A stretch of DNA of 64,000 nt from Candidatus Omnitrophota bacterium (lineage in GTDB: Bacteria; Omnitrophota; Omnitrophia; Omnitrophales; Aquincolibacteriaceae). A program made the position numbers and the translations under genes. Positions 1-64,000 of the stretch are shown piece after piece. Where the stretch lies: NCBI GenBank assembly GCA_043732705.1, contig JAYTHE010000040.1, positions 3,250 through 67,249 on the forward strand, given 5' to 3'. The notes beneath the pieces are model-generated. The model ran no database searches and was not told where the DNA came from. It saw nothing but the letters and a program-made list of their open reading frames with translations. How positions within the stretch are numbered: the first letter of the stretch is position 1; every line of letters begins with the position of its first letter.

Positions 1-331
1 AATTGATTATGGCTTGATGGAACCGCTTAAAGGAAAAATTCTTACTATCCCTCTTTCTGTTGGATGGAATGACGTAGGGAGCTGGTCGACATTATCTAAG
101 TTACTTCCGGCCAATAAAGAATATAATGTTTTACAAGGCAATGTTATCGCTGTCCGCAGCCGTGGCAATTTTGTGCGAACCTCTCAGAAGCCGATTGCGC
201 TTGTGGGTGTCCATAATATGGTTGTCGTTGACGCGGGAGATATCTTGCTTGTGTGTCCTAAGAGTGAAACTGAATCAATTCGCGACATGGTCCAAGAACT
301 TCAAAAACGCGGCATGAAGGAGTATTTATAA
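1..331 (+). CDS. Mannose-1-phosphate guanylyltransferase (GDP-mannose pyrophosphorylase), C-terminal part; the 5' end lies outside the window
   Basis: The translation ends ...LSVGWNDVGSWSTLSKL..., a nucleotidyltransferase C-terminal motif typical of ManC/GMPP. The ORF runs off the left edge. Confidence 0.55.
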   Translation, partial: IDYGLMEPLKGKILTIPLSVGWNDVGSWSTLSKLLPANKEYNVLQGNVIAVRSRGNFVRTSQKPIALVGVHNMVVVDAGDILLVCPKSETESIRDMVQELQKRGMKEYL

Positions 332-332
332 T

Positions 333-1118
333 ATGCACACGATGACAATTTTTCACGCGCTAATTTTCGGAGTTGTGGAAGGTGCTTCTGAATTTCTGCC
401 GATTTCATCTACCGCGCATTTAATTTTGACCGCAAAAATCTTAGGATTGAGACAGACGGATTTTTTAAAAAGCTTTGATATTGTGATCCAGCTAGGGGCA
501 ATTTTATCCGTGCTGGTTTTGTACTGGCGTTCTTTTTTGATGAATTGGGAAGAATTAAAGCGCGTGATTTGTGCTTTTATTCCCACAGCGATCGTAGGTT
601 TTTTTCTTTATAAGGTCGTTAAGAAATACTTCCTGGGTGACCTGCATCTTGTATTGGGATCGCTTTTTGTAGGCGGAGTTATTTTGATTCTTTTTGAGAA
701 ATTTAAATCAGGCGAAGATAATGACCCTTCCTGTGTTAACGACATTACTTACAAACAGGCCTTCCTTATCGGGCTATGCCAGGCAATAGCGGTTGTTCCC
801 GGAGTTTCCCGTTCAGCAGCGACGATTGTCGGCGGGGTATTGCTTGGGCTGGACCGCAAAACAGCCGTTGAGTTTTCTTTTTTATTGGCCGTGCCGACCA
901 TGGCGGCCGCAACCGGCCTTGACCTTGTCAAAAATGCCAATAGTTTTTCAATGGATCAGTTCGGGCTTTTGGCTGCGGGCTTTGTGCTGTCTTTTATCAT
1001 TGCTTTGATTTGTATCAAGGGACTTTTGCTGTTTATTAAAAATTATTCTTTTGTCGGTTTTGGGATTTACCGTATCGTCATTTCTGTTCTGTTTTGGCTC
1101 TTCCTGGTACGCTCCTGA
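333..1118 (+). CDS. uppP: Undecaprenyl-diphosphatase (UppP/BacA)
   Basis: 261-aa polytopic membrane protein. Its N-terminus (...GVVEGASEFLPISSTAHLIL...) is diagnostic of the UppP family. Confidence 0.85.
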   Translation: MHTMTIFHALIFGVVEGASEFLPISSTAHLILTAKILGLRQTDFLKSFDIVIQLGAILSVLVLYWRSFLMNWEELKRVICAFIPTAIVGFFLYKVVKKYFLGDLHLVLGSLFVGGVILILFEKFKSGEDNDPSCVNDITYKQAFLIGLCQAIAVVPGVSRSAATIVGGVLLGLDRKTAVEFSFLLAVPTMAAATGLDLVKNANSFSMDQFGLLAAGFVLSFIIALICIKGLLLFIKNYSFVGFGIYRIVISVLFWLFLVRS

Positions 1119-1198
1119 GCCTTTAGTCGGCTGTTACATCTGCCGATAAAAGGATATTCAATTTTGCCATCTTACTTTTTTAATGAAGGGGTGTTTTC

Positions 1199-3052
1199 AT
1201 GGATATTTCGGACAATAAAAATTTCAGTGAAGGTAAACGCAAAGCGCTTGATTTAGCGGAATCCGCACGTCAAAGCGATTGGACTCAGCCTAGTTTTGCC
1301 GCGGAACTTTTTAAAGGACGCATGGCATGGAACCTGGTCATGCCCTATCCGGCGCAGAATGCCGACGACAAAAAGATCGGCGACGCCATCATTAGCAAAA
1401 TCCGGGATGTGTTGGTTAAACATATTAATCCCGATGAAGTCGACCGTACCGGAATTATCACTGAGGAAGCATTAAAAGCGCTTTCTGATTGCGGCGCTTT
1501 CGCGATTAAAATTCCAAAAAAATACGGTGGCCTGGGTCTGACGCAGGTGAATTACAACCGCGTATTGCACTTTGTGGCAAGTTATTGTGCATCTACCGCG
1601 GTGTATCTCTCCGCGCATCAATCGATCGGTGTTCCGCAGCCTTTGATTGTTTTTGGAACCGAAGAACAAAAACAAAAGTTTTTACCGCGCTTTGCAACCG
1701 GATCAATTTCCGCTTTTGCTTTAACTGAACCGGATGTCGGCAGTGATCCTGCGAAAATGACAACCAAAGCGGTTCCCACAGAAGATGGTAAGCATTTCAT
1801 TATTAATGGCGACAAACTTTGGTGCACAAATGGTATTCGCGCCGACATTATGGTCGTGATGGCACAAACGCCGCCTAAAATTGTACATGGGAAATCACGC
1901 CAGCAAATCACCGCCTTTATTGTTGAGCGTTCCATGGGCGGTGTTGAAAACTTGCATCGTTGCGAATTTATGGGTTTAAAAGGTATCCAGAATGGGTTGA
2001 TTCGCTTTAAAGACGTCAAAGTACCGCGCGAAAACATCGTGGGCGGTGAAGGTCAGGGGCTTAAGATTGCTTTAACCACACTCAACACGGGCCGTTTAAC
2101 CATGCCCGCCGCTGTAACAGGCGCCTCCAAGTATTGCTTGCAGTCAGTTCTCGAATGGTCGAATGAACGCGTGCAATGGGGTTCAAAAATCGGAAAGCAT
2201 GAAGCCGTAGCATCTAAAATTGCGGCGATGACTTCGACGATTTTTGCGATGGAAGCAGTATCTGAAATTGCTTCGGTAATGGCTGACAAAAAAGAAACCG
2301 ACATCCGGCTTGAAGCGGCGATGGCGAAACTCGCCACGACCGAAGCTTCATGGAAAATTGTCGACGGCGCGGTTCAAATTCGCGGAGGCCGCGGTTATGA
2401 AACTGCGCGCTCACTTAAAGCCCGCGGCGAAAAACCTTGGGCAATTGAACGTGTGATGCGCGATGCGCGTATTAATACGATCATTGAAGGAACAAGCCAA
2501 ATCATGCGGCTTTTTATCGCGCGCGAAGCGATGGATATGCATGTCCGCAATATTATGTCGGTGATCGGTCCGCGCGTCAGTTTTTTTAAGCGTGTCGGTA
2601 ATTTTTTCAAAGCGTTCGCTTTTTACGCGGTGTGGTATCCGAAGCAATATTTGCCGGGAGCATCGGTTCCCTCAAATGTTCCAGGCCGGTTAGTCACGCA
2701 TTTTAAATTTATTGGCTGCACGGCTAAAAAGTTGGCGCGTAATCTTTTTCATGCCATGATGATTTACCAGACCAATCTGGAGGGGAAACAGCATTTGCTC
2801 GCTAAACTTGTGAATGTCGGAACGGATCTTTTTTCCATGTCATCAACGCTGGCGCGTGCGGTTTATCTATATAATCAAAACCCGAAAGACGACAGCGCTT
2901 TAGAACTTGCGGATCTCTTCTGTTTACAGGCCCGCGGCCGCGTAAGAAAACAGTTTCAGGGGCTTTTTTGCAATCGGGACAAGTTTGTTTATCAGGTGGC
3001 CCAAAATGCGCTTGAAGGCAAGTATAAGTGGCTTGAGTCCGATATCTTTTAA
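1199..3052 (+). CDS. Acyl-CoA dehydrogenase family protein (long form, 617 aa)
   Basis: Acyl-CoA dehydrogenase N-terminal, middle and C-terminal regions are recognisable (GGLGL, ...CTNGIRADIMVVMAQ..., ...IRGGRGYETA...), with an additional C-terminal extension. Confidence 0.75.
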   Translation: MDISDNKNFSEGKRKALDLAESARQSDWTQPSFAAELFKGRMAWNLVMPYPAQNADDKKIGDAIISKIRDVLVKHINPDEVDRTGIITEEALKALSDCGAFAIKIPKKYGGLGLTQVNYNRVLHFVASYCASTAVYLSAHQSIGVPQPLIVFGTEEQKQKFLPRFATGSISAFALTEPDVGSDPAKMTTKAVPTEDGKHFIINGDKLWCTNGIRADIMVVMAQTPPKIVHGKSRQQITAFIVERSMGGVENLHRCEFMGLKGIQNGLIRFKDVKVPRENIVGGEGQGLKIALTTLNTGRLTMPAAVTGASKYCLQSVLEWSNERVQWGSKIGKHEAVASKIAAMTSTIFAMEAVSEIASVMADKKETDIRLEAAMAKLATTEASWKIVDGAVQIRGGRGYETARSLKARGEKPWAIERVMRDARINTIIEGTSQIMRLFIAREAMDMHVRNIMSVIGPRVSFFKRVGNFFKAFAFYAVWYPKQYLPGASVPSNVPGRLVTHFKFIGCTAKKLARNLFHAMMIYQTNLEGKQHLLAKLVNVGTDLFSMSSTLARAVYLYNQNPKDDSALELADLFCLQARGRVRKQFQGLFCNRDKFVYQVAQNALEGKYKWLESDIF

Positions 3053-3190
3053 TAGGTTAAAGCTTAAAACTAAAATCTTAAAACCATAACTTAAGGCCTG
3101 ATAGCTGTCGAGCAGTTTTGGGTTTTGAGCTATGGTTTTTACTTTTGAGCTTTTATTTTTAAGTTGTCTTTGTGCTATAATTCTCGCCCT

Positions 3191-4885
3191 ATGACAGATG
3201 AAAAAAAGCTCTCAGCGAACGAACGCATCAAGACGGAAAGCCATTACCTGAAAGGTTCTTTGGCCGAAACCATGGCCCAAGACGTTGATCATTTTACTTC
3301 GGATGAAATTCAGCTGATCAAGTTCCATGGTTTTTATGAGCAGGATAATCGTGATGAGCGTGTGACTTTGGCCAAGGCCGGAAAGTCCAAGGCCTTCAGC
3401 ATGATGATTCGCTCGAAAATTCCGGGCGGCTTTTTAAATGCTGAGCAATATCTGGTGCATGACAAGATTGCGGATGATTTTGGTTTAGGGCATTTCCGCA
3501 TTACTGACCGTCAGGGGATTCAATTCCACGGTGTGCTAAAAAAGAACATTAAAGGCCTTTTCCGTGCTTTGAATCAAGTCAAGGTCACGACCATTGGTGC
3601 CTGCGGAGATGTGGTGCGCAATGTCATGTCACCCGCCGCGCCTTTTGTAAAATATCAGAAGCACGGACTTTTGGATTATACGCAAAAAGTTTCAGACCAG
3701 TTTTTATGGAAAAGCGGAACTTACGCAGAGTTGTGGTTGGACGGCAAAAAACTTGATTTAGACGGTGACCCGGAAAAAATCGAACCGATTTACGGGAAAA
3801 CTTATTTACCCCGTAAATTTAAAATCGCCATGGCTTTTCCCGGAGATAACAGCGTCGATGTTTACGCGCATGACATCGGAATTGTGCCTGAAATTCAAAA
3901 TGACCGGTTAACCGGCTTCAACATTCTGATTGGCGGCGGCTTAGGAATGACGCATGGCATTGCTACAACTTATCCGCGTGTTGCAACGCCGCTATGCTTT
4001 GTTAAGCCGGAAGAGCTGCTCGATATCACCAAAGCGATTGTGATTGCACAGCGTGATTTAGGCAATCGTGCTGACCGTAAAAACGCTCGCCTCAAATACA
4101 CGATTGATCGCTTGGGCGCGGATGTTTTCCGCAAAGAAGTTGAGAAACGCTTCGGCAAAAAAACCGAGGATATTCATCCTTTTTCATTTAATGAAATTGA
4201 ACATTATCACGGGTGGCATGATCAGGGCGACGGTAAGTGGTTCTTGGGAATATTTATTCAGAACGGCCGTGTCAAAGATGACGGAGCTTTTAAGCTGCGT
4301 ACGGCTTTGCGCACCATTGTTCAGAAATGGAAATGTAATGTTATTTTGACGCCGGAGCAGGATGTTTTGCTGTCCGGGTTTGAGGCTTCCCAAAAATTCG
4401 AGGTTGAAAATATTCTGAAAGCACATGGCGTGAAGCTTCCGGAAGAATGGGGAACAATCCATAAACATTCAATCGCCTGTCCGGCTTTGCCGACTTGCGG
4501 CCTTGCCATTAGTGAATCCGAAAGATCAATTCCTGCGACCTTGGATGAAATTTATACGAGCTTAAAAGAATTAGGTTTGGAGTCTGAAAAGATTAGCATT
4601 CGCCAAACCGGCTGCCCGAATGGCTGCGCGCGTCCTTATACAGCAGAAATTGGATTTGTGGGTAAAACAACCGGAACTTACAATATTTATCTTGCGGGCA
4701 GCCATTTAGGTGAACGCTTGAATCAGATTTTTCAAGAGAAAGTGCCCAATGCGGAGTTAGCAAAACGGTTAACGCCTGTTTTTAAAATGTTTAAGACGGA
4801 ACGGGCTCCCGGCGAAAGATTTGGGGATTTTTGCAAACGTAAAGGTATTGCCGCGCTGCAAGCCGCGGCGGCGGTGTCAGTATGA
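3191..4885 (+). CDS. Sulfite/nitrite reductase hemoprotein (siroheme 4Fe-4S family, CysI/NirA-like)
   Basis: The NIR_SIR ferredoxin-like and siroheme/4Fe-4S binding regions are present (...CPALPTCGLAISESER..., ...TGCPNGCARPY...). I chose the start at ATG 3191 (MTDEKK) because a TATAAT at 3175-3180 makes the upstream ATG at 3164 unlikely. Confidence 0.7.
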   Translation: MTDEKKLSANERIKTESHYLKGSLAETMAQDVDHFTSDEIQLIKFHGFYEQDNRDERVTLAKAGKSKAFSMMIRSKIPGGFLNAEQYLVHDKIADDFGLGHFRITDRQGIQFHGVLKKNIKGLFRALNQVKVTTIGACGDVVRNVMSPAAPFVKYQKHGLLDYTQKVSDQFLWKSGTYAELWLDGKKLDLDGDPEKIEPIYGKTYLPRKFKIAMAFPGDNSVDVYAHDIGIVPEIQNDRLTGFNILIGGGLGMTHGIATTYPRVATPLCFVKPEELLDITKAIVIAQRDLGNRADRKNARLKYTIDRLGADVFRKEVEKRFGKKTEDIHPFSFNEIEHYHGWHDQGDGKWFLGIFIQNGRVKDDGAFKLRTALRTIVQKWKCNVILTPEQDVLLSGFEASQKFEVENILKAHGVKLPEEWGTIHKHSIACPALPTCGLAISESERSIPATLDEIYTSLKELGLESEKISIRQTGCPNGCARPYTAEIGFVGKTTGTYNIYLAGSHLGERLNQIFQEKVPNAELAKRLTPVFKMFKTERAPGERFGDFCKRKGIAALQAAAAVSV

Positions 4886-5439
4886 GCGAACCTGTCGCGG
4901 TATTAACTGAGTTTACGCCGAACCCTAATTCGCTTAAATTTAATACCAACCGCGAAATTCTTGAGTCGGGAACGGCCTTTTTTTCGTCCTCTGAAAAAGC
5001 TTCGGGCGCGCCTTTAGCAAAGAAAATATTCGAGGCTGAAAATGTCGCCGAAGTTTTTATCGGTTCAGACTTTGTAACCGTGACACGCTCGGCTGAAGCG
5101 AAAAGCTGGGCAAAAATTATTTCTCAAGTTACTGAAATTATCCGCCTCCACTTAGAGTCAGGAGAGCCTTCTGTTATTGAAATGCCTTCCGCTCATGGAT
5201 CTGAGGGGAACTCCGAGATCGCGCAGAAGATCATTGAAATTTTAGATGAACGCATCCGGCCGGCCGTGGCGCGTGACGGCGGCGATATTATTTTTGACAG
5301 CTATGAAGACGGAATTGTGCGCTTGCATCTTCAGGGAGCTTGTTCGACCTGCCCCAGCTCGATTGCCACATTGAAAATCGGTGTCGAATCGATGCTGAAA
5401 GAATTAGTCCCCGAAGTCCGCGAAGTTATCCAAGTCTAA
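4882..5439 (+). CDS. NFU1-type Fe-S cluster scaffold protein (Nfu_N domain plus NifU C-terminal CxxC domain)
   Basis: N-terminal Nfu_N-like region; C-terminal ...GGDIIFDSYEDGIVRLHLQGACSTCPSS... is the NifU C-terminal domain. Its 4-bp overlap with the reductase gene suggests translational coupling. Confidence 0.7.
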   Translation: MSEPVAVLTEFTPNPNSLKFNTNREILESGTAFFSSSEKASGAPLAKKIFEAENVAEVFIGSDFVTVTRSAEAKSWAKIISQVTEIIRLHLESGEPSVIEMPSAHGSEGNSEIAQKIIEILDERIRPAVARDGGDIIFDSYEDGIVRLHLQGACSTCPSSIATLKIGVESMLKELVPEVREVIQV

Positions 5440-5454
5440 ACCACCTGAAAATCG

Positions 5455-5545
5455 TCAGCTTCTGCGTTGAACGCTGCACTTCCTTGTGCGGCGTATTTCT
5501 TTATACGCCTCCGCGGGCGTTTGCGTTTGCCTTGAATCTGATCGA
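5455..5545. repeat. Copy 1 of a roughly 85-nt intergenic element (copy 2 at 32925-33010)
   Basis: Shares CTTCCTTGTGCGGCGTAT...CGCCTCCGCGGGC...TTGCG...GCCTTG with the second copy. It contains the perfect hairpin GGCGTAT-TTCTTT-ATACGCC. Both copies start 15-25 nt after a +-strand stop codon. Confidence 0.45.
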
Positions 5546-5739
5546 TTTTGAGATGGTTTTCAATTAAGTGGAAGCGCTAGTCTGCATTTATGCCTTGCAT
5601 CGGAGCCTTTTAATGGCTAAACCCCCGTATAAAGAATTGACCTTAAAATAGTTTGCATGTTTGTGTCGTGATCACACCTTGAATTGATCGATTTTGAGCG
5701 ACTATAGTCTAGTGCTGCGCTTCTTAGGGAGCTTGAGAG

Positions 5740-6570
5740 TTAGGTTTTAGCGGGTTTTTGAACGGGTGGAAAAATATTCTCGCGTTCCAGAATGTAGACC
5801 AGGTGCTGATGCCGATCTTCCAGCCTTCGAGCCCAAATGGCACCCGCCAACCCCAGCATGAAAACAAAAAATTCAAATAAGTAAAAAAGCTTTTGCTCAT
5901 TTGAATTTTGCAGTAGAGACAGCTTCAATAAAAGTCTCGGCGCAAAACAAATCATTCCGCCGATCGCGGCGGTTGACGTAAAGAACAAACCTTCCCGGAT
6001 GGATGGCCGTAAAATTTGTAAGCCGCAAAAAATCATAAGCGCCGCGAGAAGCATGCCCGCAAAAATAAATATTTTTCCCAAGATCGGAAATTCGAGCGGA
6101 GTCAGCCCGATAAAATCATTCAGCGGCAATTCAAGAGTTTGCAGGCCTAAAGTTGTGAGTGTTGTTTTGACGGCAAATATAAACGCGGTAAACAGCAATA
6201 ATCCGCAGGCGATTTGTCGTTTTGACTGAGAGCCCAGCTGCGATTGAATCCATTGTCCCGCATGGGGTTCCCAATTTTCTGGGGGGTTGATAATGATCAT
6301 TCCCAGTGAGCAGGTAAAGTCGCTTCTTTCTTCGGAAAGATTGCGTGCGCGCAAGGTTTTGACTTCAAGCTCGAAGTTTTCTGTTTTCTTGGGCAGGCAA
6401 ATTTGCAGCACAAAACTGTCATTTTTCGAGAAGAGTTGCTGGCATGAAAGCTGAAACCCGGTGACACTCATATTGATTACGTTTACGGAGTGGCGCTCGC
6501 CTTCCGGTGTGACAAGTACCGCTTTAAAGCTCGTCGGGATTCTGATGCAGGCGCGTTTTTGATAACTCAT
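5740..6570 (-). CDS. PilZ-domain membrane protein (N-terminal PilZ, C-terminal transmembrane segments)
   Basis: RACIR...NMSVTGFQL matches the PilZ RxxxR / (D/N)xSxxG signature, followed by several hydrophobic helices. I chose the start at the internal Met (MSYQKR) rather than at the ORF-track start of 6666. Confidence 0.5.
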   Translation of the reverse strand: MSYQKRACIRIPTSFKAVLVTPEGERHSVNVINMSVTGFQLSCQQLFSKNDSFVLQICLPKKTENFELEVKTLRARNLSEERSDFTCSLGMIIINPPENWEPHAGQWIQSQLGSQSKRQIACGLLLFTAFIFAVKTTLTTLGLQTLELPLNDFIGLTPLEFPILGKIFIFAGMLLAALMIFCGLQILRPSIREGLFFTSTAAIGGMICFAPRLLLKLSLLQNSNEQKLFYLFEFFVFMLGLAGAIWARRLEDRHQHLVYILERENIFPPVQKPAKT

Positions 6571-6941
6571 CAATTCACCAGAGGTTTGGGATGGATTGAA
6601 CCCATTCCGGGCAAGAGTGTGACATGACGGATGCTTTTGATGAAGTGTCTTGGCAGGTACGCACAAAATAAGACAGCGCTATTTGGGCCGGCCCCCAGCG
6701 AAAAGCGAGTAAAAATAAAAGAGTGAGATAGGTGATACAAAAAAAAAGGCCTTTTTTGAGGCCTAGGGCGAGTTCTTTTTTTGTGTAAGGTTCACTTATT
6801 TTTAACATTTTGATTTTGCCGCTAAGTATTTAATCTCAGATTTCAGTCTTATTTTATCGGCAAATTGAGCCGATACAATAGTGGTTTATCAAAGCGAATG
6901 TGAAGCGGTCAGCGGCAGCATTCAAATGAGAGGGGAAACTT

Positions 6942-7118
6942 ATGACAGTTAAAAAGCTCAGAAGAATTAAGTCATCGCAAGTGCGTGTTTTTAAAATCAA
7001 AAATAGACGCGGTTTGGCAGGACTTTGTATGGATCATTTGACCGAAGGTTCGAGTCGGCCGCAGGTTTTGGCGCGTATGCAAAAGGCGCTTCGCCGTTCG
7101 GGATACGAACTAGCTTAA
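6942..7118 (+). CDS. Small basic hypothetical protein (58 aa), absent from the supplied ORF track
   Basis: ATG at 6942 preceded by GAGGGGAAACTT; translation MTVKKLRRIKSSQVRVFKIKNRRGLAGLCMDHLTEGSSRPQVLARMQKALRRSGYELA; stop TAA at 7116-7118. Confidence 0.25.
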   Translation: MTVKKLRRIKSSQVRVFKIKNRRGLAGLCMDHLTEGSSRPQVLARMQKALRRSGYELA

Positions 7119-7146
7119 GCTCGGGTAAAAATCCGGGCCGGATTGA

Positions 7147-7175
7147 TTGACAGGCTATCGCATCACCCCTAGAAT
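7147..7175 (+). promoter_or_regulatory. Sigma70-like promoter upstream of scpA (TTGACA, 17 nt spacer, TAGAAT)
   Basis: TTGACA at 7147-7152, a 17-nt spacer, then TAGAAT at 7170-7175, about 55 nt upstream of the scpA ATG. Confidence 0.4.
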
Positions 7176-7228
7176 AAGCCAGATTTTGTGGGGTTCGATC
7201 TATAAACTACCAGATATAGAAGCATGGC

Positions 7229-8170
7229 ATGTCCGATCTTCCTGATGACAACAATTTGAACATTCCGGCCGGTAATATTCCTCCGGAACTGCCGCTGGCT
7301 CCTATGGCCTCTGCGCCCGAAGCGCAGTCGGCAGTCGGCCCAACGCCGCCTCTTTCAGAAGAGCTGCAATCGCCGCTTCCTTTTCTTCCGACAGAGCGCT
7401 CTATCGCGATGCATGTCAAACTCGAAATTTATGACGGCCCCTTGGATTTACTGCTCGACCTGATCAAAAAAAATGAAATGGATATTTACAATATTCCCAT
7501 TTCAGAAATTACCCAGCAATACCTCCAATATTTGGAGACCTTAAAGAGCCTCGATCTTGAAGTTGCGGGAGAGTTTATCGTCATGGCTGCGACTTTGATT
7601 CATATCAAATCAAAAATGCTTTTACCGCAAATCGCTGAAGAAGAAGCGGATGATTCCGGGCTGGATCCGCGCAATGAACTTGTACGCAAGCTTTTGGAAT
7701 ATCAGGCTTTTAAAGAAGCCGCGCGCGAACTTGGATTTTTGCAAACGGAGCGCGGAAAAGTTTTTACGCGGCAGATTACCGATTATTATCTTTCCGACTT
7801 GAGCGCTGAAGACGTGGGAATCGATACCTTTAGTGCTAATTTTTATGATTTACTCGCCGCGTTTCAGAAAGTACTTTCGAAACACGGCCGCGAAGAGATG
7901 CACGAAGTTTATGAGCAGGTTGTTTCAATTGAAGAGAAAATTTCTTCAATTAAAAATTTATTGGCGGAGCGCAACACCGTGCGCTTTTTTGATTTATTTA
8001 CGGAACGCTGGACAAGGAATGAGTTGATTGCGACTTTTCTCGCGCTGCTTGAAATTGTGCGCATGAAAATCGCGGTTGTGAAACAAGACAGCCAGTTTGA
8101 AGATATTGTTTTGGAAAAACGTGAACAAACCGAATTTCAATTCGGCGCTGACAAATTAATAAATAATTAA
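7229..8170 (+). CDS. scpA: Segregation and condensation protein A (ScpA) with a proline-rich N-terminal extension
   Basis: ...LEIYDGPLDLLLDLIKKNEMDIYNIPISEITQQYLQYL... is the ScpA signature. The first roughly 60 aa are a low-complexity, Pro-rich extension. Confidence 0.85.
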   Translation: MSDLPDDNNLNIPAGNIPPELPLAPMASAPEAQSAVGPTPPLSEELQSPLPFLPTERSIAMHVKLEIYDGPLDLLLDLIKKNEMDIYNIPISEITQQYLQYLETLKSLDLEVAGEFIVMAATLIHIKSKMLLPQIAEEEADDSGLDPRNELVRKLLEYQAFKEAARELGFLQTERGKVFTRQITDYYLSDLSAEDVGIDTFSANFYDLLAAFQKVLSKHGREEMHEVYEQVVSIEEKISSIKNLLAERNTVRFFDLFTERWTRNELIATFLALLEIVRMKIAVVKQDSQFEDIVLEKREQTEFQFGADKLINN

Positions 8171-8236
8171 TCAGCGCCGTTCCTGCGAAAGCAGGAATCT
8201 AAGATCCCGGATCAAGTCCGGGATGACAGGGGAATT

Positions 8237-9220
8237 ATGAATCGAAATGATGCGGTCAAAGAAAAAGAGAAAGAAATGAAGCTTAAAGCGCTGCGCCGTG
8301 AACTTGACGAACAAATCGTTGAGCAGCTTGAAGCATCAGCATTGAGTGAGCAGCTTGAAACGGAACGCCAAACCGGCGTCGAGTCGCAGCAGCTATCTGA
8401 GGCTGATTTGCAGGATCCGGCCCGAGCAAAGCAAGTCATCGAGGCGCTGATCTTTGCTTCTTCCAAACCGATTACCGCGAATGAAATCCGTAAAGTCGCT
8501 AAATCGTTGACTCCCGGACAGATCAAGGAATACGCCGAGCAAATTCAGGTCGATTATCAAACGACGAATCGTCCGTTTGAATTGGTTGAAGTCGCGGGCG
8601 GTTATGAGATCGCGACCAAAAAAGAATTCGCGCCATGGATTTTTAAAATTGAACTTCAGAAGAAGGCCAAGCAGGCATCGCATTCTGCGTTGGAAACGCT
8701 TGCGATTCTGGCTTATAAGCAGCCGTTAACGCGCGCGGAAATCGAAGAATTACGCGGAGTGGACACAAGCGGTGTGATCGCGACTCTCTCGGAAAAAGAA
8801 TTCGTTAAAATTGTCGGCAAAAAGGAAGTGCCGGGGCGTCCTTTCCTTTATGGAACGACGGATAAGTTTCTTGAGCATTTTGGTTTGAATGATTTAACAG
8901 ATTTACCGAATATTGATGAAATCCGCGAACTTGTTTCCAAGTCGGTTAAAAAAGAAGAGTTGCTTTCAACTGCCAAGGTGGTTGAGGTTGCTCCGGGTGA
9001 CATCGTCGATGCAGCCGCTGAAGCGGTCAAGGCTGTTGATCCGATTGCCGATCGCAAAGAACGTGAACGCTTGTTGACCGAAATTACCGGAGAAATTGAA
9101 TCTGTGAATACCAAGGTAGACTTTCAATCTGAAATGCCACAAGCAGAAGCTCCTCAGTCCGAATCTGCTCCAAGTGAAAATAATGAAAAAGAAACTCCAG
9201 ACAATTCGCAAGCAAATTGA
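8237..9220 (+). CDS. scpB: Segregation and condensation protein B (ScpB) with acidic N- and C-terminal extensions
   Basis: ...VIEALIFASSKPIT...ELVEVAGGYEIATKKEFAPWI... is the ScpB winged-helix region. It sits directly downstream of scpA. Confidence 0.8.
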   Translation: MNRNDAVKEKEKEMKLKALRRELDEQIVEQLEASALSEQLETERQTGVESQQLSEADLQDPARAKQVIEALIFASSKPITANEIRKVAKSLTPGQIKEYAEQIQVDYQTTNRPFELVEVAGGYEIATKKEFAPWIFKIELQKKAKQASHSALETLAILAYKQPLTRAEIEELRGVDTSGVIATLSEKEFVKIVGKKEVPGRPFLYGTTDKFLEHFGLNDLTDLPNIDEIRELVSKSVKKEELLSTAKVVEVAPGDIVDAAAEAVKAVDPIADRKERERLLTEITGEIESVNTKVDFQSEMPQAEAPQSESAPSENNEKETPDNSQAN

Positions 9221-10328
9221 CCTGATCGATTCGAGAATTCTCGACCTGCTCGATCAGCGCATGCGCCATGTGCTTGCGATCGGCCACGAGAAATCCAAAA
9301 AAGGCGCGCCGGTTTACTCTCCTTCACGTGAAAAGCAGATTTTTAGTGCGCTTGAAAAGCGTGCGGCTAAAAGTCTTTTATCCGAAACCGCATTAAAAGC
9401 AATTTACCGCGAAATTATGTCGGCCGCGATCGCGCTTGAAAAGCCGGTTCAGATTTCTTATCTGGGGCCTGAGGCAACTTACACGCATCTTGCGTCACTT
9501 TCCAAGTTTGGCGCGAGCGTAACTTATACGCCTGCCGCGAATTTTCGTGAAGTATTCCGCGATGTGGAGCAGGGGCTTTCGGATTACGGCGTAATTCCGA
9601 TTGAAAACTCCATTGACGGAGCGGTAACGCATGCGCTTGATTTGTTGATCGATTCCGACCTTAAAATTTGTTCTGAAATTTATTTTGGGATTTCACATCA
9701 TTTAATGTCCAAGTCACCGATAAAAAAAATCAAGCGGGTTTATTCAAAGTCGGAAGTTTTCAGTCAATGCCGTTTGTGGCTTGAAAGAAACCTGCATGGT
9801 ATTGAACTTATTCCGACGGCTTCTTCCGCGGCGGCAGCGCAAAAAGTGAAGACCGAAAAAGGCGCTGCCGCGATCGGTTCTTCTTTGGCGGCGAAGCTCT
9901 ACGGCGTGCCGGTGCTTGCGAAGGGGATTCAGGATTTTTCCGAGAATGTGACGCGCTTTTTAGTGATCAGTAAAAATATCGCAGGACAAACAGGTGATGA
10001 TAAAACTTCGATTTTGGTTTCCGTAAAAGACAAGGTCGGAGCTTTGCATGAAATGATCGCGCCCTTCATGAAATACCGCGTCAATATGAGCAAAATTGAA
10101 TCGCGCCCTTCCAAAAAGAAAGCTTGGGAATATTATTTCTTCATTGATTTTGAAGGGCATATCCAAAATGCCCGTATTCAACGTCTGCTCGCCGAAGTTG
10201 AAAAGCATGCGCGCTTTATCAAAATTTTAGGGTCATTTCCCACAGCCGGTTACGCCGCAGGCGTGGAGGCAAAGGGATCAAGACGTCCGACGTCTCAAAC
10301 AGGACGGAATAAAGCAGCCGCAAGGTAA
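9174..10328 (+). CDS. pheA: Bifunctional chorismate mutase / prephenate dehydratase (P-protein) with a C-terminal ACT domain
   Basis: The N-terminus (...IRKQIDLIDSRILDLLDQR...) is a chorismate mutase domain; the middle is a prephenate dehydratase domain; an ACT domain follows. It overlaps the scpB 3' end by about 40 nt. Confidence 0.8.
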   Translation: MKIMKKKLQTIRKQIDLIDSRILDLLDQRMRHVLAIGHEKSKKGAPVYSPSREKQIFSALEKRAAKSLLSETALKAIYREIMSAAIALEKPVQISYLGPEATYTHLASLSKFGASVTYTPAANFREVFRDVEQGLSDYGVIPIENSIDGAVTHALDLLIDSDLKICSEIYFGISHHLMSKSPIKKIKRVYSKSEVFSQCRLWLERNLHGIELIPTASSAAAAQKVKTEKGAAAIGSSLAAKLYGVPVLAKGIQDFSENVTRFLVISKNIAGQTGDDKTSILVSVKDKVGALHEMIAPFMKYRVNMSKIESRPSKKKAWEYYFFIDFEGHIQNARIQRLLAEVEKHARFIKILGSFPTAGYAAGVEAKGSRRPTSQTGRNKAAAR

Positions 10329-10332
10329 TCCC

Positions 10333-11442
10333 ATGTCTTCACAGCCCGCTTTTAAAAAAAATATCGAAGCGATTCATCCTTACGAGCCCGGCAAACCTAT
10401 TAAAGAGGTTCAACGCGAGCTGGGTTTGAAGCACATTACGAAACTCGCTTCCAATGAAAATCCGCTCGGTGTTTCGCCGCTCGCGATGAAGGAAATGAAG
10501 CGTGTTTTGAAAGATTGTTTTCTTTATCCCGAAGGCGGTTGTCATGAAGTTCTGCATGCGCTTGCGGGCGAGTTAAAGCTTCCTCCCGAACAGATTATTT
10601 TCGGCAATGGTTCCAACGAAATCATCGAATTGGTTGGCCGCGGATTCCTTTCCGAGGGCGATGAGGTTATTTCCTCCGCAAGCTCATTTCTGGTTTATCC
10701 GATTTTGACACAGGCTTCGGGCGGAAAATATATCAGTGTCCCTATGACGCAGGACTATCGTTATGATTTGAAGGCTCTTGCGGAAGCCGTCACACCGAAA
10801 ACGAAAATTATTTTTATCGCAAACCCCAATAATCCGACGGGGACTTATGTGCGTGCCCGCGAAGTGGAGCGTTTTTTAAAACGTGTTCCGAGCCGTGTTG
10901 TTGTTTGTTTTGATGAGGCTTATTTTGATTTTGTGGACGCAAAAGATTTTCCAGACATTTTAAAGCTTGTTCGGGAAGGACACGGAAATGTTTTGCTGTT
11001 CCGTACTTTTTCAAAAGCTTATGGGCTTGCGGGCCTGCGTATCGGTTATGCCTGCGCGTCCAAGCAGATGATCAGTTACCTGCATAAAATCAGGCAGCCA
11101 TTTAATGTGAATATGGTGGCGCAGGCGGCGGCTTTGGGCGCGATACGTGATAAAGCATTCCGCAAGAAAACGCGTGAGATTACTTTTTTGGGCCGGCAGT
11201 TTTTAGCACAAACCTTTAAAAAATTTGGATTGGAGTTTCTGCCAAGCCAGGCTAATTTTATTTTGGTGAACGTCGGCCGTAACGGAAGGGAAGTCTGTAA
11301 AGCCTTTTTAAAAAAGGGAATTATTATTCGGGCTATGAATGCGTATGGTTTTGACGAGTGGGTTCGTGTGACAATCGGATTGCCCAAACAGAACCGGTTA
11401 TTTGTGAAGCGCCTGATTAAAATTTTGGGACTCAAAGCTTGA
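10333..11442 (+). CDS. hisC: Histidinol-phosphate / aromatic aminotransferase (class II PLP aminotransferase)
   Basis: 369 aa with ...FSKAYGLAGLRIGY... as the PLP-lysine region. It lies between pheA and tyrA. Confidence 0.75.
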   Translation: MSSQPAFKKNIEAIHPYEPGKPIKEVQRELGLKHITKLASNENPLGVSPLAMKEMKRVLKDCFLYPEGGCHEVLHALAGELKLPPEQIIFGNGSNEIIELVGRGFLSEGDEVISSASSFLVYPILTQASGGKYISVPMTQDYRYDLKALAEAVTPKTKIIFIANPNNPTGTYVRAREVERFLKRVPSRVVVCFDEAYFDFVDAKDFPDILKLVREGHGNVLLFRTFSKAYGLAGLRIGYACASKQMISYLHKIRQPFNVNMVAQAAALGAIRDKAFRKKTREITFLGRQFLAQTFKKFGLEFLPSQANFILVNVGRNGREVCKAFLKKGIIIRAMNAYGFDEWVRVTIGLPKQNRLFVKRLIKILGLKA

Positions 11443-12290
11443 GCTCTTCGTCGTTTAAAAAAATCGTCATCGTTGGATTGGGTTTAATGGGCGGTTCGCT
11501 AGCGGCCGCAATTAAGAAAAAATTTCCGTATGCGAAAATTACCGGAGTGGCCCGCCGCAAAGCTACGCTTGATTTTGCCCGCCGTAAAAAATGGATCCAT
11601 GAAGGTTTTCTTTCCGTGCGTGAAGCGTTGACGGATGTCGATCTTGTTGTGATTTGTACGCCTGTTGACTTAACCAAGAAAATTTTGCAGGAAGTCGACC
11701 GTTATGCTTCAAAAGAAATTCTTGTTACTGATATCGGCAGTGTCAAAGCCCCGGTAAGTATTTTTGCTAAAAAGAAAAAATGGAAGCATGTCCGATTCAT
11801 CGGGGCGCATCCGATGGTGGGGTCGCATGAAAAGGGAATTGAATCTGCGCGTGCTGATTTATATTCCAAAGGCATCACGATTTTAACCGGCACTCAAAAC
11901 CAGACCGGCTTTAAAAAGGTTTCTGAGTTTTGGAGAAGTTTATCCAACAAAGTGCTTGTGATGAGCCCGGTTCAACATGATGAAAAGGTGGCTGAAATTA
12001 GTCATTTGCCGCATTTACTTTCGGTGTGTTTAGCTGAAACTCCGGCAGACGCTTCTTATGCGATTGCGGGAACGGGTTTTCGCGATACCTCGCGGCTTGC
12101 GCAAGGTGATGCTTCGGTTTGGACACCTATTTTTTTACAGAATAAAAAGGCCGTCCTTGCCGCCCTTCGATCATTTCATAGCAATCTTGATCATTTTGAA
12201 AAAGCATTAAAATCCCAGAGTCCTGCCAAATTAAACAAAATTCTCAAGCAGGCGTCTAGCCGAAGACGAGCACTTTCTCCTCTCAAATAG
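11439..12290 (+). CDS. tyrA: Prephenate/arogenate dehydrogenase
   Basis: N-terminal Rossmann motif IVIVGLGLMGGSLA and a PDH-family body. It overlaps hisC by 4 bp. Confidence 0.75.
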   Translation: MSSSSFKKIVIVGLGLMGGSLAAAIKKKFPYAKITGVARRKATLDFARRKKWIHEGFLSVREALTDVDLVVICTPVDLTKKILQEVDRYASKEILVTDIGSVKAPVSIFAKKKKWKHVRFIGAHPMVGSHEKGIESARADLYSKGITILTGTQNQTGFKKVSEFWRSLSNKVLVMSPVQHDEKVAEISHLPHLLSVCLAETPADASYAIAGTGFRDTSRLAQGDASVWTPIFLQNKKAVLAALRSFHSNLDHFEKALKSQSPAKLNKILKQASSRRRALSPLK

Positions 12291-12379
12291 TCTTGTCCCA
12301 AGCAGTGATATTTTTCTTGCTTCACTGCCATATTTCTCTTGCTCCGTAAGGGGATTCGCATATAATTCCCGCTCACACA

Positions 12380-12614
12380 AAGCCATAGGTTTTGTGGTCG
12401 GCTGCGTCAAAAGACGCAGAGGCGAACCCGGTTGTGTCGAAAGACGCAGAGGGAGATAACAATATCAACAAACATTTGGAATCCGGATGGTCCGGGTTCA
12501 TAGAGTTAAACTGTTTTCCGATGCGGCAATCGCAAAGGGGAAAATCCGGTTGCCCGTTTTAAATGGGCAGAGGAAAAATAAAACAGGGCTCTGCAACAGG
12601 AGAAATCAATTAAC
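12380..12614 (+). promoter_or_regulatory. Structured 5' leader of rpsA with a repeated AAAGACGCAGAGG motif and several hairpins
   Basis: CTGCGTC-AAAA-GACGCAG perfect hairpin (12403-12420) and a second GAAAGACGCAGAGGG copy (12440-12455). CCGGA-TGGT-CCGGG at 12482-12495 and TGCCC-GTTTTAAAT-GGGCA at 12550-12568. A TATAAT lies at 12360-12365. Confidence 0.3.
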
Positions 12615-14168
12615 ATGTCAACAGCTACATTCGCAGAACTTTTCGAAAAATCCACATCGAGCCTTGCCGAAGGATCCTTAGTTAAAGGAACTATCGTCGC
12701 CATTAAAAACAACCAAGTCATGGTTGATATTGGCTACAAGGCAGAAGGTCTTTTAGATATTAATGAATTCGCGCTTCCTGAAGACGCCGTCATCGGCTCT
12801 GAAGTTGAAGTTCTGTTTGAATCGTTTGATGATAAAAATGGTTTGTCCGTTGTTTCGAAGCGCAAGGCGGATCGTCAGCGCACATGGAATGAAATTCTTT
12901 CGACAGCTCAAGAAGGCACAATCGTTGACGGCCGCATCACACGCAAAGTTCGCGGCGGATTGATGGTTGACGTCGGTATGGACGCTTTCTTGCCCGCATC
13001 ACTTTTAGACGTGAAGCCTGTTCGCAATGTGGATGCATTGCTTGGCCTCCGCAGCAAATTTGTAATCGTTAAAATTAATCATAAGCGCAAAAACATCGTT
13101 GTTTCACGCAAAGACTTCCTTGAAAAAGAACGCCATGTATTGCGTTCCGAACGTCTCAGCAAATTGAACGTTAATGATGTTGTTAAGGGTAAAGCGAAGA
13201 ACATTACTGATTTCGGCGTATTCGTTGATCTCGGTGATATTGACGGCTTGCTTCACATCACCGATATGTGCTGGGGACGTATTTCGCATCCTTCCGAAAT
13301 GGTGAAGGTTGGCGAAGAAATCGAAGTGATCGTCATCGGTGTTGACCGCGAGAAGAATAAAGTTTCTCTCGGCCTCAAACAAAAATCCAAGGATCCTTGG
13401 GTTCTTGTTGATGACAAATATTCTATTGGCAACCAAGTGCATGGCCGCGTAGTAAATATTCTTCCTTACGGGGCTTTCGTTGAACTTGAGCCTGGCATTG
13501 AAGGCCTTGTGCATATCAGCGAACTTAGCTGGACCAAGCGCGTTGCGCATCCGAGCGAAATCCTCAAAGTGGGCGATATGCTGGATGTTGTGATTTTGAG
13601 CCTCGACAAAGATAATCGTAAGATTTCTTTGGGTGCAAAACAGACGCAAGAAAATCCTTGGAAAAAAGCTGCTGATAAATATAACGTCGGCGACCGCGTA
13701 AAAGGCAAAGTCCGCAATCTTGTTGATTATGGCGCTTTCATCGAACTTGAAGACGGCATTGACGGACTTCTGCATGTTTCTGATATGTCTTGGACGCAGA
13801 AAATTCAAAAGGCCGCGGACTTTCTTAAGAAGGGCGATGAGCTTGAGCTGATGGTGTTGACTGTGGATACTGAAGCTCAGAAGATTTCGCTCGGACTGAA
13901 GCAAATGTCGGTTGATCCTTGGAATGATTTGACGAAAGACCTGCTCGCTGGCAATGAAATCAATGGAAAAGTATCCCGCGTTGTGAACTTTGGAATGTTT
14001 GTGGAACTTGAAAACGGCCTCGAAGGCCTCGTTCACATTTCCGAAATCTCCGATGCGAAGGCACAGGCTGATGTTGAATCACGTTACAAAGCCGGTCAGG
14101 ATGTTGCTTGCACCGTATTGAACGTTGACAAAGAAGGCCGCAAAATCAGCCTTGCGCTGAAGAAATAA
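12615..14168 (+). CDS. rpsA: 30S ribosomal protein S1 (multiple S1 RNA-binding domains)
   Basis: 517 aa with repeated S1 domains (...DFGVFVDLGDIDGLLHITD..., ...YGAFVELEPGIEGLVHISE..., ...YGAFIELEDGIDGLLHVSD...). Confidence 0.85.
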   Translation: MSTATFAELFEKSTSSLAEGSLVKGTIVAIKNNQVMVDIGYKAEGLLDINEFALPEDAVIGSEVEVLFESFDDKNGLSVVSKRKADRQRTWNEILSTAQEGTIVDGRITRKVRGGLMVDVGMDAFLPASLLDVKPVRNVDALLGLRSKFVIVKINHKRKNIVVSRKDFLEKERHVLRSERLSKLNVNDVVKGKAKNITDFGVFVDLGDIDGLLHITDMCWGRISHPSEMVKVGEEIEVIVIGVDREKNKVSLGLKQKSKDPWVLVDDKYSIGNQVHGRVVNILPYGAFVELEPGIEGLVHISELSWTKRVAHPSEILKVGDMLDVVILSLDKDNRKISLGAKQTQENPWKKAADKYNVGDRVKGKVRNLVDYGAFIELEDGIDGLLHVSDMSWTQKIQKAADFLKKGDELELMVLTVDTEAQKISLGLKQMSVDPWNDLTKDLLAGNEINGKVSRVVNFGMFVELENGLEGLVHISEISDAKAQADVESRYKAGQDVACTVLNVDKEGRKISLALKK

Positions 14169-14186
14169 CTTCAAGGCAATTTTCGA

Positions 14187-15434
14187 GTGAATTCTACGGG
14201 TGGACGCCGAGTCGTCGTAACAGGACTCGGCGTCCTTTCTTCTCTGGGGGTTGGTAAAGAGGCTTTTTGGGATGGCCTTGCCAACGGCCGCAACGGAATC
14301 TCCCTCATCACCGCATTTGATACCGCTGAATTTACAACCCGTTTCGCGGGTGAAATTAAGAATTTTGATCCCGCTGCTTATCTTCACGTTAAACAAATCA
14401 AACGTATGGACCGCACTTCTCAATTTGCGGTTGCCGCTTCCAAAATGGCTGTGCAGGATTCCGGAATTGATTTTCAAAAAATGGGCCATGAACGGGTCGG
14501 TGTTGTGATCGGAACAGCTATGGCGGGCCATGGATATATTCTCGATCAGCACACGACCTTGATGAATAAAGGCCCGATGCGCATTAATCCTTTTACCGCG
14601 CTGGCCGGTTTTCCTGACGCATGCGCCGGCAATGTCTCCATAGAACTTGGACTCACAGGCCCGAGCTTTTCAATTTCAACCGCATGTTCTTCCGCATCCG
14701 ACGCGATGGGCTATGCCTTTGAATCCATCCGTTCCGGCAAGCTCGACGCGCTTTTAATGGGCGGTGCGGAAGCATCGATTTATCCCGGAATTTTAGCGGC
14801 ATTTTGCGTCGCGCGTGCCATGTCCACGCGCAATGAGAGTCCTGAAACGGCTTCACGCCCTTTTAGTTTGGATCGCGACGGATTCGTTTTGGGCGAAGGC
14901 GCGGGAATGTTTGTTTTAGAAGAATATGAAAGTGCGAAGGCCCGCAGTGCGCATATTTACGCCGAAGTTTTGGGCGCGGGAATGACTTGCGACGCCTATC
15001 ATATGGTCGCTCCCGATCCTGAAGGCAAACAAGCGGTGCGCGCGATGCGCATGGCTTTGGATACTGCGCGCACGGAACTTGATGAAATTGATTATATTAA
15101 CGCGCATGGAACTTCCACACCGCTCAATGACAAAACAGAAACATTAATTATCAAAAAAGTTTTTGGTGAACAGGCTTATAAAATTCCGCTAAGCTCGACA
15201 AAGTCAATGATCGGGCATTTGATCGGCGCGGCCGGAGCAGTAGAAACAATCGCGACGATTCTCGCCATGGATAAGCAGGTGATTCCGCCGACGCGCAATT
15301 ATTCCGTGAAAGACCCTGAATGTGATTTGGATTATGTTCCGCACACAGCTCGTCCCGCGAAAATTAAAAGAGTTATGAAAAACTCCTTCGGCTTCGGTGG
15401 GAAAAACTCGATTTTAGTTTTGGGAAAAGTTTAA
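14187..15434 (+). CDS. fabF: 3-oxoacyl-[ACP] synthase II (KAS II)
   Basis: ...VVVTGLGVLSSLG... N-terminus, the active-site region ...SISTACSSASDA..., and ...NAHGTSTPLND... / ...NSFGFGGKNS... C-terminal motifs. Confidence 0.85.
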   Translation: MNSTGGRRVVVTGLGVLSSLGVGKEAFWDGLANGRNGISLITAFDTAEFTTRFAGEIKNFDPAAYLHVKQIKRMDRTSQFAVAASKMAVQDSGIDFQKMGHERVGVVIGTAMAGHGYILDQHTTLMNKGPMRINPFTALAGFPDACAGNVSIELGLTGPSFSISTACSSASDAMGYAFESIRSGKLDALLMGGAEASIYPGILAAFCVARAMSTRNESPETASRPFSLDRDGFVLGEGAGMFVLEEYESAKARSAHIYAEVLGAGMTCDAYHMVAPDPEGKQAVRAMRMALDTARTELDEIDYINAHGTSTPLNDKTETLIIKKVFGEQAYKIPLSSTKSMIGHLIGAAGAVETIATILAMDKQVIPPTRNYSVKDPECDLDYVPHTARPAKIKRVMKNSFGFGGKNSILVLGKV

Positions 15435-15449
15435 AACTTTTTGATTAAG

Positions 15450-15487
15450 GAAAGAGCTTCCGTCTGCTCAGACAGTTGTGTCCTTTC
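15450..15487 (+). repeat. 3' hairpin element carrying the loop motif TCTGCTCAGACAGTTG (family also at 57584-57599 and 59678-59695)
   Basis: GAAAG...CTTTC arms enclose TCTGCTCAGACAGTTG, 16 nt after the fabF stop codon. Confidence 0.3.
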
Positions 15488-15660
15488 GGCGCAAAACTCG
15501 CATCCGTAAATTTCTTTCTTAAATCAAAACTAAAATCTCATTGGTAGGCTTTTAATCGTGCTCGTTTCGCTTTCGCTCAACATCACACTGTTAAAGAATG
15601 GCTCGTGAAGCTCGCCTGGTTTTTAGCCGGGACTGACCCCAATGCTCTTTGGCTTAGAAT

Positions 15661-16515
15661 TTAAAGTATCTCTACTTCTTCAATCTCTCCGGCCTCCGGT
15701 CTCCGGTCTCCGGTCTGGCGCTGTCCTCGGATAATTCCGCGTTTGGATTCTTCGATAAACTTCACAAAATGTTTAGATTCAGGGCTTTTGCATTCCTTTT
15801 TAATTTCTTCCAAGGCTTGAGTGACATTTAATCCCGAGCGGTACAGCAATTTAAAAGCATGTTTGATTTCTGTGCGAGTTTCCAGATTAATCCTTGCGCG
15901 GCGCATACCCACGACATTTAAACCTTGTGCGATTCCCGGCCGGCCGCCGCACATGATGTAAGGCGGGATATCTTTATTGAAAGCGGATAAAGCAGAAACC
16001 ATCGCAAGCGTTCCGATACGTGAGAATTGATGGAAGCCGGTCATGCCCGAAAGAAAAGCTTTGTCTTCAACATGGCAATGGCCGGTGAGTGAAGCTTGAT
16101 TGACCATAATGATGTTATTTCCTAAAACACAATTATGCGCGATATGGCAATAAGCCATGATGTAATTTTCATTTCCGATTACAGTCGAGGTTCCGGGTTC
16201 GGTGCCGCGGTGAATGCTCACAAATTCACGAATGACATTCTTGTTTCCGATTTTTGTAAAGGTAGGCTCATTTTTAAATTTAAGATCCTGAGGCTCATGT
16301 CCAATAACAGCATGCATATGGATGGTGTTGCCATCACCAATTTCAGTGCCGTGACAAAGCGTGGCGCCGTGTAAAATTTTATTATTCGACCCGATTTTGA
16401 CACCGCTCGCAATAATCGTATTTGGCCCGATTTCATTCCCATTTCCAATCATGACATTTTTACCGATGATTGAGAGAGGGTGAATCTGGTTGGATTGAAT
16501 TGAGGTTTGCATGCC
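15661..16515 (-). CDS. lpxA: UDP-N-acetylglucosamine O-acyltransferase (LpxA) with a roughly 20-aa C-terminal tail extension
   Basis: Left-handed beta-helix hexapeptide repeats throughout, and the C-terminal helical domain ...KHAFKLLYRSGLNVTQALEEI... I chose the start at the internal Met (MQTSIQSNQIHPLSIIG) rather than at the ORF-track start of 16581. Confidence 0.85.
   Translation of the reverse strand, partial: GMQTSIQSNQIHPLSIIGKNVMIGNGNEIGPNTIIASGVKIGSNNKILHGATLCHGTEIGDGNTIHMHAVIGHEPQDLKFKNEPTFTKIGNKNVIREFVSIHRGTEPGTSTVIGNENYIMAYCHIAHNCVLGNNIIMVNQASLTGHCHVEDKAFLSGMTGFHQFSRIGTLAMVSALSAFNKDIPPYIMCGGRPGIAQGLNVVGMRRARINLETRTEIKHAFKLLYRSGLNVTQALEEIKKECKSPESKHFVKFIEESKRGIIRGQRQTGDRRPEAGEIEEVEIL
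15694..15717. repeat. Tandem heptanucleotide repeat (CTCCGGT, three perfect units plus a partial fourth) inside the 3' tail of lpxA
   Basis: CCTCCGGTCTCCGGTCTCCGGTCTGG read directly; it encodes ...TGDRRPEAGE... in the LpxA C-terminal extension. Confidence 0.8.
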
Positions 16516-16853
16516 GCAAATTATAGAGGGGAAGGCAACAGGCGAAAAGCTCAATCTAATCACTTGGCGAATATGCATCAATATTGGCGTTATAGTAGTG
16601 ATATTGTTAGTGACTAGAGAGAAGAGAACGATTGCTCAAATATAAAAGCTTTTATCATTGATTAACTTACATGATCAATATTGACCAAATTCATATTTAA
16701 GTCATTTAAATATAATAGGTTGCGAACATAAAATCACAGTGTCTATTCTTGCAATTCTAAAAGTCGCCTGCTATATTCCTAAGGTCGATTAAAAACTATT
16801 CACGCGAAATCATAAATAGAGCTCATATAACAGTCATTTTTGCAGGGGAAATA

Positions 16854-19800
16854 ATGTTTCAATTAAAAAATAAGACTGTTCGCGCATCAGTCGCTGTATT
16901 TACTGCAGTTTGTCTTTCATTTACACAGGCTGCAATTTCAGCGCCTATTTTTTCGGCGTCCGCTCCCGCCGAAGTATCTTTGCCCGATTCACTTCGCCTT
17001 GACCGGGCGGTGGCATTGAAAGTCCCGAGCGCAATCGCAACCATTGAAAAACTTCAGCCCGGTAACGGTAAAACAATTTTTCACATTCAAACCGCTCACG
17101 GACATTATCAGGCTCAGCAAAATATTAATTTGCTTCTCAAAGATCTTGAAAAAAATTACGGTGTCAAAACGGTTTTGGTTGAGGGTAGTTCGAATCCACT
17201 TAATCCCGAAATTATTAACTTTTTCCCCAAAGATCATGAGAAAACCATGCGCGTTGTTGATTTGCTTACGCGCAAAGCGATTTTAAAAGGTTCTGAAATT
17301 TATTTGCTTGAGTCCGGAAAAGCCCGCGGGTTTGGCATTGAAGATGAGGTCGCTTACAATCAAAACCTGCAAGACTTCGCTTTGGTCATTCGCGCGCGTG
17401 AAGAAAGTAAACAGTTTCTTGATAACCTCGAGCAAAGCATTGAAAGGCTTTCCGCGGTTTATCTCAGCACGAATTTGCGCTCGTTTTTAAAGCAAGTTGA
17501 AAGAAAAGAAACCGGTAATATTCCGTTTGATGCTTATTTGCAGCAGCTTAAAATTGCCGCAAAAAAATATGCCGAAATTGACCTTGCTGATCCGGCCTGG
17601 CAATTGCTGTGGCCCATGCTGACGCGTGTTTTTACGATTGAAAAACTCGAAAAGAAAATCGATGCGGTACAGTTTGATCAGCAGAAAAAAGATTTTCTCA
17701 CCGCCATTAAACCGTATACCGCCGTGGAGATTCCTCGGGAGTGGGCGAAGAACTCTCCCGAGGTGGCGCAGCGGGTTTCAGTCTATGAAGAAGTTAAAAG
17801 CCTCCTGGATTTAAAAGACTTAAGCGCTAAGCTTCCTGATCCGGACACGTCAATTCTTTTTGAAAACCTTGTGAAGTCCTTGCCCGCTAACTTCAACTAT
17901 GCCCGCTTTTCTTCCGTGACTTCCTTCTGCGGTATCTTGATGATCAAAAGTGAAATCAAGGCTGACGTGTTAACTGCTGAAATTTCAAAAATGGAAGATC
18001 AAATCACCGATAAGCTTGCTGAAAAGAAAACAGCCAAGGAACTTGTTGCCGTTCTTAAAGATTACCGCATGCTTCAAAAGCTTTTTTCGCTTGAGCTTGC
18101 GCCTTCTGATTATGAAGTAATCGCGGGATCGGAGACCGGCGGCCGGAGGCCCGAGAGCATTCAGCCATCTGTTCTTGCTAATCGACTTCAAACTCTTGGG
18201 GCTTCGGCCTCCAGCCTTCCAGCTAAACAAGTTCGCGGAGTTAAATTTAACCACGTCAAAGAATTAGATAGTTTGTTCAACCAAGCGTTGAAATTTTATG
18301 CCGGCGCGCGCCTTCGTGATGGAAAAATGCTCGCACGTATCGAAGAACGTTTAAAAGAAACCCATGCCGACAAAGTGGCTGTTATCACGGGCGGTTTTCA
18401 CTCTGAACCTTTTGCGAAATATTTTGAGCAGCGCGGCTATAACTATGCTTTGATGACCCCGAAAATTACTACCGTTGACGCCGAAGGGCGTAATGACTAT
18501 TTGAATGCCATGATGATGCTGGCAACCGCACAGCGATTGCAGGCTCGGAGGCTCGAGGCCCGAGGCCCGAGAACTGAATCCGCCACCATTGAAGGCAAGA
18601 GTGTGGCTGCAATGGATGCAGTAGAGCTCAGTTTACTTGCTAAGCCTGTTTCCGAAATTGTACGCAGCGAGCCGTCACTTAGTGTTGAAGCAACCGCGGT
18701 GCGTGCCCTCTGGTCAACCGAAAAATCTTCTTTACATTCTGCTTCTTCTTCAGCATCAAGCACGACAAGAGCAACAGCACGCGTTGAAATTACTGGCGCC
18801 CGCTCCGAAATGCGCGTTTCCGAATTTCCTAAGCTTGGGGAAATACCGCTGGAAGTTGATGCCTCTCAAGCAGAAAAGCAGGTTTTTATTGGTAAAGAGG
18901 AATGGCTTGGCGACCGTGAAAATTTGCAGCCGATTTTCATTCAAGGCAGAGGCTATTTGGCGATTATAGTAACTGGACCCGGGAAGTGGAAAGACAATGT
19001 AATAACCTCATTTTTCATTTCATATGATGCTGGCGGAAAAATCAACAACGTGGTTTCTCTTCCCGGCGGTAGTTTTCATGCGAAATCTAAACAAATCGAC
19101 GTGAAAGTTTCTGTGATCGATGAGTTTGCAACTGCGACCGATGTTCAGCTTTGGGTGACTTTAAAAAATCGCAAAGCCCGTATATTTCGAATTAAGGAAG
19201 ATAAGGGGGGCGAATTTGCCCTTTACAAAGCGCTTAAAGCTTTAATCACTTCCCAAAAGCGGACAGTTTCGGTAGCTGATGGAAATGCTGGAATCAAAAA
19301 AGCAAAATCTCAAATTGTGGACGCATTAAAAAACTTAGAAAGTAATCCCACTTACCAACAAGCGCAAAGACTGTCCCACTCCAAAACTGCGCCGAAACAG
19401 CGTTCAGAACGGGTCATCACCGATTACCAGCGAACGGTGCGAGGACTTGCGCTACTTCCTTCTCGCTCCGAAGCGCGCAAATTTTCCGACGTCGCTCGTT
19501 TTGTCGTCGGGAAGTTTGTTAATGCGGTGATGATTACAGGCCTAGCTGTGGCGGAAATCGTGAGAATAACTTTTTTGTCTTTTTTGATGCTGTCCTTCGC
19601 TTACGTGGCGAGAGAAAGAGCTCAAGGACCCAATAAAACTCCTCTTCAGAATAATGAGGCTGTTCGTGGGAATGTGGTTAATCTGGAGATAATCGGCCGC
19701 CACCGCTCCGAAATGCGGCCATTTATACATCCCGAGAGGATTTCTAATGATTTAGATTTGCTAACGGCTGTGCAAGCTTCAAGAGAGTATCAATCTCTCG

Positions 19801-22800
19801 ATAAGGGTGATGAGTTTTTCGTTTCCTTCTACTTGGGGCATGACCTTGTGGGCTGGATTAGAGCGCGGCGCGAGAAGGGCGAGCAACCTTGGCTTAGCAG
19901 TTACAACCGTCGCAACGATCCTGAACATAAAATGATAGGTTCCATGGCTAGGGATGCCGAAGAAAAATATGTCAGCGGCGGGAATCAAATCAACGAACTC
20001 ATTAATTTAATGCATGAAGAATCGGTCGCTCGGAAGCCGCATATTTATTTGTCAGACGAACATCCCCTGGTTCGCTACAGTAAAAAACGCCAAGCAATAG
20101 TAACTAAAACAATTGCAAGGCTTCAAAGCGCAGAAGCTGGGTTATTAGCTTTGAAAGCACAGCTGGATCGGTCAGTTGACGCACGGCAACCTGAGCCGGA
20201 AAAATTCGATCAAGAGCGATTCAATAGCGCTGCCACAGAAAGATTGGTTCAAAAATTTATTCAGCCTGCCATCGAAAATTTAAAGCTGGGCAAGTTGTCC
20301 GATGCATGGAAGTTGATTCAAACTGCAATTGGTTTGATGAACGATACAAACGGGCTGGAAAGCGGCGATGGATTGAGGGTGATTCAGTTACTTCGTGCGA
20401 CCCGAAACGCAATCAGTATATTTGCTGATAAGTACGGCGAGATAGTTCTAGAAGCAGATATGCGCGCTGAAACTGCTGAAGCTCGCTCCGAAGTGCGAAC
20501 AGTCACGCTAAGAGTTTTAACGGCGGCTATTATGGGATTCGCATTTTCTGCGATTGCGGAGCAAAAACCCGTGGCGCCGCCCGTGCTGCGTGCTGCTACG
20601 GACACGGATCCTCAATTGCTACGCAAAATCGAAGCAGTTCTTCGCCAGCCCATGCCCACTGGAAACTCAGCAGGTGCTATCCAAAGTCGAAAAAATTTAG
20701 AGACTGCCAAGGAAGCAGCGCTTAAAGAGTTGGCCGGAATCTCCAATCCCTCTGCTCTTTATGGATTATTGGCGGCACTTTTAGGAGATAAAAATCATCC
20801 CGCTTCATTGAAAGCGTTAGTTGCGGAAACGCTTAAAAAGGGTTTAGAAGCGCCGCAGTCCTCTTCTACGGTCAACGCGGTATTGAAGATTTTGTTTCAA
20901 ATTGCAAAGGATAAAAATAACCCGAATAGGACGCAAGCCATTGGAGTGCTTTCTCAAGCCGCTGAAAAGCAACGAGCGGTCATCGGTGAATTTGGAATGA
21001 GGGAAGTCAGGCTCATAATCGATGGTGCTGATAAAGAAGCTGCAGCCAAGCGTAATCTCCTTATCGCCGAACAGGAAAAAATCATCCGTGCCGTTAACCC
21101 AGCAGATAAGGAAGCCTGGGAAAAAAGAAAGAATGCACTTCTTGTTTTGCGCGGCTTCGTAGAAGATCCGGCTTTTACGCCGGGAGACAGAAGCAACATT
21201 CTCAAGCTTGTTGTTGGCTATTTGATAAGTGCTCCCGATGCAGTCGATCAACAGAAAGGAAAAGATCAAAATGGCCCTTGGGCTAAAGTAGCTGCAGCTC
21301 AGGTTCTTGAGTCAATTGGCGGAAATGAGGCTCGTGACGCTTTAAATCAATTTGTCACTGATCCGGCGCAAGATCCAAAGGTTAAAGCGGATGACGCTTT
21401 CCAGAAGGTTCTTAAAAAATTCTCAGGCCGCTCCGAAATGCGCACGCCTGAAATTACAAACGTTCGCTTTGTTTTGCCCAGCAAGATTCAGGGGAATCAA
21501 GTTCGATCTGCGGCAGCTTACGCGGTTGAAGAGGGATTACTAACGGGAACTGAGTCGTGGTGGCAAGAAATTCATACGCGGGGCAATTTAGATTTGACTC
21601 AACGCATTCTAAATGATTCGCCCAAGTTTTCGTATGAGGAATTATCGAGGTTCGCGCGCGCTTTGCCACCAGCCACGGCTTATGTCGTCGTCGTGAGAAA
21701 AGGAGATTTTGAACAAGCTAAAGAATTTTTATCGATCAAGCGGCCGATGATTTTTTTGGTTGAAGATAAAGCCGATGAAGAGGGATTGAGGAATTTAGCG
21801 ATTAAGCAGTCGGTTGCACATCTTGTTTCAGTAGCTTATGTTTCTGATTGGAAAAAAGAAAATGTTGCGTCGCTTGTGCGCGAAGAATTAGACCGAGTCG
21901 ATGGCCGTGATTTAGTGCCCCGTTTAGACCGAGTAAATATTTATTTGTCCGGGCATCTGTTAGATAGTACTAATGAAGGAAACGCACGGGCCATGCTGGC
22001 GGACAAAGGTGGGTTGTTGCGGGAGCGAGTTGGGAGTTTAGCTCGTTATTATAGATTGTATGGAGGGCAAATAAAAAGTCCTCTAAAAAGCTGGGCTGAC
22101 TTTGATGTTGCAGCAGGTAAAAATTCTCTTGAAATTATTCGTTCCGAATCGCGAGCAACTGTAACAGAAATTGAGTTTACGGGAGAAGTTCTGGTTCCCT
22201 GGCGTATCGAACTAAAATTAAAGGACGGGAAATCGGTTGAGCTTAAACTGAATCAGGAAAATAAGGCAGCGGCCAAAAAGATGTTCGCTCAAAGCTTACC
22301 TATCAGACCGCTTGTTTATACAATCAATGATGCTAGTTCAGGCACAAATTTCGGAAGTATTCAAATGAATCTTAATGAGAATCCTAAAGATCTTACAGAG
22401 AAAAATCAAATAAGCGACATCCGTATCGTTAAAGATTCCGTGGCCGTGTCTGGAAACAATACCCTTGTTAAAGAAGTGAAAGCATGGTTGGAAAGTTTTG
22501 AAAAAGAGAAGCAGGCCTTTGAGGGTAAGAGCTTAAAGCTTTCTCCTTTTCAAGTTGACGATATTCCTCTCGAAACGAAATTTCATCCGGTAACCCATAG
22601 CCTTATATCAGCTCGATTAAATTTTAGAGGGAATAATCCGGTTCAAGTGGGACTTGAGGCTGATTCTGCAAGTCTTGTGGCGATGTCAAGCGCAGGCGCT
22701 GAGCCGCGCGAAACAAGAATAACTTTTGATGTGACTGTTAGAAAACCGCTTACTTTGCCGCAGCCCGTGGGAAAAATTCATGCTACCGCTCGTGTCAGCA

Positions 22801-25800
22801 CAAATGGTTTTACATTAGATGAAGTTCGTAAAACGCAAACAAATCCTGCGGCCGTTGATGCGCAGGGCATTGTTTCTACGGCTGCGGCATGGCTTGCAAC
22901 TGAAGATCTTAGCGAGAGCAATCCAAGACTCCAGCCGGCCCCCGCCCGCTCCGAAGTGCGGGGCGATGCAACCCAACCTGTTGGCGGAAATCTTTTTACT
23001 AGACCCATGCCCCGGCGTGATGCTCTTAAGACGGCGGGTTTGCTTGGATTGATATCAGCTTTGGGCAGAACACATGTCATCGGCGCAACGGGTGATGTTT
23101 GGTTTGGTGATTCAAATTCGGCAAATCTTGCTTACACGAGCGAGCAATTTGTTAACACCGCAGATGGACGTACTTTTTGGATTTTTGTTGCGAAGCAGAA
23201 TATTCAATTTCAAACCAAACCTGATTTGCAGAACGCTGCTTGGTCTCCCTTATCTGGCACGCTTGCGGATGGAAATGTGGCCGTTATTGAACTGCCTAAA
23301 AGTGCTAATGGCAAAACAGGTTTTGGGCGCGTTGCTCGCGCTACGACGCCATCTCAGAATCAAAGACAGGCAATAACCCAGCTAAGTAATTCCAAGCCTT
23401 TGCCGTCGGAAGTACAAACAATTTTGAATTCAAAGGCTTACGCGGGCAAGAAAGTGACTGTTGTCCAACGCTCCGAAGTGAGGGGAACAGTTTTTCAAAT
23501 TGTAGATGCGTTTGAGGTATCGAAAACAGAAGCGAATTCCGAAAGTGGAGCCTATGCTGGCCCTTACTTATTGCCATTTTTGGAGCGAATGCCGGAACGG
23601 TTCAAATTTTATAAAGCGCTTCCTCAAAGTATTAATTTTGTTCACCCTATGGATGAGACCGATATTGGAGCCGTCAATTTTTTTGCCTCCATTAACACGG
23701 CATCGAAAGTGGATACAAGCAGTCTAGGTGCGGTGAAGGCAAGACGGTTCAAATTTGAAGATGAGTTCGTCGGAAAAGAAATGCTTTTTGTTTACGATAC
23801 TACAGCACAAGAAATCCATTCTATTTTCGCCCTTGATTCCAGAAACAGAATCGTAGGGGGAATCATGTTTAAGAAGTTACCAAGCGATATACTCAAACCC
23901 GAACGGCCATTTCCATTGGATCCAATTATGACGCAGGCTCTTGACCATGCCGGAGAGAGCCGGGTGCCTGCTAAAATTAAGTATAGTCCTCAAACAAAAG
24001 ATTTGGAGATTGAGTTTAATACTGTGGCTGAGCCCGAGCAGCAAGTTGGGCCATCTCTGCCTGACGCTATTTTAAAATTTAATTCTGGGTACGAAGGATT
24101 CACGGATAAGCCCATCGATTCAGCCGATGGAGCGCATGAATTTACTTTTGACACCATTGCAATAGCGGCACAGGGCCTGGATGAGCTTATTGAAAGCATT
24201 GCCCAATTAGAGGGTAATGAGGGTGTAAGTAGTGTTTACGAAAGAATCAAGGCACCACAGGGACGGATCTCTTTAATTTTTGATTCAAAAAATAATCTTT
24301 TAGCAATTCAATCTGGTGCGGCGGGAGCTAAAGCACGAGATGCTATTGTTTTTGAAAAGAAATCGGGTGCGATCTCCGAAGTTGTGGCGCGATCGAGCGC
24401 GATGGCACAAACCTTAACTGTTTTACCTACCGTTCCTGCGCCGATCAAAGGCTTATTTGGTTTTAGTGGAAAAGATCACTGGATTACTTTTACTGCGCGC
24501 TCGGAAGCTCGTTCTCAAACCGGTGGAGCCGTACGTAACGAATGGAAAATTTCGACGAAAGGTCGTTTTTCTGCCATAAGCCCCACAGGGAAAATGATTT
24601 CATTGGGTGAACGTTCGCCGTTTGAGCGTGTTGTTGAGAAAAGAGTAATTGGAGACAAGCTGATTGTAGTTACGCAAGATCCCAACCAAAAAAATTTGCG
24701 AGTTTTTAATCGGGAGGGGAAAGCTCTTCAGTTAGGTGAGTTTAATGTTATTTATGCTTTTAAGGAGTACCGCGTTGTTGGTGGTGATCGGTTAATCGTT
24801 CGCATGCGGGACGCCGGCTCCCTTTTTATTTATGATTTGGCAGACGGATCTCAAATACCTTTGGATGGCCACCCTGCTATTCGTGATAGCGGATCCATTT
24901 TGACAAATGAAATGGACGTGCGTGGCAATACTGTTTATGCCCTACATGACGGTAGTTGGTATGGTTATTCAATTCGAACCGGAAAATTAGTTAGGGATGG
25001 GCATCCGACCAAACGTGGCACAGCCTATATACCAACCGGGCTAGATATTGCTTGTTACGGTGTCATCGCAGCAATGATTGCGATTGGCTCGCTTCTTATA
25101 CCCTTAGCACATCCGAATGGGGTCAATTTTGCAGCGACCCTAGCTCAAATTGTTTCCCGCTCCGAAGCGCGGCTGTACACAAATCATGGTGGTAATGAGC
25201 CGCTTAAGCAGTTCCAAGAAGATGTTCAAGCTGGAAAAATTTCTCGTGGTAGCTGGCTTGAAGTCCGGCTCAGCAGAATTGCCGCCGTCCAAAAAGGACA
25301 ATTCGAGGGTTTCGAAAACGGGCAGCTGATACTCAAAGATAGCCGTTTCAATCCTCCCGCGATGAATGAACATTTTAATCTCAAAGAAATTGAAGCCATC
25401 GTCGTGAGGGGGCAATACGAGCATTACTTCAATATTGGGAAGAGTTTGGCAATATTTTTAATCCCGCTGTTCCTCTCTTTCGTCATAGCTTATAAATATA
25501 ATCTTCATCGAATGGGGATGGCTGTTTCGGCCACGATAGCTGTGGTTGCTAGTTTTATTTTGTCGCGTTTTCTCCCCGCTTCTGCTCCAGTGGAAGTTGT
25601 TGCTGTCGCAGAAAAAATTAAGGATATCATTGCCAAGCGTTTGGGCGCCAACCCAGAGGTTGTGACGGAAGACGCTCAGCTTGTCGAAGGTTTGAATGCC
25701 GATTCCTTGGATCTTATCGAGCTTATTAATAAAATTGAATCGCAATTCAAGATAGATATTTCAGATGCTGAAGCAGAAAGACTTGCCACAGTCGGTGATT

Positions 25801-28800
25801 ATATTCAACTTGTACAAAAAAAACTCGCCCGCTCCGAAGCGCGAGAAGATTATCGTCCTCAAAAACCAGGTGAAGAAAAACCGGCGCCGGGTATGTTCGG
25901 TCAAACACGCGTATTTGGCCGCTCCGAAATGCGGGAAATTCTCGCAGCATTTCCGACGGAATCACCGACGCACGTCGATTTTGAAAGACTATTTGCCGCC
26001 TACTTGAGCGATGTTTATACAGCTTGGAAAATTGACGGCGATGACATTAAAGATAAAGCCGATCGCGCATATGTGAAGCAGATGGCATTGCAGCATTTGC
26101 GCCAAAGATTTTTAGGCACAGGCACGGTCGATCCGAATGGGCCGAAGGCACCTTTGCATATTCGCCGTAATAAGGGATCGCTGAACGTGGTTTCAGCCGA
26201 AGGTAATGCCGTAGTCACTTCGCAGTTAACCTATAATGAATTGCGCGAAGCGGGCGCGTATAAGCGTTCTGACCTTGATACTGATCCTAGAAGAGATGAG
26301 TATCTTAAGGCTGCTTCAGGAGCTTGGGTTACTTGGAATACATTGGATGGCGGCATCGGCGAAAGTTTAATGCGTGAAGAATGGTTGCTGAATAAGGGGC
26401 TGAGGATGCGCTTGAAGGATATTCTCTCTCAAGCTGAGCAAGCGGATACGAAATATCAAGGTCCATTGGCGGCGCTTAAGCAAGCTGAAGAAAATGGTGA
26501 AACCGAAGAAATTATTAAAGCGCTGCGCGAAATTGAAAAATTAGCCGGTTATGCAGATCCGCTTCAATTGAAAATGGGCGCAAAAGGGACGGATCTTGGC
26601 CGCTCGGAAACGATTCGCGGTAATCAATATTTTGTTGGTGATGCGGAAAGACGTTTGCTCTTAATCGCGGATATTGCGACCAAGAGAAAATTCGGGAAAA
26701 TTGCCTTTCAGCCGTTTGTGAATTATCAATCCGCAGAATCTTATGTAAATCTTATGCAGCAGCCCTATCTATGGGATGTGATTGAAGGTAGTGAACATCC
26801 CCGGACTTATCAGCAAGCTCTCGAAGATGCCGGAGTTGAGATTAAAACACCGCTTGAACAGCAAGATTTGCCTAAATTTGAAATTGAAGACGGTGCGAAG
26901 GCCGGGCTTCCGACTTTGGATTCAAAAGTGCAAGATAAAGGCCAGCCGGGCGGACATGGACAATGGGGCGCTTTTTATATGATGGATTTCACCGAAATTG
27001 CTCCGCCAGATAATGGTTTTCATAATGTGCGCTTTTTTGGTAACGGTGACAACAATCATGGAAATCCCGAGCCGATTGTCGTTGGTTTTGCTATCGTTCA
27101 AAAGAAACCCATTTTGAAAATTACGACACCTGCTACCGCGATTGATACGAAGGGCGGAAAAGAAACCCTGCGTCTCATTCAACTTAAGGAACGGGTGACC
27201 AGAGTTTTGGATCAATGGGAAGAAATTGGCGCTAAAAACGCGGGACAAATTGACTTATTTTACAAAGCAGGGCAGCGCGGCGGTTTTGGCGAACAGGGCC
27301 GGCAGCATTTCAACACCAACTTGTTCGTATTTGATGAAGAGCAAATGCATCCGATTTTAAGAAAAATGCGTGAAATTGTCGGTGAGGATGAATTTTTAGA
27401 TGCGGTTATGCCGCTGTTGTTTGATAAAAGTGATAAAGCCAAAACTATTGACGGTAAAAAATTCGTATCGATGGACTCAGCCATTGGATATGTCATTCAT
27501 AATTTGAATACGTTTTACAGCACCGATCCACGGCTTGAAGAATTGCGCCGGGAATACGGCCCGCAATTGCTTTATTACATGGATTATGATCGTGGTATTT
27601 TTGCGCCCAAAAAGAAGGCCGAAGATCAATACCTGCAAGAGCGTACGGATTATTATGGTCCTTTTGATGAGGAGGCTAAAAATTTCCATGATGCCGAACC
27701 CGGGCTGACACCACCGGGGTTTGATGTTACCGATCCGGTCGAAAAAGACAGCAAAAAAGCCGATTCAAAATTTTGGGGCGAAGTGCAGCATTGGAATGAT
27801 TCGTTTGGAATATCGCGTGTCAGAAAAATGCAATCACTGAAGGTTGAAGGGCGTGTGACGATTCGCAATGCCGAGTATGTCGGGGATGTCGTGATTATCA
27901 ATCGTTTTGGCCGTGAAGACAAAACAAAACCCGCCAAACGCGTTATTTTAAGCAATGGTGTTTATTTCGAACAATTGAAAGCACTCGGTTATTGGGCCGA
28001 AGATCATTTGCTCTTAGAGAATGTGACAATCACGATTGATGAAAGTGGAATTCTGTCGACAAAACCAACCCGCTCCGAAATCCGGAATTTGGATGAGCTA
28101 TTAGCTGAATTGAATAAAGCCGTTCGAGCACCTCTGAATTACAGAGGTGCCGATGCTATGCCGCCAACGACAACGCTAGTCGCACTTGCGCCTAATTTGA
28201 ATGTTGTTATTCAAGTGAGGGATGGAGTTGGCACATCGAGAACAGTGCTTACTTATACTTTAGGAGCAAGAGAATTAGAAACAAGAAATGTATTGCCTGG
28301 CGGACGAAACGCACAGAGCTTCCCTATTGGCGGCGTGGCGTCGTATACCGTTAATTTTCAATTGCCTGCGGCTGACGATGCGAAGGTCGTGGCAGATGCG
28401 CTTAAGCGCGGGTTGCCTCAGTTCGTGACTGGCGATTTTAACGTAGTGCCAGCAGGCAATTCCGGAAGCATCGCCATTACTTTTACACCGAAACGCACAC
28501 AACGTACCGAGTTGATTGAAGCCGCTATTCCTCAAGTTATGGAAGCAATCTATCAGCTGGCGAGGTCAAGAGGGCGGAAAGTCGTAGATTATCAGTTGGT
28601 GGGCTATTCCGGTATCGTATCGAAACAGACATACGGTGCAATGGACCGCTTTCCGGTTACTTTTTCCGCCGAAACCGAACAAATAAGACAAGTGGTTCGC
28701 GCGGCGCTTGATAAAATTTTAGATCATTATGCTGATGGCAGGGTTGAATCCATTGAGGTGAAATTGCAAGATGACGCGCTCACAACAAGCGAGACCCCGT

Positions 28801-30635
28801 CTATCGCCATTGTTTTGAAAACCCGCTCTGAACTGCGGGATCTTAAGTCTGAGCCAATTTTGCTTGGAAAATTCACCCCATTTCTTATCGCTGGCGAAAC
28901 GGAGGACCCTCTCGCAATTACACCTCAGCTGGATGAGTCAAAGCAGGCTGTTGGAAATTTACAGTTTCGCAAAGTCCACTTGGGCAATTTGTCAGCTACA
29001 GCTATCGAAGAAATTAGAGATGCACTGGGACAATCAGGCCTGGACCGCGGTCATCAGGCGTTTTTTGAAAGTAATGCAAGCGGACTTGAAAAAGTTGACG
29101 CCGTAATTCGCAGCGATGGACTTTTAACTGCTTTGATCGGAAAGCAAGCGGGACATGGCGCTGTAACGCATATTGAGTTTGCGGTTCCCCTCGTTTATGT
29201 CGGAGAATATACAGTTCGGCTTGGTTATCCATCACATGGAACTTTAACAATTCCAATTGCGAGTGTTGTCAAAATTGACACAGCGGGTGGCATCATAAAT
29301 ATCGTTGCAATTGAGCCCGTGACGTCTGCCGCACGCTCCGAATTGCGGCTTCAATTGGCAGACAATACTAATCCGCAGGTACGCGCAATTGTTAAACCAT
29401 CCCTCGTTAAAGCTAGAGTAACAACTCCGGATCAATTTAATGTTCCAATTGCTGCAGGGCAAAGTATTGCAGATTCTGTGCAATCGTTTGTCTCAACTAA
29501 TTATGGACATCAAAACTTGAATGATTTGCTTGCTAACACAGGTTCCACGGGTATTAAAGTTACCTTTTTAAATTCCAAGAAAGGAATACTGTTCAGTACG
29601 GAGCTTCATTCAGATCCTTCACCAGCGGGACGAGGTACTCAATATACCGTTCTCAATTCATTTGGCACAAGAAAACCAAACATGATTACGAGCGTTTTAA
29701 TTGAAGTTGTGCGCAGCGAATTGCGCGAGCAAGTTTCGCAAAGACAGTCATCTGTTGAAACGCTCAGCGAAATTTTGCTCGATTTTAAAGCCGGAATTCT
29801 GCCTTATAATGAACTTGTCGATTTATTGAAGGGTTCGCCTGCCCAGGTTTTATTGGATGCCGCAAAGGCTGCCGGAATTGATTTGAAGCTGCCCGGCAGT
29901 ATCGATAACAGCACAGAGGATGTGCTTTCCGCGCTTTTCCCAGTGGACTTAAATGAGGCGATTACAATCAATGTTCCAAAAATTACGGTGCGTGTCAATA
30001 ATGAAAAACCGACTTCGAAGAATATTACGGGAGCGGTGATTCAATCGGCAGAGACGGTGATTGCGATGAAAAAGCAAGCTCCTCAAGCGTTGATTGCACA
30101 TTTGCGCGCTTTAAGTGAAAGAGAATTTTTGGATTTGGCGATTTCGGATAAGCCCGGTGCCGAATCTAAATTTGACTCTGCGTTGAAACAGTTTTTAGGC
30201 TCGGCAGCCGCCGGTGTTCCAAGTCTTGAGGAAAGAAAAATATTGTTTGGGAAAATTCGGCTCCATACAAAAGCAAGCCTGGCTGCTTTTGTTAAAGATC
30301 AAGGCGGGGCAGTTGCAATTATGCTGACAGGCCATAACGACGAAATTTTTACCAGTCTCCAAGGCGGTTTTCGCTTTAAAGTGAAAGGCGCGAAAGGCAA
30401 AGCTCTTTCTGGAAAGGCCTTTTTTGCCATGCCGGTTGTCAGTGTCGGCGCCGCAAAAGTTATGGCGAATATACGCGGTGTTGATGTTTCAATTGCCAAC
30501 TCGGCTATCCCAACGTACTTTAAAGCGCTTGATATGCAGGTTAACCGTGATAGTGACGGAGCGTTTGTATTCAGTGCGATCGCCCAACTTCTGCAGGCCA
30601 TTTTTAACGCTCAATACATCGGAACCATGGCTTAG
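16854..30635 (+). CDS. Giant secreted/membrane multidomain protein (4593 aa). It carries a signal peptide and at least four predicted transmembrane segments. Recognisable regions are a ChaN/Tiki-like N-terminal region, HEAT-like repeats, a beta-propeller-like region, an ACP-like domain and a UDP-sugar-pyrophosphorylase-like domain. A periodic RSE-hydrophobic-R motif recurs throughout.
   Basis: A single uninterrupted ORF in the six-frame track with the N-terminal signal peptide MFQLKNKTVRASVAVFTAVCLSFTQAAISA. Domain calls are from my reading of motifs (see findings). Confidence 0.8.
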   Translation: MFQLKNKTVRASVAVFTAVCLSFTQAAISAPIFSASAPAEVSLPDSLRLDRAVALKVPSAIATIEKLQPGNGKTIFHIQTAHGHYQAQQNINLLLKDLEKNYGVKTVLVEGSSNPLNPEIINFFPKDHEKTMRVVDLLTRKAILKGSEIYLLESGKARGFGIEDEVAYNQNLQDFALVIRAREESKQFLDNLEQSIERLSAVYLSTNLRSFLKQVERKETGNIPFDAYLQQLKIAAKKYAEIDLADPAWQLLWPMLTRVFTIEKLEKKIDAVQFDQQKKDFLTAIKPYTAVEIPREWAKNSPEVAQRVSVYEEVKSLLDLKDLSAKLPDPDTSILFENLVKSLPANFNYARFSSVTSFCGILMIKSEIKADVLTAEISKMEDQITDKLAEKKTAKELVAVLKDYRMLQKLFSLELAPSDYEVIAGSETGGRRPESIQPSVLANRLQTLGASASSLPAKQVRGVKFNHVKELDSLFNQALKFYAGARLRDGKMLARIEERLKETHADKVAVITGGFHSEPFAKYFEQRGYNYALMTPKITTVDAEGRNDYLNAMMMLATAQRLQARRLEARGPRTESATIEGKSVAAMDAVELSLLAKPVSEIVRSEPSLSVEATAVRALWSTEKSSLHSASSSASSTTRATARVEITGARSEMRVSEFPKLGEIPLEVDASQAEKQVFIGKEEWLGDRENLQPIFIQGRGYLAIIVTGPGKWKDNVITSFFISYDAGGKINNVVSLPGGSFHAKSKQIDVKVSVIDEFATATDVQLWVTLKNRKARIFRIKEDKGGEFALYKALKALITSQKRTVSVADGNAGIKKAKSQIVDALKNLESNPTYQQAQRLSHSKTAPKQRSERVITDYQRTVRGLALLPSRSEARKFSDVARFVVGKFVNAVMITGLAVAEIVRITFLSFLMLSFAYVARERAQGPNKTPLQNNEAVRGNVVNLEIIGRHRSEMRPFIHPERISNDLDLLTAVQASREYQSLDKGDEFFVSFYLGHDLVGWIRARREKGEQPWLSSYNRRNDPEHKMIGSMARDAEEKYVSGGNQINELINLMHEESVARKPHIYLSDEHPLVRYSKKRQAIVTKTIARLQSAEAGLLALKAQLDRSVDARQPEPEKFDQERFNSAATERLVQKFIQPAIENLKLGKLSDAWKLIQTAIGLMNDTNGLESGDGLRVIQLLRATRNAISIFADKYGEIVLEADMRAETAEARSEVRTVTLRVLTAAIMGFAFSAIAEQKPVAPPVLRAATDTDPQLLRKIEAVLRQPMPTGNSAGAIQSRKNLETAKEAALKELAGISNPSALYGLLAALLGDKNHPASLKALVAETLKKGLEAPQSSSTVNAVLKILFQIAKDKNNPNRTQAIGVLSQAAEKQRAVIGEFGMREVRLIIDGADKEAAAKRNLLIAEQEKIIRAVNPADKEAWEKRKNALLVLRGFVEDPAFTPGDRSNILKLVVGYLISAPDAVDQQKGKDQNGPWAKVAAAQVLESIGGNEARDALNQFVTDPAQDPKVKADDAFQKVLKKFSGRSEMRTPEITNVRFVLPSKIQGNQVRSAAAYAVEEGLLTGTESWWQEIHTRGNLDLTQRILNDSPKFSYEELSRFARALPPATAYVVVVRKGDFEQAKEFLSIKRPMIFLVEDKADEEGLRNLAIKQSVAHLVSVAYVSDWKKENVASLVREELDRVDGRDLVPRLDRVNIYLSGHLLDSTNEGNARAMLADKGGLLRERVGSLARYYRLYGGQIKSPLKSWADFDVAAGKNSLEIIRSESRATVTEIEFTGEVLVPWRIELKLKDGKSVELKLNQENKAAAKKMFAQSLPIRPLVYTINDASSGTNFGSIQMNLNENPKDLTEKNQISDIRIVKDSVAVSGNNTLVKEVKAWLESFEKEKQAFEGKSLKLSPFQVDDIPLETKFHPVTHSLISARLNFRGNNPVQVGLEADSASLVAMSSAGAEPRETRITFDVTVRKPLTLPQPVGKIHATARVSTNGFTLDEVRKTQTNPAAVDAQGIVSTAAAWLATEDLSESNPRLQPAPARSEVRGDATQPVGGNLFTRPMPRRDALKTAGLLGLISALGRTHVIGATGDVWFGDSNSANLAYTSEQFVNTADGRTFWIFVAKQNIQFQTKPDLQNAAWSPLSGTLADGNVAVIELPKSANGKTGFGRVARATTPSQNQRQAITQLSNSKPLPSEVQTILNSKAYAGKKVTVVQRSEVRGTVFQIVDAFEVSKTEANSESGAYAGPYLLPFLERMPERFKFYKALPQSINFVHPMDETDIGAVNFFASINTASKVDTSSLGAVKARRFKFEDEFVGKEMLFVYDTTAQEIHSIFALDSRNRIVGGIMFKKLPSDILKPERPFPLDPIMTQALDHAGESRVPAKIKYSPQTKDLEIEFNTVAEPEQQVGPSLPDAILKFNSGYEGFTDKPIDSADGAHEFTFDTIAIAAQGLDELIESIAQLEGNEGVSSVYERIKAPQGRISLIFDSKNNLLAIQSGAAGAKARDAIVFEKKSGAISEVVARSSAMAQTLTVLPTVPAPIKGLFGFSGKDHWITFTARSEARSQTGGAVRNEWKISTKGRFSAISPTGKMISLGERSPFERVVEKRVIGDKLIVVTQDPNQKNLRVFNREGKALQLGEFNVIYAFKEYRVVGGDRLIVRMRDAGSLFIYDLADGSQIPLDGHPAIRDSGSILTNEMDVRGNTVYALHDGSWYGYSIRTGKLVRDGHPTKRGTAYIPTGLDIACYGVIAAMIAIGSLLIPLAHPNGVNFAATLAQIVSRSEARLYTNHGGNEPLKQFQEDVQAGKISRGSWLEVRLSRIAAVQKGQFEGFENGQLILKDSRFNPPAMNEHFNLKEIEAIVVRGQYEHYFNIGKSLAIFLIPLFLSFVIAYKYNLHRMGMAVSATIAVVASFILSRFLPASAPVEVVAVAEKIKDIIAKRLGANPEVVTEDAQLVEGLNADSLDLIELINKIESQFKIDISDAEAERLATVGDYIQLVQKKLARSEAREDYRPQKPGEEKPAPGMFGQTRVFGRSEMREILAAFPTESPTHVDFERLFAAYLSDVYTAWKIDGDDIKDKADRAYVKQMALQHLRQRFLGTGTVDPNGPKAPLHIRRNKGSLNVVSAEGNAVVTSQLTYNELREAGAYKRSDLDTDPRRDEYLKAASGAWVTWNTLDGGIGESLMREEWLLNKGLRMRLKDILSQAEQADTKYQGPLAALKQAEENGETEEIIKALREIEKLAGYADPLQLKMGAKGTDLGRSETIRGNQYFVGDAERRLLLIADIATKRKFGKIAFQPFVNYQSAESYVNLMQQPYLWDVIEGSEHPRTYQQALEDAGVEIKTPLEQQDLPKFEIEDGAKAGLPTLDSKVQDKGQPGGHGQWGAFYMMDFTEIAPPDNGFHNVRFFGNGDNNHGNPEPIVVGFAIVQKKPILKITTPATAIDTKGGKETLRLIQLKERVTRVLDQWEEIGAKNAGQIDLFYKAGQRGGFGEQGRQHFNTNLFVFDEEQMHPILRKMREIVGEDEFLDAVMPLLFDKSDKAKTIDGKKFVSMDSAIGYVIHNLNTFYSTDPRLEELRREYGPQLLYYMDYDRGIFAPKKKAEDQYLQERTDYYGPFDEEAKNFHDAEPGLTPPGFDVTDPVEKDSKKADSKFWGEVQHWNDSFGISRVRKMQSLKVEGRVTIRNAEYVGDVVIINRFGREDKTKPAKRVILSNGVYFEQLKALGYWAEDHLLLENVTITIDESGILSTKPTRSEIRNLDELLAELNKAVRAPLNYRGADAMPPTTTLVALAPNLNVVIQVRDGVGTSRTVLTYTLGARELETRNVLPGGRNAQSFPIGGVASYTVNFQLPAADDAKVVADALKRGLPQFVTGDFNVVPAGNSGSIAITFTPKRTQRTELIEAAIPQVMEAIYQLARSRGRKVVDYQLVGYSGIVSKQTYGAMDRFPVTFSAETEQIRQVVRAALDKILDHYADGRVESIEVKLQDDALTTSETPSIAIVLKTRSELRDLKSEPILLGKFTPFLIAGETEDPLAITPQLDESKQAVGNLQFRKVHLGNLSATAIEEIRDALGQSGLDRGHQAFFESNASGLEKVDAVIRSDGLLTALIGKQAGHGAVTHIEFAVPLVYVGEYTVRLGYPSHGTLTIPIASVVKIDTAGGIINIVAIEPVTSAARSELRLQLADNTNPQVRAIVKPSLVKARVTTPDQFNVPIAAGQSIADSVQSFVSTNYGHQNLNDLLANTGSTGIKVTFLNSKKGILFSTELHSDPSPAGRGTQYTVLNSFGTRKPNMITSVLIEVVRSELREQVSQRQSSVETLSEILLDFKAGILPYNELVDLLKGSPAQVLLDAAKAAGIDLKLPGSIDNSTEDVLSALFPVDLNEAITINVPKITVRVNNEKPTSKNITGAVIQSAETVIAMKKQAPQALIAHLRALSEREFLDLAISDKPGAESKFDSALKQFLGSAAAGVPSLEERKILFGKIRLHTKASLAAFVKDQGGAVAIMLTGHNDEIFTSLQGGFRFKVKGAKGKALSGKAFFAMPVVSVGAAKVMANIRGVDVSIANSAIPTYFKALDMQVNRDSDGAFVFSAIAQLLQAIFNAQYIGTMA
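18542..18572. repeat. GC-rich tandem 7-8 nt repeat (GGCTCGGA GGCTCGAG GCCCGAG GCCCGAG) inside the giant gene
   Basis: Read directly; it encodes ARRLEARGPRTE. A related GC-rich block GGAGACCGGCGGCCGGAGGCCCGAGAGC lies at 18131-18158. Confidence 0.7.
25608..25826 (+). other. Acyl-carrier-protein-like domain embedded in the giant protein (phosphopantetheine-attachment DSL motif)
   Basis: AEKIKDIIAKRLGANPEVVTEDAQLVEGLNADSLDLIELINKIESQFKIDISDAEAERLATVGDYIQLV matches the ACP consensus (LGxDSLD...ELV...E..F...I.D......TVGD..DYI). The candidate Ser codon TCC is at 25704-25706. Confidence 0.6.
25921..28067 (+). other. UDP-sugar pyrophosphorylase (UDPGP family)-like domain embedded in the giant protein
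   Basis: ...VTWNTLDGGIGESLMRE... (about 26343) resembles the UDPGP G-rich loop (LNGGLGTSMG). ...GQPGGHGQW... (26946) matches the PGGHGD motif. The C-terminal part resembles the left-handed beta-helix tail of UGPase. Confidence 0.5.
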
Positions 30636-30654
30636 TTTTCTCCGTTTTTAAAGC

Positions 30655-30695
30655 CCGCTGCCTCGAAAGGGTGGCGGGTTTTTTATTTTCCACGG
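30655..30695 (+). terminator. Rho-independent terminator after the giant gene
   Basis: AAAGCCCGCTGCCTCGAAAGGGTGGCGGGTTTTTTATTTT: a GC-rich stem followed by a T-run, 20 nt after the stop codon. Confidence 0.5.
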
Positions 30696-30745
30696 CTGTG
30701 TTAGAATACCGCGCCTTAAAACTGACCTTTTGAAATGGGGATTTT

Positions 30746-31954
30746 GTGTTCAAAACGGCCGAAGAACAACTTCAAATTATTGGCGAAGGCCTTGTTGATT
30801 TAATTTCGCGTGATGAGCTGATTAAGAAGCTCGAATATTCGCGTTCCAAGAATAAGCCTTTGCGCGTCAAGTATGGCGCCGACCCCTCCGCTCCGGATTT
30901 GCATTTAGGGCATACCGTGCCTTTACGTAAATTACGCCAATTTCAAGATTTAGGGCATCAAGTGGTTTTTATTATTGGTGATTTTACGGCTCGCATCGGC
31001 GATCCTTCCCACAAATCGGATACGCGTCCCATGTTGTCCGAAGAACAAATCCAGCAAAACGCGCTGACTTATCAAGAGCAGGTTTTTAAAATTCTCGATA
31101 AGTCCAAAACCGAAGTGCGTTATAACTCAGAATGGCTCGCGAAAATGAACGCGGCCGACTTTCTCACTTTGACTTCCAAATATACGGTGGCGCGGCTTTT
31201 AGAGCGAGATGATTTTAAAAAGCGTTATGAATCAGGCCGGCCGATTGCGCTGGTTGAATTTATGTATCCGATGCTGCAAGGCTGGGATTCCGTTATCGTC
31301 AAGGCGGACATTGAAATCGGCGGAACCGACCAAACTTTTAATCTTCTGGTCGGGCGCGAATTGCAAAGCCGCGAAGGCATGTCACAGCAAATCGTGATTA
31401 CCTTGCCGATTATAGAAGGCACCGACGGCGTTCAAAAAATGTCAAAAAGTTTAGGGAATCATATTGGCGTGATGGATACCCCGCGTGAGATGTTCGGAAA
31501 AATTATGTCGATTCCGGACAACATGATCGAGCGTTATTACCGTTATTTAAGCGCTTTGCCGAAGACCGCTATTGAAGTGGCCGCGGCGGATTTAAAATCT
31601 GGCGTTAATCCGCGCGATATCAAAGCGCGGCTGGGCGAGCGCATGGTGGAGCTTTTTCATTCTTCGCAAGCGGCGGCTGACGCACATCAGGAATTCAACG
31701 AGATTTTTAAGAATAAAGGCCTGCCGGATGAAATTCCCGAATTCAAAATTAAAGAAGATATGGATTTAATTTCACTGCTTGTGCATTGCGGGTTAGCGCC
31801 GTCCAAATCGGAAGCGCGCCGCGCTTTGGATGCCGGAGCCGTAAAAGTCAATCAGGAAAAAGTTTCGGACATGAAATTGGTACTTGATTTAACCGCTCCG
31901 GTGATTCTTCAGAATGGTAAACGAAAATTTGCACGTCTCGTGCGAGCATCTTAA
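30746..31954 (+). CDS. tyrS: Tyrosyl-tRNA synthetase with a C-terminal S4 domain
   Basis: HLGH (...[10 protein letters not shown]...) and KMSKS (...[11 protein letters not shown]...) class I motifs, with an S4-like C-terminus. Confidence 0.9.
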
Positions 31955-31956
31955 GA

Positions 31957-32898
31957 ATGTCATCAATCCTTCAAGTCGATCAGGTTTCTAAAAAATTCGC
32001 GTCACTGCAAGCCGTTAAAGATTTAACGCTTTCACTTTCTTCCGGAGAAATTGTCGGATTTTTAGGGCCCAACGGCGCAGGCAAGACAACGGCGATGCGC
32101 ATGATATGCGGTTTTTTCCCGCCCTCGTCGGGACGAATCCTGATTGACGGAATTGATATCAGCAGGGATCCTAAATCCGCCAAAAAATTAATCGGTTATT
32201 TGCCCGAGACAGTCAGTCTATACGGCGATATGCGTGTAAGTGAATATCTGCATTTTGTCGCGGCGGTTAAAGGCGTGGGCTTTTTGGCGCGCGGCAAGCA
32301 GGTCGATGAGAAAATAGAGCAATGCGGTTTGGGTGAGGTGCGCAAGCGTTTGATTGGGCGCCTGTCCAAGGGCTTTAAACAGCGTGTCGGCTTGGCGCAG
32401 GCACTTTTGGGTGACCCAAAACTTTTGATTTTGGATGAACCAACCTCGGGGCTTGATCCGAAGCAGATTTCTGAAATTCGCGCGCTGATTCATAGTTTGA
32501 AATCGGGTCGTGCGCTTTTATTTTCGACGCATATTCTTCCGGAAGTCACCATGTTGTGTAACCGGGTTGTAATGCTCAACAAAGGCCGCGTTTTAGCAAG
32601 CGGGACAGTTGAGGAATTAGAAGCACATTTGTCCGAAGATTTTCAAATTCAAATCACTATTTTAGGCCGCGCCAAGACTTCGGAAGCGGTTGCAGTGCTT
32701 GAAAAAATTGAAGGCCTCAAGGATATCAATTTTATTATTTCAGAAGGCGAGCAAGTCATGATGACTTGCCGGGCGCCGGTACAGCTCGAATTCCGCAATG
32801 TGATCACGGAAAAACTTTCCAAGCATGGAATCGCGGTGATTGAAATTAAGCGTGAACAATTGACACTTGAAGAAATATTCCTGAGGCTTTTAAAGTGA
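31957..32898 (+). CDS. ABC transporter ATP-binding protein
   Basis: Walker A GPNGAGKTT, ABC signature LSKGFKQRV, Walker B LLILDEPTSGLD. Confidence 0.85.
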   Translation: MSSILQVDQVSKKFASLQAVKDLTLSLSSGEIVGFLGPNGAGKTTAMRMICGFFPPSSGRILIDGIDISRDPKSAKKLIGYLPETVSLYGDMRVSEYLHFVAAVKGVGFLARGKQVDEKIEQCGLGEVRKRLIGRLSKGFKQRVGLAQALLGDPKLLILDEPTSGLDPKQISEIRALIHSLKSGRALLFSTHILPEVTMLCNRVVMLNKGRVLASGTVEELEAHLSEDFQIQITILGRAKTSEAVAVLEKIEGLKDINFIISEGEQVMMTCRAPVQLEFRNVITEKLSKHGIAVIEIKREQLTLEEIFLRLLK

Positions 32899-32924
32899 GC
32901 AATTCGCTGAAAAAAGTCATCTGC

Positions 32925-33010
32925 TGTGTTACAAACTTCGCTTCCTTGTGCGGCGTATTACCGTGTGCGCCTCCGCGGGCACTTGTTTGCGCCTTGCAGC
33001 TGAACATTTT
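32925..33010. repeat. Copy 2 of the roughly 85-nt intergenic element (copy 1 at 5455-5545)
   Basis: CTTCCTTGTGCGGCGTAT...CGCCTCCGCGGGC...TTGCGCCTTG, shared with copy 1. It starts about 27 nt after the ABC ATPase stop codon. Confidence 0.45.
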
Positions 33011-33034
33011 TGAACAAATTGGGCGTAAAAAAAT

Positions 33035-33808
33035 ATGAAAAATATTTTATTTTTAGCGCGCAAAGAATTTTCATCTTATTTTCACACCTGGACCGGTGTG
33101 TTTGTGACGCTTTTCTTTTTTCTCGTCTCCGGTCTTTTTTTTGCATTGCTTATGTTGGGATACGCTAAATTCTCAATGAATCCTGGCATGCAGATGGAGG
33201 AGATGGGTTTAAATCAAACCGACTATATTTTTGGCTCGTTTTATATGAATTTATCGACTTTGCTTATTTTTATCATCCCCATTTTGACGATGCGCGGGTT
33301 CGCCGAAGAGCGGCGCGACCAAACGCTTGAACTATTATTTACTTACCCGTTGTCTGACTTTGAAATTGTCATGGGAAAGTTCCTAGGGCAGGTTTGGATG
33401 TTTGAATTATTGGCCGTACCGCTTTTGGGTTACGGCTTGGTCGCGCAAATGGCCGGCGCAGAGTTTGACTGGCGCGTGGTTTTTCTCGCGTTTCTGGGGT
33501 TTTGGATGCTCGGGCTTTGCTATTTGTCGCTTGGATTTTTTATTTCAAGTTTGACGAAAAGTCCCGTGCTTTCGGCCGTTTCCACATTCGGAGTTTTTCT
33601 TGTTTTTTGGGTTTTGGAATGGGCGGCCAAAGTTTCTGACGGGCGGCTGGCGTTGATTTTTCAGGAAATTTCACCTTTGGATCATTACCGTTACTTCACC
33701 TTGGGGCAGCTCCATTTTCAACATTTGGTTTATTTTGTCATCGCAACACTGTTCTTTTTAACATTGTCGGTGCTCTCAATCTCAACCCGTAATTGGAAAA
33801 GCTCTTAA
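33035..33808 (+). CDS. ABC-2 type transporter permease
   Basis: 257 aa with six hydrophobic helices, directly downstream of the ABC ATPase gene. Confidence 0.7.
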   Translation: MKNILFLARKEFSSYFHTWTGVFVTLFFFLVSGLFFALLMLGYAKFSMNPGMQMEEMGLNQTDYIFGSFYMNLSTLLIFIIPILTMRGFAEERRDQTLELLFTYPLSDFEIVMGKFLGQVWMFELLAVPLLGYGLVAQMAGAEFDWRVVFLAFLGFWMLGLCYLSLGFFISSLTKSPVLSAVSTFGVFLVFWVLEWAAKVSDGRLALIFQEISPLDHYRYFTLGQLHFQHLVYFVIATLFFLTLSVLSISTRNWKSS

Positions 33809-33864
33809 GGTGAACTGTGAATAGTGAATTGTGGATAGTAAATTCCAAAACAAAGGCGAGCATA

Positions 33865-33916
33865 CCTGTCCACCTCCGGGAGGTGGCCAGATGTCCACCT
33901 CCCGGAGGTGGACAGG
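33865..33916. promoter_or_regulatory. Perfect 22-bp inverted repeat (7-nt spacer) that contains a Shine-Dalgarno sequence and an ATG
   Basis: CCTGTCCACCTCCGGGAGGTGG-CCAGATG-TCCACCTCCCGGAGGTGGACAGG read directly. The left arm contains GGGAGGTGG five nt before the ATG at 33891. Confidence 0.7.
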
Positions 33917-35279
33917 TGGGAAAGAGTTTCAAATGAAACAGCTTTGGTATCGTTTTCAATTTCTATTGATTACATTGCTTCTGACCGCGAGCGTGGTGCT
34001 GGGTTATTTAGTGGTTCGAAAAATTGACTGGCACTATGACGTGACGCGTGAGAAGGTCCATTCGCTTCCCGATGAAACTGCGCGCGTGCTGCAAGAGCTT
34101 GCCGCAAAACCGGTTGAGGTTGTTGCTTTTTATCCGAAAGATGATCCGTCACGCGAAGCTTTGACGATTTTTCTTAAACAATGCCAGGCCGCTCACGCGC
34201 GCTTTCAATTTAATTTGTATGACCCCATTCGCCGCCCCAAACTGGCGGAAGAATATCGCGTCGAACAAAATTATACAACCGTCATCCGGTCCGCAGGGCA
34301 TGAGGAGCGTATTTATAATTTTACGGAAGAGACATTCACTAACGCGCTTTTCCGCCTCGCGCATCCGCGGAAATTGGATGTTTGCTTTGTAACCGGGCAT
34401 CAAGAGTTAAATATTAAAAGTAATGAACGGAACGGGGCCATGACTTTTGCCCGGAATCTTCAAAATGGCGAAGTAAGTATTCATTCAATTGTGCTTGCGC
34501 GCGACGGAGTTCCGGATTCCTGTAATGTTACGGTCATGGCCGGTCCGCATACCGAACCCGCGCCGGACGAATTTGAAAAACTCCGCAAAGCTTTCGAAAA
34601 AGGGCGCAGTCTTATTTTTTTAATTGATCCGATGGATTTAGGCGTGGGAAGAAAGTTTATCGACTTTTTTAAGGCGTTTGGAGTTGTAATGGGTGAAAAT
34701 GTCTTGGTTGATAAAGCGAGCCGGGTTGTGGGCGGAGATTTTTTAATGCCCGCAGTCACAACTTATGCAAAGCATGAATCGATGAAGCGCATGACTGACC
34801 CGACTTTTTTCCCCGTCACGCGAACAGTCCAACCTTCGACTGATATTCCGCAGGGCTTGGAAGTTTCACCGCTTGCCATCACCAATGACAGCAGTTGGGC
34901 GGAATCTGACCTGGCGCTGCTTGAAGACGGAAAAGCAGCGTTTGATGCGAAACATGATATTGCCGGACCTTTGCCCCTTGCCGTAGCCGTTGAAAAAAAG
35001 CCGAACGGCGGACGCATGGTAATTGTCGGTGACAGCGATTTTTTAACAAATGGATATTTGGCCATTTCTCAAAATCTCGACTTTGCGGTTGAGATTTTAA
35101 AATGGGCGGGCCGCGACAGCCGGTTTATTCATGTCCGGCCGCGCCGCACACCTTTTAAGCCGCTTTTGCTCAAAGAATATCAACGGCAAGGGCTGTTGGT
35201 ACTGGTATTGGGCATGTATCCGCTCGCGCTTTTTATTCCGATTAGTATTTATCTTTTTATTCGCTCGAGAACCGCATGA
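33891..35279 (+). CDS. GldG-like ABC-transporter-associated protein (N-terminal membrane anchor, large extracytoplasmic domain, C-terminal transmembrane segment)
   Basis: Architecture and conserved blocks (...VAFYPKDDP..., ...VTGHQE..., ...IVGDSDFLTN...) match the GldG / ABC-type uncharacterized transport system family. The start is ambiguous (ATG 33891 inside the inverted-repeat spacer, or ATG 33933). Confidence 0.6.
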   Translation: MSTSRRWTGGKEFQMKQLWYRFQFLLITLLLTASVVLGYLVVRKIDWHYDVTREKVHSLPDETARVLQELAAKPVEVVAFYPKDDPSREALTIFLKQCQAAHARFQFNLYDPIRRPKLAEEYRVEQNYTTVIRSAGHEERIYNFTEETFTNALFRLAHPRKLDVCFVTGHQELNIKSNERNGAMTFARNLQNGEVSIHSIVLARDGVPDSCNVTVMAGPHTEPAPDEFEKLRKAFEKGRSLIFLIDPMDLGVGRKFIDFFKAFGVVMGENVLVDKASRVVGGDFLMPAVTTYAKHESMKRMTDPTFFPVTRTVQPSTDIPQGLEVSPLAITNDSSWAESDLALLEDGKAAFDAKHDIAGPLPLAVAVEKKPNGGRMVIVGDSDFLTNGYLAISQNLDFAVEILKWAGRDSRFIHVRPRRTPFKPLLLKEYQRQGLLVLVLGMYPLALFIPISIYLFIRSRTA

Positions 35280-36289
35280 AGTTCAGGACAACGTTGTTTT
35301 TTGTCGTTTTATTTTTCGGCGTGTTGGCGCTGTATCTTTCACAAACAAAACAAGAATCCGTGCGCGTTGAACAAGTTAAAAAAACAAGCGATGATTTTAA
35401 AGTTCAAGTCGAAGAAAAATTGCCCGAGCTTAAAAAAGATCAGAAAGTGAACTTTATTCAAGTTCAGGAAATGAATAAAGAGGAAACATTTTGGCTTGAG
35501 AAGCAGGACACCGTCTGGCAAATTGTTTATCCCGTCAGAACACCGGCGGACCAGGCTATGGCACAGGGTATGGCGGGTATGGTCAAGCTGGCTCTCAATC
35601 AAAAGCTTTTGCGCCCGGAGGGCGCGTGGGCGGATTATGGGCTGGATCACCCGGATATTAAAATCGGCGTGGGAACTACAGACGATCCGGAAAGGCATTT
35701 TCTCTATCTTGGTAAGGCGGCTCCGATGGGCGCCGGAGTTTTTGCGCGCTGGGATGACAAAAACGCTTACTTTATTTTGCCCCAAGCGCTGAAATCAGCT
35801 TTTCAAAAAAGCTTGTATGAGATGCGCGAGAAACGTGTTTTTATGACGCCGATGCCCAAAATGGACCGCGTTTATATTGAAATCGGTGATCAGACTTTTG
35901 ATTGGACGCTGAGAAACGGGTCCTGGTATTGGATGGAGCCGCTTGATTTAATCGGAAAAACCATGGCGGAAGATCAAATGATGGCCGTGATCCAGATTCT
36001 TTCCAAGCTTTACGTGAAAGAATTTATCGATGATTCAACGAGTGATATTTATGCTGCGGGTATCAGTATGATTTCAGACCGAATTCAGATTCGCTCAGGC
36101 ACAAATACCGAAACTGTTTATTTCGGAAAAGAAGCGTCGCTTAAAACAGCTTATTACGCTCACCGTGAAAATGAAAAAACATTATTTTTAATCGATCAAA
36201 CCAAAGTGATTGAGATTTTAGAATTATTGGATGCTCTTGATAAAGTGAATCATCCTGCCGCGGTTGCGATGCAAAAATTGCAGGCTTGA
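35276..36289 (+). CDS. Hypothetical membrane-anchored protein (DUF4340-like partner of GldG)
   Basis: N-terminal transmembrane helix; position downstream of the GldG-like gene with a 4-bp overlap. I recognise no catalytic motif. Confidence 0.45.
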   Translation: MKFRTTLFFVVLFFGVLALYLSQTKQESVRVEQVKKTSDDFKVQVEEKLPELKKDQKVNFIQVQEMNKEETFWLEKQDTVWQIVYPVRTPADQAMAQGMAGMVKLALNQKLLRPEGAWADYGLDHPDIKIGVGTTDDPERHFLYLGKAAPMGAGVFARWDDKNAYFILPQALKSAFQKSLYEMREKRVFMTPMPKMDRVYIEIGDQTFDWTLRNGSWYWMEPLDLIGKTMAEDQMMAVIQILSKLYVKEFIDDSTSDIYAAGISMISDRIQIRSGTNTETVYFGKEASLKTAYYAHRENEKTLFLIDQTKVIEILELLDALDKVNHPAAVAMQKLQA

Positions 36290-36306
36290 AAACCTTGGGG
36301 TCCTGA

Positions 36307-36987
36307 TTGATGTCGATTCAAAAAGAACTCTTTGACATTCGAAATCGCATGAGTCGCGCTGCTTCCGCGCGAAGCGTCGAATTGATTGCGGTGACAAAAA
36401 CATTGAGCCCTCATATCATTCGCAGCGCGTATGCCTTAGGCTTGCGTGACTTTGGTGAGAATAAGGTTCAAGAGTTTTTAGAAAAATACGACGTTCTTCC
36501 GGGAGACATTCGCTGGCATATGATCGGCAGGCTTCAAACGAACAAAGTGAAAGATGTTTTAGGGAAAATAGCCTTGATTCATTCGCTGGATCGTCTTGAA
36601 CTGTATGACAAGCTGGACGCGGAAGCCCGCAAGCGCAAAACAGGGAATGTGGAATGTCTTTTGCAGGTGAATATCAGCGGGGAAGCTTCCAAGGCGGGCT
36701 TAGCCGCGTGTGAAATAGACGGGTTTTTAACTCAATTGAAGCCCGATTCGCCGGTTCAAATCAAAGGCTTGATGACCATCGCACCTTTGACGGAGAATAA
36801 GAATGAGATTCGAAATGTTTTTCGCGTCGCAAAGACGTTATTTGAAAAGCTAAAAAAAGAATACGCGCAGTTTGATTGGAAGTATCTTTCGATGGGAATG
36901 TCAGGTGATTTTGAAATTGCGATCGAAGAAGGCGCGACGATGGTCAGAATCGGAACGGCTTTGTTTGGCGAGCGTCAAAAGCAATAA
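36307..36987 (+). CDS. yggS: YggS-family pyridoxal phosphate homeostasis protein
   Basis: ...IELIAVTKT... with the PLP lysine, and ...GMSGDFEIAIEEGATMVRIGTALFG... at the C-terminus. Confidence 0.8.
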   Translation: MMSIQKELFDIRNRMSRAASARSVELIAVTKTLSPHIIRSAYALGLRDFGENKVQEFLEKYDVLPGDIRWHMIGRLQTNKVKDVLGKIALIHSLDRLELYDKLDAEARKRKTGNVECLLQVNISGEASKAGLAACEIDGFLTQLKPDSPVQIKGLMTIAPLTENKNEIRNVFRVAKTLFEKLKKEYAQFDWKYLSMGMSGDFEIAIEEGATMVRIGTALFGERQKQ

Positions 36988-36999
36988 CCGGAGTTTTAT

Positions 37000-37803
37000 A
37001 TGCGAATTACAAAAAAAATCGGATTGATCGGCTGCGGCAATATGGGGTCGGCGATTTTAGCGGGCGCCTTTCAGAATAAAATTTGCAATCCTTCACAGGT
37101 GTGGGTCGCCGATAAAATGGCCGGTAAGGTTCGTGCTTTCAGCAAAAAGAATAAATGCCGCGCGGCGCGAGATGCGGCCGAAGCAGTTCAAAAGACGGAT
37201 ATTATTTTACTCGCCGTCAAGCCGCAAGATTTAGCCGAAACCGCGGCCTCAATCAAGCCGTTTCTTCATTCACGCAAAACGGTGATTTCCATTCTTGCCG
37301 GAGTGAAACTTGCCGGCCTTAAAAAGCATTTAGGCGCGGCAGTTGTGGTGCGGGCAATGCCGAATCTGGGCGCTCAGGTCGGTGCTTCGGTGACGGCGCT
37401 TTGTTCTCAAAAAAAAGAATCGTTAAAATCGGCTCAAATCCTTTTTTCCGCCTGCGGCAGTGTGGTGGTTTTGAATGAAAAATATTTTGATGTGGTGACT
37501 GCGGTCAGCGGCAGCGGTCCGGCGTATTTCTTTTTGATGATGGAATTATTGGCTGATTTTGCGCGTAAAAACGGCATGGATGAGAAATCCGCGCGGCAGC
37601 TTGCAGTTCAAACTGCGTTGGGAGCGGGACGTTTAGCGGCCCTTAGTTCCGAGCCGCCGGCGGTATTAAGAGCGCGCGTCACATCGAAGAAGGGTACAAC
37701 GCATGCGGCATTATCCGTGTTAAAATACCGCAAGTTTCCAAAAATATTTTTTGCCGCGTTGCAAGCCGCAGTCAAGCGTAGCCAGCAATTAAGCAAACGG
37801 TAA
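37000..37803 (+). CDS. proC: Pyrroline-5-carboxylate reductase
   Basis: N-terminal Rossmann motif IGLIGCGNMGSAI and a P5CR body. It sits in the yggS-proC-yggT arrangement. Confidence 0.8.
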   Translation: MRITKKIGLIGCGNMGSAILAGAFQNKICNPSQVWVADKMAGKVRAFSKKNKCRAARDAAEAVQKTDIILLAVKPQDLAETAASIKPFLHSRKTVISILAGVKLAGLKKHLGAAVVVRAMPNLGAQVGASVTALCSQKKESLKSAQILFSACGSVVVLNEKYFDVVTAVSGSGPAYFFLMMELLADFARKNGMDEKSARQLAVQTALGAGRLAALSSEPPAVLRARVTSKKGTTHAALSVLKYRKFPKIFFAALQAAVKRSQQLSKR

Positions 37804-37893
37804 CAAATTGCAATCTTCAATACTGTGGAATATTGCAATCTTCGATGAGCTTAGATTGCGAAGTCGTAATATACGATTGGGAGACAAATAGAC

Positions 37894-38190
37894 ATGTTTA
37901 TTTTTGGTGAAATTTTGAATGGAATCGCTTTTATTATTAATGCGATTGTCACGGTATTGATGTGGATCATCATTGTGCATGCTGTTTTAACCTGGCTTTT
38001 AAGCCCTTTTCATCCCTATGTGCAAATGCTCAACCAAGCTGCGGAACCGGTGTTGAAGCCTTTTCGCCGCTTGCCGCTGACCATTGGCAATATTGACTTT
38101 ACTCCGCTGGTTGCCGTCATTGTTTTGAACGTTGTCAAAAATATTTTACTTCGTCTGATCATGATCGGTTCTCAGTATTTCGGAACTTAA
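37894..38190 (+). CDS. yggT: YggT-family membrane protein
   Basis: 98 aa with two transmembrane helices; conserved synteny with yggS and proC. Confidence 0.65.
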   Translation: MFIFGEILNGIAFIINAIVTVLMWIIIVHAVLTWLLSPFHPYVQMLNQAAEPVLKPFRRLPLTIGNIDFTPLVAVIVLNVVKNILLRLIMIGSQYFGT

Positions 38191-38207
38191 GATTTTTATT
38201 CCTAATC

Positions 38208-39056
38208 ATGCCCGCAAAACCCAATCAAAAAACTAAAAATCCAACGCTTGCCCACATTGACGCTTGTGTCCGTGTCATCCGTAAGAAGACGGATTTTGTT
38301 CCTGAGTTTTGCTGTGTACTTGGAACCGGATTGGGCCATTTAGCAAAACAGGTCAAAGTGGACACGGCTTTTGAATACCGTAAGCTGCCGCACTTCCCCG
38401 TAACAACCGTTGAGTCGCATCGCGGACAGTTGATCTTAGGCGAATTGGAAGGACGGCGCATGGCGATGTTGGAAGGCCGCTTTCATCTTTATGAAGGTTA
38501 TTCCGCCGCGGAAGTCGTTTTTCCGGCGCGTGTTTGCCGTTTTCTTGGCGCAAAAAGCATGATTGTGACGAATGCGGCGGGCGGTTTAAATCCGGCTTAT
38601 AAAAGCGGCGATATCATTGCCATTCATGACCACATTAATTTTTTAGGAGTGAATCCTTTGACGGGCCCGAATGATGAGCGCATCGGGCCGCGCTTTCCCG
38701 ATATGTCCGAACCTTACACGAAAGATTTTTTAAAAACCGCACAAGCTGCGGCGAAAAGTTTAAAATTAACCCTGCATGAGGGGATTTATCTCGCTATTGC
38801 GGGACCAAACCTTGAAACTCGCGCAGAATATCGTATGATAAGAAACTTTGGAGCCGATTTGGTTGGCATGTCAACTGTTCCGGAAGTGATTGCCGCCGTG
38901 CATGCGGGAATGAAAGTTTTGGGGTTGAGCGTGATTACGGATGTTTGTGACCCGGATCATTTGAAAGCGGTTGATATTCGTGAAATTATTCGTGTTGCCA
39001 ATGCGTCGGGCCCGAAATTAGATCAATTGATTCGTAGATTTTTAAAGCTGGTTTGA
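38208..39056 (+). CDS. Purine nucleoside phosphorylase / MTA phosphorylase family (PNP_UDP_1)
   Basis: ...VLGTGLGHLA..., ...GRFHLYEGYS..., ...MIVTNAAGGLNP... and ...VGMSTVPEVIAA... blocks are typical of PunA/MTAP-type phosphorylases. Confidence 0.7.
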   Translation: MPAKPNQKTKNPTLAHIDACVRVIRKKTDFVPEFCCVLGTGLGHLAKQVKVDTAFEYRKLPHFPVTTVESHRGQLILGELEGRRMAMLEGRFHLYEGYSAAEVVFPARVCRFLGAKSMIVTNAAGGLNPAYKSGDIIAIHDHINFLGVNPLTGPNDERIGPRFPDMSEPYTKDFLKTAQAAAKSLKLTLHEGIYLAIAGPNLETRAEYRMIRNFGADLVGMSTVPEVIAAVHAGMKVLGLSVITDVCDPDHLKAVDIREIIRVANASGPKLDQLIRRFLKLV

Positions 39057-41983
39057 AAATGGAAACTCCGAAAAAAAGTTATAAAGAGACGCTCAACTTG
39101 CCTGATACGCCCTTCGCGATGAAGGCGAGTCTTGCGATGCGCGAGCCCGGTATGCTTGCCGGTTGGGAAAAAGAAGGCCTCTATAAACGTATTCGCGCGA
39201 AATCCGCCGGCCAGCCTAAGTATGTTTTGCATGACGGCCCGCCTTATGCCAACGGCCAAATTCACATTGGGCATGCTCTCAATAAAACGCTCAAAGATAT
39301 TATTGTTAAGTTTGAGACGATGCGCGGTTTTGACGCTAAGTATGTACCGGGTTGGGACTGCCATGGTTTGCCGATCGAAGTGCAATGCTTAAAAGAACTG
39401 GGTAAAAGCAAAGATGAAGTTAATCCCGCCGAATTTCGCAAAGAAGCGCGTAAATACGCGGAGAAGTATATCGCGATTCAAAAAGAAGAATTCAAGCGCC
39501 TTGGAATTTTCGGTGACTGGGACCACCCGTATTTAACGATGAATTTCGGATATCAAACTAAGATTGCCGAAGCCTTTTTTACGCTGTATGAAAAGGAATA
39601 TATTTTCCGCGGAGAAAAACCGGTTTATTGGTCTACGGGTTGTGAGACCGCGTTGGCTGAGGCCGAATTAGAATATCAGGATAAAGTTTCCAAAGCTATT
39701 TTCGTCAAATTTCCGATACGTGAATTGGGTGCGAAGCAGCTGAAGTATTTGCAGGACGCAGGCACTAACCCCAAGCATCCGGTTTCACTGTTGATTTGGA
39801 CGACTACGCCCTGGACTTTACCGGCCAATGTCGGCGTGGCAGTCAATGCGGAGATGGAATATGGAATTTATGAATTTCTTAATCACGAAATTTATATTTT
39901 TTCAAAAAATCTGGAAGAACGGTTAAAGGGTAAACTCAGCTGGGCGGAATTTAAGTGTTTGCGCACTTTAAAAGGCGAAGCATTGCAAAAACTTTTTCCG
40001 AATTATGGCCACCCTTTTCTTGAGCGGGAGGGCAAGGTGATTCTCGCGGATTATGTGTCCGATGCTGAAGGAACAGGGCTGGTCCATATTGCTCCCGGTC
40101 ACGGCGAAGAAGACTATGTTTACGGACATTTAAAAAATAGTCTCGAAATTCTTTCGCCCGTGGACCATCGCGGACGGTTTACGGATAACTTTGGGCCCGA
40201 GTTGCAAGTGAAGGGTATTAATGTTTTTCAGGCGAATGACACGATTATCGAATATTTGAAAAAATATAATTTGCTACTTGGGGTTGAAAATCACGAGCAT
40301 TCTTACCCGTATTGCTGGCGTTCCAAGACGCCTGTGATCGTGCGTGCGACGCCGCAATGGTTTATGAAAATCGATCATGATGACTTGCGTAAAAAAATGC
40401 TTCACGCAGTTTACGGTGAAATTAAATTTACTCCGGACTGGGGCGTGAACCGTATCGGCGGCATGCTGGAAACACGGCCTGAATGGTGTCTGTCCCGCCA
40501 GCGTCTTTGGGGCGTTCCGATCCCGCTCGCAATCTGTGAAGATTGCGCCGCGCCGCATATGAATGAAGGTTTTAAAAACCGGGTGCTTGCGGCATTTAAA
40601 GAAAAAGGCGCGGATGCTTGGTTCCAGCCTTATCTTTCCTCTGCGCCTGGGGCGCAACCGGTTGAGTCCGCCGCACATTTTTTAGGGGAAGGAGCAGTTT
40701 GTGTTTCCTGCGGCTCCAAAAAACTGCGGCTTGAAAAAGATATTCTCGATGTTTGGTTTGATTCAGGCTCAAGCCATTATGCAGTTTTGCGCGAAGACCC
40801 GGAACTTCATTATCCCGCGGATCTTTATCTTGAAGGCTCGGACCAACATCGCGGCTGGTTTCAAAGTTCACTGACTGTGGCCATGGGGCTTTCCGGAGAA
40901 GCGCCTTTTAAAGGGGTGTTAACGCATGGATTTGTCATGGACGGCGCGGGTAAGAAAATGTCCAAATCGGCCGGAAATGTTGTTCTGCCGCAAAAGGTGA
41001 TTCAAGAATATGGCGCGGATATTTTGCGTCTCTGGGTGTCTTCCTGCGATTATCAATTTGACGTGCGTCTTTCTTATGAAATGTTGAAACAGCTTGCGGA
41101 TGCTTACCGTAAAATTCGAAATACGCTGCGATACATGCTCGCGAATCTTTTTGATTTTAAAGCGGCGACAGACACGGTCGCGGATGAAGATATGCATCCG
41201 CTTGACCGCTGGGCGGTGGGGCGCGTCAGGGAACTTGCGGGCCGGGTTACTGAAAGTTATTCCAGCTTCGGTTTTAATCAGGTTTATCGCGAAATTTATC
41301 ATTTTTGTGTCACAGAATTGAGCGCGTATTATTTTGATGTTTTGAAAGACACGCTGTATGTGCCTTCTCCGAACGCCTGGATTCGCCGTTCCGCGCAGAC
41401 AGCTTTATATGAAATTTACGGAACTTTAGTGAAACTGATTGCGCCGATTCTTGTTTTTACGGCAGATGAAGCTTGGCGAGTGCTTCCGGTGGATCAGATG
41501 CAGTCAGTGCATGAAAGCAGCTGGCCGTCAGCCGCGACGGATAAGGAACCTTCGGATAAAGATTGGGATTGGATCCGGGAATTACGGGACGCGGCTGCGC
41601 CTTTTTTAGAAGCGCAGCGTGAAGCAAAAGTTATTTCCGCGAACCTTGAAGCGCAAGTCAGGCTTTTTTCATCTGATCAGGAAGTTCAGGCTTTGATAAA
41701 AAAATACGCGAAAGAATTGCCGCGTATTTTAGTGGTTTCGCGCGTGGAAATTGCCTCGGATGTTTGGGAGGGCGCCGGTTCCGCAAAAGTAAATTGGAAA
41801 TGTTTAGGGCGCGAAACCGATTTGGTTATTTCCGCGGCGCATGCGGGCGGAAAAAAGTGTGTTCGCTGCTGGACCTATCACGAGGAATTGGGTGAAAATG
41901 CCGAGCATCCCGAGATTTGTGTGCGCTGTACGAGTGCCCTAGCGGGCCTGGATCAAAAGCTGGGAACAGGCGAATCACGATAA
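39053..41983 (+). CDS. ileS: Isoleucyl-tRNA synthetase (type 1, C-terminal zinc-binding region)
   Basis: HIGH motif (...NGQIHIGHALNK...), KMSKS (...KKMSKSAGNVV...), and a C-terminal CxxC...CxxC. Confidence 0.9.
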   Translation: MKMETPKKSYKETLNLPDTPFAMKASLAMREPGMLAGWEKEGLYKRIRAKSAGQPKYVLHDGPPYANGQIHIGHALNKTLKDIIVKFETMRGFDAKYVPGWDCHGLPIEVQCLKELGKSKDEVNPAEFRKEARKYAEKYIAIQKEEFKRLGIFGDWDHPYLTMNFGYQTKIAEAFFTLYEKEYIFRGEKPVYWSTGCETALAEAELEYQDKVSKAIFVKFPIRELGAKQLKYLQDAGTNPKHPVSLLIWTTTPWTLPANVGVAVNAEMEYGIYEFLNHEIYIFSKNLEERLKGKLSWAEFKCLRTLKGEALQKLFPNYGHPFLEREGKVILADYVSDAEGTGLVHIAPGHGEEDYVYGHLKNSLEILSPVDHRGRFTDNFGPELQVKGINVFQANDTIIEYLKKYNLLLGVENHEHSYPYCWRSKTPVIVRATPQWFMKIDHDDLRKKMLHAVYGEIKFTPDWGVNRIGGMLETRPEWCLSRQRLWGVPIPLAICEDCAAPHMNEGFKNRVLAAFKEKGADAWFQPYLSSAPGAQPVESAAHFLGEGAVCVSCGSKKLRLEKDILDVWFDSGSSHYAVLREDPELHYPADLYLEGSDQHRGWFQSSLTVAMGLSGEAPFKGVLTHGFVMDGAGKKMSKSAGNVVLPQKVIQEYGADILRLWVSSCDYQFDVRLSYEMLKQLADAYRKIRNTLRYMLANLFDFKAATDTVADEDMHPLDRWAVGRVRELAGRVTESYSSFGFNQVYREIYHFCVTELSAYYFDVLKDTLYVPSPNAWIRRSAQTALYEIYGTLVKLIAPILVFTADEAWRVLPVDQMQSVHESSWPSAATDKEPSDKDWDWIRELRDAAAPFLEAQREAKVISANLEAQVRLFSSDQEVQALIKKYAKELPRILVVSRVEIASDVWEGAGSAKVNWKCLGRETDLVISAAHAGGKKCVRCWTYHEELGENAEHPEICVRCTSALAGLDQKLGTGESR

Positions 41984-43531
41984 ATGTCATATCATCTGAG
42001 ATCAACTAAAGCCGTCTTAATTCGGAAAATAATGGTCGGGGCGGCTTTCTCTCTTTTCAGTATTCTTGCTTTGCACGGGCTGGTGGATCTTAAGCTGATT
42101 TCTTTTAAAGCTGAATACCGTTATTTAATTGATACTGTCATTGCGATTTTAGCGACTGTTGCGACAATTTTTGTGAAACCGGTGGATCGTGCCGCAAAAC
42201 GGGTCTTGCGTGATTATATGCTGCGCCGTGAATGTTATGCCCATATCGCGCTTTTGGACTTGGTGGAAGAACTGCAATCCATTTTGCAATTGCGTGAAGT
42301 TGCCAATCTCGTTGTGAATTCTTTTGCCGAGGCTTTTCATCTTAAAACAACAGCGTTGTTTGTTTTTCGACGCGAAGAAGACGCTTTTGAGGCGGTTTCA
42401 GCGCATGGCTGGCCGGCTTCCGAACTTCGCCGCATCAGACTTTCCAACCATAGTTTGCTCGCGGATATTTTACGACAAACCGGGGAACATACGCTGACAC
42501 GCAATGTATTGATTAAATCGGTGAGCTGGCAGGATGCGAATAATCTGGAGAACGATTTCAACTCGATTCGCGCGGGTTGGGTTCTGCCGTTCTTTTTCAA
42601 AGAAGAACTTTTGGGATTTATGGCTTTGGGGTCGGACTCACCGGACCGTGTTTTTGAAAAGGCAGATTTTGAATTTTTCCTGCGGTTTGCCAGGAAAATT
42701 TCAATTTGCCTAAAAAACGCGATGGAAGTTGAAACTCTTATTGCCCGTAACGATGAGCTTCAGGGGGAGCAGTCGCAGCGGTTTCAGGTTTCCAAGTTAA
42801 AAGCCGTTTCGCAGCTTGCGGAAGGGCTGGCGCATGAAATTCATAATCCATTGGCGATTATCTCCGGAAAAGCCCAGGTTTTACTCTTTAAAAAGGGAGA
42901 AGTGGACTGGGAAAAGCGCGTCGAAGAGGCCCTGACAGTCATGATTCAGCAATCGAAGCGGGCGGCCGATATTATACGGAAGGTGTTGACCTCGGTCCGT
43001 GATTCACAGGCTCCGCCGCGGGAACTCGATCTGAAGCAAATTGCTATGGAGACTGCCGAGCTTTTGCGTTATCAAGCGGCGCTTAAACAAATTGAAGTGA
43101 CGATTCATGCCGAAGAAAATTTACTGTTTTATGCGAATCCCGGTGATATTTATGAAATATTTTCAAATTTTATTTTAAACGGCGTAGAGATGCTCGGATC
43201 AAGCGGATGGGTTAAAATAGATATGCACCGGACCCGCAATGAAGACGCCGTTGAAATTTGGGTGACCGACAGCGGCCGCGGATTGCATCCGGAAATGCTC
43301 GATCAAATTTTTGATCCTTTTTTTAAAACACGTCATGAAGCGTTAGGTTTGGGTCTTTTTGCAGCGAAGCAGATCGTGCACCGCTATGGCGGAAGTATTC
43401 GCGCTGAGAGCCGGATCGGCGAAGGCATTAGATTTCAAATTCAATTGCCGCTGCGGCGCGCGGTTGAACGGGTTGTGGTAGAAACAAAGACTGAATTAGA
43501 GTCGCCGGAAACGGCGCGAGGAAGGAAATAA
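41984..43531 (+). CDS. Sensor histidine kinase (membrane and GAF-like N-terminal region, HisKA, HATPase_c)
   Basis: H-box ...LAEGLAHEIHNPLAII...; N, G1 and G2 boxes (...NFILNGVEM..., ...DSGRGL..., ...GLGLFAAK...). Confidence 0.75.
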   Translation: MSYHLRSTKAVLIRKIMVGAAFSLFSILALHGLVDLKLISFKAEYRYLIDTVIAILATVATIFVKPVDRAAKRVLRDYMLRRECYAHIALLDLVEELQSILQLREVANLVVNSFAEAFHLKTTALFVFRREEDAFEAVSAHGWPASELRRIRLSNHSLLADILRQTGEHTLTRNVLIKSVSWQDANNLENDFNSIRAGWVLPFFFKEELLGFMALGSDSPDRVFEKADFEFFLRFARKISICLKNAMEVETLIARNDELQGEQSQRFQVSKLKAVSQLAEGLAHEIHNPLAIISGKAQVLLFKKGEVDWEKRVEEALTVMIQQSKRAADIIRKVLTSVRDSQAPPRELDLKQIAMETAELLRYQAALKQIEVTIHAEENLLFYANPGDIYEIFSNFILNGVEMLGSSGWVKIDMHRTRNEDAVEIWVTDSGRGLHPEMLDQIFDPFFKTRHEALGLGLFAAKQIVHRYGGSIRAESRIGEGIRFQIQLPLRRAVERVVVETKTELESPETARGRK

Positions 43532-43533
43532 AT

Positions 43534-43905
43534 ATGACTAAACGTTTGCTTGTTGTGGATGATGAAGAAGAAATTTGTGATTTTTTAAAATCTTTTTTTG
43601 AGGATCGCCAGTACATTGTTGAAACTGCGCATTCCGGTGTGCAAGCTTTGGAGAAAGTGCGGAAGTTTAATCCCCATATTATTCTCTTGGACATTCAAAT
43701 GCCGGAAATGGACGGAATGAAAGCCCTGAAAATTATTAAGCAGGAAAACCCTCAGATTAAAGTGATCATGGTGACGGCGGTCGAAACGCAGGAAAAAATT
43801 GAAGAGTCCATGCGTTTAGGTGCGGATAATTATATTACCAAGCCGCTCAGCTTGGAATATCTTGAGAATGATGTTCAAGAGAAATTAAAAGGTTTGATTC
43901 AATAA
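43534..43905 (+). CDS. Single-domain response regulator (CheY-like receiver)
   Basis: LLVVDDEEE...; the phospho-acceptor Asp lies in ...IILLDIQMPEMDG...; conserved ...KPL... Lys. Confidence 0.8.
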   Translation: MTKRLLVVDDEEEICDFLKSFFEDRQYIVETAHSGVQALEKVRKFNPHIILLDIQMPEMDGMKALKIIKQENPQIKVIMVTAVETQEKIEESMRLGADNYITKPLSLEYLENDVQEKLKGLIQ

Positions 43906-43985
43906 GGTAAATAGCCGCGTGCGCAGTGTTCGGCCATTCTTTTGTTCTGGCGCGAGGTTATTTTAGTTTCAAGCTATAGGCTTCA

Positions 43986-45221
43986 ATGAACTACGAACAA
44001 GTTCTGCGTGATGTTGCGAAAATGATGGTGCGGCTCAAAAAGCCGACACGTCTATTGAAAATGATCACGCGTTTTATTGACAAGAACTTCGATCTTGATC
44101 ACACCTCAATTGTTATTTGGGAGGCCTCCCGCTCGCGGTATACGTTTGTGGACTCCAAGGGGACTTTGCGTATTCCTGCCGGATTTGTCCGCTTTGACCG
44201 TGATCATCCGCTGATTGCCTGGTTTTCTAAAAGCGCCCGGAACGGAAAAGCATCGCGTGATTACTTATTGAGATCGGATCTCGAAGAACGGATCGAAAAA
44301 AATAAAAAAAATAATCCGGATTCAATCCGTTCTTTTCAAATTGTTCTGAACGCGATGAGCATGATGAAAGCGGAAGTCGTGATTCCGGGTTACTTTAAAA
44401 ATGATTTGCTGGGCGTCCTTTTGCTTGGGGCGAAGAAAAGTAAAGGTCAGTTTGACTCCCGCGAAATTAGTTTTTTCCAAACTTTGGTTCAAGATTGTTC
44501 CATGGCAGTCAAAACAACCGAGTATCACCAAAGTCTTTTGGAGCGCACGCAGCAATTAGAGTCGCAGCTGCAGGAAATTGAAAGCCTGCGCGCGCGCGAG
44601 CAAAAACGCTATTATGAAATTATCCGCTCGCTCGCGCAGCAAGTGAACGCGAAAGATCCTTACACCTTCGGCCATATCGGGCAGGTTGAGCGCCTGGGTG
44701 TGATTACGGGCAAAGAGCTGGGAATGGACATGAGCGGACGAGGAAAGGATATTTTATCCGCCGGCCTTTTGCTACATGATGTCGGAAAAATTGGAATCCC
44801 GGACCATATTCTCAATAAACCCGCCAGACTCGATTCGGAAGAATGGGAAATCATGAAGACCCACGTTGAAAAAGGCGCGCAGATTTTAGAGCCGCTGACG
44901 GATTTTAAAGAGGTCCGCGATATTGTCTTTGCGCATCATGAACGTTGGGACGGCACAGGGTATCCACGGGGGTTAGCGGGGGAAAAAATTCCCGTGGGCG
45001 CGAGAATTGTGTGTGTGGTAGATGCTTTTCATGCCATTGTTTCAACCCGTTGTTATTCCAAAGGCAGGCCGATTGAAACCGCTTTTGAGGAGCTAAGGCG
45101 CTGTGCAGGCACTCAATTTGACCCCCGGGTCGTGGAAGCCTTTATTTCGGCTTTAACCAAAGAAATGAAGCGCCGGGGAACCGGCTTTTTTTACGATACG
45201 GAAACCCGTCATTCGGCTTAA
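43986..45221 (+). CDS. HD-GYP domain phosphodiesterase with an N-terminal GAF-like sensor
   Basis: ...LLHDVGKIGIPD... and ...HHERWDGTGYPRGL... are the HD and GYP signatures. Confidence 0.8.
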   Translation: MNYEQVLRDVAKMMVRLKKPTRLLKMITRFIDKNFDLDHTSIVIWEASRSRYTFVDSKGTLRIPAGFVRFDRDHPLIAWFSKSARNGKASRDYLLRSDLEERIEKNKKNNPDSIRSFQIVLNAMSMMKAEVVIPGYFKNDLLGVLLLGAKKSKGQFDSREISFFQTLVQDCSMAVKTTEYHQSLLERTQQLESQLQEIESLRAREQKRYYEIIRSLAQQVNAKDPYTFGHIGQVERLGVITGKELGMDMSGRGKDILSAGLLLHDVGKIGIPDHILNKPARLDSEEWEIMKTHVEKGAQILEPLTDFKEVRDIVFAHHERWDGTGYPRGLAGEKIPVGARIVCVVDAFHAIVSTRCYSKGRPIETAFEELRRCAGTQFDPRVVEAFISALTKEMKRRGTGFFYDTETRHSA

Positions 45222-45252
45222 TTTGAGCGCGCTTTTTCTCTCGTAAAACTCC

Positions 45253-45281
45253 TTGCTTGCCCCATAGCCTCTCTGTATAAT
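45253..45281 (+). promoter_or_regulatory. Sigma70-like promoter (TTGCTT, 17 nt spacer, TATAAT) upstream of the dksA-like gene
   Basis: TTGCTT at 45253-45258, a 17-nt spacer, TATAAT at 45276-45281. A GGAGG Shine-Dalgarno sequence lies 8 nt before the ATG at 45319. Confidence 0.45.
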
Positions 45282-45318
45282 CTGCCCGCCTTGTAACCTT
45301 TGTTTTGGAGGAGTATTT

Positions 45319-45810
45319 ATGCCGAACAAGAAAAAAGCTAAGAAACCCGTAAAAGCCGTTAAAAAAGTGGTTTCTAAAGCGGCACGTCCAGTTGCAGCCA
45401 AAAAACCCGCTGCGCCTGCTATTTCTCCTTCGAAGGTTAAAACTGACCTTTCCAAGAAAGACTTAGCCTTTTATAAGGATGTTCTCCTCGATTTGCGCAC
45501 AAAAATTGTGGGCGATTTAAATCATCTTGAAAATGATTCGCTCAAGAAAAGCACCGAAGAAATGACCGGCGACCATGCCGATGTCATCGATACGGCGCAA
45601 GATGAATTCGACCGTGAATTTGTGCTCAGCCTTGCCGCGAATGAACAGCAGATTTTAAATAAAATTGACGTTGCTTTACACAAAATTGAAGACGGCACTT
45701 ACGGTGTTTGTGAAAAATACGGTACCCCGATTCCCAAAAAGCGCTTGCTGGCTATGCCTTATGCGATTATGTCTTTGAAGGCCCAGGAAGAGCAGGAGAA
45801 GGGCCTATAA
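45319..45810 (+). CDS. DksA/TraR-family protein with a lysine/alanine/proline-rich histone-H1-like N-terminal tail and a degenerate zinc finger
   Basis: The C-terminus ...KIEDGTYGVCEKYGTPIPKKRLLAMPYA... aligns to the DksA/TraR finger, but only one Cys is retained. The N-terminal 45 aa run KKAKKPVKAVKKVVSKAARPVAAKKPAAPA. Confidence 0.55.
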   Translation: MPNKKKAKKPVKAVKKVVSKAARPVAAKKPAAPAISPSKVKTDLSKKDLAFYKDVLLDLRTKIVGDLNHLENDSLKKSTEEMTGDHADVIDTAQDEFDREFVLSLAANEQQILNKIDVALHKIEDGTYGVCEKYGTPIPKKRLLAMPYAIMSLKAQEEQEKGL

Positions 45811-46250
45811 TCGTTTTTTATCTTGTCGCGGCGGGAAGCTTTATTCTCGACCGCATCAGCAAGCTGCTTGTTCTTCATTATCTGTCCGGTTCGATTCCTG
45901 TCATTCCGAATATTTTCCATCTGACGCTTGTGCATAATCAGGGAATTGCCTTCGGACTTTTTTCCCAAATGAAATGGGCATTGCTGATCGTTGTCTCGGT
46001 CAGTCTTTTCCTCATCGGATGGATGGCGCATCGTCCCGCATTTCAAAACTTGCGCGATCAATGGGTTTTTGGTTTGATCTTGGGTGGCGCGTTCGGAAAT
46101 TGGGTGGATCGTATTCAATACGGAGCTGTTGTGGATTTTTTAGATTTTAGAATTTGGCCGGTTTTTAATCTTGCCGACTCTGCGATTTCAATCGGAGTCG
46201 GAATTTATATTTTATATCTCTTTCGAGATTCTTTTAGAAGGCGTTCGTAA
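45810..46250 (+). CDS. lspA: Lipoprotein signal peptidase II (start codon unresolved; no ATG/GTG/TTG in the required N-terminal region)
   Basis: ...FILDRISKLLVLHYL...NIFHLTLVHNQGIAFGLF...FGNWVDR...VVDFLDF...FNLADSAISIGVG... matches LspA. The conserved first transmembrane helix is encoded in frame between 45813 and 45929, upstream of the first ATG at 45930. Confidence 0.65.
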   Translation: MVFYLVAAGSFILDRISKLLVLHYLSGSIPVIPNIFHLTLVHNQGIAFGLFSQMKWALLIVVSVSLFLIGWMAHRPAFQNLRDQWVFGLILGGAFGNWVDRIQYGAVVDFLDFRIWPVFNLADSAISIGVGIYILYLFRDSFRRRS

Positions 46251-46419
46251 GCAGCGCTCGAGAATGGGTCGGTTTGATAACGAGCCGAAGCAAGAAAGAT
46301 GAGGAGTCCATACTAAAATCAGGTATGGACGACGAGTATGACGCAGCTGCAGGCCGTTAGCAAAGGACCACTTTCCGAGGGATGTTTATGAATGGCTTCT
46401 TTTTACATAAGGCGGATGC

Positions 46420-47337
46420 ATGAGTCAGCAGTGGACGGTGGAATTAAATGATGCCGGCTTCAGGCTCGATGTTTTTCTCGCCGGAAGACTGAAAGGTGAA
46501 CATTCTCGTTCACAATTACAAATTGCCATACGCGAAGGGGCGGTTCTCGTTAACGATAAAACTGCCAGCACGCATTACGCGGTTAAGATCGGTGATGTGG
46601 TTGAGCTTAAACCTTTTGAAGTCGAAGAAGGCCATCCGCAGGCCGAAAACATCGCGTTGGATATCCGCTATGAAGATGCGGATTGTTTGGTGGTTTATAA
46701 ACCGGCGGGGCTTGTTGTTCATCCCGCACCGGGCAATCCGTCAGGGACCTTGGTGAACGCACTCTTGGCGCATGTCAAAGACTTAGGCACGGTAGGGCAA
46801 GTTGAACGTCCCGGTATTGTGCATCGTCTTGATAAAGATACTTCGGGCTTGCTTGTAGTCGCCAAAAATAAAAAGGCCCATGCTAATCTTTCCAAACAAT
46901 TCAAAGAACATACGATTGACCGTGTTTACTACGCGATTGTGCGCGGCATTGTGCAGCATGACGAGGGCAAATGTGAAGAACCCGTCGGCCGCGCTTTTAT
47001 GAGCCGTAAAAAAGTGGTGATTAAGCAAACCGGCGGAAAAGACGCACTGACTTTTTTTAAAGTCTTGAAGCGTTTCAACAATGCCAGCTTTGTGGAAGTG
47101 CGTCTACAAACCGGGCGCACGCATCAAATCCGCGTACATTTCAAACACATGGGGCATCCTGTTTACGGCGACGCAACTTATGGCTATCCCTCGCGCTTAA
47201 TTAACCGTCAGGCATTGCACGCGGCGGTTATCGGCTTTGAGCATCCGCGCACGGGGAAACTTGTCCACATCAAATGTGATATGCCCGAAGATATGCAATT
47301 GCTGCTCAAAGCGATTGCGACCGAAGAAAAGGCATGA
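46420..47337 (+). CDS. rluD: RluA-family 23S rRNA pseudouridine synthase (RluD-like) with an N-terminal S4 domain
   Basis: S4 domain (...RLDVFLAGRL...) and catalytic ...HRLDKDTSGLLVVAK... with the Asp. Confidence 0.85.
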   Translation: MSQQWTVELNDAGFRLDVFLAGRLKGEHSRSQLQIAIREGAVLVNDKTASTHYAVKIGDVVELKPFEVEEGHPQAENIALDIRYEDADCLVVYKPAGLVVHPAPGNPSGTLVNALLAHVKDLGTVGQVERPGIVHRLDKDTSGLLVVAKNKKAHANLSKQFKEHTIDRVYYAIVRGIVQHDEGKCEEPVGRAFMSRKKVVIKQTGGKDALTFFKVLKRFNNASFVEVRLQTGRTHQIRVHFKHMGHPVYGDATYGYPSRLINRQALHAAVIGFEHPRTGKLVHIKCDMPEDMQLLLKAIATEEKA

Positions 47338-48197
47338 TCAGAAAAGTAAAAATTTTTCTTGAGATGATTAAGTTCGAACACTCCTTGTTCGCACTGCCAT
47401 TCGCTTACCTTGGAATGATCCTCGCCGCGCGCGGCTGGCCGGGTTGGGGGAAATTTTTATGGATTACGCTCGCCATGGTTTCTTTCCGCACGATGGCGAT
47501 GGCTGCCAACCGCCTGGTGGATGAATCCGTCGATGCCTTAAATCCGCGCACGGCCTCACGCGCGCTTCCGGCCGGACTTTTAAAACGCCCTTTTGTTTGG
47601 CGGGCTGCTTTTTTTTCGTTTGTCCTTTTCCAATTAGCCTGTTGGAAATTGGGGCCGCTTTGCTTGCGTTTATCCGTGGTGCCATTCCTCTTAGCGTGGA
47701 TTTATCCCTATCTCAAGCGGGTGACCTTGGCCTGCCACTTTCTGCTCGGTTTGGTACTTGGAATAGCTCCTTATGGCGCTTGGCTTGGAGTGCGGCCGGA
47801 GCTCTCGTGGACGCCCGGTTTTTTAATGCTCGGAATCCTCTTTTGGGTGGCCGGATTTGATATAATTTACGCTCTGTTGGACTTGGACTTTGACCGACAA
47901 AAAGGGCTGCATTCGGTGCCGGCTAAGCTGGGCGATAAGAACGCCCGGGTTTTAGCGCGGGTGTTGCACGGTTTAACTTTAATTTTTTGGATTGCCGCGG
48001 GAGTTTCCGCGGAATTGGGACCGATTTATTTTTCAGGATTATTGATCGCGGCTGTTTTGATGCTGCGCGAGCATATTCTCGTGCGGCGCGATACTGACCC
48101 GGTTAAAATGAACAGATCATTTTTTAAGCTGAATGCTTGGATCAGTGCGGTTATTTTTTTCGCGGCGGTGATTGATTTGGGAGGGGGGATCAAATGA
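47334..48197 (+). CDS. UbiA-family aromatic prenyltransferase (probable menaquinone/futalosine-pathway MqnP type)
   Basis: Polytopic membrane protein with the Asp-rich motifs ...NRLVDESVD... and ...DIIYALLDLDFD...; followed by a UbiX-like gene. Confidence 0.65.
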   Translation: MIRKVKIFLEMIKFEHSLFALPFAYLGMILAARGWPGWGKFLWITLAMVSFRTMAMAANRLVDESVDALNPRTASRALPAGLLKRPFVWRAAFFSFVLFQLACWKLGPLCLRLSVVPFLLAWIYPYLKRVTLACHFLLGLVLGIAPYGAWLGVRPELSWTPGFLMLGILFWVAGFDIIYALLDLDFDRQKGLHSVPAKLGDKNARVLARVLHGLTLIFWIAAGVSAELGPIYFSGLLIAAVLMLREHILVRRDTDPVKMNRSFFKLNAWISAVIFFAAVIDLGGGIK

Positions 48198-48808
48198 AGC
48201 CTTGGATTGTCGGCATTACGGGAGCAAGCGGAATCCGCTTTGCCGCGCGCTTGATACAAGTTTTAAATCATTCCGGCCGCCGGATTCATTTAGTGATGTC
48301 CGAACCCGCACGCCTGACCATGAAAGAAGAGCTTGGTATTGTTTTACCCTCGCTTTCTGCCGAAGACTTTGCGCGCGCTTTTCAAATCGAAAATCCCGCA
48401 TTGATTGAAATTCATCATCCAAAAGATTTTACCGCACCAATCGCGAGCGGTTCTTATCCCGTTGAAGGCATGGTAGTGATTCCCTGCAGTATGGGGACTT
48501 TGGGGGCCGTCGCGAACGGGCTTTCTCAGAATTTAATTCATCGTGCGGTGGACTGCGTCATCAAAGAAAACCGCCGGCTGGTGCTCGTGCCGCGTGAAAC
48601 GCCGTTTTCAGCGATTCATTTGGAAAACATGTTAAAGCTCGCGCGCCTTGGGGTGCGTATTGTTCCGCCGATTCCCGGATTTTATTCGGGCGAAAAGACT
48701 ATCGAAGACGTGGTCGATTTTGTGGTCGGAAAAGTTTTGGATCAAATGGATATTCCGCACGCGCTTTTTCCCCGCTGGACCGGCCTTAAAAATTCCGCAA
48801 ATATTTAA
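48194..48808 (+). CDS. ubiX: UbiX-family flavin prenyltransferase (MqnL-like)
   Basis: ...IVGITGASGIRFAARL... N-terminal flavoprotein motif and a UbiX/Pad1 body. Confidence 0.8.
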   Translation: MKPWIVGITGASGIRFAARLIQVLNHSGRRIHLVMSEPARLTMKEELGIVLPSLSAEDFARAFQIENPALIEIHHPKDFTAPIASGSYPVEGMVVIPCSMGTLGAVANGLSQNLIHRAVDCVIKENRRLVLVPRETPFSAIHLENMLKLARLGVRIVPPIPGFYSGEKTIEDVVDFVVGKVLDQMDIPHALFPRWTGLKNSANI

Positions 48809-48817
48809 AGGTTTTCT

Positions 48818-49717
48818 ATGACAGAGCAGGTCTTAGTAAAATCAAAACTTAAAATCGGAAAAATCAAATATCTTAACTGTCTGCCTTATTACGCAGGTTT
48901 AGAGGCGGGTGATACGCTTCAATTTGAAAGCGGTACACCTGCGCAAATCAATCAGTTGATGCGGGAGGGCAAAATCGATTCCGCACCGATTTCTTCGATG
49001 GAGTATTTACAGAATCCGCGGGATTATTTGCTTTTTCCCGATTTAGGAATCGCGAGCCGCGAATATGTGCGCAGCGTTACGCTTTTCTCAAAGAAAAAAA
49101 TTGAGGATTTGAACGGCGCGGATATCGCCGTCACTGAGGAGAGTTTAACGTCTGTGCATTTGCTGAATTTGTTGCTGCGTGATAAATATAAAATTCAAGC
49201 GATGCTGGATCCGATGCCGTCCAATCCCAAAGCGATGCTGGAAAAGCATGATGCCGCGCTTTTGATCGGAAACGACGCGCTTTTGGCGCAGCCTAAAAAA
49301 TTTATCCACCGGTATGACCTCGGTAATCTTTGGTTTGATTGGCAGAAGCTGCCTTTTGTTTATGCGGTTTGGGCCGTGCGCCGTGAAGCAGTGCTTGCGA
49401 GTCAATCCGCTGTCGGAGAATTTTACCATGCTCTCAAGGAGCGTTTTTTGTATAATAGCGCGCATCTTTCCGAATGCATTCACAAGCATTGCTCAATCGG
49501 GGAATTTGACCGCCTTGAACCCAAGATACACGGTTATTTAAGCGGGCTGATTTATCAATTGGATGATACCTGCTGGCAGGGGTTTAAAAAATTCGCTGAG
49601 CGATTATATTTAACCTCTGCGCTAAAAACGCAACCGGAATTTGAATTTGTGGCAGTTGATAAAGGTTCTGTGCCGGTTGGGCGAAGCCCAGAGAAAAAAG
49701 AAAATGAAATACGATAA
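48818..49717 (+). CDS. MqnA-like protein (chorismate dehydratase of the futalosine pathway), putative
   Basis: ...KIGKIKYLNCLPYYAGL... N-terminus resembles the MqnA family (periplasmic-binding-protein-like fold). Its position between a UbiX-like and a radical SAM MqnC/E-like gene supports the call. Confidence 0.5.
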   Translation: MTEQVLVKSKLKIGKIKYLNCLPYYAGLEAGDTLQFESGTPAQINQLMREGKIDSAPISSMEYLQNPRDYLLFPDLGIASREYVRSVTLFSKKKIEDLNGADIAVTEESLTSVHLLNLLLRDKYKIQAMLDPMPSNPKAMLEKHDAALLIGNDALLAQPKKFIHRYDLGNLWFDWQKLPFVYAVWAVRREAVLASQSAVGEFYHALKERFLYNSAHLSECIHKHCSIGEFDRLEPKIHGYLSGLIYQLDDTCWQGFKKFAERLYLTSALKTQPEFEFVAVDKGSVPVGRSPEKKENEIR

Positions 49718-50789
49718 ATTGGACGACATCTTGGAGAAACGCGTTAACGGCGAAAGACTTTCGCTTGAAGAAGGTGTTTCGCTTTATGCATGCGACCTTT
49801 TGCGGTTGGGCCGCGCCGCGCATCGCGTCAAAGAACAAATGCATCCTGATAAGCGGGTGACATTTATCGTCGACCGTAATATCAGCTATACCAATGTTTG
49901 TGTTGTCGATTGTGACTTCTGCGCTTTTTACCGTCCGCCCGGCCATGCCGAAGGTTACACGATGACGCATGAAGAAGTTTTTAAAAAAATCGAAGAGTTA
50001 GTTGCGCTTGGCGGAACCCAGGCCCTGATTCAAGGCGGCGTGAATCCGGCTTTGCCGATTGAGTACTACATCGATTTAATCCGTGCGGTTCGGCAGAAAT
50101 ATCCGACGGTGCATGTGCATTCTTTTTCGGTGGTGGAAATGGATATGATCGCGCGCAAGAATCGTATTCCTTTGCCCGACCTTTTTAAGAAATTCAAAGA
50201 AGCGGGTTTAAACTCCATGCCGGGCGGCGGCGCTGAAATTTTAGTTGAACGCGTACGCAAAATTATCAGCCCCAAAAAAGCCACCACAGAAAAATGGATT
50301 GATGTGATGCGGATTGCGCATGAAGCCGGCCTTAAAACCACCGCAACCATGGTGGTGGGGCATGTCGAGACCATTTCCGAACGCATTGAACATATGCTTG
50401 TGATTCGCGACTTGCAGGACAAAACCAAGGGCTTTCGTGCTTTTATTCCTTGGACGATGTCGCCGAATTGTACACCCCGCATGAAGCATCTCAAGCAAAC
50501 CGGCGGCGAGGATTATTTGAAGACGGTCGCGATTTCACGTTTGATGCTCGACAATATTGAGCATTTGCAAAGCGGCTGGCTCACCGAAGGCCTTAAGCTC
50601 GGGCAAATCGCGCTGGCATTCGGCTGCGATGATATGGGCGGAACTTTAATTGAAGACAAAGTTTTGGAACCAACCGGCATCGATGCAACACAAACCACCC
50701 GGGAAGATTTAATCCGCTTGATCAAAGAGGCGGGGTATACGCCGGTGCAAAGAGACACGAATTACCAGACAGTACAAATTTTTAATTAG
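49704..50789 (+). CDS. Radical SAM enzyme of the MqnC/MqnE family (futalosine pathway)
   Basis: CVVDCDFCAF (CxxxCxxC) radical SAM cluster motif, and N-terminal ...GERLSLEEGVSLY... typical of MqnC/MqnE. I chose the start at ATG 49704 (MKYDKLDD). Confidence 0.65.
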   Translation: MKYDKLDDILEKRVNGERLSLEEGVSLYACDLLRLGRAAHRVKEQMHPDKRVTFIVDRNISYTNVCVVDCDFCAFYRPPGHAEGYTMTHEEVFKKIEELVALGGTQALIQGGVNPALPIEYYIDLIRAVRQKYPTVHVHSFSVVEMDMIARKNRIPLPDLFKKFKEAGLNSMPGGGAEILVERVRKIISPKKATTEKWIDVMRIAHEAGLKTTATMVVGHVETISERIEHMLVIRDLQDKTKGFRAFIPWTMSPNCTPRMKHLKQTGGEDYLKTVAISRLMLDNIEHLQSGWLTEGLKLGQIALAFGCDDMGGTLIEDKVLEPTGIDATQTTREDLIRLIKEAGYTPVQRDTNYQTVQIFN

Positions 50790-50944
50790 CAAACACTTAA
50801 TTCCAAACTCTAAATCCTAATATCTGAATTCTAAATACACTCAAAATCACAATGCTTCAAATTTCTAAACGCTTTAGTGTTTTGACTTTGGGCATTGGAA
50901 TTTATTTAGAAGTTAGTGTTTAGAGTTTAGGATTTTAATAATTT

Positions 50945-51661
50945 ATGACTCAAATATTAAAAGCACAAAATTTAGCTTCGCCTGACAAAGAATTTATCCG
51001 CGATGCTTTTGACTCCATTGCGCCGAAGTATGATTTTCTCAATACCGTGCTCAGCTTTAAGTTGGATGAGGCTTGGCGCCGCCGCGCGCGCGATTTAGTT
51101 TTGGAACCCGCGCAACAGGCGATTCTCGATTTGGGAATTGGATCCGGTAAGTTTTTAGAGTGTTTTCTTCAAGCACGGACTTGGAAAAAGGCCGTCGGAC
51201 TTGATTTTTCAGCGAATATGTTAGCCGTAGCACGCGAACATTTGCCCCAGGAAGTGACCTTGGTTCAGGGTGATTTTCATGACTTGCCTTTTGCGCGCGC
51301 CGAGTTTGATTTAGTTGTTTCCGCTTTTACTTTGCGCAGCGTGAAGGATATGCCGCGTTTTTTGAGCCAAGTATTCAAAATCCTGACGCCCGGAGGGCGA
51401 GCTGCATTTTTGTGCCTAACGCGCCCGCAGGCTTGGTGGGCGAAGCTGCTTTTTTATCCCTATCTCAAACTTTATTTGCCGGTTGTGGGCTGGATTTTTT
51501 CCGGCAGACTCAAAGCTTATCAATTTCTTTCCGAATCGATCGCATCCTTTCAAGAGCCGCAAAAAACAGCCGCGGAAATGCGCGATACCGGTTTTACGGA
51601 ATTGCAAGTCCACGCTTTTACTTTTGGTGCGGCGACGCTGATCATTGGCCGTAAACCATGA
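50945..51661 (+). CDS. ubiE: Demethylmenaquinone / ubiquinone C-methyltransferase
   Basis: ...FDSIAPKYDFLNTVLSF... N-terminal UbiE/MenG signature and SAM-binding ...LDLGIGSG... Confidence 0.8.
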   Translation: MTQILKAQNLASPDKEFIRDAFDSIAPKYDFLNTVLSFKLDEAWRRRARDLVLEPAQQAILDLGIGSGKFLECFLQARTWKKAVGLDFSANMLAVAREHLPQEVTLVQGDFHDLPFARAEFDLVVSAFTLRSVKDMPRFLSQVFKILTPGGRAAFLCLTRPQAWWAKLLFYPYLKLYLPVVGWIFSGRLKAYQFLSESIASFQEPQKTAAEMRDTGFTELQVHAFTFGAATLIIGRKP

Positions 51662-52155
51662 TCATGGATTCTAACTACGAAAAAAAGATTTTAGAGCTAG
51701 GTTTGATTTTGCCTGACCCCGCGAAACCGGGCGGTATTTACCAGCCGGTTGTATTTTCGGGCGCATGGGCGCATTTAAGCGGACAGCTTCCGCGTGGCAT
51801 AGGCGGAACATTGATGACGGGCCGGGTTGGTAAAGATGTTGATCTGAAACAGGCGCAGGAAGCCGCACGAGCAGCGGCATTAAATATAATTTCGATTGTC
51901 CGTAATCTCATCGGCTTTGACCGTTTCAAAAAATTTGTAAAAGTTACGGGGTATGTCAACGCTGACCCTTCTTTTTATGATTTTTCCGCCGTGATGAACG
52001 GCGCCTCCGAACTGTTGGGTTTAGTATTCGGTGAAGCGGGAGTGCATGCGCGTACTTCGGTTGGGGTTGCAAGCCTGCCTTTGAATGCCATTATTGAAAT
52101 TGATGCCGTGATTCAAGTCAAACCTTCTGATACCGGCCGCAAATCTTTATCATAA
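51658..52155 (+). CDS. RidA/YjgF-family protein
   Basis: 165 aa; the C-terminal ...ARTSVGVASLPLNAIIEIDAV... matches the RidA family. Confidence 0.7.
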   Translation: MIMDSNYEKKILELGLILPDPAKPGGIYQPVVFSGAWAHLSGQLPRGIGGTLMTGRVGKDVDLKQAQEAARAAALNIISIVRNLIGFDRFKKFVKVTGYVNADPSFYDFSAVMNGASELLGLVFGEAGVHARTSVGVASLPLNAIIEIDAVIQVKPSDTGRKSLS

Positions 52156-53030
52156 TGAAAAAAGTGATTCTTTTTTTACTTTCGTTTGCGCTTGTGCTGG
52201 CTCTCGCAGTGATTCTTTCGCCGTTGATTTATCCGCACTTCCATTTTAAGTTTGAACGCATTTTTAACCGCATAGTGATGATCGGTGTTTTGGTTTGCGT
52301 CGCGGTTTTTGTACGTATTCGTAAAGAAACTTTTATTCAATATGGCTTGGCCTGGGAAAAAGAGAGCTTGCGCCAGCTTTTGGCGGGTTTTATCACTACC
52401 GTTGCTGTGCTTTCACTTTACGTGGTATTTCAAAAGCTTTTCGGCGAAGCCGTAGTTTCTTTTCAAAATATTGGAATAGGGAAATGGATTTCCCGGATTA
52501 TTTTGGCGGCATTAACGGGGTTATTGATAGGGGCAATCGAAGAGTTCTTTTTCAGAGGAACGGTGTTTAATGCCTGCCGGTGGCTCTGGGCTTCGCCCAA
52601 TCGCAATTACAAAACAGGCTTGGCGGCGAGTCTATTTGTAACGAATATTTTTTATGCAATTGTGCATTTTGTGCATGCCAAAAGGCCTTTTGTTGATTCA
52701 ACGCCTGATTTTCACGATAGTTTAAAATTATTAGCCGCGCCGCTGGCTTCTTTTTCAGAGATAGGGCAGTTTTGGCCGGGGTTAGTCGGACTCTTGATTT
52801 TTGGGCTCATGCTCAACGGACTGTATCTTCGCACCAAATCGCTTTATGCTTCGATTGGCCTGCATGCCGGCGCTGTTTTCTTTATTAAAACCGATGGTTT
52901 GCTTGTCAATTTTGGTTCGCATAATCTTTTATGGGGTTCCGGAAAAATGTACGACGGCATCATGGGTTGGGCCGCACTTGCCGCTCTTTACGGGGTCCTG
53001 ATTCTTTTTACTAAGAAGTCCGAACATTAA
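52155..53030 (+). CDS. CPBP-family intramembrane metalloprotease (CAAX protease-like)
   Basis: ...GAIEEFFFRG... (the EExxxR motif), ...FYAIVHFVH... and a second His motif in a polytopic membrane protein. Confidence 0.7.
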   Translation: MKKVILFLLSFALVLALAVILSPLIYPHFHFKFERIFNRIVMIGVLVCVAVFVRIRKETFIQYGLAWEKESLRQLLAGFITTVAVLSLYVVFQKLFGEAVVSFQNIGIGKWISRIILAALTGLLIGAIEEFFFRGTVFNACRWLWASPNRNYKTGLAASLFVTNIFYAIVHFVHAKRPFVDSTPDFHDSLKLLAAPLASFSEIGQFWPGLVGLLIFGLMLNGLYLRTKSLYASIGLHAGAVFFIKTDGLLVNFGSHNLLWGSGKMYDGIMGWAALAALYGVLILFTKKSEH

Positions 53031-53035
53031 TTTAC

Positions 53036-54169
53036 ATGCTTTATTTTGACTATAACGCTACGACACCGCTGGACCCAGAAGTTTTGGATGCTATGCTGCC
53101 TTTTCTGAAGGAGCATTATGGCAATCCTTCCAGCCTGCATTCCGCGGGCCGCATACCCGCAAAAGGTTTGCGCGATGCGCGCCGCGATTCTGCCAAACTG
53201 ATCGGTGCTTTGCGCGAGGAAGAAATTATTTTTACAAGCGGCGGTACGGAAAGCAATACTGCTGCCATTCGAGCCGCTCTGGCTGCATTGCCCGAAAGAA
53301 AAGAAATTATAACGAGCTGCGTCGAGCATTCGAGCGTTTTAAAACTTTGCCGCGAGCTTGCTCAGCACGGCTATAAAGTCCATGAGGTTGGCGTGGATGA
53401 TCAGGGGCGCCTTGAAACGGATGTGTTTTTTGAAGTGCTTTCCAATAAAACAGCCCTGGTCGCTCTCATGCTTTCGAATAATGAAACCGGCGTTTATTTT
53501 CCGCTGGAATCACTGGGCGAAAAAATCCGTGAGGCAGGCGCAATTTATTTTGTTGATGCCGTTCAGTCTGCGGGAAAAATGGAAGTGAATGCCGCTAAAC
53601 TCGGATGCGATTTTCTTTCACTTTCATCGCATAAACTTTATGGTCCCAAAGGTTCCGGAGTTTTATATCACCGCAAAGCCGCGCCTTTCAGCGCGCTTGT
53701 TTGGGGCGGCTCGCAGGAACGTAAACGCCGCGGCGGAACGGAAAATGTTCCGGGGATTGTTGGAACCGGAAAGGCCTGCGAAATCGCGATGAAGCATCTC
53801 GTCGAAGAACAAAAAAGACTTCTCGTTTTGCGTGATCAATTTGAAACCAAGCTTCAAAATAAAATTTCCGGTGTTTGTGTGCATGGCGCCGCAGCGGAAA
53901 GACTTGTAAATACCAGTAATATGGCTTTTGAAGGAGTGGATGCGGAAGCTTTGCTTGCGGCATTGGATCAGAAAGAAATTTGTGTTTCATCGGGCTCCGC
54001 TTGCATGAGCGGTGCGGGCAGTCCCTCGCATGTGATCAAGGCTATGGGTTTTCCGGACGCGCATGCGCGCTCAACCTTGCGTTTTAGCTTCGGACGGTTT
54101 ACAAAGTTGGAAGAAATTGATATTTTAATTTCAGAACTTATTTTCGCGCTGGAAAGAATCAGAGGATAA
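53036..54169 (+). CDS. Cysteine desulfurase (class V aminotransferase, NifS/IscS-like)
   Basis: ...FTSGGTESNT..., the PLP-Lys region ...SLSSHKLYGPKG..., and the active-site Cys in ...SSGSACMSG... Confidence 0.85.
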   Translation: MLYFDYNATTPLDPEVLDAMLPFLKEHYGNPSSLHSAGRIPAKGLRDARRDSAKLIGALREEEIIFTSGGTESNTAAIRAALAALPERKEIITSCVEHSSVLKLCRELAQHGYKVHEVGVDDQGRLETDVFFEVLSNKTALVALMLSNNETGVYFPLESLGEKIREAGAIYFVDAVQSAGKMEVNAAKLGCDFLSLSSHKLYGPKGSGVLYHRKAAPFSALVWGGSQERKRRGGTENVPGIVGTGKACEIAMKHLVEEQKRLLVLRDQFETKLQNKISGVCVHGAAAERLVNTSNMAFEGVDAEALLAALDQKEICVSSGSACMSGAGSPSHVIKAMGFPDAHARSTLRFSFGRFTKLEEIDILISELIFALERIRG

Positions 54170-54174
54170 AGATT

Positions 54175-55200
54175 ATGACGAGTGGAGATTTAAATCAGCA
54201 AAGTGTTTTGAAAGTTTTGCAATCCGTCGAAGACCCGGTGCAGGCTAAAAACCTGGTTGTGCTTGGCATGATTCGCGAAGTCGAAGTGGATCATGGCGCG
54301 GTATTTGTGCATTTACAATCCGCGCAAAATGATGCGGGTTATCTTCAAAAATTAAAAGCTGCCGTTGAATCCGCCGTCAAGGCTGCCGGAGCTGCAACGG
54401 TTCAGGTTCAAATCTCGCAGGGAAAATCAGTGGGGGTGACGGAAGATAAAACCCAGGACTCTGCAGGGATTCGTCATGTTGTGACCGTTGGTGCGGGCAA
54501 AGGCGGAGTCGGAAAATCAACGGTTTCGGTTAACCTCGCGCTTGCGCTTCATGCCAAAGGTTTTAAAGTTGGAATTATGGATGGAGATATTTACGGACCG
54601 AATTTACCGCTCATGCTTGGGATTCCGGACGGCACAAAGCCGCGTGTTTCAGCAGAAAGCAAATTGATTCCGATCGAAGCACATGGCATTAAAGTTATTT
54701 CAATCGGATTGCTGGTTGCCAAAGATCAGCCCATGGTTTGGCGTGGGCCGATGCTGCATAGCGCTGTTCAGCAATTTCTTCAAAAAGTGGAATGGGGTCA
54801 GCTTGATTTTCTGGTGGTGGATTTGCCGCCCGGGACAGGCGATATTCAGCTTTCACTTGTGCAATCTACAAAAATATCAGGCGCAGTTGTTGTTTCAACT
54901 CCGCAAGAAGTCGCGCTTGAAGACGTCCGTAAAGCAGTTGTCATGTTTAATCATTTAAAAGTTCCTGTGCTGGGCATGGTTGAGAATATGACAGGCGATA
55001 TTTTTGGGCGGGGCGGAGCGGAAAAGGCCGCGAATCAATTGCAAATTCCATTTCTCGGAACCGTAGAGTTAGACGCGAAAATCCGCATTGCTGGTGACTC
55101 CGGAAATCCGATTTTGATTGCGCATCCCGAAAGTCAAGCTGCGAAGCAATTCACGCAAATCGCGGACAAAGTCATCGCATCAGTAGCCCAACCTGCTTGA
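54175..55200 (+). CDS. apbC: Mrp/NBP35-family Fe-S cluster carrier ATPase (ApbC) with an N-terminal DUF59/MIP18 domain
   Basis: Deviant Walker A ...VGAGKGGVGKSTVS...; the CxxC-equivalent region; an N-terminal MIP18-like 100 aa. Confidence 0.85.
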   Translation: MTSGDLNQQSVLKVLQSVEDPVQAKNLVVLGMIREVEVDHGAVFVHLQSAQNDAGYLQKLKAAVESAVKAAGAATVQVQISQGKSVGVTEDKTQDSAGIRHVVTVGAGKGGVGKSTVSVNLALALHAKGFKVGIMDGDIYGPNLPLMLGIPDGTKPRVSAESKLIPIEAHGIKVISIGLLVAKDQPMVWRGPMLHSAVQQFLQKVEWGQLDFLVVDLPPGTGDIQLSLVQSTKISGAVVVSTPQEVALEDVRKAVVMFNHLKVPVLGMVENMTGDIFGRGGAEKAANQLQIPFLGTVELDAKIRIAGDSGNPILIAHPESQAAKQFTQIADKVIASVAQPA

Positions 55201-55266
55201 GAACGGGCTTGAGGGGCCCTTGCTTAGTCTTTGATTTACGGTTAGTTTTAATTGAGGGAGGGCTTT

Positions 55267-56190
55267 ATGCGCCATATCAATATGGATTTGGTCCGTGTTA
55301 CTGAAGCCGCCGCCATCGCAGCATCGGCCTGGATCGGCAGCGGTGACAAAATTTCAGCGGATAAAGCCGCGACTGAAGCCATGCGCCATCGCCTCAATCA
55401 AATGGATTTTGCGGGAAGGATTGTCATTGGTGAGGGAATCAAAGACAAAAGTCCTGGCCTCTTCGAAGGCGAAAAGCTCGGTAAACTTCAACGTAACCCT
55501 GATTCTGAATATTATGAACTCGCGGTAGATCCGATTGATGGTACGCGCCCAACCGTAACTGCCGGGCCTGAAGCTATGAGTGTGCTTGCCGTAGCGGAAC
55601 ACAAAGCTCTTTTTTCAACACCCGAGTTTTATATGAATAAACTCGCTTACGGCTCGCAAATCGCGGCCAAAACCAAACTCAATATCGCGGATCCGCTTTC
55701 GAAAATTGTGCAGCAGGTTTCAGCGGCACTCAACAAAGAAACTTCTAAAATCACCGTTTGCATGCTCGACCGTCCGCGGCATGAAAAATGGATCACCGAA
55801 CTCCGTAGTTTGGGTGTACGCATTAAATTGATTCAAGACTGCGACGTTTCCGGTTCGATTGCAGCCTGTTTGCCGTTTAGCGGTATTGATTTTCTTTATG
55901 GTGTTGGCGGCGCTCCGGAAGGCGTGATTTCGGCTTGCGCGATTAAATGTTTGCGCGGTGGATTTCAGGCGCAAGTCATTAATAAAGAAACTGTCAAATT
56001 CACGGACGGAAAAATTTACGAATCCGAGGATTTGGTACGCGGCCCCTGTGCTTTTGTTGCGACAGGAATTACTACAGGCAGTCTTTTAAAAGGCGTCAGA
56101 TATAAAGGCCAATTTCCCGAAACCCATTCCGTCTTTATGCGTTCGGAATCCTCGACCATTCGCTGGATGACTACTTACCACGGAAATTAA
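55267..56190 (+). CDS. glpX: Fructose-1,6-bisphosphatase class II
   Basis: ...RVTEAAAIAASAWIGSGDK..., ...DPIDGTRPT... and an overall GlpX-like sequence. I chose the start at MRHINMDL. Confidence 0.85.
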   Translation: MRHINMDLVRVTEAAAIAASAWIGSGDKISADKAATEAMRHRLNQMDFAGRIVIGEGIKDKSPGLFEGEKLGKLQRNPDSEYYELAVDPIDGTRPTVTAGPEAMSVLAVAEHKALFSTPEFYMNKLAYGSQIAAKTKLNIADPLSKIVQQVSAALNKETSKITVCMLDRPRHEKWITELRSLGVRIKLIQDCDVSGSIAACLPFSGIDFLYGVGGAPEGVISACAIKCLRGGFQAQVINKETVKFTDGKIYESEDLVRGPCAFVATGITTGSLLKGVRYKGQFPETHSVFMRSESSTIRWMTTYHGN

Positions 56191-56279
56191 TATTCTCAGA
56201 CGGTCTTCTTCAAAAGTAAAATTTTTTTATTTATTAACATCTGCTTGCTTCGTCAAAGATTAGCAGAGAGAATAAGTCA

Positions 56280-56972
56280 ATGATTTATACCACCCTGCTT
56301 TTTTTTACATTTTTCTCAGCATTATTTTCACCGCTTGCATTGGCGGCGGACGATAAGCCGCTTCTGCCGGAAATTTACTTGAACGGAAAAATTCAAAATC
56401 CGACGGTTCAGGAACTGGGTGGCATAGGTACAAGGCCATTGCGGCTCTTGGTTGAAAAAAACAACAAGGCTCATGGGGATGAATTAATTCAAGTTTATGC
56501 CATGGGAACGCGTGAAGGCGATTATTTTAGAATAGCATTAGTTCCTCCTGCGCCCGGTACCCGCGTAACGCTTTACAAATTAATAAAAAATCCGGATGGT
56601 GACCGCTTTTTTACACTGCCCATTTCAATTTATTACGGCGAAAAAGGAGAGGCGGCTTATCATGAGAAAATCGCGCCGTATATATCGGAATATCTGATCA
56701 TTGCTTTTGAGCAAACAGAGTCGCCCGGTAAAAAAAGCAATAATCAACTTTATTTTGAAGAGCGCGCGAGAAACTTGGCCGTTAAATCCATTAAACCCAA
56801 TATCAAACTTTCGTCTTTAAAATTAAAAATGAAAGATGTCGCGAGCCAAGAGAAGTCTTTTACCTATGACGCGCAGGAATTGATCGACCGGTTTATTAAT
56901 CCCCAAAGAATTTTTGTGGTCAGGCTTTGGAAAGATGAACGCGTTGTTAATCCGGCACAGGACTCATTATGA
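56280..56972 (+). CDS. Hypothetical secreted protein
   Basis: N-terminal signal peptide (...FSALFSPLALAADD...). I recognise no motif. Confidence 0.4.
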   Translation: MIYTTLLFFTFFSALFSPLALAADDKPLLPEIYLNGKIQNPTVQELGGIGTRPLRLLVEKNNKAHGDELIQVYAMGTREGDYFRIALVPPAPGTRVTLYKLIKNPDGDRFFTLPISIYYGEKGEAAYHEKIAPYISEYLIIAFEQTESPGKKSNNQLYFEERARNLAVKSIKPNIKLSSLKLKMKDVASQEKSFTYDAQELIDRFINPQRIFVVRLWKDERVVNPAQDSL

Positions 56973-57562
56973 CGCAGGCTTATTCCTTGGTGAATTTGCA
57001 GCAGGGAACTTCTGATTGGCTGAATTGGCGTTTTGAAGGCATCGGTGCGTCGGACGCGCCCGCGATTATGGGCGAAAACCCCTGGAAAAGCCGGTCGCGG
57101 CTGATGAAGGAAAAGCGCGAAAGAAAAAAAGTAAAGTTGAATGCGGCCATGATTCGCGGAACTGAACTTGAGCCCGAAGCGCGCCAATGTTACGAGAAAA
57201 AATTTGGAATTGCTGTCCCTCCCGCATGTTTGCAAAGTTTAGCACACACCTGGATGCGCGCGAGTGTGGATGGAATGACGCCATGCGGCAGTAAGGTGAT
57301 CGAAATTAAATGCGGTGAGGGTGCTTATTGGAACTCGGCTGCTTCGGGTGTTGTGCCCGTCTACTATATGGGGCAATTACAGCATATTCTTTCTGTTACG
57401 GGTTTGCAGACGATAGATTACTGGTGTTATGTGCCGTCTAAACCCGAAATTCATATCGAAGTTGAGCGTGATGAGTTGTATATCGCGCGTCTCATCGAAA
57501 TGGAAAAGTTGTTTTGGCATGAATTGTCTGAAAGCCGGATTTTTGAGACGAAAGTTGATTGA
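56969..57562 (+). CDS. YqaJ-like phage-type exonuclease domain protein (PD-(D/E)xK)
   Basis: ...WLNWRFEGIGASDAPAIMGENPWKSRSRLMKEK... closely mirrors the YqaJ/lambda-exonuclease family N-terminus (GIGGSDAAAILG..SP..TP..LW..K). Confidence 0.55.
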   Translation: MTQAYSLVNLQQGTSDWLNWRFEGIGASDAPAIMGENPWKSRSRLMKEKRERKKVKLNAAMIRGTELEPEARQCYEKKFGIAVPPACLQSLAHTWMRASVDGMTPCGSKVIEIKCGEGAYWNSAASGVVPVYYMGQLQHILSVTGLQTIDYWCYVPSKPEIHIEVERDELYIARLIEMEKLFWHELSESRIFETKVD

Positions 57563-57572
57563 ATTAAAAACT

Positions 57573-57640
57573 AGCTCGTTAAATCTGCTCAGACAGCGGA
57601 AGCTTCGCTCCGAACTCGCAGCTTAAACGAGCTGTTTTTG
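57573..57640 (+). terminator. Long stem-loop followed by a T-run after the YqaJ-like gene; its loop carries the TCTGCTCAGACAG motif
   Basis: AGCTCGTT (57573-57580) pairs with AACGAGCT (57626-57633), followed by GTTTTTG. The loop contains TCTGCTCAGACAGCGG and CGCTCCGAACTCGC. Confidence 0.45.
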
Positions 57641-57756
57641 TTCATTCATGCCCTGGTGGGTAGAGGCTAGAAGCGGTTAAACGCTTTTGCGTTTCCTGTT
57701 TTAAAAACTCCCGGGGTTCGGCAAAGCTGATCCCCGGGAGTTGAGATGGTAAAAAA

Positions 57757-58422
57757 ATGAATGAAATTAAAATCGATAAGCTTGTTAGATCCAAACGCAG
57801 ATCGATCGCGCTCAGCATTGCGCCCGATGCGACCCTTGTCGTGCGGGCGCCGCTTGCGGTATCTTTGAAATATATTGAAGCTTTAGTTGAGAAACAAAAA
57901 GTCTGGATTTATAAAAAGAAGCAATTAGCTTTGCGAAACGGCCCGGTCAAATCCAAGCAATTTATAAATGGCGAAGAATTTTTGTTTCTGGGTGAAACCT
58001 ATAAACTAAAAATTCAAGACTGCTGGGAAATTGAATTAAAAGACGAACTGATTTTTCCGGAAAGATATCTGGTCAAAGCAAAGACGAGAATCATTGCTTG
58101 GTATAAAGAACAAGCCTTCGAAAAAATTACCGAAAGCGCCGCGCACTATAGCCGGATTTCGGGCTGGAAATATAAAACAATTAATATTACCAGCGCGAAA
58201 GGGCGCTGGGGCTCATGCAGCGCAAGCGGTTCGATTAATTTCAGCTGGAAATTGATTATGGCGCCTTTTGACGTGGTTGAATACGTGGTGGTGCATGAAT
58301 TGGCGCATGTTACCGAGAAAAATCATTCCCCGCGGTTTTGGAATAAAGTAAAAAATATTTTACCTGATTATAAGATTCAGGAAAAGTGGCTCAAGGAAAA
58401 TGGTAAAAATTTAATCCTGTAA
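57757..58422 (+). CDS. DUF45 / YgjP-family metal-dependent hydrolase (zincin-like)
   Basis: ...VVEYVVVHELAHVTEKNHSPRFW... is the HExxH motif characteristic of the YgjP/DUF45 family. Confidence 0.7.
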   Translation: MNEIKIDKLVRSKRRSIALSIAPDATLVVRAPLAVSLKYIEALVEKQKVWIYKKKQLALRNGPVKSKQFINGEEFLFLGETYKLKIQDCWEIELKDELIFPERYLVKAKTRIIAWYKEQAFEKITESAAHYSRISGWKYKTINITSAKGRWGSCSASGSINFSWKLIMAPFDVVEYVVVHELAHVTEKNHSPRFWNKVKNILPDYKIQEKWLKENGKNLIL

Positions 58423-58544
58423 TTTTATGGAAAAATGTAAAAACTGCAGCGAAGAGTTTGAGGAAGATTTAAGCGATGAAGGGCTTTGTGAAGATTGCGC
58501 GGACGAAGCCGGGCAAGCCGCTGAAGAATTGCAGGGCGAGGAAG

Positions 58545-59009
58545 ATGATGTTTGAAATTTATGTTGATGCGGATGCTTGTCCCGTAAAGCAGGAAGTGAT
58601 TAAGGTTGCAAAACGCTATCAACTGCCGGTGACTTTTGTTTCAAACTCCTGGATGACCATTCCCAACTCAGAAGGAACAAAACTCGAAGTCGTCGAAAGC
58701 AAACAGCTTGATGCCGCGGATGATTGGATTGTGGAGCATGTTAAAAAAAATGATATCGTGATTACCGCGGATATTCCGTTAGCTTACCGTTGCGTGAAAA
58801 TCGGCGCGCAGGTTTTGGGTTTAAGCGGGCGTATTTTTACGGAAGCTAATATCGGACAGGTTTTGGCGATGCGCGATTTAATGTCGGGTTTGCGTGAATC
58901 GGGAGAAGTTTCGGGCGGCGGCCCGGCGCCTTTTCAACCGCAGGACCGCTCGAAGTTTTTGCATAGTTTGGATCAGATTATTCAAACAGTTAAACGCAGC
59001 GAGGGTTAA
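58545..59009 (+). CDS. YaiI/YqxD-family protein (UPF0178, DUF188)
   Basis: ...IYVDADACPVK... N-terminus and ...ITADIPLA... block. I chose the start at the internal MMFEIYVD. Confidence 0.6.
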   Translation: MMFEIYVDADACPVKQEVIKVAKRYQLPVTFVSNSWMTIPNSEGTKLEVVESKQLDAADDWIVEHVKKNDIVITADIPLAYRCVKIGAQVLGLSGRIFTEANIGQVLAMRDLMSGLRESGEVSGGGPAPFQPQDRSKFLHSLDQIIQTVKRSEG

Positions 59010-59408
59010 ATGAACGATGAAATTGAAAACATTTTAAAATCATCCAAAGTGATCGCTGTTGTTGGGATTTCGGCGAAGCCTGGACGGGCAAGCGGGCATG
59101 TCGCGGAATATTTACTGGAGCATGGTTACAAAATTATCCCCGTGAATCCACAAATTGAAACCTGGCAGGGAATGAAGGTTTATCCGGATTTAAAGGCAAT
59201 CCCGGAAAAAGTCGACTTGGTGGATATTTTTAGGAAGCCGGAAGATGTTCTGCCAATTGTTGACGAAGCGATTGGCATCGGAGCGAAAGCTGTTTGGATG
59301 CAACTAGGGATTGTCAACGAAGCGGCCGCTGAACGAGCCCGCAAAGCCGGGTTAAAAGTAGTTATGGACCGCTGCACATTAATTGAGCATCAAAAGTTAT
59401 TAGGATAA
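59010..59408 (+). CDS. CoA-binding domain protein (YccU-like)
   Basis: ...IAVVGISAKPGRASG... Rossmann-like CoA-binding N-terminus; 132 aa. Confidence 0.65.
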   Translation: MNDEIENILKSSKVIAVVGISAKPGRASGHVAEYLLEHGYKIIPVNPQIETWQGMKVYPDLKAIPEKVDLVDIFRKPEDVLPIVDEAIGIGAKAVWMQLGIVNEAAAERARKAGLKVVMDRCTLIEHQKLLG

Positions 59409-59411
59409 CCT

Positions 59412-59648
59412 ATGGATTTCAAAGCAAAAATTCAAAAAGGTATTTACGAACATTATAAAGGTAACCGCTATGAAGTGATTGATCTTGGTTTTCATACCGA
59501 AGCCCGTGAGCCCGTCGTCATCTACAAGGCGCTTTACAAAGGTGATTTTCCTGATGGCACGCTTTGGGTAAGGCCGCTGGCGATGTTTCAAGAAAATATT
59601 TCCGTGAACGGTAAATCAATCCCGCGCTTTCGATTAATAAATTCTTGA
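59412..59648 (+). CDS. DUF1653-family small protein
   Basis: ...YEHYKGNRYEVI...EPVVIYKALY...LWVRPLAMF... matches DUF1653. Confidence 0.55.
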   Translation: MDFKAKIQKGIYEHYKGNRYEVIDLGFHTEAREPVVIYKALYKGDFPDGTLWVRPLAMFQENISVNGKSIPRFRLINS

Positions 59649-59664
59649 AAGTATTCATTTAAAA

Positions 59665-59700
59665 AATGGACTTAGATCTACTCAGACAGTTGCGTCCATT
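59665..59700 (+). repeat. 3' hairpin element: AATGGAC ... GTCCATT stem with the loop motif TCTACTCAGACAGTTGC
   Basis: Read directly. It begins 17 nt after the DUF1653 stop codon. Same loop-motif family as 15450-15487 and 57584-57599. Confidence 0.35.
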
Positions 59701-59928
59701 GGCTCAGAACTGTTATGTAAAGTGTCCACTATTTTTTTAAAAAAGACCGAACGTTGAAAACAAGGAAAATCTGAACGCACTGGTATTCGTGGCACAGCGT
59801 AAGCTGTCGCACTGAAATATGTTTCGTTAAATCAGTACCGGCTCTCTAACTCGCAAACGACCCAAAGGTCTGTTCTGAGCACGAGGCGTGCCGAAGACTG
59901 CAGGGATCCCAGATTTGCTTGTAGTGTT

Positions 59929-60285
59929 TTATCTTATTTCGTAAGGCCTTTGTTCTTTTAAAACGACATAGATTCGAGCTGTTAGTTTTCGAGCGACGGC
60001 AGTAATAGCGATTTGAGCGCCGCTCTGTTGATTACGTTTAGCTTTGATGCGGTGATAGAAATTTGCCAGTTCTTTATCTTTACGAATGGTAATCCAGGTG
60101 GCTTCGATGAGAAGCCCGCGGAGAACGCGATCACCTAGATGGCTAATGCGCCCCCGTCGGACGTTATCGCCGGTGGAACTTTCTCTTGGAACAAGACCCA
60201 CAGAAAGCGCCAAGTTCACGAACATTGCGAAGGTTTGCCGGATCCCCGATACGTGCGAGCAGAGCTGGTGCGATAACCGGCCCAA
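59929..60285 (-). pseudogene. IS110-family transposase, C-terminal fragment only (remnant)
   Basis: ...VGLVPRESSTGDNVRRGRISHLGDRVLRGLL...FYHRIKAKRNQQSGAQIAITAVARKLTARIYVVLK... matches the IS110 C-terminal Transposase_20 domain (VPRExSSG..R.GRISK.GN..LR..L). No N-terminal DEDD catalytic domain or terminal inverted repeats are present. Confidence 0.6.
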
Positions 60286-60536
60286 TGCCGGGAATGGATT
60301 CTAAAAGTTTGAGATGGTTGTAAATTAAGGACTCGGTCCGGCAGAGGAGCGAAGCTGCTTGAATCCGGCCTTGTTTTTTTTTAGCTCTGGGCTGCGTCCA
60401 ATCGCGCTAAAATCCGGATAATCCTCTTACATTGCTTTGCGCAAAAAGTGCAACCGCGTGCTTTCCGCGCCTAAAGCAACCGCCCTGAACATCCGATAAT
60501 ATAGGGTCGCAAATTTTGCGCGGGAGAGGTGCCTTT

Positions 60537-61346
60537 ATGTACGAATCATTCTTTGGTTTAAAAGAGTCGCCGTTTAATGTTACGCCTGATCCGCGCTTTG
60601 TCTATTTCAGCAAGCATCACCAGGAAGCGCTTTCCGCCATGCGTTACGGTGTTGAATACCGCCGTGGCTTTATTCAGGTGACCGGCGAAATCGGCGCCGG
60701 CAAAACAACGCTTTCACGCGCCCTTTTGGCCCAGCTCGGAGATGATGTTCACAGCGCGCTGATTCTCAATCCCAAACTATCTGATTTGGAACTTTTACAG
60801 ACAATCGTCGAAGATTTTGGTTTGAAGCCGGCTTCCAAAAAACGTAAGGCCTATTTTGATGCGTTGAATAAGTTTTTGCTCGAAGAAACGCAAAAAGGAA
60901 AAAACGCCGTCATCATCATTGATGAAGCCCAGCTTTTGACGCCGCGTTCGCTTGAGCAAATCCGCTTGCTTTCCAACCTCGAAACACCGAGTCAGAAACT
61001 TTTACAAATTATTTTAATCGGCCAGCCGGAGCTTAAAGATTTGATCGCGAGACCGGATTTGACGCAATTACGGCAGCGTATTACAGTGCGGTTTCATTTG
61101 CCCGCACTTTCGCACGAAGAAGTGGGGAATTATCTCGAGCAGCGCCTGCGGGTCGCAGGACTGACGGAAAAAGTCTTTTTGCAAGATGCGGTGCATATGA
61201 TTTCCGAATTTTCAGGCGGTATTCCGCGCGTGATCAATGTTTTGGCGGATCGTGCTATGCTAGGTGCCTATGCAAAGGGTATTAAAGAGGTGGACGCCGC
61301 TTTGGTTGAATGCGCGGCCGCAGATTTAGAAGGAGTTGCCGCATGA
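60537..61346 (+). CDS. ExeA/GspA-like AAA ATPase
   Basis: MYESFFGLKESPFN... N-terminus and Walker A GEIGAGKTTL, typical of the ExeA/MshM family. Confidence 0.65.
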   Translation: MYESFFGLKESPFNVTPDPRFVYFSKHHQEALSAMRYGVEYRRGFIQVTGEIGAGKTTLSRALLAQLGDDVHSALILNPKLSDLELLQTIVEDFGLKPASKKRKAYFDALNKFLLEETQKGKNAVIIIDEAQLLTPRSLEQIRLLSNLETPSQKLLQIILIGQPELKDLIARPDLTQLRQRITVRFHLPALSHEEVGNYLEQRLRVAGLTEKVFLQDAVHMISEFSGGIPRVINVLADRAMLGAYAKGIKEVDAALVECAAADLEGVAA

Positions 61347-61918
61347 GTTTGATTCAAGAAGCGCTTAATAAAACACATAATCGCGTTTCCGTTGCGCCTG
61401 AAAAAAAACAGTCTTTTCCCAAATCTCAGCCGCATATCGATGCTTTAAAGGGGTTGGGCGCGCTGGACCGCGAGGTTGAAAAAAAGATTTTTGAACTTCC
61501 TAAAAGAGAGCCGCGCAAAGTTGAATCAAAAAAACATCCGTTGGTTTTGGGATTGCTATTAGTTGTGCTGTTCGCAAGCGGCTTGATGTTTTGGGCGCAA
61601 AAGCATTTGGAAACGGAACCGGTTCCGCCGCTTACAGTGGCGATTGAACGGCATTCCATTCCTTCGAAAACAAACGCTGAAATGGCGGCGATTAATCAAG
61701 GTCTTGTCCAACCGGCCTTGAGTTCATCGGATGCGCGCGGACTTTTTTTTCTTTCCGGCATTGCATGGGGAGGGGCTCAGCCTTACGCGGTCATTAATGG
61801 ACAAATTTTACGCGCCGGTGAAATGGTAGAAAAAAAAGCTATTCTGCAAACGATCGAACGCGACCGTGTTACTTTAGATTATCGCGGCGAACTCATTCAA
61901 CTCGCAATTAAGCGCTAA
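61343..61918 (+). CDS. Membrane-anchored protein, possibly GspB/ExeB-like partner of ExeA
   Basis: A single transmembrane helix (...LVLGLLLVVLFASGLMFW...) and gene order after an ExeA-like ATPase. It is preceded by an AGGAG Shine-Dalgarno sequence. The functional call is weak. Confidence 0.35.
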   Translation: MSLIQEALNKTHNRVSVAPEKKQSFPKSQPHIDALKGLGALDREVEKKIFELPKREPRKVESKKHPLVLGLLLVVLFASGLMFWAQKHLETEPVPPLTVAIERHSIPSKTNAEMAAINQGLVQPALSSSDARGLFFLSGIAWGGAQPYAVINGQILRAGEMVEKKAILQTIERDRVTLDYRGELIQLAIKR

Positions 61919-62052
61919 GTACAGTCCAGCCATAGGCAGTTTCCCCATGGCTGCTCATTCATAAGCGGGCGTTTGTTCTAAGTCCTCTTTATAATTTCGT
62001 CATTTTGCGATATATCTCTGATGCCTAAATATGCTAATATTGCATATATATT

Positions 62053-62877
62053 ATGAATATAATGTTAAAGTGGGTTTTGACTTCAGCCGGGATTGTCACA
62101 GGTGCCGTCGCCGCCCAACATACCGGCTTCTGTTTTGAGGGTTGGACACCGGTTTTATGCGGTGCAGGGTTTGCATTGCTTTTAATTTCCGGAAATTTAA
62201 AAACTAGACTCATTTTTATTTTTGTCTTCGCGTTTCTTTATGGCTTGTCGGCTGTTGCTCTCGATCGTGATCATTTCACGCATGTTGCGTGGCGCAGCCC
62301 CAAAAAAATAATTATTTTAAGCGGAGAAGTGACTTCCTTTCCGGAAAGAGCAGGGCCACAATGGAAATGGGAATTTAAAGTGTATGAGTTCAGAATGGAA
62401 GCAGGTGAGTGGCGCAAAGCAGCCGGGCGCGTTGAGGTTTCAGTTCCGGCGGTCGAAATTCCGCCGCTGATCGGGGACAAGCTCATTATCAAAGGCCAGA
62501 TTCAGTTTCCCGCCGAGGATAGTCCGGGAGCCTCTTGGAAGCGCCGTCGGTTTTTTCTGAATAATATTCAAGCAGAGATTCGCGTTAAAAAATTCGGTGA
62601 CATTGTTTTTACGGGTTGGAATCCGTGGTTCTTTCCTCTGCGAAACTTGCAATTGATTCGAGAATTGGGAAGCGCTCAAATCGAAAAGCTTTATTCCGTC
62701 GAACAAAGTGCGGTGATCTGCGCATTGCTGTTGGGGCTGCGCATGCCCGATCCAAAACTGCGCATGGTTTTCTCCAAAACCGGGACATCGCAGGTACTTG
62801 CAGGAGCCAACAGGGGAATTTTTGACAGCGCATTTTCAAGTCACTTTACCGCCACGGCATTTACTAAAACCTATTAA
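62053..62877 (+). CDS. ComEC/Rec2 N-terminal (DUF4131-like) fragment; truncated relative to full-length ComEC
   Basis: N-terminal transmembrane helices, an OB-like middle, and ...VFSKTGTSQVLAG... resembling the start of the competence domain (TGTSHLLAISG). The ORF ends after 274 aa, whereas typical ComEC exceeds 700 aa. Confidence 0.4.
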   Translation: MNIMLKWVLTSAGIVTGAVAAQHTGFCFEGWTPVLCGAGFALLLISGNLKTRLIFIFVFAFLYGLSAVALDRDHFTHVAWRSPKKIIILSGEVTSFPERAGPQWKWEFKVYEFRMEAGEWRKAAGRVEVSVPAVEIPPLIGDKLIIKGQIQFPAEDSPGASWKRRRFFLNNIQAEIRVKKFGDIVFTGWNPWFFPLRNLQLIRELGSAQIEKLYSVEQSAVICALLLGLRMPDPKLRMVFSKTGTSQVLAGANRGIFDSAFSSHFTATAFTKTY

Positions 62878-63058
62878 GAGGAAAGGGGTTAGAACAAATT
62901 TAGGAAACAAAAACAATGTGGTTCATGCCTACTTTGGACTTCCTCAAGAAGTGTGGAAAAGTCTCGAAAATAGGGTCAAAAATGGCCCTAAAAGCCGTTC
63001 TCATATTTCTCGAGAATCGCTAGATTTATACTTTTTTAAGTTGAAAAAGGCGCGACCG

Positions 63059-63232
63059 ATGAGAACTCTTCAAACATGCGAAAAAAGCTCTCCGGTTGGC
63101 CTTAAAACAATTTCTGTAACGATCCGCAAGGATCAAGACCAGTTGCTAAGAATCTTTGCGGAAAAGACTGGTAAAAACATAAGCCAGTTAGGGAGAGAGG
63201 CCTTAGAGGCATACCTTGAAACCAAACTATAG
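63059..63232 (+). CDS. Ribbon-helix-helix (CopG/antitoxin-like) small DNA-binding protein
   Basis: ...KTISVTIRKDQDQLLRIFAEKTGKNISQLGREALEAYLE... has the beta-strand, helix, helix pattern of RHH proteins. It may start further upstream at GTG 62918. Confidence 0.4.
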   Translation: MRTLQTCEKSSPVGLKTISVTIRKDQDQLLRIFAEKTGKNISQLGREALEAYLETKL

Positions 63233-63448
63233 GACAAAAGGTGCCCAATTATATTGAACTTACGCTATTTTTTGGTCCAGATTCCCCAGACGCTATAGGG
63301 TTCACAAGGGGATGCTAGTTCTGGTGAAAAAATTAAATAAATACTCATTTATTTTTGCGGAGCAGATTGATCATCTGAAAAGCATATCAACTGCGACACA
63401 ATTTTGAATTAAATCATAAGATTTTCAGCTTGATTGAGGTTGGTATGA

Positions 63449-63769
63449 ATGCTATCGTTTCTGCAAATGATTAAGCATAAATTCCCAATAACAATTTTAG
63501 CCATTGTGATCTTGGTGGGCATTGTTAATTCTGTTGTGATTGAGCCTGCTATTTGTCTTGCACATGAAGACGCCGTTTCTCAGCAACAGCAAAACGATCC
63601 ATGCTGTGTAATTTGCCATCCTATGTATCATCAGGCAATCATGCCCTCGGCTGTTAGTCCCATTTTTACGATGACTCATTTTGTTAACTCTGAAAGACAA
63701 CCTAAGTTTTTTCTTTTAGAAGTACCGACCCGCTCAATCTTTCACCCCCCTTTGCGTTTTAGTTTTTGA
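63449..63769 (+). CDS. Small membrane-anchored Cys/His-rich protein, possibly a metal-binding accessory of the downstream efflux system
   Basis: N-terminal transmembrane helix, then ...AHEDAVSQQQQNDPCCVICHPMYHQAIMP...; it lies immediately upstream of a TolC-like gene. Confidence 0.3.
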   Translation: MLSFLQMIKHKFPITILAIVILVGIVNSVVIEPAICLAHEDAVSQQQQNDPCCVICHPMYHQAIMPSAVSPIFTMTHFVNSERQPKFFLLEVPTRSIFHPPLRFSF

Positions 63770-63828
63770 CGCGGCCCGTCTGTCTGTTTGCGGTTTTTAG
63801 CCATTTCTTTAACGTTTAAAAATTGACC

Positions 63829-64000
63829 ATGAAAAAACTCTTTTTTACATTTTCCGTTTTGCTTTTATTTGGAGTGTCCACTGCTCTCGCCATGCAAGCG
63901 GCGAATCAGCAGGATTTGTCTCTTTATCAGGCGTTGCGCATTGCTTTTTCCCATAACCCGAAAATGATGGAAGCGCGTAAAGAAATTGATGCTTCAAAAG
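63829..64000 (+). CDS. Outer-membrane efflux protein (TolC/CzcC family), N-terminal part; the 3' end lies outside the window
   Basis: Signal peptide MKKLFFTFSVLLLFGVSTALA followed by ...LSLYQALRIAFSHNPKMMEARKEIDASK, the typical start of OEP/TolC family proteins. Confidence 0.5.
   Translation, partial: MKKLFFTFSVLLLFGVSTALAMQAANQQDLSLYQALRIAFSHNPKMMEARKEIDASK

Follow-up and report, generated by a model that had tools for sequence, protein, structure and literature searches.

The gene at positions 16854..30635 of the window, by which we mean the whole 64-kb stretch of DNA analysed, encodes a 4593-aa protein punctuated by 16 copies of a five-residue motif, RSExR (Arg-Ser-Glu-x-Arg), against 0.07 expected (Poisson p 3e-32), which divide it into 17 modules. 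No other ORF of the window contains the motif. The protein belongs to, and is typical of, a huge family which, in genomes, is found only among Omnitrophota. On balance, and with confidence only a little above even, we propose that a whole operon is written here as one ORF, whose product is a polyprotein cleaved at RSExR. Between a conserved head and a conserved tail lie 15 unrelated stretches, of which 14 are protein cassettes and one is a spacer of 25 aa; RSExR would serve as an endoprotease recognition site.

Organization of the gene and its modules

The single uninterrupted reading frame of the original prediction is confirmed, as the identical protein is encoded on a contig of an independent Logan assembly (SRR23617244, 17.9 kb), and no rival ORF longer than 141 aa is present in other frames over 16854..30635. 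The ORF is complete and not a chimera because a family head is located at its start and a family tail at its end. Flanking signals show the gene to be one unit of transcription and translation, with an SD-like sequence and ATG at the start and a strong terminator at the end. The ORF and its features are as follows, all on the plus strand.

16705..16853 (+): AT-rich leader with promoter-like hexamers and SD-like GGGGA (16845-16849), 4 nt upstream of the ATG
16854..30635 (+): putative polyprotein ORF, 4593 aa plus stop (ORF scan, independent assembly)
16854..16943 (+): N-terminus resembling a Sec-type signal, aa 1-30, with a K/R-rich n-region and its hydrophobic core at aa 11-33
16968..18518 (+): head domain that defines the family, aa 39-555; weak likeness to Tiki/TraB/ChaN; H, E, E, R and GGxH invariant
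18519..18800 (+): Ser/Ala/Thr-rich linker behind the head, aa 556-649
18801..18815 (+): junction 1, RSEMR, aa 650
18816..19463 (+): module 2, aa 655-870, no known family
19464..19478 (+): junction 2, RSEAR, aa 871
19479..19703 (+): module 3, aa 876-950, small membrane module; hydrophobic aa 884-919 (nt 19503-19610)
19704..19718 (+): junction 3, RSEMR, aa 951
19719..20483 (+): module 4, aa 956-1210, no known family
20484..20498 (+): junction 4, RSEVR, aa 1211
20499..21428 (+): module 5, aa 1216-1525; start resembling a signal peptide (TVTLRVLTAAIMGFAFSAIA/EQ), followed by HEAT repeats
20706-20948 (+): HEAT repeats in module 5, aa 1285-1365 (HEAT_2)
21429..21443 (+): junction 5, RSEMR, aa 1526
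21444..22139 (+): module 6, aa 1531-1762, no known family
22140..22154 (+): junction 6, RSESR, aa 1763
22155..22946 (+): module 7, aa 1768-2031, no known family
22947..22961 (+): junction 7, RSEVR, aa 2032
22962..23468 (+): module 8, aa 2037-2205; start resembling a twin-arginine signal (PRRDALKTAGLLGLISALG; RR at aa 2054-2055), read from sequence
23469..23483 (+): junction 8, RSEVR, aa 2206
23484..24497 (+): module 9, aa 2211-2548, no known family
24498..24512 (+): junction 9, RSEAR, aa 2549
24513..25157 (+): module 10, aa 2554-2768, putative propeller-like region; C-terminal hydrophobic anchor aa 2726-2755
25158..25172 (+): junction 10, RSEAR, aa 2769
25173..25829 (+): module 11, aa 2774-2992; a pair of hydrophobic helices (aa 2859-2913) followed by an acyl-carrier-protein (ACP) domain
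25611-25811 (+): ACP domain of module 11, aa 2920-2986, DSL motif (Pfam)
25830..25844 (+): junction 11, RSEAR, aa 2993
25845..25919 (+): module 12, 25-aa spacer peptide bracketed by two motifs
25920..25934 (+): junction 12, RSEMR, aa 3023
25935..28070 (+): module 13, aa 3028-3739, divergent UDP-sugar-pyrophosphorylase-like enzyme
28071..28085 (+): junction 13, RSEIR, aa 3740
28086..28823 (+): module 14, aa 3745-3990, no known family
28824..28838 (+): junction 14, RSELR, aa 3991
28839..29333 (+): module 15, aa 3996-4160, no known family
29334..29348 (+): junction 15, RSELR, aa 4161
29349..29711 (+): module 16, aa 4166-4286, no known family
29712..29726 (+): junction 16, RSELR, aa 4287
29727..30632 (+): tail domain, aa 4292-4593, alpha/beta core and terminal helix ending GTMA-COOH
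30650..30692 (+): intrinsic terminator 15 nt past the stop codon, with a T-run and a 14-bp stem that has 7 G-C pairs

Stops and lengths are normal in the neighbouring genes (lpxA, tyrS and an ABC-2 transporter), and the locus lies in a conserved housekeeping neighbourhood (rpsA-fabF-lpxA-X-tyrS), with synteny shared with the Omnitrophota MAG GCA_035436425.1. No tRNA or tmRNA was found in the window.

The protein had been described as a mosaic of unrelated modules, and most of those proposed are real; self-BLAST revealed no internal similarity at E < 1e-3, by which a repeat adhesin was rejected. Pfam thresholds are reached only by HEAT_2 and PP-binding. The predicted HEAT-like repeats exceed the cutoff in module 5 (29.5 vs 27.7 bits) and the predicted ACP-like domain is well supported in module 11, with PP-binding (PF00550) scoring 44.9 bits against a cutoff of 20.8 (E 5e-10 with the whole protein, 1.4e-11 with the module alone) and the DSL serine lying in ...GLNADSLDLIEL.... 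An NRPS/PKS megasynthase was rejected, since the carrier domain is not accompanied by KS/AT/C/A domains at Pfam thresholds. A UDP-sugar-pyrophosphorylase-like domain, also predicted, is supported indirectly but not by direct matches: module 13 yielded neither a PF01704 match at E <= 5 nor a PDB sequence match, but it is 35% identical over 683 aa (E 1e-108) to a relative (P0007) whose aligned region matches PF01704 UDPGP (36 bits, cutoff 22), the alignment showing GG(I)G, PGGHG and GNGDN motifs. The module 13 cassette is present in six other members at differing positions, beginning shortly past a motif in five of the six; the exception is P0115, in which no motif is nearby. For the beta-propeller-like region of the original prediction (module 10, aa 2554-2768) the searches gave evidence neither for nor against, as Pfam thresholds were not reached and a PDB sequence/profile search produced no match. 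No protease domain was detected in the ORF by Pfam, and a hidden Cys protease was rejected on composition, Cys making up only 0.1% of residues (about 5 in 4593 aa).

The head-cassette-tail family

In the original prediction the domain combination corresponded to no family, a view which is no longer tenable, as the protein belongs to a large Omnitrophota family with conserved head, tail and RSExR junctions, defined in this analysis as the head-cassette-tail polyprotein family of Omnitrophota. It comprises 7,702 cluster representatives (clusters at 50% identity) in a 1.84-billion-protein library, in which the window protein, P0008, is its own cluster representative. The comparison with relatives that had been proposed yielded 51 related genome loci, every named one of which is an Omnitrophota MAG, and more than 100 relatives of the same head-to-tail layout. 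Genomes carry several paralogues, and the longest relative among the best 150 is 7823 aa. Members share an N-terminal head at residues ~35-600, variable cassettes bounded by R[SAPT]E[AVLMI]R repeats and a C-terminal tail; the window protein has this head and 16 copies of the repeat. Head and tail are both present in every motif-bearing ORF whose end is visible.

The head is a domain of ~520 aa, preceded by a signal-like N-terminus that is retained in relatives and which, with its hydrophobic segment at aa 11-33, agrees with the predicted signal peptide. The P0008 head matches the A2 profile over aa 41-555 with 859 bits (E 1e-253), a partly circular score as P0008 is itself one of the six sequences in that profile. 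Residues H44, E72, E125, R220, R450 and G475-G476-x-H478 do not vary among 44 sequences, whose identity is as low as 25%. These we take to be equivalent to the superfamily motifs of Sanchez-Pulido & Ponting 2013. The ChaN/Tiki-like region of the original prediction is weakly supported, by its residue pattern and by weak Pfam matches (Cofac_haem_bdg in 10/44 heads, DUF5682 in 8/44, DUF5694 in 3/44), but all scores are below family thresholds: the best E-value among the 44 heads is 0.0017, and the window head scores 12.4 bits with Cofac_haem_bdg, short of the gathering threshold of 27.7. A PDB sequence/profile search returned no match and Foldseek of the head model against PDB nothing significant. 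Similarity to the Tiki/TraB-PrgY-GumN/ChaN/erythromycin-esterase superfamily consists of an H-x4-H-G pattern near the N-terminus, a conserved Glu past strand 2, a conserved Arg and a C-terminal GGxH. In contrast to that superfamily, the head core is split by a ~340-aa helical insertion and the head is always N-terminal in a putative polyprotein, a context that to our knowledge has not been described for the superfamily.

The tail is a ~200-300-aa alpha/beta domain at the extreme C-terminus, ending [A/S/M]-Ala-COOH. An iterated HMM seeded with the window tail places it at the extreme C-terminus in at least 38 members, and the final residue is Ala in 97 of 129 long members (p 4e-71). PDB sequence/profile searches with the tail and a word-indexed search with the tail alignment were without match.

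RSExR marks the borders of shuffled cassettes

The RSExR motif went unnoticed when the window was first read. It is confined to this gene family and enriched throughout it, with 215 copies in the 51 related loci against 2.5 expected and 728 in 152 family proteins against 9.7 expected, and the general separator of variable cassettes is R[SAPT]ExR. Junctions in the window protein are mostly R-S-E-[L/V/A/M]-R, with one RSESR and one RSEIR. Motif flanks are rich in S/P/T/A and poor in aromatics, as in an exposed linker. Motif-to-motif spacings (start to start) of less than 30 aa account for 21/249 in the family. Some members have few canonical motifs, and none is present in L039 (3587 aa) or P0070 (3052 aa).

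The relation of the motif to homology was determined using 199 inter-member HSPs outside the head and tail. HSP starts are within 12 aa of a motif in 160/398 cases, compared with 27 at random (maximum 42), and ends in 137, compared with 25, while only 65 HSPs contain an internal motif as opposed to 237 at random (minimum 215). The two sides of an HSP differ in position by a median of 830 aa, and therefore the cassettes are shuffled. Known domains obey the same borders: an ACP of ~82 aa stands alone between two motifs (L005), a receiver domain begins 4 aa past RAEVR, and a tandem CsrA opens with its native MLVLTRK immediately past RAEVR. Combined, these comparisons show that the motif falls at the borders both of the shuffled blocks of homology and of known proteins in their entirety, and that the cassettes are complete proteins, among them an ACP, a receiver domain, a tandem CsrA, GDH and the UDPGP-like enzyme.

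Targeting signals and topology

Immediately past the motif, cassettes frequently begin with a signal of the Sec, TAT or lipoprotein type. In the window protein, a signal-peptide-like start directly follows RSEVR aa 1211 (module 5) and a twin-arginine-like RRDALK lies 18 aa past RSEVR aa 2032 (module 8); a lipoprotein signal follows RSETR in L019. Family-wide, hydrophobic segments are depleted ahead of the motif and enriched 10-20 aa past it, being present at +5 to +30 of 7.3% of motifs compared with 3.1% at random (p 3e-9). The strongly hydrophobic segments reported in the original prediction match the computed ones (aa 11-33; nt 19503-19610, 20499-20558, 25029-25118, 25428-25505 and 25509-25592), although its conclusion that the protein crosses the membrane several times is not the reading that fits best, as these segments sit at module starts or anchor single modules.

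No TM segment beyond the signal-like N-terminus is present in 29/111 members, and relatives carry cytoplasmic cassettes behind the signal-bearing head without any TM segment, P0044 (HTH, receiver, GDH and CsrA) being an example. Separation of the cassettes thus seems to be required, and separately targeted proteins from a polyprotein fit the predicted signals better than one multi-pass protein. Four observations stand against processing. An uncleaved topology with cytoplasmic ACP and UDPGP-like modules can be drawn for the window protein if the TAT-like segment is a TM helix, the signals past motifs could be non-working relics of gene fusion, a hydrophobic segment follows only ~7% of motifs, and canonical motifs are few or lacking in some members, such as L039 and P0070.

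Proposed processing and alternative explanations

In the polyprotein that we favour, each of the 16 motifs would be cleaved on the cytoplasmic side, during or after translation of the chain. The head and modules 5 and 8 would be exported via their own Sec- or TAT-type signals, modules 3, 10 and 11 (the latter with the ACP domain) would insert in the membrane, and the released UDPGP-like enzyme would remain cytoplasmic. We infer cleavage at the motif, the cut position within it and the cutting enzyme from the pattern of the sequences. The native CsrA N-terminus located directly behind the last Arg in P0044 hints at a cut immediately after RxExR. Among the domains encoded in cis, only the head is both catalytic-looking and conserved in all members, but its export signal argues against it as the cutter, so that an Arg-specific protease acting in trans is just as likely.

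One giant multi-domain membrane protein, in which RSExR is an uncleaved inter-domain hinge or a docking motif for a partner such as a chaperone or scaffold, is unlikely, if still to be taken seriously. Omnitrophota giants are treated as single polypeptides in 10.64898/2026.06.07.730766, the hydrophobic segments allow a multi-pass topology that is self-consistent, and no protease was found. Against this, a strict five-residue motif at essentially all cassette boundaries, with no other linker, is unusual for hinges, TAT and lipoprotein signals stand directly past the motif, and dimeric or hexameric cytoplasmic CsrA and GDH, a DNA-binding HTH and receivers would lie behind a Sec signal without a TM segment.

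An improbable explanation is a secreted train of effectors, in which cassettes delivered to host or prey would be freed at RSExR and the head and tail would serve export. It follows the logic of MARTX (multifunctional autoprocessing RTX) toxins, proteins of 3.5-5 kaa whose modules are freed by cleavage at short inter-module sites. The window protein resembles these in size and in having conserved N- and C-terminal regions around variable, unrelated modules exchanged by recombination. The family as a whole has a secretion-signal-like N-terminus, several paralogues per genome and shuffled, fast-diverging, mostly unannotatable cassettes between its conserved ends, and a predator or parasite lifestyle has been proposed for Omnitrophota (10.1101/2023.11.21.568195). 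However, RTX repeats, the C80 cysteine protease domain (Pfam) and neighbouring T1SS genes are all absent, the locus lies among housekeeping genes, and the cassettes resemble ordinary cell proteins with their own Sec, TAT or lipoprotein signals and membrane anchors.

It is less likely still, in our estimation, that the motif acts at the nucleic-acid level, either as an adapter or recombination site for cassette exchange or as a signal for RNA processing or internal initiation, the peptide being a by-product. One spelling, CGCTCCGAA, accounts for 12 of the 16 window motifs (p 5e-11 to 3e-15 given codon usage), and family-wide the first Arg codon is CGY in 83% (46% background) and the Ser codon TCC in 54% (20% background). 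The cassettes are shuffled, and the fourth codon is ATG, GTG, TTG or CTG in 11/16 window copies. In contrast, synonymous spelling varies between genomes while the peptide is kept, which therefore indicates selection on the peptide, and the preferred codons are the commonest of the genome, fitting selection for accuracy. Translation starting at the fourth codon was rejected, as SD-like sequence precedes 0/16 motifs in the window ORF compared with 18/39 real gene starts, and x can be any L/V/A/M codon in relatives, non-start codons included. Internal promoters or terminators within the ORF were rejected, being no commoner than in shuffled sequence, and a small RNA hairpin in the motif was rejected, as its stem would be only 3 bp. 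Microhomology-aided exchange may supplement, not replace, the function of the peptide.

An artefact in which separate genes were merged by mis-assembly or lost stops is barely credible, for although some relatives (L043, L044 and L051) are broken by frameshifts or masked N-runs, the independent assembly holds the identical ORF, the layout recurs in the >100 relatives, and the neighbouring genes are normal in stops and length.

Discussion

The processing proposed here has counterparts in viral polyproteins, which are cut at picornavirus 3C Q/G sites or at flavivirus NS2B-NS3 dibasic sites, the latter also containing internal signal sequences. In both the viral and the Omnitrophota cases one ORF encodes many proteins, each junction is marked by a short linear motif in flexible surroundings and a conserved catalytic-looking domain is present in cis, and, as in flaviviruses, internal signals or anchors would send individual products to different locations. 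Unlike the viral genes, the window gene is chromosomal and cellular and is surrounded by housekeeping genes, and no head was found in IMG/VR viral contigs; the motif also differs, cassettes are shuffled between paralogues, and cleavage of the window protein is only proposed. Multi-copy precursors, such as yeast alpha-factor (Kex2), prohormones (furin), nematode polyprotein allergens and cyanobactin PatE, likewise have cassettes flanked by a short Arg-containing motif, which in those systems is read by a dedicated protease. They consist of repeats of one small peptide or domain, whereas unrelated full-size proteins of 80-900 aa are joined here.

Within the phylum, the closest parallel is the "multi-enzyme metabolic cluster" class of Omnitrophota giant proteins, which similarly possess a signal peptide and TM segments, have unrelated domains (HEAT, ACP, nucleotidyltransferase, GDH, PGM, receiver) tiling one ORF, and lack a Pfam match over most of their sequence. 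West-Roberts et al. 2023 (10.1101/2023.11.21.568195) stated that missing cleavage points blocked further analysis of these giants. A 2026 preprint (10.64898/2026.06.07.730766), using a size cut-off of >=10 kaa, treated each of them as one polypeptide, in which TM helices can number in the hundreds. The window protein, at 4593 aa, is under the size cut-offs of both papers. A text search of the two revealed no mention of RSExR, a Tiki/ChaN-like head or an Ala-ending tail, and a literature search found nothing relevant on the RSExR motif or on polyproteins in Omnitrophota.

The key question about the puzzling giant genes of Omnitrophota is whether the products work as a single chain or in pieces, and for these genes RSExR, a statistically overwhelming candidate punctuation, provides the first candidate cutting points. 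The motif gives a rule for splitting such ORFs into meaningful units for annotation and structure prediction, and the head and tail are two previously undescribed book-end domains. At close to, although somewhat under, even probability, Omnitrophota may routinely make ordinary proteins as virus-style polyproteins, cut at each R-S-E-x-R by an Arg-specific system, with cassettes exchanged. One initiation event would then yield a whole "operon" of regulators, metabolic enzymes, ACP and exported or membrane proteins, and exchange between paralogous polyprotein genes would occur at the motif. If cleavage is true, this would be the first widespread polyprotein expression of housekeeping-type proteins in a cellular organism and would point to a new protease specificity; if the same punctuation is present in the 10-150-kaa giants, it would explain the use of those "impossible" proteins.

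A junction motif delimits shuffled cassettes

The ORF at 16854..30635 (+) shows an architecture consisting of a head (N-terminal signal, then a domain at aa 39-555), shuffled whole-protein cassettes joined by the junction motif R-S-E-x-R (RSExR) alone and a tail (C-terminal domain, aa 4292-4593), contained in one transcription and translation unit. The motif, a feature overlooked in the original prediction, occurs 16 times against 0.07 expected (Poisson p 3e-32), dividing the 4593-aa protein into 17 modules, and is found in none of the other real ORFs of the 64-kb window.

Junction motifs of the window ORF (+ strand)
RSExR starts, aa: 650, 871, 951, 1211, 1526, 1763, 2032, 2206, 2549, 2769, 2993, 3023, 3740, 3991, 4161, 4287
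Motifs spelled CGCTCCGAA, nt: 18801, 19464, 19704, 20484, 21429, 22947, 23469, 25158, 25830, 25920, 28071, 29334

Close relatives of the N-terminal 650 aa also bear RSExR, followed by different sequences. A pattern scan covering one genome per GTDB species yielded 51 loci, every organism-named one being an Omnitrophota MAG, in which the motif is observed 215 times versus 2.5 expected; the corresponding values in 152 family proteins are 728 and 9.7. Variants differ by lineage (RAExR, RPExR, RTExR), position x is mostly L, V, A or M, and the flanks are S/P/T/A-rich and aromatic-poor with S/T at +1. At a cut-off of E <= 1e-3 an exhaustive profile search returned 7,702 cluster representatives, the best 150 of which were looked at in detail, and the head-tail family is absent from IMG/VR. 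Several genomes carry two to three family copies, some in tandem. Two complete head-to-tail genes are arranged in tandem at each of the related loci L017/L046 (contig JBAYGD010000013.1) and L049 (9806-13561 and 14178-20528), and three paralogues each are present in several MAGs (JBAYGD01, JAHFHI01, CAZIQJ01). At loci L043, L044 and L051 masked N-runs interrupt the polyprotein, or it falls into overlapping ORFs that differ in frame; these breaks may be assembly errors or genuine frameshifts.

The motif coincides with the limits of sequence similarity between family members. For 199 BLAST HSPs, head and tail excluded, 160 of 398 starts are no more than 12 aa away from a motif versus 27 by chance (at most 42 in any of 300 shuffles), as are 137 ends versus 25. 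An internal motif is present in only 65 of the HSP sides versus 237 by chance (minimum 215). A smaller HSP data set agrees with this picture. The two sides of an HSP differ in position by a median of 830 aa, and one cassette is located at residues 1252, 1884, 2797, 2805 and 3595 of five proteins, starting exactly at the motif each time. Motif-to-motif spacing has a median of 180 aa (interquartile range 101-331 aa).

Cassettes belonging to recognisable families are, judged by sequence, whole proteins. An 82-aa ACP at locus L005 is flanked by two motifs. In P0044, a related protein of 2639 aa, a receiver domain begins 4 aa past RAEVR, and there are also a glutamate dehydrogenase (GDH) cassette and a tandem (single-chain) CsrA whose native N-terminus, MLVLTRK, comes directly after RAEVR. 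This content implies that global regulators are expressed from polyprotein genes. Residues 715-1618 of this protein hold HTH_3, response-regulator receiver, GDH and tandem CsrA in succession, the last three motif-delimited and the HTH preceding the first canonical motif. At L019:~6520 (ORF residue 1056) a lipobox-bearing lipoprotein-type signal (VVLAALLGLAAC) is located directly after RSETR, inside the polyprotein.

Conserved head and tail domains

Among the best 150 of the 7,702 representatives (proteins of up to 7,823 aa), the head domain begins within approximately the first 100-200 residues wherever the N-terminus is present. H44, E72, E125, R220, R450 and GGxH478 are invariant in 44 sequences, down to 25% identity. 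The ChaN/Tiki-like character originally proposed for this region is plausible at the superfamily level, with weak Pfam matches to ChaN (Cofac_haem_bdg) in ten members and to DUF5682 or DUF5694 in others; all of the ChaN/Tiki-type matches lie below formal thresholds.

The last 302 aa of the window protein form the second conserved domain, which an iterated HMM places at the extreme C-terminus of at least 38 members, and all motif-bearing locus ORFs with visible ends possess both head and tail. The last residue is Ala in 97 of 129 long members (AA 44, SA 36, MA 10; p 4e-71). An amphipathic helix precedes these ends, which resemble C-terminal recognition tails of the ssrA/ClpX or Tsp/Prc type. 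A few tails (L018, L028) carry RSExR 8-10 aa from the end.

[A/S/M]-Ala-COOH ends
Window 30621-30632 (+)
Related proteins P0009-P0154
Related loci L006, L018, L021, L024, L028, L033, L039, L040, L042, L048, L049, L054

Modules of the window protein

No function is assignable to 13 of the 17 modules, or 14 if the tail, conserved and unassigned, is counted; structure models were of moderate quality. The predicted HEAT-like repeats and ACP domain are supported by Pfam matches to HEAT_2 (aa 1285-1365) and PP-binding (aa 2920-2986), respectively. The proposed UDP-sugar-pyrophosphorylase (UDPGP)-like module has no direct match in Pfam or PDB and is upheld indirectly by P0007, a stand-alone protein of 886 aa which matches PF01704 and with which it shares 35% identity (E 1e-108). 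The putative beta-propeller-like region drew no Pfam match above threshold and no PDB match. P0007 (JGI/Logan) starts with a signal-like N-terminus of its own and ends in a multi-TM region, a layout that suggests a putative membrane-associated nucleotidyltransferase family. The UDPGP-like cassette recurs in six other proteins; a motif shortly precedes its start in five of these, and in two of the five its end also coincides with a motif.

Several window modules, as read from sequence, open like independent proteins. Signal and TM calls were made by hydropathy alone, which detects the hydrophobic segments where they had been predicted. Module 5 starts with a predicted Sec signal peptide with an AxA site (RSEVR-TVTLRVLTAAIMGFAFSAIA/EQ), and module 8 carries PRRDALKTAGLLGLISALG, resembling a twin-arginine signal, 18 aa past RSEVR. 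Module 3 is a predicted 80-aa membrane hairpin and module 10 has a predicted anchor at its end.

Proposed cleavage of the polyprotein

A strict short motif in a linker-like context at each junction is typical of protease sites. Since RSExR is a strict 5-residue motif found in such a context at every junction, we infer that it is a protease site and the ORF a polyprotein, whose product would be cut at these putative sites into separate cassettes. Hydrophobic signal-like segments are over-represented 10-20 aa past the motif (7.3% vs 3.1%, p 3e-9) and under-represented ahead of it, and include TAT-like and lipoprotein types, which normally require an N-terminal position; that such segments follow the motif argues for cleavage. 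By hydropathy, a TM segment is absent after the signal-like N-terminus in 29 of 111 members, one of which has cytoplasmic proteins of DNA-binding, RNA-binding and metabolic types as cassettes, so that an exported head would have to part from this cargo. The predicted membrane segments of the window protein would also suit an uncleaved multi-pass giant protein with the motifs as conserved hinges, a reading which, given the signals and cargo described here, is possible but doubtful.

Within the cleavage model, the CsrA N-terminus hints that the cut may fall after the last Arg of the motif. Of the domains encoded in cis, the head alone is both conserved and catalytic-looking, but the Sec-type signal that it carries implies work outside the cytoplasm and disfavours it as the processing enzyme; a trans-acting Arg-specific protease is an equally likely candidate.

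With its putative cleavage, the ORF resembles a viral polyprotein in working. It is also like a MARTX array in this respect, but did not test as a member of that class, and a MARTX-like secreted effector train is unlikely. Tests for membership among NRPS/PKS or adhesins were likewise negative, self-BLAST detecting no internal repeats in the 4593-aa protein.

Motif spelling

Twelve of the 16 window motifs are spelled identically as CGCTCCGAA (p <= 5e-11), and the codon after this stretch has G as third base in 14 of 16 copies. Loci L005 and L044 spell 5/6 motifs as in the window; elsewhere genomes spell the motif differently. Uniform spelling would suit an adapter acting at the nucleic-acid level, which is quite improbable, as the variation of motif codons between genomes indicates that selection acts on the peptide. 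The uniform spelling in the window and a family-wide CGY-TCC bias in the first two codons could reflect selection of the commonest codons for accuracy, or cassette exchange by microhomology.

Expression unit and genomic context

The single large ORF of the original prediction is confirmed, the longest ORF in other frames being at most 141 aa and an independently assembled 17.9-kb Logan contig (SRR23617244) encoding an identical 4593-aa protein; an artefact is barely credible. The protein (P0008) is its own cluster representative in the 1.84-billion-protein library. An SD-like GGGGA is located 4 nt upstream of the ATG, a terminator with a 14-bp stem follows the stop codon, and promoter-like and terminator-like sites inside the ORF do not exceed their frequency in shuffled sequence. 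Internal initiation at the motifs is unlikely because none of the 16 in the window ORF is preceded by an SD.

The flanking genes are housekeeping: pheA, aminotransferase, tyrA, rpsA, fabF and lpxA (minus strand) precede the ORF, followed by tyrS and an ABC-2 transporter. The same order is observed in other homologue-bearing MAGs, one named Omnitrophota, and retention of the upstream block in distinct MAGs indicates that the locus is core-chromosomal.

Block conserved 5' of the polyprotein gene: pheA - aminotransferase - tyrA - rpsA - fabF - lpxA(-)
Window 9174-16581
Related locus L002 2511-9697

Along window 1-64000 the + strand holds 43 of 46 listed ORFs of at least 150 aa and cumulative GC skew climbs monotonically, which places the whole window in a single replichore and in the same orientation as replication.

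Relation to known giant ORFs

Two preprints (10.1101/2023.11.21.568195; 10.64898/2026.06.07.730766) describe giant mosaic ORFs from Omnitrophota, among them a 'multi-enzyme metabolic cluster' class, and the window ORF is a small relative of this phenomenon. Searching the text of both gave no mention of the head, tail or junction motif; cleavage points are stated as unknown in the former and internal signal-peptide calls are regarded as artefacts in the latter. A literature search on the motif strings retrieved unrelated alginate-lyase papers only. Cleavage, if confirmed, would represent a way of expressing genes that is new for a cellular organism.

Follow-up and report, generated by a model that had tools for sequence, protein, structure and literature searches.

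MARTX toxins of Vibrio and relatives are very long chains with conserved ends that carry strain-variable, unrelated effectors, which are set free when the linkers between the domains are cut. In CdiA and Rhs proteins, a short peptide (VENN and PxxxxDPxGL, respectively) marks the border between the conserved and the variable region, and its coding sequence is thought to guide module swapping. Cyanobactin PatE carries hypervariable cassettes flanked by protease recognition sequences that are near-identical even in DNA. For Omnitrophota, giant ORFs of >20-30 kb (Archaeovorin, Dockerin-type) with adhesin, C39, and SecA-like domains have been described, and the question has been raised whether their products are cut into pieces (10.1101/2023.11.21.568195, PMC10066038); missing knowledge of the cleavage points is said to block long-ORF analysis (10.1101/2023.11.21.568195). 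We found no junction motif for these giant ORFs in either paper (10.1101/2023.11.21.568195, PMC10066038).

Here, we analysed a window of 64,000 nucleotides from an Omnitrophota bacterium (GCA_043732705.1, contig JAYTHE010000040.1, positions 3,250 to 67,249), to which all coordinates refer. It contains a 13.8 kb gene whose sole clear Pfam match is an ACP and in which the pentapeptide R-[S/A]-E-(L/V/A/M)-R forms a conserved joint between unrelated modules that fold independently. This gene is part of a large family of modular "polyproteins" that is restricted to Omnitrophota and was previously undescribed; our literature searches turned up neither the motif nor the family.

Like MARTX toxins, the family has variable cassettes between conserved N- and C-terminal regions, but Pfam and NCBIfam scans of the window protein detected neither RTX or glycine-rich repeats nor a C80 cysteine protease domain, an N-terminal signal of the Sec type stands in for type I secretion, the linker takes the form of a fixed pentapeptide, and the cargo looks like metabolic, Tat-exported, and lipoprotein modules, not toxins. 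A TIKI-fold domain, which is an effector in MARTX, is here the conserved head. With picorna-, poty-, and flavivirus polyproteins the family shares unrelated proteins in one ORF, a short site at each junction, and a hydrolase domain in the chain; it differs in being chromosomal and bacterial, in its strain-hypervariable cassettes, and in a TIKI-fold candidate protease, the cleavage being one that we infer. CdiA and Rhs proteins have one such border, whereas the Omnitrophota proteins have up to 26 junctions, and their modules are complete enzymes or exported proteins, with no immunity genes or toxin domains seen. PatE cassettes are peptides of 6-8 residues, whereas these are folded proteins of 30-1,000+ residues, and proteases and chemistry differ. 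Integron arrays likewise hold unrelated cassettes that are bounded by a short conserved sequence and vary between close strains, but here the cassettes are in frame in one translated chain, and the site measures 9-15 nt, is under peptide-level selection, and comes with neither an attC-like hairpin nor an integrase. The giant ORFs mentioned above come from the same phylum and are also long, poorly annotated, and equipped with membrane helices; unlike them, members of the family described here span 1-8 kaa and have a TIKI-like head.

Family members share a plan of signal peptide, ~560-aa N-domain, hypervariable cassettes, and ~300-aa C-domain, which in the window is laid out as follows (cassettes named in the text included):

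16854..30635, forward strand: polyprotein gene, 4,593 codons plus stop, continuously open (ORF list)
16854..16943, forward strand: signal-peptide-like segment, aa 1-30, hydrophobic core aa 11-29 (hydropathy scan)
17016..18533, forward strand: conserved N-domain, aa ~55-560, TIKI/TraB/erythromycin-esterase-like fold
18534..18800, forward strand: low-complexity, Ser/Thr/Ala-rich linker between the N-domain and junction 1 (from the translation)
25602..25823, forward strand: ACP cassette core, aa 2917-2990 (Pfam PP-binding, 5e-10; NCBIfam ACP, 2.4e-20)
25935..28070, forward strand: UDP-glucose-pyrophosphorylase-like cassette, aa 3028-3739 (712 aa), motif on both sides
29727..30632, forward strand: conserved C-terminal domain, aa 4292-4593, ~300 aa, ending in ..GTMA
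30650..30682, forward strand: strong intrinsic-terminator-like hairpin, 14 pairs plus T run, 15 nt past the stop codon

The gene is probably a single transcription unit; promoter- and terminator-like sites inside it are no more frequent than in shuffles. Its exact product is also recorded in a Logan assembly. In the AF2 model, a helix at residues 4-25 gives way to a disordered stretch, and relatives carry a similar signal-like segment. Membrane helices lie between modules at aa 884, 1217, 2726, 2861, and 2889 (hydropathy scan). The gene is chromosomal and sits amid conserved housekeeping genes (fabF-lpxA ... tyrS), with tyrS downstream. Among 36 loci examined, fabF, lpxA, and S1 were the only recurrent neighbours (10-13 of the 36), and no conserved neighbouring protease or recombinase/integrase was found. 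Rfam and tRNA scans of the window returned nothing.

The sequence-only reading had counted about 19 copies of R-S-E-x-R at regular spacing in this gene. The repetition is real: there are 16 strict in-frame copies of RSE.R, against 0.073 expected from composition and a maximum of 2 in 2,000 shuffles. The surplus in the earlier count corresponds to a variant with a one-residue insertion (RSETIR at 26601) and two RSE-only remnants, and the spacing is irregular, with successive intervals of 221, 80, 260, 315, 237, 269, 174, 343, 220, 224, 30, 717, 251, 170, and 126 aa (range 30-717). The strict copies are:

18801..18815, forward strand: junction 1, RSEMR (CGCTCCGAAATGCGC), aa 650
19464..19478, forward strand: junction 2, RSEAR, aa 871; a two-helix membrane hairpin opens the following module
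19704..19718, forward strand: junction 3, RSEMR, aa 951
20484..20498, forward strand: junction 4, RSEVR, aa 1211; signal-peptide-like start TVTLRVLTAAIMGFAFSAIA at 20499-20573; HEAT-repeat cassette
21429..21443, forward strand: junction 5, RSEMR, aa 1526
22140..22154, forward strand: junction 6, RSESR (CGTTCCGAATCGCGA), aa 1763
22947..22961, forward strand: junction 7, RSEVR, aa 2032; then a Tat-like signal (..RPMPRRDALKTAGLLGLISALG, 22962-23063)
23469..23483, forward strand: junction 8, RSEVR, aa 2206
24498..24512, forward strand: junction 9, RSEAR (CGCTCGGAAGCTCGT), aa 2549
25158..25172, forward strand: junction 10, RSEAR, aa 2769
25830..25844, forward strand: junction 11, RSEAR, aa 2993; the ACP match ends two residues earlier
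25920..25934, forward strand: junction 12, RSEMR, aa 3023
28071..28085, forward strand: junction 13, RSEIR, aa 3740
28824..28838, forward strand: junction 14, RSELR (CGCTCTGAACTGCGG), aa 3991
29334..29348, forward strand: junction 15, RSELR, aa 4161
29712..29726, forward strand: junction 16, RSELR (CGCAGCGAATTGCGC), aa 4287; fixed last junction before the C-domain, with Ser encoded by AGC, likewise in relatives

The 9-mer CGCTCCGAA underlies most of these sites. It occurs 13 times in the window against about 1 expected, a number that no shuffle reached, and exact-match counting confirmed the twelve copies inside the gene, every one in the same frame. The remaining copy, at 57606 in a hairpin, equals the chance expectation of one per window, and two stretches that had been taken for degenerate GC-rich variants of the motif (18126-18157 and 18542-18572) turned out to be in-frame insertions rich in GC that lie in variable loops of the N-terminal domain. 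Codon use at the window motifs is strongly skewed: the first Arg is CGC in 15 of 16 copies (24% gene usage, P = 8e-9), Ser is TCC in 13 of 16 (14%, P = 2e-9), and Glu is always GAA (16/16 vs 68%, P = 0.002). No two modules of the window are similar to each other, which refutes the recent modular duplication considered earlier and places the motifs at module borders, not inside one repeat family.

The cassettes correspond to entire proteins. The ACP match stops two residues before junction 11, in line with the sequence-only reading, and two membrane helices precede the ACP core (25434-25574, hydropathy scan); across the family, ACP matches stop 0-7 residues short of the next motif. The idea that this cassette is the cell's housekeeping ACP was rejected, as only few family members carry one. 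The 712-aa unit is indeed bracketed by motifs at 25920 and 28071 and contains the decayed junction RSETIR (26601-26618). Its designation as UDPGP-like found no support in the window module alone, which had no Pfam match and no phmmer match in the PDB, and gained it once relatives were added: these carry PF01704, and a profile of the module plus relatives matches UGPase structures at 1e-8. The same cassette is common to distant members of the family (P0027, P0037, P0036, and P0101; phmmer, E<=1e-184). Further family cassettes are hexokinase, glutamate dehydrogenase, PGM, HAD, and cupin. Tat signals directly follow the motif in 13 of 952 cases, compared with 0.26% at random positions, and lipoboxes do so in 3 of 952, compared with 0.01%.

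Single-sequence scans of genomes and metagenomes were empty and a 1,249-aa fragment used as homologue query had zero matches, whereas alignment-based scans succeeded. The N-domain search recovered 549 representatives at E<=1e-30, with family members up to 7,823 aa long; in the 150 listed matches, the N-domain is N-terminal or nearly so unless the protein is a fragment truncated at that end. The motif is retained in relatives, with RSE.R present in 122 of 151 family proteins, in as many as 26 copies, and an unbiased gapped 5-mer count ranked RSE.R (670) and RAE.R (175) at the top. The logo of the motif reads [SAP]-R-[SA]-E-[LVAM]-R-[SAT], RTE.R and RPE.R occur as lineage variants, and the flanks consist of small and polar, linker-like residues. 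Motif-rich ORFs from 60+ loci each have the N-domain or start at a contig edge; the exception, L054, closely follows a short gene that encodes the N-domain. The internal modules (814, median 210 aa) fall into 769 clusters, of which 695 are singletons, whereas the terminal pieces are conserved across the family, at a median of 618 aa for the N piece and ~300 aa for the C piece. Several long members (P0088, P0140, P0083, P0105, P0086, and P0098) keep the N-domain catalytic residues with few or no motifs, so the N-domain is not strictly tied to the motif. A search of these motif-poor proteins for an alternative junction motif found none; the apparent motif of P0088 is a 17-aa tandem repeat.

The N-domain, the sole conserved enzyme-like domain, has an alpha/beta TIKI fold whose core is a parallel beta-sheet, although Pfam TraB_PrgY_gumN, Erythro_esteras, and Cofac_haem_bdg (and NCBIfam) gave no match to it at E<=0.1 to 1. 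Its candidate catalytic residues are H77, H82, E110, E163, R488, and H516; H82, E110, E163, R488, and H516 are conserved at 98-100%, and among 141 sequences H77, H82, E110, E163, and H516 are conserved at 90-100%, with equivalence judged from the sequence pattern. The 28 residues between H82 and E110 equal the His-Glu spacing of Bcr135 (H85/E113) and of RRSP (H3902/E3930), the latter a TIKI-fold domain that occurs in MARTX toxins (PMC6254334). Members of the TIKI/TraB/PrgY/GumN/erythromycin-esterase/ChaN superfamily are typically extracytoplasmic or membrane-associated; the superfamily also contains esterases and non-enzymes. Compared with known members, the N-domain stands out by its size of about 560 aa, which includes a large helical insertion, and by always being fused to a cassette array. 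It is the leading candidate protease for the chain.

The motif is selected at the peptide level. Among one-base in-frame variants of CGCTCCGAA, 83 of 101 (82%) are synonymous, compared with 26% expected under neutrality, and the codons for Glu and the last Arg are at or near background (both Glu codons and all six Arg codons are used) while both residues are invariant. The first two codons behave differently: the first Arg is CGY in 83% of family sites against a background of 46%, and Ser is TCC in 53% against 20% and AGY in 3% against 33%. At the last junction, which adjoins the C-domain, the codon at this position is AGY or ACT in 8 of 12 complete genes, including all five of the window's clade. 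Cassette content varies between strains: in one species, the alleles L002, L003/L064, and L006/L007 are set apart by entire cassettes, and homology between them stops at ..TCCGA| and restarts at |AAGCGCGG, i.e., inside the motif, while another breakpoint, at aa 632, falls away from any motif. In addition, a 105-aa cassette is common end to end to L003 and L060, which have different neighbourhoods. The metagenome loci showed no further strain-level structural variants, and the three alleles of this one species suggest recombination at motif sites.

We weighed several explanations for these patterns. That the motif arose by chance, from compositional bias, or through recent tandem duplication of a single module has virtually no probability left: it is refuted by the 16 copies against 0.07, a 9-mer count beyond all shuffles, and dissimilar modules. 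In addition, the density of the 9-mer class is 0.33/kb in the sense direction of family genes and about 10-fold lower outside them (0.03/kb), and the class is nearly absent from the antisense strand. A signal in the nucleic acid itself, as the sequence-only reading had considered, does not hold in pure form given the synonymous variants and the AGC last junction, although the CGY/TCC bias keeps part of it alive. One form of it is a DNA recombination site, an "in-frame integron" of 9-15 nt of which the peptide is merely the translation. The codon identity in the window, the phylum-wide bias, homology breakpoints within the motif, cassettes common to different contexts, and contigs that often terminate inside family genes agree with such a site, but the preponderance of synonymous variants, the background-like codons of two invariant residues, a last junction that retains Ser through AGC, and the lack of flanking conservation or hairpins beyond the 15 nt and of a conserved integrase or recombinase nearby make it very unlikely; it is refuted as the sole cause and enters the best explanation as a second layer. 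Still less probable is an RNA or translation signal, by which 2A-like ribosome skipping, mRNA cleavage, or internal re-initiation would yield separate chains without a protease. It could account for the synonymous constraint on the first two codons, for the export signals directly after the motif, and for position x, where 11 of the 16 copies in the window have a possible start codon (ATG, GTG, TTG, CTG, or ATC). Across 230 family sites, however, x is a possible start in only ~43%, with GCG most frequent; the window motifs have no upstream Shine-Dalgarno-like sequence or start pattern, no consistent stop follows them in the +1 or +2 frame, conserved flanks and Rfam families are absent, the peptide is unlike the 2A consensus D(V/I)ExNPGP, and the exact bases are dispensable because the last junction is of the AGC type. 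As for the DNA-level component, cassette exchange explains the CGY/TCC bias of exchangeable junctions better than an RNA signal does.

We also regard it as unlikely, if less so, that RSE.R is an uncut linker or docking motif in one very large, partly membrane-threaded multi-domain protein, where it would act as a hinge or be bound, uncut, by the N-domain or another partner, with its arginines helping to set topology. A consistent in/out threading through the inter-module helices can be traced that would leave the ACP and the UDPGP-like unit cytoplasmic, an uncut multi-pass protein of alternating topology is allowed, some family members lack the motif, the TIKI superfamily includes non-proteolytic members (PMC6254334), and discussions of giant Omnitrophota proteins usually treat them as residents of the cell surface (PMC10066038). 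Against this stand canonical Tat and lipoprotein signals immediately after the motif, which normally require a free N-terminus, complete unrelated enzymes as cassettes that would be tethered without obvious reason, and five strictly conserved residues, unusual for a passive hinge. The border position, the whole-protein modules with export signals, and the family-wide motif favour a junction or processing site, and the sequence-only interpretation is supported in part.

On balance, we lean slightly towards a proteolytic role for the motif: a modular polyprotein would be processed there, possibly by the N-domain, and the 5' half of the motif would double as an exchange joint. Signal peptide, N-domain, the cassette string with its 16 joints, and C-domain would be translated as one chain, which would be cut at or beside the motif by the built-in TIKI-like domain to release the cassettes as separate proteins. 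The first eight coding bases, CGYTCCGA, may serve as a common joint for in-frame gain, loss, and swap of cassettes, which would explain shared codons at exchangeable junctions and not at the fixed last one. We infer cleavage, the identity of the protease, the compartment of cutting, and the mechanism of recombination from the patterns above. With its Sec-type signal, the N-domain would be extracytoplasmic; the Tat signals and the cytoplasmic-type enzymes point to release in the cytoplasm, and the compartments do not yet agree.

For the family of 549 representatives (E<=1e-30), the motif gives explicit candidate cut points and module boundaries. The proteins become divisible into modules for structure prediction, junction-spanning and neo-N-terminal peptides become searchable in metaproteomes, and the motif is amenable to a simple reporter test. 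Should cleavage be confirmed, the family would provide a polyprotein system encoded on a bacterial chromosome, with cargo that can be exchanged, and TIKI-fold enzymes would gain a new class of substrate; even without cleavage, the in-frame shuffling of cassettes in these reduced genomes is striking. More tentatively, and at less than even odds, the family may represent a cellular polyprotein system in which dozens of complete, unrelated proteins, among them cytoplasmic enzymes, Tat substrates, and lipoproteins, come from a single translated chain and are released at R-[S/A]-E-x-R by the built-in TIKI-fold protease, with CGYTCCGA in the same site acting as the in-frame exchange joint of a translated "integron". 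If true, this would be a gene organisation and a mode of shuffling not previously described in cellular organisms.

The giant gene of the window encodes a polyprotein in which a pentapeptide, RSE.R, recurs between modules. The gene and the other features discussed here are:

16854..30635, + strand: polyprotein ORF, open for 4,593 codons
18126-18157 (..GGAGACCGGCGGCCGGAGGCCCGAG..) and 18542-18572 (..CTCGGAGGCTCGAGGCCCGAGGCCCGAG..): GC-rich in-frame insertions in variable loops of the N-domain
57573-57640: terminator-like hairpin after ORF 56969-57562, holding CGCTCCGAA at 57606

Sixteen strict in-frame copies of RSE.R were counted in this ORF (0.073 expected from composition; maximum in 2,000 shuffles, 2), which upholds the strong recurrence noticed in the sequence-only reading at a lower count than its approximately 19. 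The 9-mer CGCTCCGAA, shared by most copies, occurs 13 times in the window against ~1 expected, a number never reached in any shuffle; twelve of these are in the gene and all in frame, exactly as had been read. The only copy outside it, at 57606, had been considered notable, but one per window is chance level. Codon identity within the motif is far above the gene's own usage (Arg as CGC in 15/16 versus 24%, Ser as TCC in 13/16 versus 14%, Glu as GAA in 16/16 versus 68%). The spacing ranges from 30 to 717 aa, and the motif is therefore recurrent, not periodic as had been proposed. The two GC-rich insertions, previously taken for degenerate motif variants, are unrelated to it. P0017, a related protein, has three inserts encoded by palindromes (EYGVRST...TPYAFRRT) at or close to these variable N-domain loops, which points to small repeat elements with in-frame insertion.

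The polyprotein belongs to a phylum-specific modular family headed by a TIKI-fold domain. An exhaustive protein search with this conserved ~560-aa N-domain retrieved 6,231 proteins at E<=1e-3 and 549 at 1e-30; among the 150 matches listed, leaving aside N-terminally truncated fragments, the domain always sits at the N-terminus or close to it, and the proteins are up to 7,823 aa long. Of 151 family proteins, 122 contain RSE.R, with up to 26 copies each, and it ranked first (670) in an unbiased gapped 5-mer count over 336,000 residues, followed by RAE.R (175); a few lineages use mainly RTE.R or RPE.R. The logo of 960 sites reads [S/A/P]-R-[S 75%, A 19%]-E-[L/V/A/M]-R-[S/A/T]. All 46 genomic loci derive from MAGs of Omnitrophota or unclassified uncultured bacteria, and the source of one protein hit, P0016, labels it Roseimicrobium sp. 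The motif-rich ORFs of the fetched loci all have an N-domain or begin at a contig edge, apart from one (L054) that lies directly downstream of a short N-domain gene. Inside family genes, the 9-mer class CG[CT]TCCGA[AG] reaches 0.33/kb on the sense strand, with two antisense copies, versus 0.03/kb per strand outside them. Some long members lack the motif and retain candidate N-domain catalytic residues; one of these, P0088, has a 17-aa tandem repeat (ELRTAQNSHAELPSSRK) at aa 5078-5150 that is unrelated to the junction motif. Several genomes have tandem or multiple paralogues (L026/L049, which are one contig, and L021). Contigs very often end inside polyprotein genes, e.g., at aa 632 of the UBA2337-type allele, leaving many truncated loci, which is consistent with strain heterogeneity. 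The natural C-terminus is also conserved: 98 of 128 long family proteins (within P0019-P0164) end in Ala (..KSA, ..SAA, ..TMA; window 30621-30632), which could be a recognition tag.

The motif, a peptide under purifying selection, forms the joints of unrelated, complete protein modules. Cutting family proteins at it gave 814 internal pieces (median 210 aa), and 695 of 769 clusters were singletons; the conserved clusters were the first piece (median 618 aa) and the last (~270-310 aa), which bears out the earlier placement of motifs at module borders. Recent modular duplication, also proposed, is refuted in the window, where no module resembles another. The cargo that can be recognised is made up of whole proteins, namely ACP, hexokinase, glutamate dehydrogenase, phosphoglucomutase, HAD, metallophosphatase, cupin, HEAT, and UDPGP. 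The only confident domain in the window polyprotein is an acyl carrier protein (aa 2917-2990), which ends two residues before RSEAR, in line with the first reading; across the family, 0-7 residues separate the end of an ACP cassette from the following motif. Distant family members have close homologues of the window's 712-aa cassette among their own cassettes (E<=1e-184), and a profile built with its Pfam-positive relatives matches UDP-glucose pyrophosphorylase structures, supporting the UDPGP-like unit. Canonical Tat signals directly follow 13 of 952 motifs (0.26% at random positions) and lipoprotein signals 3 of 952 (0.01%); the window has a Tat-type start after a motif at aa 2037 (..PRRDALKTAGLLGL..) and a signal-peptide-like start at aa 1216.

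Upstream of the gene are scpA, scpB, pheA, an aminotransferase gene, tyrA, rpsA, and fabF; lpxA is a neighbour on the opposite strand and tyrS lies downstream. The window FabF cluster is annotated as Candidatus Omnitrophota, and the polyprotein, a singleton at 90% identity, is also present on one Logan contig. A strong terminator directly follows the stop codon, and internal promoter- or terminator-like sites in the gene are not more frequent than in shuffles. In close relatives reached via FabF (>=90% identity), the lpxA-tyrS slot always holds a long gene (1,969, 2,672, >2,887, 2,304, and 2,571 aa) that contains RSE.R, with the first ~560 aa (54-71% identity) and last ~300 aa common to all and unrelated middle parts. 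Two relatives have an Avd-like gene (PF05635 23S_rRNA_IVP/PF22296 bAvd, the type of accessory protein that belongs to diversity-generating retroelements) between fabF and lpxA (L058 11459-11674, L060 6045-6416), which is absent from the window. The usual place of acpP is next to fabF; beside the window fabF (14187-15434) there is none within 12615-16581, and the 64 kb holds no ACP other than the cassette. Since few family members have such a cassette, it is probably not the housekeeping ACP.

The conservation has a peptide layer and a nucleotide layer. In 41 genes, 83 of 101 in-frame one-base variants of CGCTCCGAA keep R-S-E (neutral expectation 26%), with 9 and 21 chance matches in the other two frames, and at 230 sites the motif Glu and last Arg are invariant residues whose codon frequencies equal or approach background, which shows selection on the peptide. 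At these sites, CGY encodes the first Arg in 83% (background 46%), and the Ser codon is TCC in 53% (20%) and AGY in no more than 3% (33%). The last junction, before the C-domain, is never exchanged and uses AGC, AGT, or ACT in 8 of 12 complete genes, including all five of the window's clade; thus the exact bases are not required for peptide function and instead follow exchangeable junctions. In all close relatives (L003, L013, L058, L060), the Ser of this junction (window 29712-29726) is AGC or AGT, and cassette junctions use TCC. Of the selection or homogenisation on the DNA or RNA itself that was first suggested, a DNA-level component is upheld, the CGY/TCC bias at exchangeable junctions, which fits cassette exchange better than an RNA signal; the retention of R-S-E speaks against a purely nucleic-acid signal.

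Cassette content changes from strain to strain. In a single species, three alleles (L002; L003/L064; L006/L007) are 99% identical apart from differences of whole cassettes: a 2.1-kb block (membrane module, hexokinase, and second copy of a 145-aa cassette) and a replaced segment of 1-2 kb. Homology stops at ..CG[CT]TCCGA| and restarts at |AAGCGCGG, one junction bears a half-motif scar (RSEAR-STSSG-QAR), and one breakpoint, at aa 632, is away from any motif. A 105-aa cassette is common to L003 and L060 end to end (65% identity) with non-homologous neighbours. No conserved recombinase was found near the polyprotein loci.

We propose, in descending order of confidence, that the motif is a proteolytic processing site, that codons would be shared because sequences are joined within CGYTCCGA when cassettes are gained or lost, and that the N-domain may be the protease. 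Topology is the chief problem for this reading: a Sec-type signal heads the N-domain, whereas release in the cytoplasm is indicated by the Tat signals and the cytoplasmic-type enzymes. An uncut multi-pass protein is a possible alternative to a cleaved chain. An RNA- or translation-level mechanism at the junctions lacks support.

The Omnitrophota literature searched makes no mention of the junction motif or the family, and one paper states that the cleavage points of long ORF proteins are unknown (10.1101/2023.11.21.568195). Among known systems, the closest are MARTX toxins, with their conserved ends, a variable array of effectors, and autoprocessing; viral polyproteins, in which every junction has a consensus site; the junction motifs of polymorphic toxins, peptides whose coding DNA guides the swapping of modules; and integron arrays. 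Defining features of MARTX toxins, polymorphic toxins, and integrons were looked for in the family and are missing, and the junction sites that it shares with viral polyproteins would be cut by a candidate protease with a TIKI fold; we therefore treat it as a distinct form of processed modular polyprotein, outside those systems.

What the first reader, a model, noticed from the sequence alone, without database searches (positions are those of the whole stretch)
25608..25826. Acyl-carrier-protein-like domain with a DSL phosphopantetheinylation motif inside the giant membrane protein
The segment AEKIKDIIAKRLGANPEVVTEDAQLVEGLNADSLDLIELINKIESQFKIDISDAEAERLATVGDYIQLV fits the ACP/PCP four-helix consensus. 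This includes the Asp-Ser-Leu attachment motif (Ser codon at 25704-25706) and the C-terminal TVGD..DYI helix. It follows a pair of transmembrane helices directly and ends exactly at an RSEAR motif. A carrier domain in a giant exported protein, next to a sugar-nucleotide-forming domain, suggests a tethered biosynthetic activity on the envelope. Candidates include lipid, glycolipid, or D-alanyl/teichoic-like modification. No PPTase or adenylation partner is visible in this window.
Basis: partly seen in the sequence, partly recalled or inferred. Interest (0 to 1): 0.75.

Follow-up and report, generated by a model that had tools for sequence, protein, structure and literature searches.

The report
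Membrane-tethered ACP module in punctuated giant protein
A complete, intact acyl-carrier-protein domain really is embedded in a 4593-residue Omnitrophota protein, as one species-specific module of a giant ORF built from whole-protein-sized pieces joined by a strict RSExR motif that may mark the long-sought cleavage points of such giant proteins.

Summary
Residues 2917-2992 of the 4593-aa ORF (16854..30635 +) form a full-length AcpP-type acyl carrier domain. It scores 40-48 bits on PF00550 (cut-off 20.8) and passes TIGR00517 when isolated. The AF2 model has pLDDT 88 and superposes on T. maritima ACP at 0.8 A. The Asp-Ser-Leu serine codon is at 25704-25706. The domain follows a TM hairpin and ends one residue before RSEAR.

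No loading enzyme, PPTase or condensing domain is detectable in the giant protein or in the window. The neighbouring UDP-sugar-pyrophosphorylase-like segment is separated from the ACP by two RSExR motifs. Positional orthologues in sister Omnitrophota keep that segment but have no ACP.

The giant ORF consists of 17 mutually unrelated segments joined by 16 copies of [S/A]-R-S-E-[VALMI]-R (0.07 expected). Only the N-terminal, pyrophosphorylase-like and C-terminal segments are conserved. The motif falls where free-standing homologues end.

Best reading: a lineage-specific, membrane-tethered, atypically weakly acidic ACP module of a polyprotein-like modular envelope protein. Cleavage and phosphopantetheinylation are inferred, not shown.

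The parts
16854..30635 (+). Giant ORF of 4593 aa. It consists of 17 mutually unrelated segments joined by 16 RSE[AMVLIS]R motifs.
   Evidence: The motif starts at nt 18801, 19464, 19704, 20484, 21429, 22140, 22947, 23469, 24498, 25158, 25830, 25920, 28071, 28824, 29334 and 29712. Chance expectation is 0.07 copies. The DNA motif CGCTCCGAAnnGCG occurs 14 times in this ORF (all in its + reading frame) with one 1-mismatch match elsewhere at 55911; 0.76 expected for the window.
25158..25172 (+). RSEAR joint that closes segment 10 and precedes the ACP-bearing module.
25173..25844 (+). Segment 11 (aa 2774-2997), the ACP-bearing module: N-terminal ~85-aa soluble part, TM hairpin, ACP, RSEAR. No relatives were found for the non-ACP part.
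25434..25490 (+). Predicted TM helix 1 of the hairpin (aa 2861-2879).
   Evidence: Kyte-Doolittle 19-mer score 2.21
25518..25574 (+). Predicted TM helix 2 of the hairpin (aa 2889-2907).
   Evidence: Kyte-Doolittle 19-mer score 1.91. The short loop between the helices is KYNLHRMG.
25602..25829 (+). AcpP-type acyl carrier domain (aa 2917-2992; PF00550 core is 25611-25811).
25704..25706 (+). Codon TCC of Ser2951 in the Asp-Ser-Leu motif, the predicted 4'-phosphopantetheine attachment site.
25830..25844 (+). RSEAR joint placed where free-standing ACPs have their C-terminus.
25845..25934 (+). Segment 12, a 30-aa spacer or mini-module that ends in RSEMR.
25935..28085 (+). Segment 13 (717 aa), a conserved 'frame' module and remote UDP-sugar pyrophosphorylase-like nucleotidyltransferase.
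16854..18815 (+). Segment 1 (654 aa), the conserved N-terminal 'frame' module with a Sec-type signal peptide. Invariant residues are HIQxxH...EG...TGGFH. There is a weak lead to the Tiki/ChaN superfamily.
29727..30635 (+). Segment 17 (302 aa), the C-terminal module. It is conserved in P0038, and the family's C-termini end in small residues.
14187..15434 (+). fabF (KAS II), an acyl-ACP-using enzyme with no acpP beside it. This is a clade-wide arrangement.
15661..16581 (-). lpxA (acyl-ACP-dependent UDP-GlcNAc O-acyltransferase), the left border of the giant-gene locus.
30746..31954 (+). tyrS, the right border of the giant-gene locus.

Best explanation
The segment is a genuine, probably functional, AcpP-type acyl carrier domain. 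It forms the C-terminal domain of one ~220-residue membrane-anchored module (N-domain, TM hairpin, 10-residue linker, ACP). That module belongs to a modular giant protein characteristic of a clade of Candidatus Omnitrophota.

The giant ORF is an in-frame concatenation of protein-sized, mutually unrelated modules. Each module is closed by the strict peptide [S/A]-R-S-E-[V/A/L/M/I]-R. Three modules form a conserved frame: the N-terminal signal-peptide domain, the UGPase-like domain and the C-terminal domain. The modules in between are replaced wholesale between species. The ACP module is one such species-specific module.

Most likely mechanism (inferred): the RSExR joints are recognition sites for a specific processing protease, so the module is released as a ~24-kDa membrane-tethered ACP. 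The cell's AcpS, encoded elsewhere, converts Ser2951 to the holo form. The tethered carrier then holds or delivers an acyl chain at the membrane surface for an envelope-lipid reaction, or docks as an acyl-ACP subunit of a membrane complex. It does not serve as the soluble housekeeping FAS shuttle.

Shown: the fold, the serine, the boundaries, the modular and punctuated architecture, lineage specificity, and the absence of cis or nearby partners.
Inferred: cleavage, phosphopantetheinylation, topology and the acyl substrate.
For: ACP identity:
- PF00550 and the AcpP-type NCBIfam models are passed.
- The domain aligns end to end with solved ACPs.
- The AF2 model has pLDDT 88 and its top hit is a FAS-II ACP at 0.8 A, with all top hits being such ACPs.
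- The D-S-L-D motif, E41, E47, F50 and the TVG turn are kept.

Not a fresh capture and not decayed:
- GC3 is 0.36, like the giant gene (0.41) and unlike core genes (0.48+-0.03), so the module is compositionally ameliorated.
- It nevertheless still passes an equivalog-level HMM.

Specialised rather than housekeeping:
- Mean identity to 31 bona fide fabF-linked AcpPs is 38%, whereas those AcpPs average 52-58% among themselves.
- Net charge is -6 against -13 to -15 for the AcpPs.
- The helix-II acidic residues E48 and E49 are lost.

Modular and punctuated architecture:
- There are 16 RSExR motifs against 0.07 expected.
- The 17 segments are mutually unrelated.
- The same punctuation is found in Omnitrophota relatives, with 3-22 copies per protein.
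- In relatives the motif is kept with synonymous codon variety, so it is a peptide-level signal.
- Across the related proteins RSExR occurs 239 times (177 unique sites used for the logo), while RTExR, RSDxR and KSExR each occur 0 times; the logo shows no conserved flanks.

Joints sit at natural protein ends:
- The ACP alignment ends 1 residue before RSEAR.
- 41 free-standing seg13 homologues end a median of 12 residues before the module's end.

Lineage specificity:
- Only segments 1, 13 and 17 are conserved.
- No similarity is found for the other segments even with phmmer --max.
- No ACP is present in any relative or related locus.
- Positional orthology is shown by tyrS/ABC synteny.

Other clades of the superfamily carry different strict recurrent motifs, as expected for sites that co-evolve with a cognate enzyme.

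Literature: cleavage of Omnitrophota giant proteins is suspected but the cleavage points are unknown (bioRxiv 10.1101/2023.11.21.568195).
Against: - No direct evidence of cleavage, and no identified protease. The Tiki/ChaN lead for seg1 is weak: E~0.01 in 2 of 6 members.
- Segments do not generally start with targeting signals (3% against 3% at random).
- The ACP module is a singleton, so conservation of the serine cannot be tested.
- The reduced acidity of helix II could impair recognition by AcpS or FAS enzymes.
- Topology is ambiguous. The positive-inside rule does not decide whether the hairpin puts the ACP in the cytoplasm, and an extracytoplasmic ACP could not be loaded.
- The whole-module AF2 model is unusable (pLDDT 43).
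- The only second copy of the sequence (Logan contig) is 100% identical, so it comes from the same population.
Confidence: 0.6

Rival explanations
1. The giant protein works uncleaved as one envelope machine. The ACP is a tethered carrier functionally coupled in cis to the adjacent sugar-nucleotide-forming domain, for glycolipid-, lipid- or teichoic/D-alanyl-like modification.
For: - The ACP is intact and sits about 35 residues upstream of a UGPase-like module.
- TM helices tether it to the membrane.
- lpxA and fabF are the upstream neighbours of the gene.
Against: - The adjacency is not conserved. Orthologues keep the UGPase-like module (59-65% identity) but have unrelated segments, and no ACP, before it.
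- Two strict joint motifs and a spacer separate the two modules.
- No adenylation, acyltransferase, KS, condensation or PPTase domain is detectable in cis or in the window.
- DltC models score far below cut-off.
- The fabF-lpxA neighbourhood is clade-wide, and it is also present where the giant gene is absent.
Confidence: 0.13
2. The ACP fold is retained but has been exapted or is degenerating. It would act as a non-carrier structural or protein-interaction module (compare ACP subunits of complex I, the ISD11-ACP complex and the Orf2971-FtsHi complex), or as evolutionary passenger material in a hypervariable region, without a dedicated acyl-transfer pathway.
For: - It is a singleton module in a region that turns over wholesale between species.
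- Net charge is only -6 and E48/E49 are lost.
- No partner is encoded nearby.
- Most variable modules in the family lack any recognisable domain.
- Structural ACP subunits appear among the fold and sequence hits (8xks_R, complex-I ACPs).
Against: - All core ACP positions, including D-S-L-D, are intact.
- The isolated domain still passes an equivalog HMM despite being compositionally ameliorated.
- Known structural ACP subunits still need the acyl-4'-PP arm, so this reading does not exclude modification.
Confidence: 0.2
3. The embedded domain is the organism's housekeeping AcpP, delivered from a polyprotein.
For: - There is no free-standing acpP in 64 kb, and none beside fabF, where it usually lies.
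- The domain passes TIGR00517 when isolated.
- The gene lies next to fabF and lpxA.
Against: - The rpsA-fabF arrangement without acpP is shared by all close relatives. These include relatives whose giant gene lacks an ACP and relatives with no giant gene at all, so they must encode acpP elsewhere.
- Low acidity and divergence are atypical for a FAS shuttle.
- The N-terminal TM tether is incompatible with a freely diffusing carrier unless there is a second cleavage.
Confidence: 0.04
4. Assembly or annotation artefact: a chimeric join or a read-through of separate genes.
For: Metagenome-derived sequence. The only second copy is identical and probably comes from the same population.
Against: - The reading frame is uninterrupted over 13.8 kb.
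- An independent assembler gives the same 17.9-kb contig.
- The same architecture and motif occur in a dozen or more independent Omnitrophota MAGs and contigs.
- The module is bounded by the family's own joint motif on both sides.
Confidence: 0.03

Closest known systems
Type-II fatty-acid-synthase acyl carrier protein AcpP (TIGR00517 / PF00550)
   Same: Same length, four-helix fold and D-S-L attachment motif at the start of helix II. It aligns end to end (E~1e-17) and is 40-49% identical to the nearest ACPs.
   Different: - Not a free-standing gene: it is fused at its N-terminus to a TM hairpin and followed in frame by RSEAR and 1600 more residues.
- Net charge is -6 instead of about -14, and helix-II E48/E49 are lost.
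- Only 38% mean identity to bona fide AcpPs.
- Not in a fab operon.
Carrier domains of PKS/NRPS/PUFA megasynthases and specialised ACPs (DltC, AcpM, AcpXL, OlsHI-ACP)
   Same: A carrier domain embedded in, or dedicated to, a larger system.
   Different: No KS, AT, A, C or TE domain in cis. The specialised-ACP NCBIfam models are all far below their cut-offs, e.g. DltC 18.9 vs 68 and AcpM 43 vs 146.
Giant ORFs of Omnitrophota (Seymour et al. 2023, PMC10066038; West-Roberts et al. 2023, bioRxiv 10.1101/2023.11.21.568195)
   Same: Same phylum. Multi-thousand-residue proteins with TM segments, few annotated domains and poor conservation. Post-translational cleavage is suspected.
   Different: - Smaller (2-6 thousand aa).
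- It has a conserved three-module frame and a strict RSExR joint motif.
- I did not find that motif mentioned in those papers or in bioRxiv 10.64898/2026.06.07.730766.
- No ACP has been reported in such proteins.
Proteolytically processed polyproteins (viral polyproteins; gingipain RgpA/Kgp/HagA precursors of Porphyromonas; my own knowledge)
   Same: Several protein-equivalents lie in one ORF, separated by a short, strictly conserved site. Module ends coincide with natural protein termini.
   Different: Cleavage has not been demonstrated here and the protease is not identified. The modules are hypervariable between species, and this is a chromosomal bacterial gene.
Structural ACP subunits of membrane complexes (mitochondrial complex I SDAP/NDUFAB1; Orf2971-FtsHi complex, 8xks)
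   Same: An ACP held at a membrane complex. These chains appear among the fold and sequence hits.
   Different: Those are separate soluble ACPs that dock through the acyl-4'-PP arm. Here the ACP is covalently tethered by TM helices.

Membership tests
PF00550 PP-binding / ACP-like superfamily | Profile HMM score above the gathering threshold over the full domain | tested here: met
   39.9 bits in the whole protein and 47.8 bits for the isolated segment, against 20.8; profile positions 1-66 of 67
PF00550 PP-binding / ACP-like superfamily | Four-helix-bundle ACP fold | tested here: met
   AF2 pLDDT 88.1; Foldseek hit 6lvu_A with TM 0.88/0.96 and rmsd 0.8 A; 109 PDB hits at E<=1e-3, and all 50 listed hits are ACP chains (free or in complexes)
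PF00550 PP-binding / ACP-like superfamily | Conserved Ser in the (D)-S-(L) motif at the N-terminus of helix II | tested here: met
   N-A-D-S2951-L-D is invariant in the alignment with the nearest ACPs; codon at 25704-25706
PF00550 PP-binding / ACP-like superfamily | 4'-phosphopantetheinylation of that Ser | not testable with these tools
   Needs mass spectrometry or an in-vitro AcpS/Sfp assay. No PPTase is encoded in the window.
Housekeeping AcpP (TIGR00517 equivalog) | Equivalog HMM score at or above the trusted cut-off | tested here: inconclusive
   77.1 vs 70.45 for the isolated segment, but 67.7 when scored within the whole protein
Housekeeping AcpP (TIGR00517 equivalog) | Free-standing ~75-80-aa soluble protein | tested here: not met
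   Embedded at residues 2917-2992 of 4593, ten residues after a TM hairpin
Housekeeping AcpP (TIGR00517 equivalog) | Strongly acidic surface and helix-II recognition face | tested here: not met
   Net charge -6 against -13 to -15; E48S, E49Q and A45K
Housekeeping AcpP (TIGR00517 equivalog) | Location in a fab gene cluster (fabG-acpP-fabF) | tested here: not met
   fabF lies 1.4 kb upstream of the giant gene, but the ACP is 10 kb away inside another gene. The clade has rpsA-fabF without acpP.
PKS/NRPS-type megasynthase carrier domain | Catalytic partner domains (KS/AT/A/C/TE) in the same polypeptide | tested here: not met
   Pfam, NCBIfam and PDB-sequence scans of all 4593 residues find only the ACP
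DltC (D-alanyl carrier protein) | DltC equivalog HMMs above cut-off, plus dltABD context | tested here: not met
   NF003464 18.9 vs 68; TIGR01688 15 vs 52.35. No dlt genes in the window.
RSExR-punctuated modular giant proteins of Omnitrophota (family delineated here) | Conserved seg1 N-terminal domain, UGPase-like seg13, and multiple [S/A]RSE[hydrophobic]R joints | tested here: met
   seg1 and seg13 are shared with P0002, P0005, P0006, P0008, P0038, P0040 and P0150. There are 16 joints here and 3-22 in relatives.
Proteolytically processed polyprotein | Several protein-equivalents in one ORF, with a conserved site at each junction | tested here: met
   Segments are mutually unrelated. The ACP and seg13 modules end where free-standing homologues end. 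The motif is strict.
Proteolytically processed polyprotein | Cognate protease identified | tested here: inconclusive
   seg1 has invariant HIQxxH/EG/TGGFH residues and weak PF04187 (Tiki/ChaN) hits in 2 of 6 members, E~0.01. There is no PDB match.
Proteolytically processed polyprotein | Cleavage products observed | not testable with these tools
   Requires proteomics or N-terminomics
UDPGP family (PF01704) for the neighbouring segment 13 | Pfam gathering score; catalytic motifs | tested here: inconclusive
   No hit for the window protein at E<=0.1. P0040 scores 19.3 vs 22. The family profile hits only UGPases in the PDB, best E=0.0026, with PGHG/NGDN/D-KGG aligned.

The most novel reading that the evidence does not exclude
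These Omnitrophota giant ORFs are cellular polyproteins, in effect 'operons in one reading frame'. RSExR (and D-x-A-M-[ML], G-[AS]-R-L-[AV] or D-A-A-x-L in other clades) would be the cleavage site of a co-evolving protease, possibly the conserved Tiki/TraB-like N-terminal module. The variable modules between the conserved frame modules would be swapped in and out at these joints. In this species one such cargo is a whole ACP, released as a membrane-tethered holo-carrier. This would supply the missing cleavage-point map for Omnitrophota giant proteins.
Probability: 0.4. Interest if true: 0.85.

Novelty: new variant of a known kind. Interest (0 to 1): 0.66.

Why it matters
ACPs are normally small free proteins or domains of assembly-line synthases. 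An AcpP-type carrier hard-wired to the membrane, as a species-specific module of a giant non-synthase protein, is an unusual deployment of a central metabolic cofactor protein.

The ACP also acts as a ruler. It is the one module whose natural boundaries are known exactly, and the RSEAR motif begins precisely at its natural C-terminus. Together with the pyrophosphorylase-like module, this shows that the motif marks protein-equivalent boundaries.

This gives a concrete, testable map of candidate cleavage points for Omnitrophota giant proteins. The literature names that as the missing piece for understanding whether these proteins act whole or as many products. It also allows module-by-module structure prediction.

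Tried and rejected
1. The motif as a nucleic-acid element. In this genome 12 of 16 copies share CGCTCCGAA, with codon choice at P~1e-8 to 1e-9 against the gene's own usage. Relatives, however, keep RSExR with CGN/AGR, TCN/AGY and GAA/GAG variety, so the constraint is on the peptide. Within-genome codon homogeneity (23% against 9% identical 9-mers) remains unexplained.

2. 'Each segment starts with a targeting signal.' Segments 5 and 8 here look like Sec and Tat signals, but across 239 joints the hydrophobic-start frequency equals the random expectation. Rejected as a rule.

3. 'acpP was swallowed from its place upstream of fabF.' Rejected, because rpsA-fabF without acpP is clade-wide.

4. Recent capture of a core acpP. 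Rejected on GC3 and on at most 49% identity to any ACP found.

5. Searches for orthologues of the ACP module found none:
- the word-index protein search;
- JGI metagenome contigs;
- GTDB genome loci;
- the top 150 of 8876 HMMER hits.
The full-length query timed out.

6. The single-sequence AF2 model of the whole module was unusable (pLDDT 43).

7. Sequence searches of the other 16 segments against Pfam, NCBIfam and the PDB gave nothing beyond marginal HEAT hits.

8. Literature string searches for the motif returned only noise.

Full report
**1. Observation**

It corresponds to residues 2919-2991 of one uninterrupted 4593-codon ORF, 16854..30635.

- Pfam PP-binding (PF00550) matches residues 2920-2986 over essentially the whole profile. 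The score is 39.9 bits in the context of the whole protein and 47.8 bits for the excised segment; the gathering score is 20.8.
- NCBIfam's ACP models are the only other significant hits. The excised segment passes NF002148, NF002150 and the AcpP equivalog TIGR00517 (77.1 vs 70.45). DltC, AcpM, AsbD and similar models score far below their cut-offs.
- Against PDB sequences the segment aligns end to end with complete free-standing ACPs, e.g. T. maritima 6lvt residues 8-80 of 81, E=2e-17.
- An AF2 model made with a small alignment of the nearest ACPs has pLDDT 88.1 and four helices. It superposes on 6lvu_A with TM 0.88/0.96 and rmsd 0.8 A, and every top hit is a type-II FAS ACP.
- The Asp-Ser-Leu serine is residue 2951, codon TCC at 25704-25706.
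- Two hydrophobic stretches (2861-2879 and 2889-2907) precede the domain, with a ten-residue linker.
- RSEAR starts one residue after the ACP alignment ends.

There is no other ACP in the 64-kb window.

**2. What surrounds it: a punctuated, modular giant protein**

The ORF contains 16 copies of R-S-E-x-R where 0.07 are expected. They cut it into 17 segments of 30-717 residues with no similarity to one another.

In this genome the motif is also uniform at DNA level (CGCTCCGAAnnGCG). That pattern occurs 14 times in the giant ORF plus one 1-mismatch match elsewhere in the window (nt 55911), and its codon choice differs from the gene's own usage at P~1e-8 to 1e-9.

An exhaustive HMMER search with residues 2549-3744 found 8876 relatives. 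Nearly all match through segment 13, and many are themselves 2000-7900-residue proteins.

Twelve of the 70 listed hits of at least 1200 aa (counting this protein itself) share the RSExR punctuation, with 3-22 copies each. A scan of GTDB genomes placed the family in Candidatus Omnitrophota MAGs.

In those genomes the motif is kept as a peptide, with free use of CGN/AGR, TCN/AGY and GAA/GAG codons. It is therefore a protein-level signal.

- RSExR occurs 239 times across the related proteins; the logo, built from 177 non-redundant sites, is [S/A]-R-S-E-[V/A/L/M/I/T]-R with no conserved flanks.
- RTExR, RSDxR and KSExR occur 0 times against 239 RSExR.
- The median spacing is 171 residues.

**3. 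Conserved frame and variable cargo**

Only three segments are conserved in relatives:
- segment 1 (N-terminal 654 aa, with a Sec signal peptide; 25-60% identity);
- segment 13 (717 aa; 24-67% identity);
- segment 17 (C-terminal).

Segments 2-12 and 14-16, including the ACP-bearing segment 11, have no detectable counterpart in any relative, even with phmmer --max.

L002 and L004 carry the giant gene followed by tyrS and the ABC ATPase, as in the window. They are therefore positional orthologues. None of the relatives or related loci encodes an ACP.

A survey of 80 fabF loci in metagenome contigs gave two results:
- The order pdh-rpsA-fabF-lpxA(-) is clade-wide and never has an acpP beside fabF.
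- The giant gene is either present between lpxA and tyrS or absent altogether.

**4. The joints sit at natural protein ends**

The ACP is the one module whose natural limits are known, and RSEAR begins within one residue of where free-standing ACPs stop.

Segment 13 has many free-standing homologues of 560-830 aa. For 41 of them, the C-terminus falls a median of 12 residues before the module's end (IQR -22 to -3). That is just before the linker and motif.

The giant ORF therefore reads as an in-frame concatenation of whole-protein equivalents.

[quoted passage not shown] Neither that paper, nor Seymour et al., nor a 2026 preprint on complete Omnitrophota genomes mentions this motif or an ACP.

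Post hoc, I found that seg13-bearing large proteins of other clades lack RSExR. They carry other strict recurrent strings, mutually exclusive per protein:
- D-x-A-M-[ML];
- G-[AS]-R-L-[AV] (8 copies in P0017, which also has the seg1 domain);
- D-A-A-x-L.

Shuffled sequences give means of 0.01-0.1 copies. This is what one expects of sites that co-evolve with a cognate enzyme, but it needs an unbiased scan.

**5. The ACP itself**

Compared with 31 bona fide AcpPs taken from fabF-linked genes:
- it is 38% identical on average (maximum 51%), whereas those AcpPs average 52% (median 58%) among themselves;
- its net charge is -6 against -13 to -15;
- in helix II it keeps D35, S36, L37, D38, E41 and E47 (E. 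coli numbering) but has S and Q for E48 and E49, and K for A45.

The nearest ACPs found in 5.8 billion proteins are 49% identical.

Its GC3 (0.36) matches the giant gene (0.41) rather than core genes (0.48+-0.03). It is therefore neither a recent copy of a core acpP nor visibly decaying. It looks like a specialised carrier.

The N-terminal ~140 residues of its module (soluble part plus TM hairpin) have no relatives.

**6. Partners**

Pfam, NCBIfam and PDB-sequence scans of the whole 4593 residues detect nothing but the ACP, apart from marginal HEAT hits.

The rest of the window encodes housekeeping functions: BacA, an acyl-CoA dehydrogenase, sulfite reductase, ScpAB, aromatic amino-acid genes, S1, FabF, LpxA, TyrRS, a GldFG-like ABC system, IleRS, futalosine-pathway genes and others. 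It contains no PPTase, adenylating enzyme or ACP-dependent acyltransferase other than FabF and LpxA.

Segment 13 is a remote UDP-sugar-pyrophosphorylase relative. Its adjacency to the ACP is not conserved, and two joints separate the two modules.

**7. Mechanism**

Shown:
- a genuine ACP fold with an intact serine;
- a TM hairpin tether;
- strict joint motifs at natural protein ends;
- a conserved three-module frame with wholesale-variable cargo;
- lineage specificity of the ACP module.

Inferred:
- RSExR is a processing site;
- the module is released as a ~24-kDa membrane-tethered ACP;
- a trans AcpS makes it holo;
- it holds or delivers an acyl group at the membrane, or docks as an acyl-ACP subunit.

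The conserved segment 1 has invariant HIQxxH, EG and TGGFH residues. Two of six members hit the Tiki/ChaN family PF04187 weakly. This is a lead for the protease, not a result.

Topology could not be decided. A hairpin puts the ACP on the same side as the module's N-terminal part, and a cytoplasmic location is required for the carrier model.

I put 0.6 on this overall reading. I put about 0.95 on 'real ACP fold with intact Ser', about 0.5 on 'holo, functional carrier', and about 0.5-0.6 on 'joints are cleaved'.

**8. Rivals**

- An uncleaved machine with ACP-UGPase coupling (0.13). It is disfavoured by non-conservation and the lack of partners.
- An exapted or passenger non-carrier domain (0.2). 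It is favoured by singleton status and low acidity, and disfavoured by intact core residues.
- The housekeeping AcpP delivered from a polyprotein (0.04). It is disfavoured by clade-wide synteny and the TM tether.
- An artefact (0.03). It is disfavoured by an identical independent assembly and by family-wide architecture.

**9. Novelty and verdict**

The ACP domain as such is ordinary. Its deployment is not: a TM-tethered AcpP-type module inside a motif-punctuated giant non-synthase protein of Omnitrophota. I class it as a new variant of a known kind.

The context is the more interesting result. It comprises a strict joint motif at protein-equivalent boundaries, a conserved frame, swappable cargo and clade-specific alternative motifs. 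The ACP provides the cleanest calibration of it.

Interest is 0.66. If the polyprotein reading is proven, interest would be about 0.85.

Noticed in passing
window 16854-30635; motif starts at 18801, 19464, 19704, 20484, 21429, 22140, 22947, 23469, 24498, 25158, 25830, 25920, 28071, 28824, 29334, 29712: There are sixteen [S/A]RSE[hydrophobic]R joints. In this genome 12 of 16 use the identical CGCTCCGAA codons. Identical 9-mers are 2-3 times more frequent within a genome than between genomes (23% vs 9%). That suggests concerted evolution or module exchange by microhomology at the joints. This is unexplained.
   Followed up: partly
P0017, P0027, P0029, P0056, P0077, P0137 (hits): Large seg13-bearing proteins of other clades lack RSExR. 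They carry other strict recurrent motifs, mutually exclusive per protein: D-x-A-M-[ML], G-[AS]-R-L-[AV] and D-A-A-x-L, with 3-8 copies against ~0.02-0.1 in shuffles. The motifs were found post hoc.
   Followed up: partly
L021-L100 (fabF loci), window 15661-31954: The giant gene shows presence/absence polymorphism between lpxA and tyrS among close Omnitrophota relatives. It is present in L021-24, L027, L029, L030, L038 and L081. It is absent in L028, L033, L034, L037, L040, L067 and L087.
   Followed up: partly
window 16854-18815 (segment 1): The conserved N-terminal module has a Sec signal peptide and invariant H77-I-Q-x-x-H82, E110-G and T512-G-G-F-H516. It gives weak PF04187 (Tiki/ChaN superfamily) hits in 2 of 6 family members. 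It is a candidate hydrolase or protease.
   Followed up: partly
window 20499-20567 (start of segment 5) and 22962-23093 (start of segment 8): Directly after RSEVR, segment 5 starts with a Sec-like signal peptide (TVTLRVLTAAIMGFAFSAIA|EQK). Segment 8 contains a Tat-like MPRRDALKTAGLLGLISALG. A family-wide test found no general enrichment of such starts.
   Followed up: yes
window 25845-25934 (segment 12): A 30-residue mini-module lies between two joints. In relatives the shortest inter-joint spacing is 11 residues. These could be spacers or released peptides.
   Followed up: no
window 30590-30632 and the C-termini of P0002, P0003, P0006, P0008, P0038, P0040, P0150: Family members end in similar amphipathic tails that finish with small residues (...IGKSA, ...IAAAA, ...LLTAA, ...IGTMA). 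This could be a C-terminal sorting signal or a degron.
   Followed up: no
P0008 residues 1233-1369: Another variable module with a recognisable 'borrowed' domain: DUF218 (SanA/YdcF-like), lying between joints at 1200 and 1430. Otherwise the variable modules in the family are almost devoid of Pfam domains.
   Followed up: partly
window 16854-30635 vs core genes: The giant gene has lower GC3 (0.41 vs 0.48) and uses AGA/AGG for about 30% of its Arg codons outside the motif, against ~9% in the neighbouring genes.
   Followed up: partly
window 56969-57562 and 59932-60285(-): A YqaJ-like recombinase ORF and an IS110-family transposase fragment, which may be remnants of mobile elements.
   Followed up: no
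window 47334-51661: A cluster of futalosine-pathway menaquinone genes: a UbiA/MqnP-like prenyltransferase, UbiX, MqnC and a UbiE-type methyltransferase.
   Followed up: no
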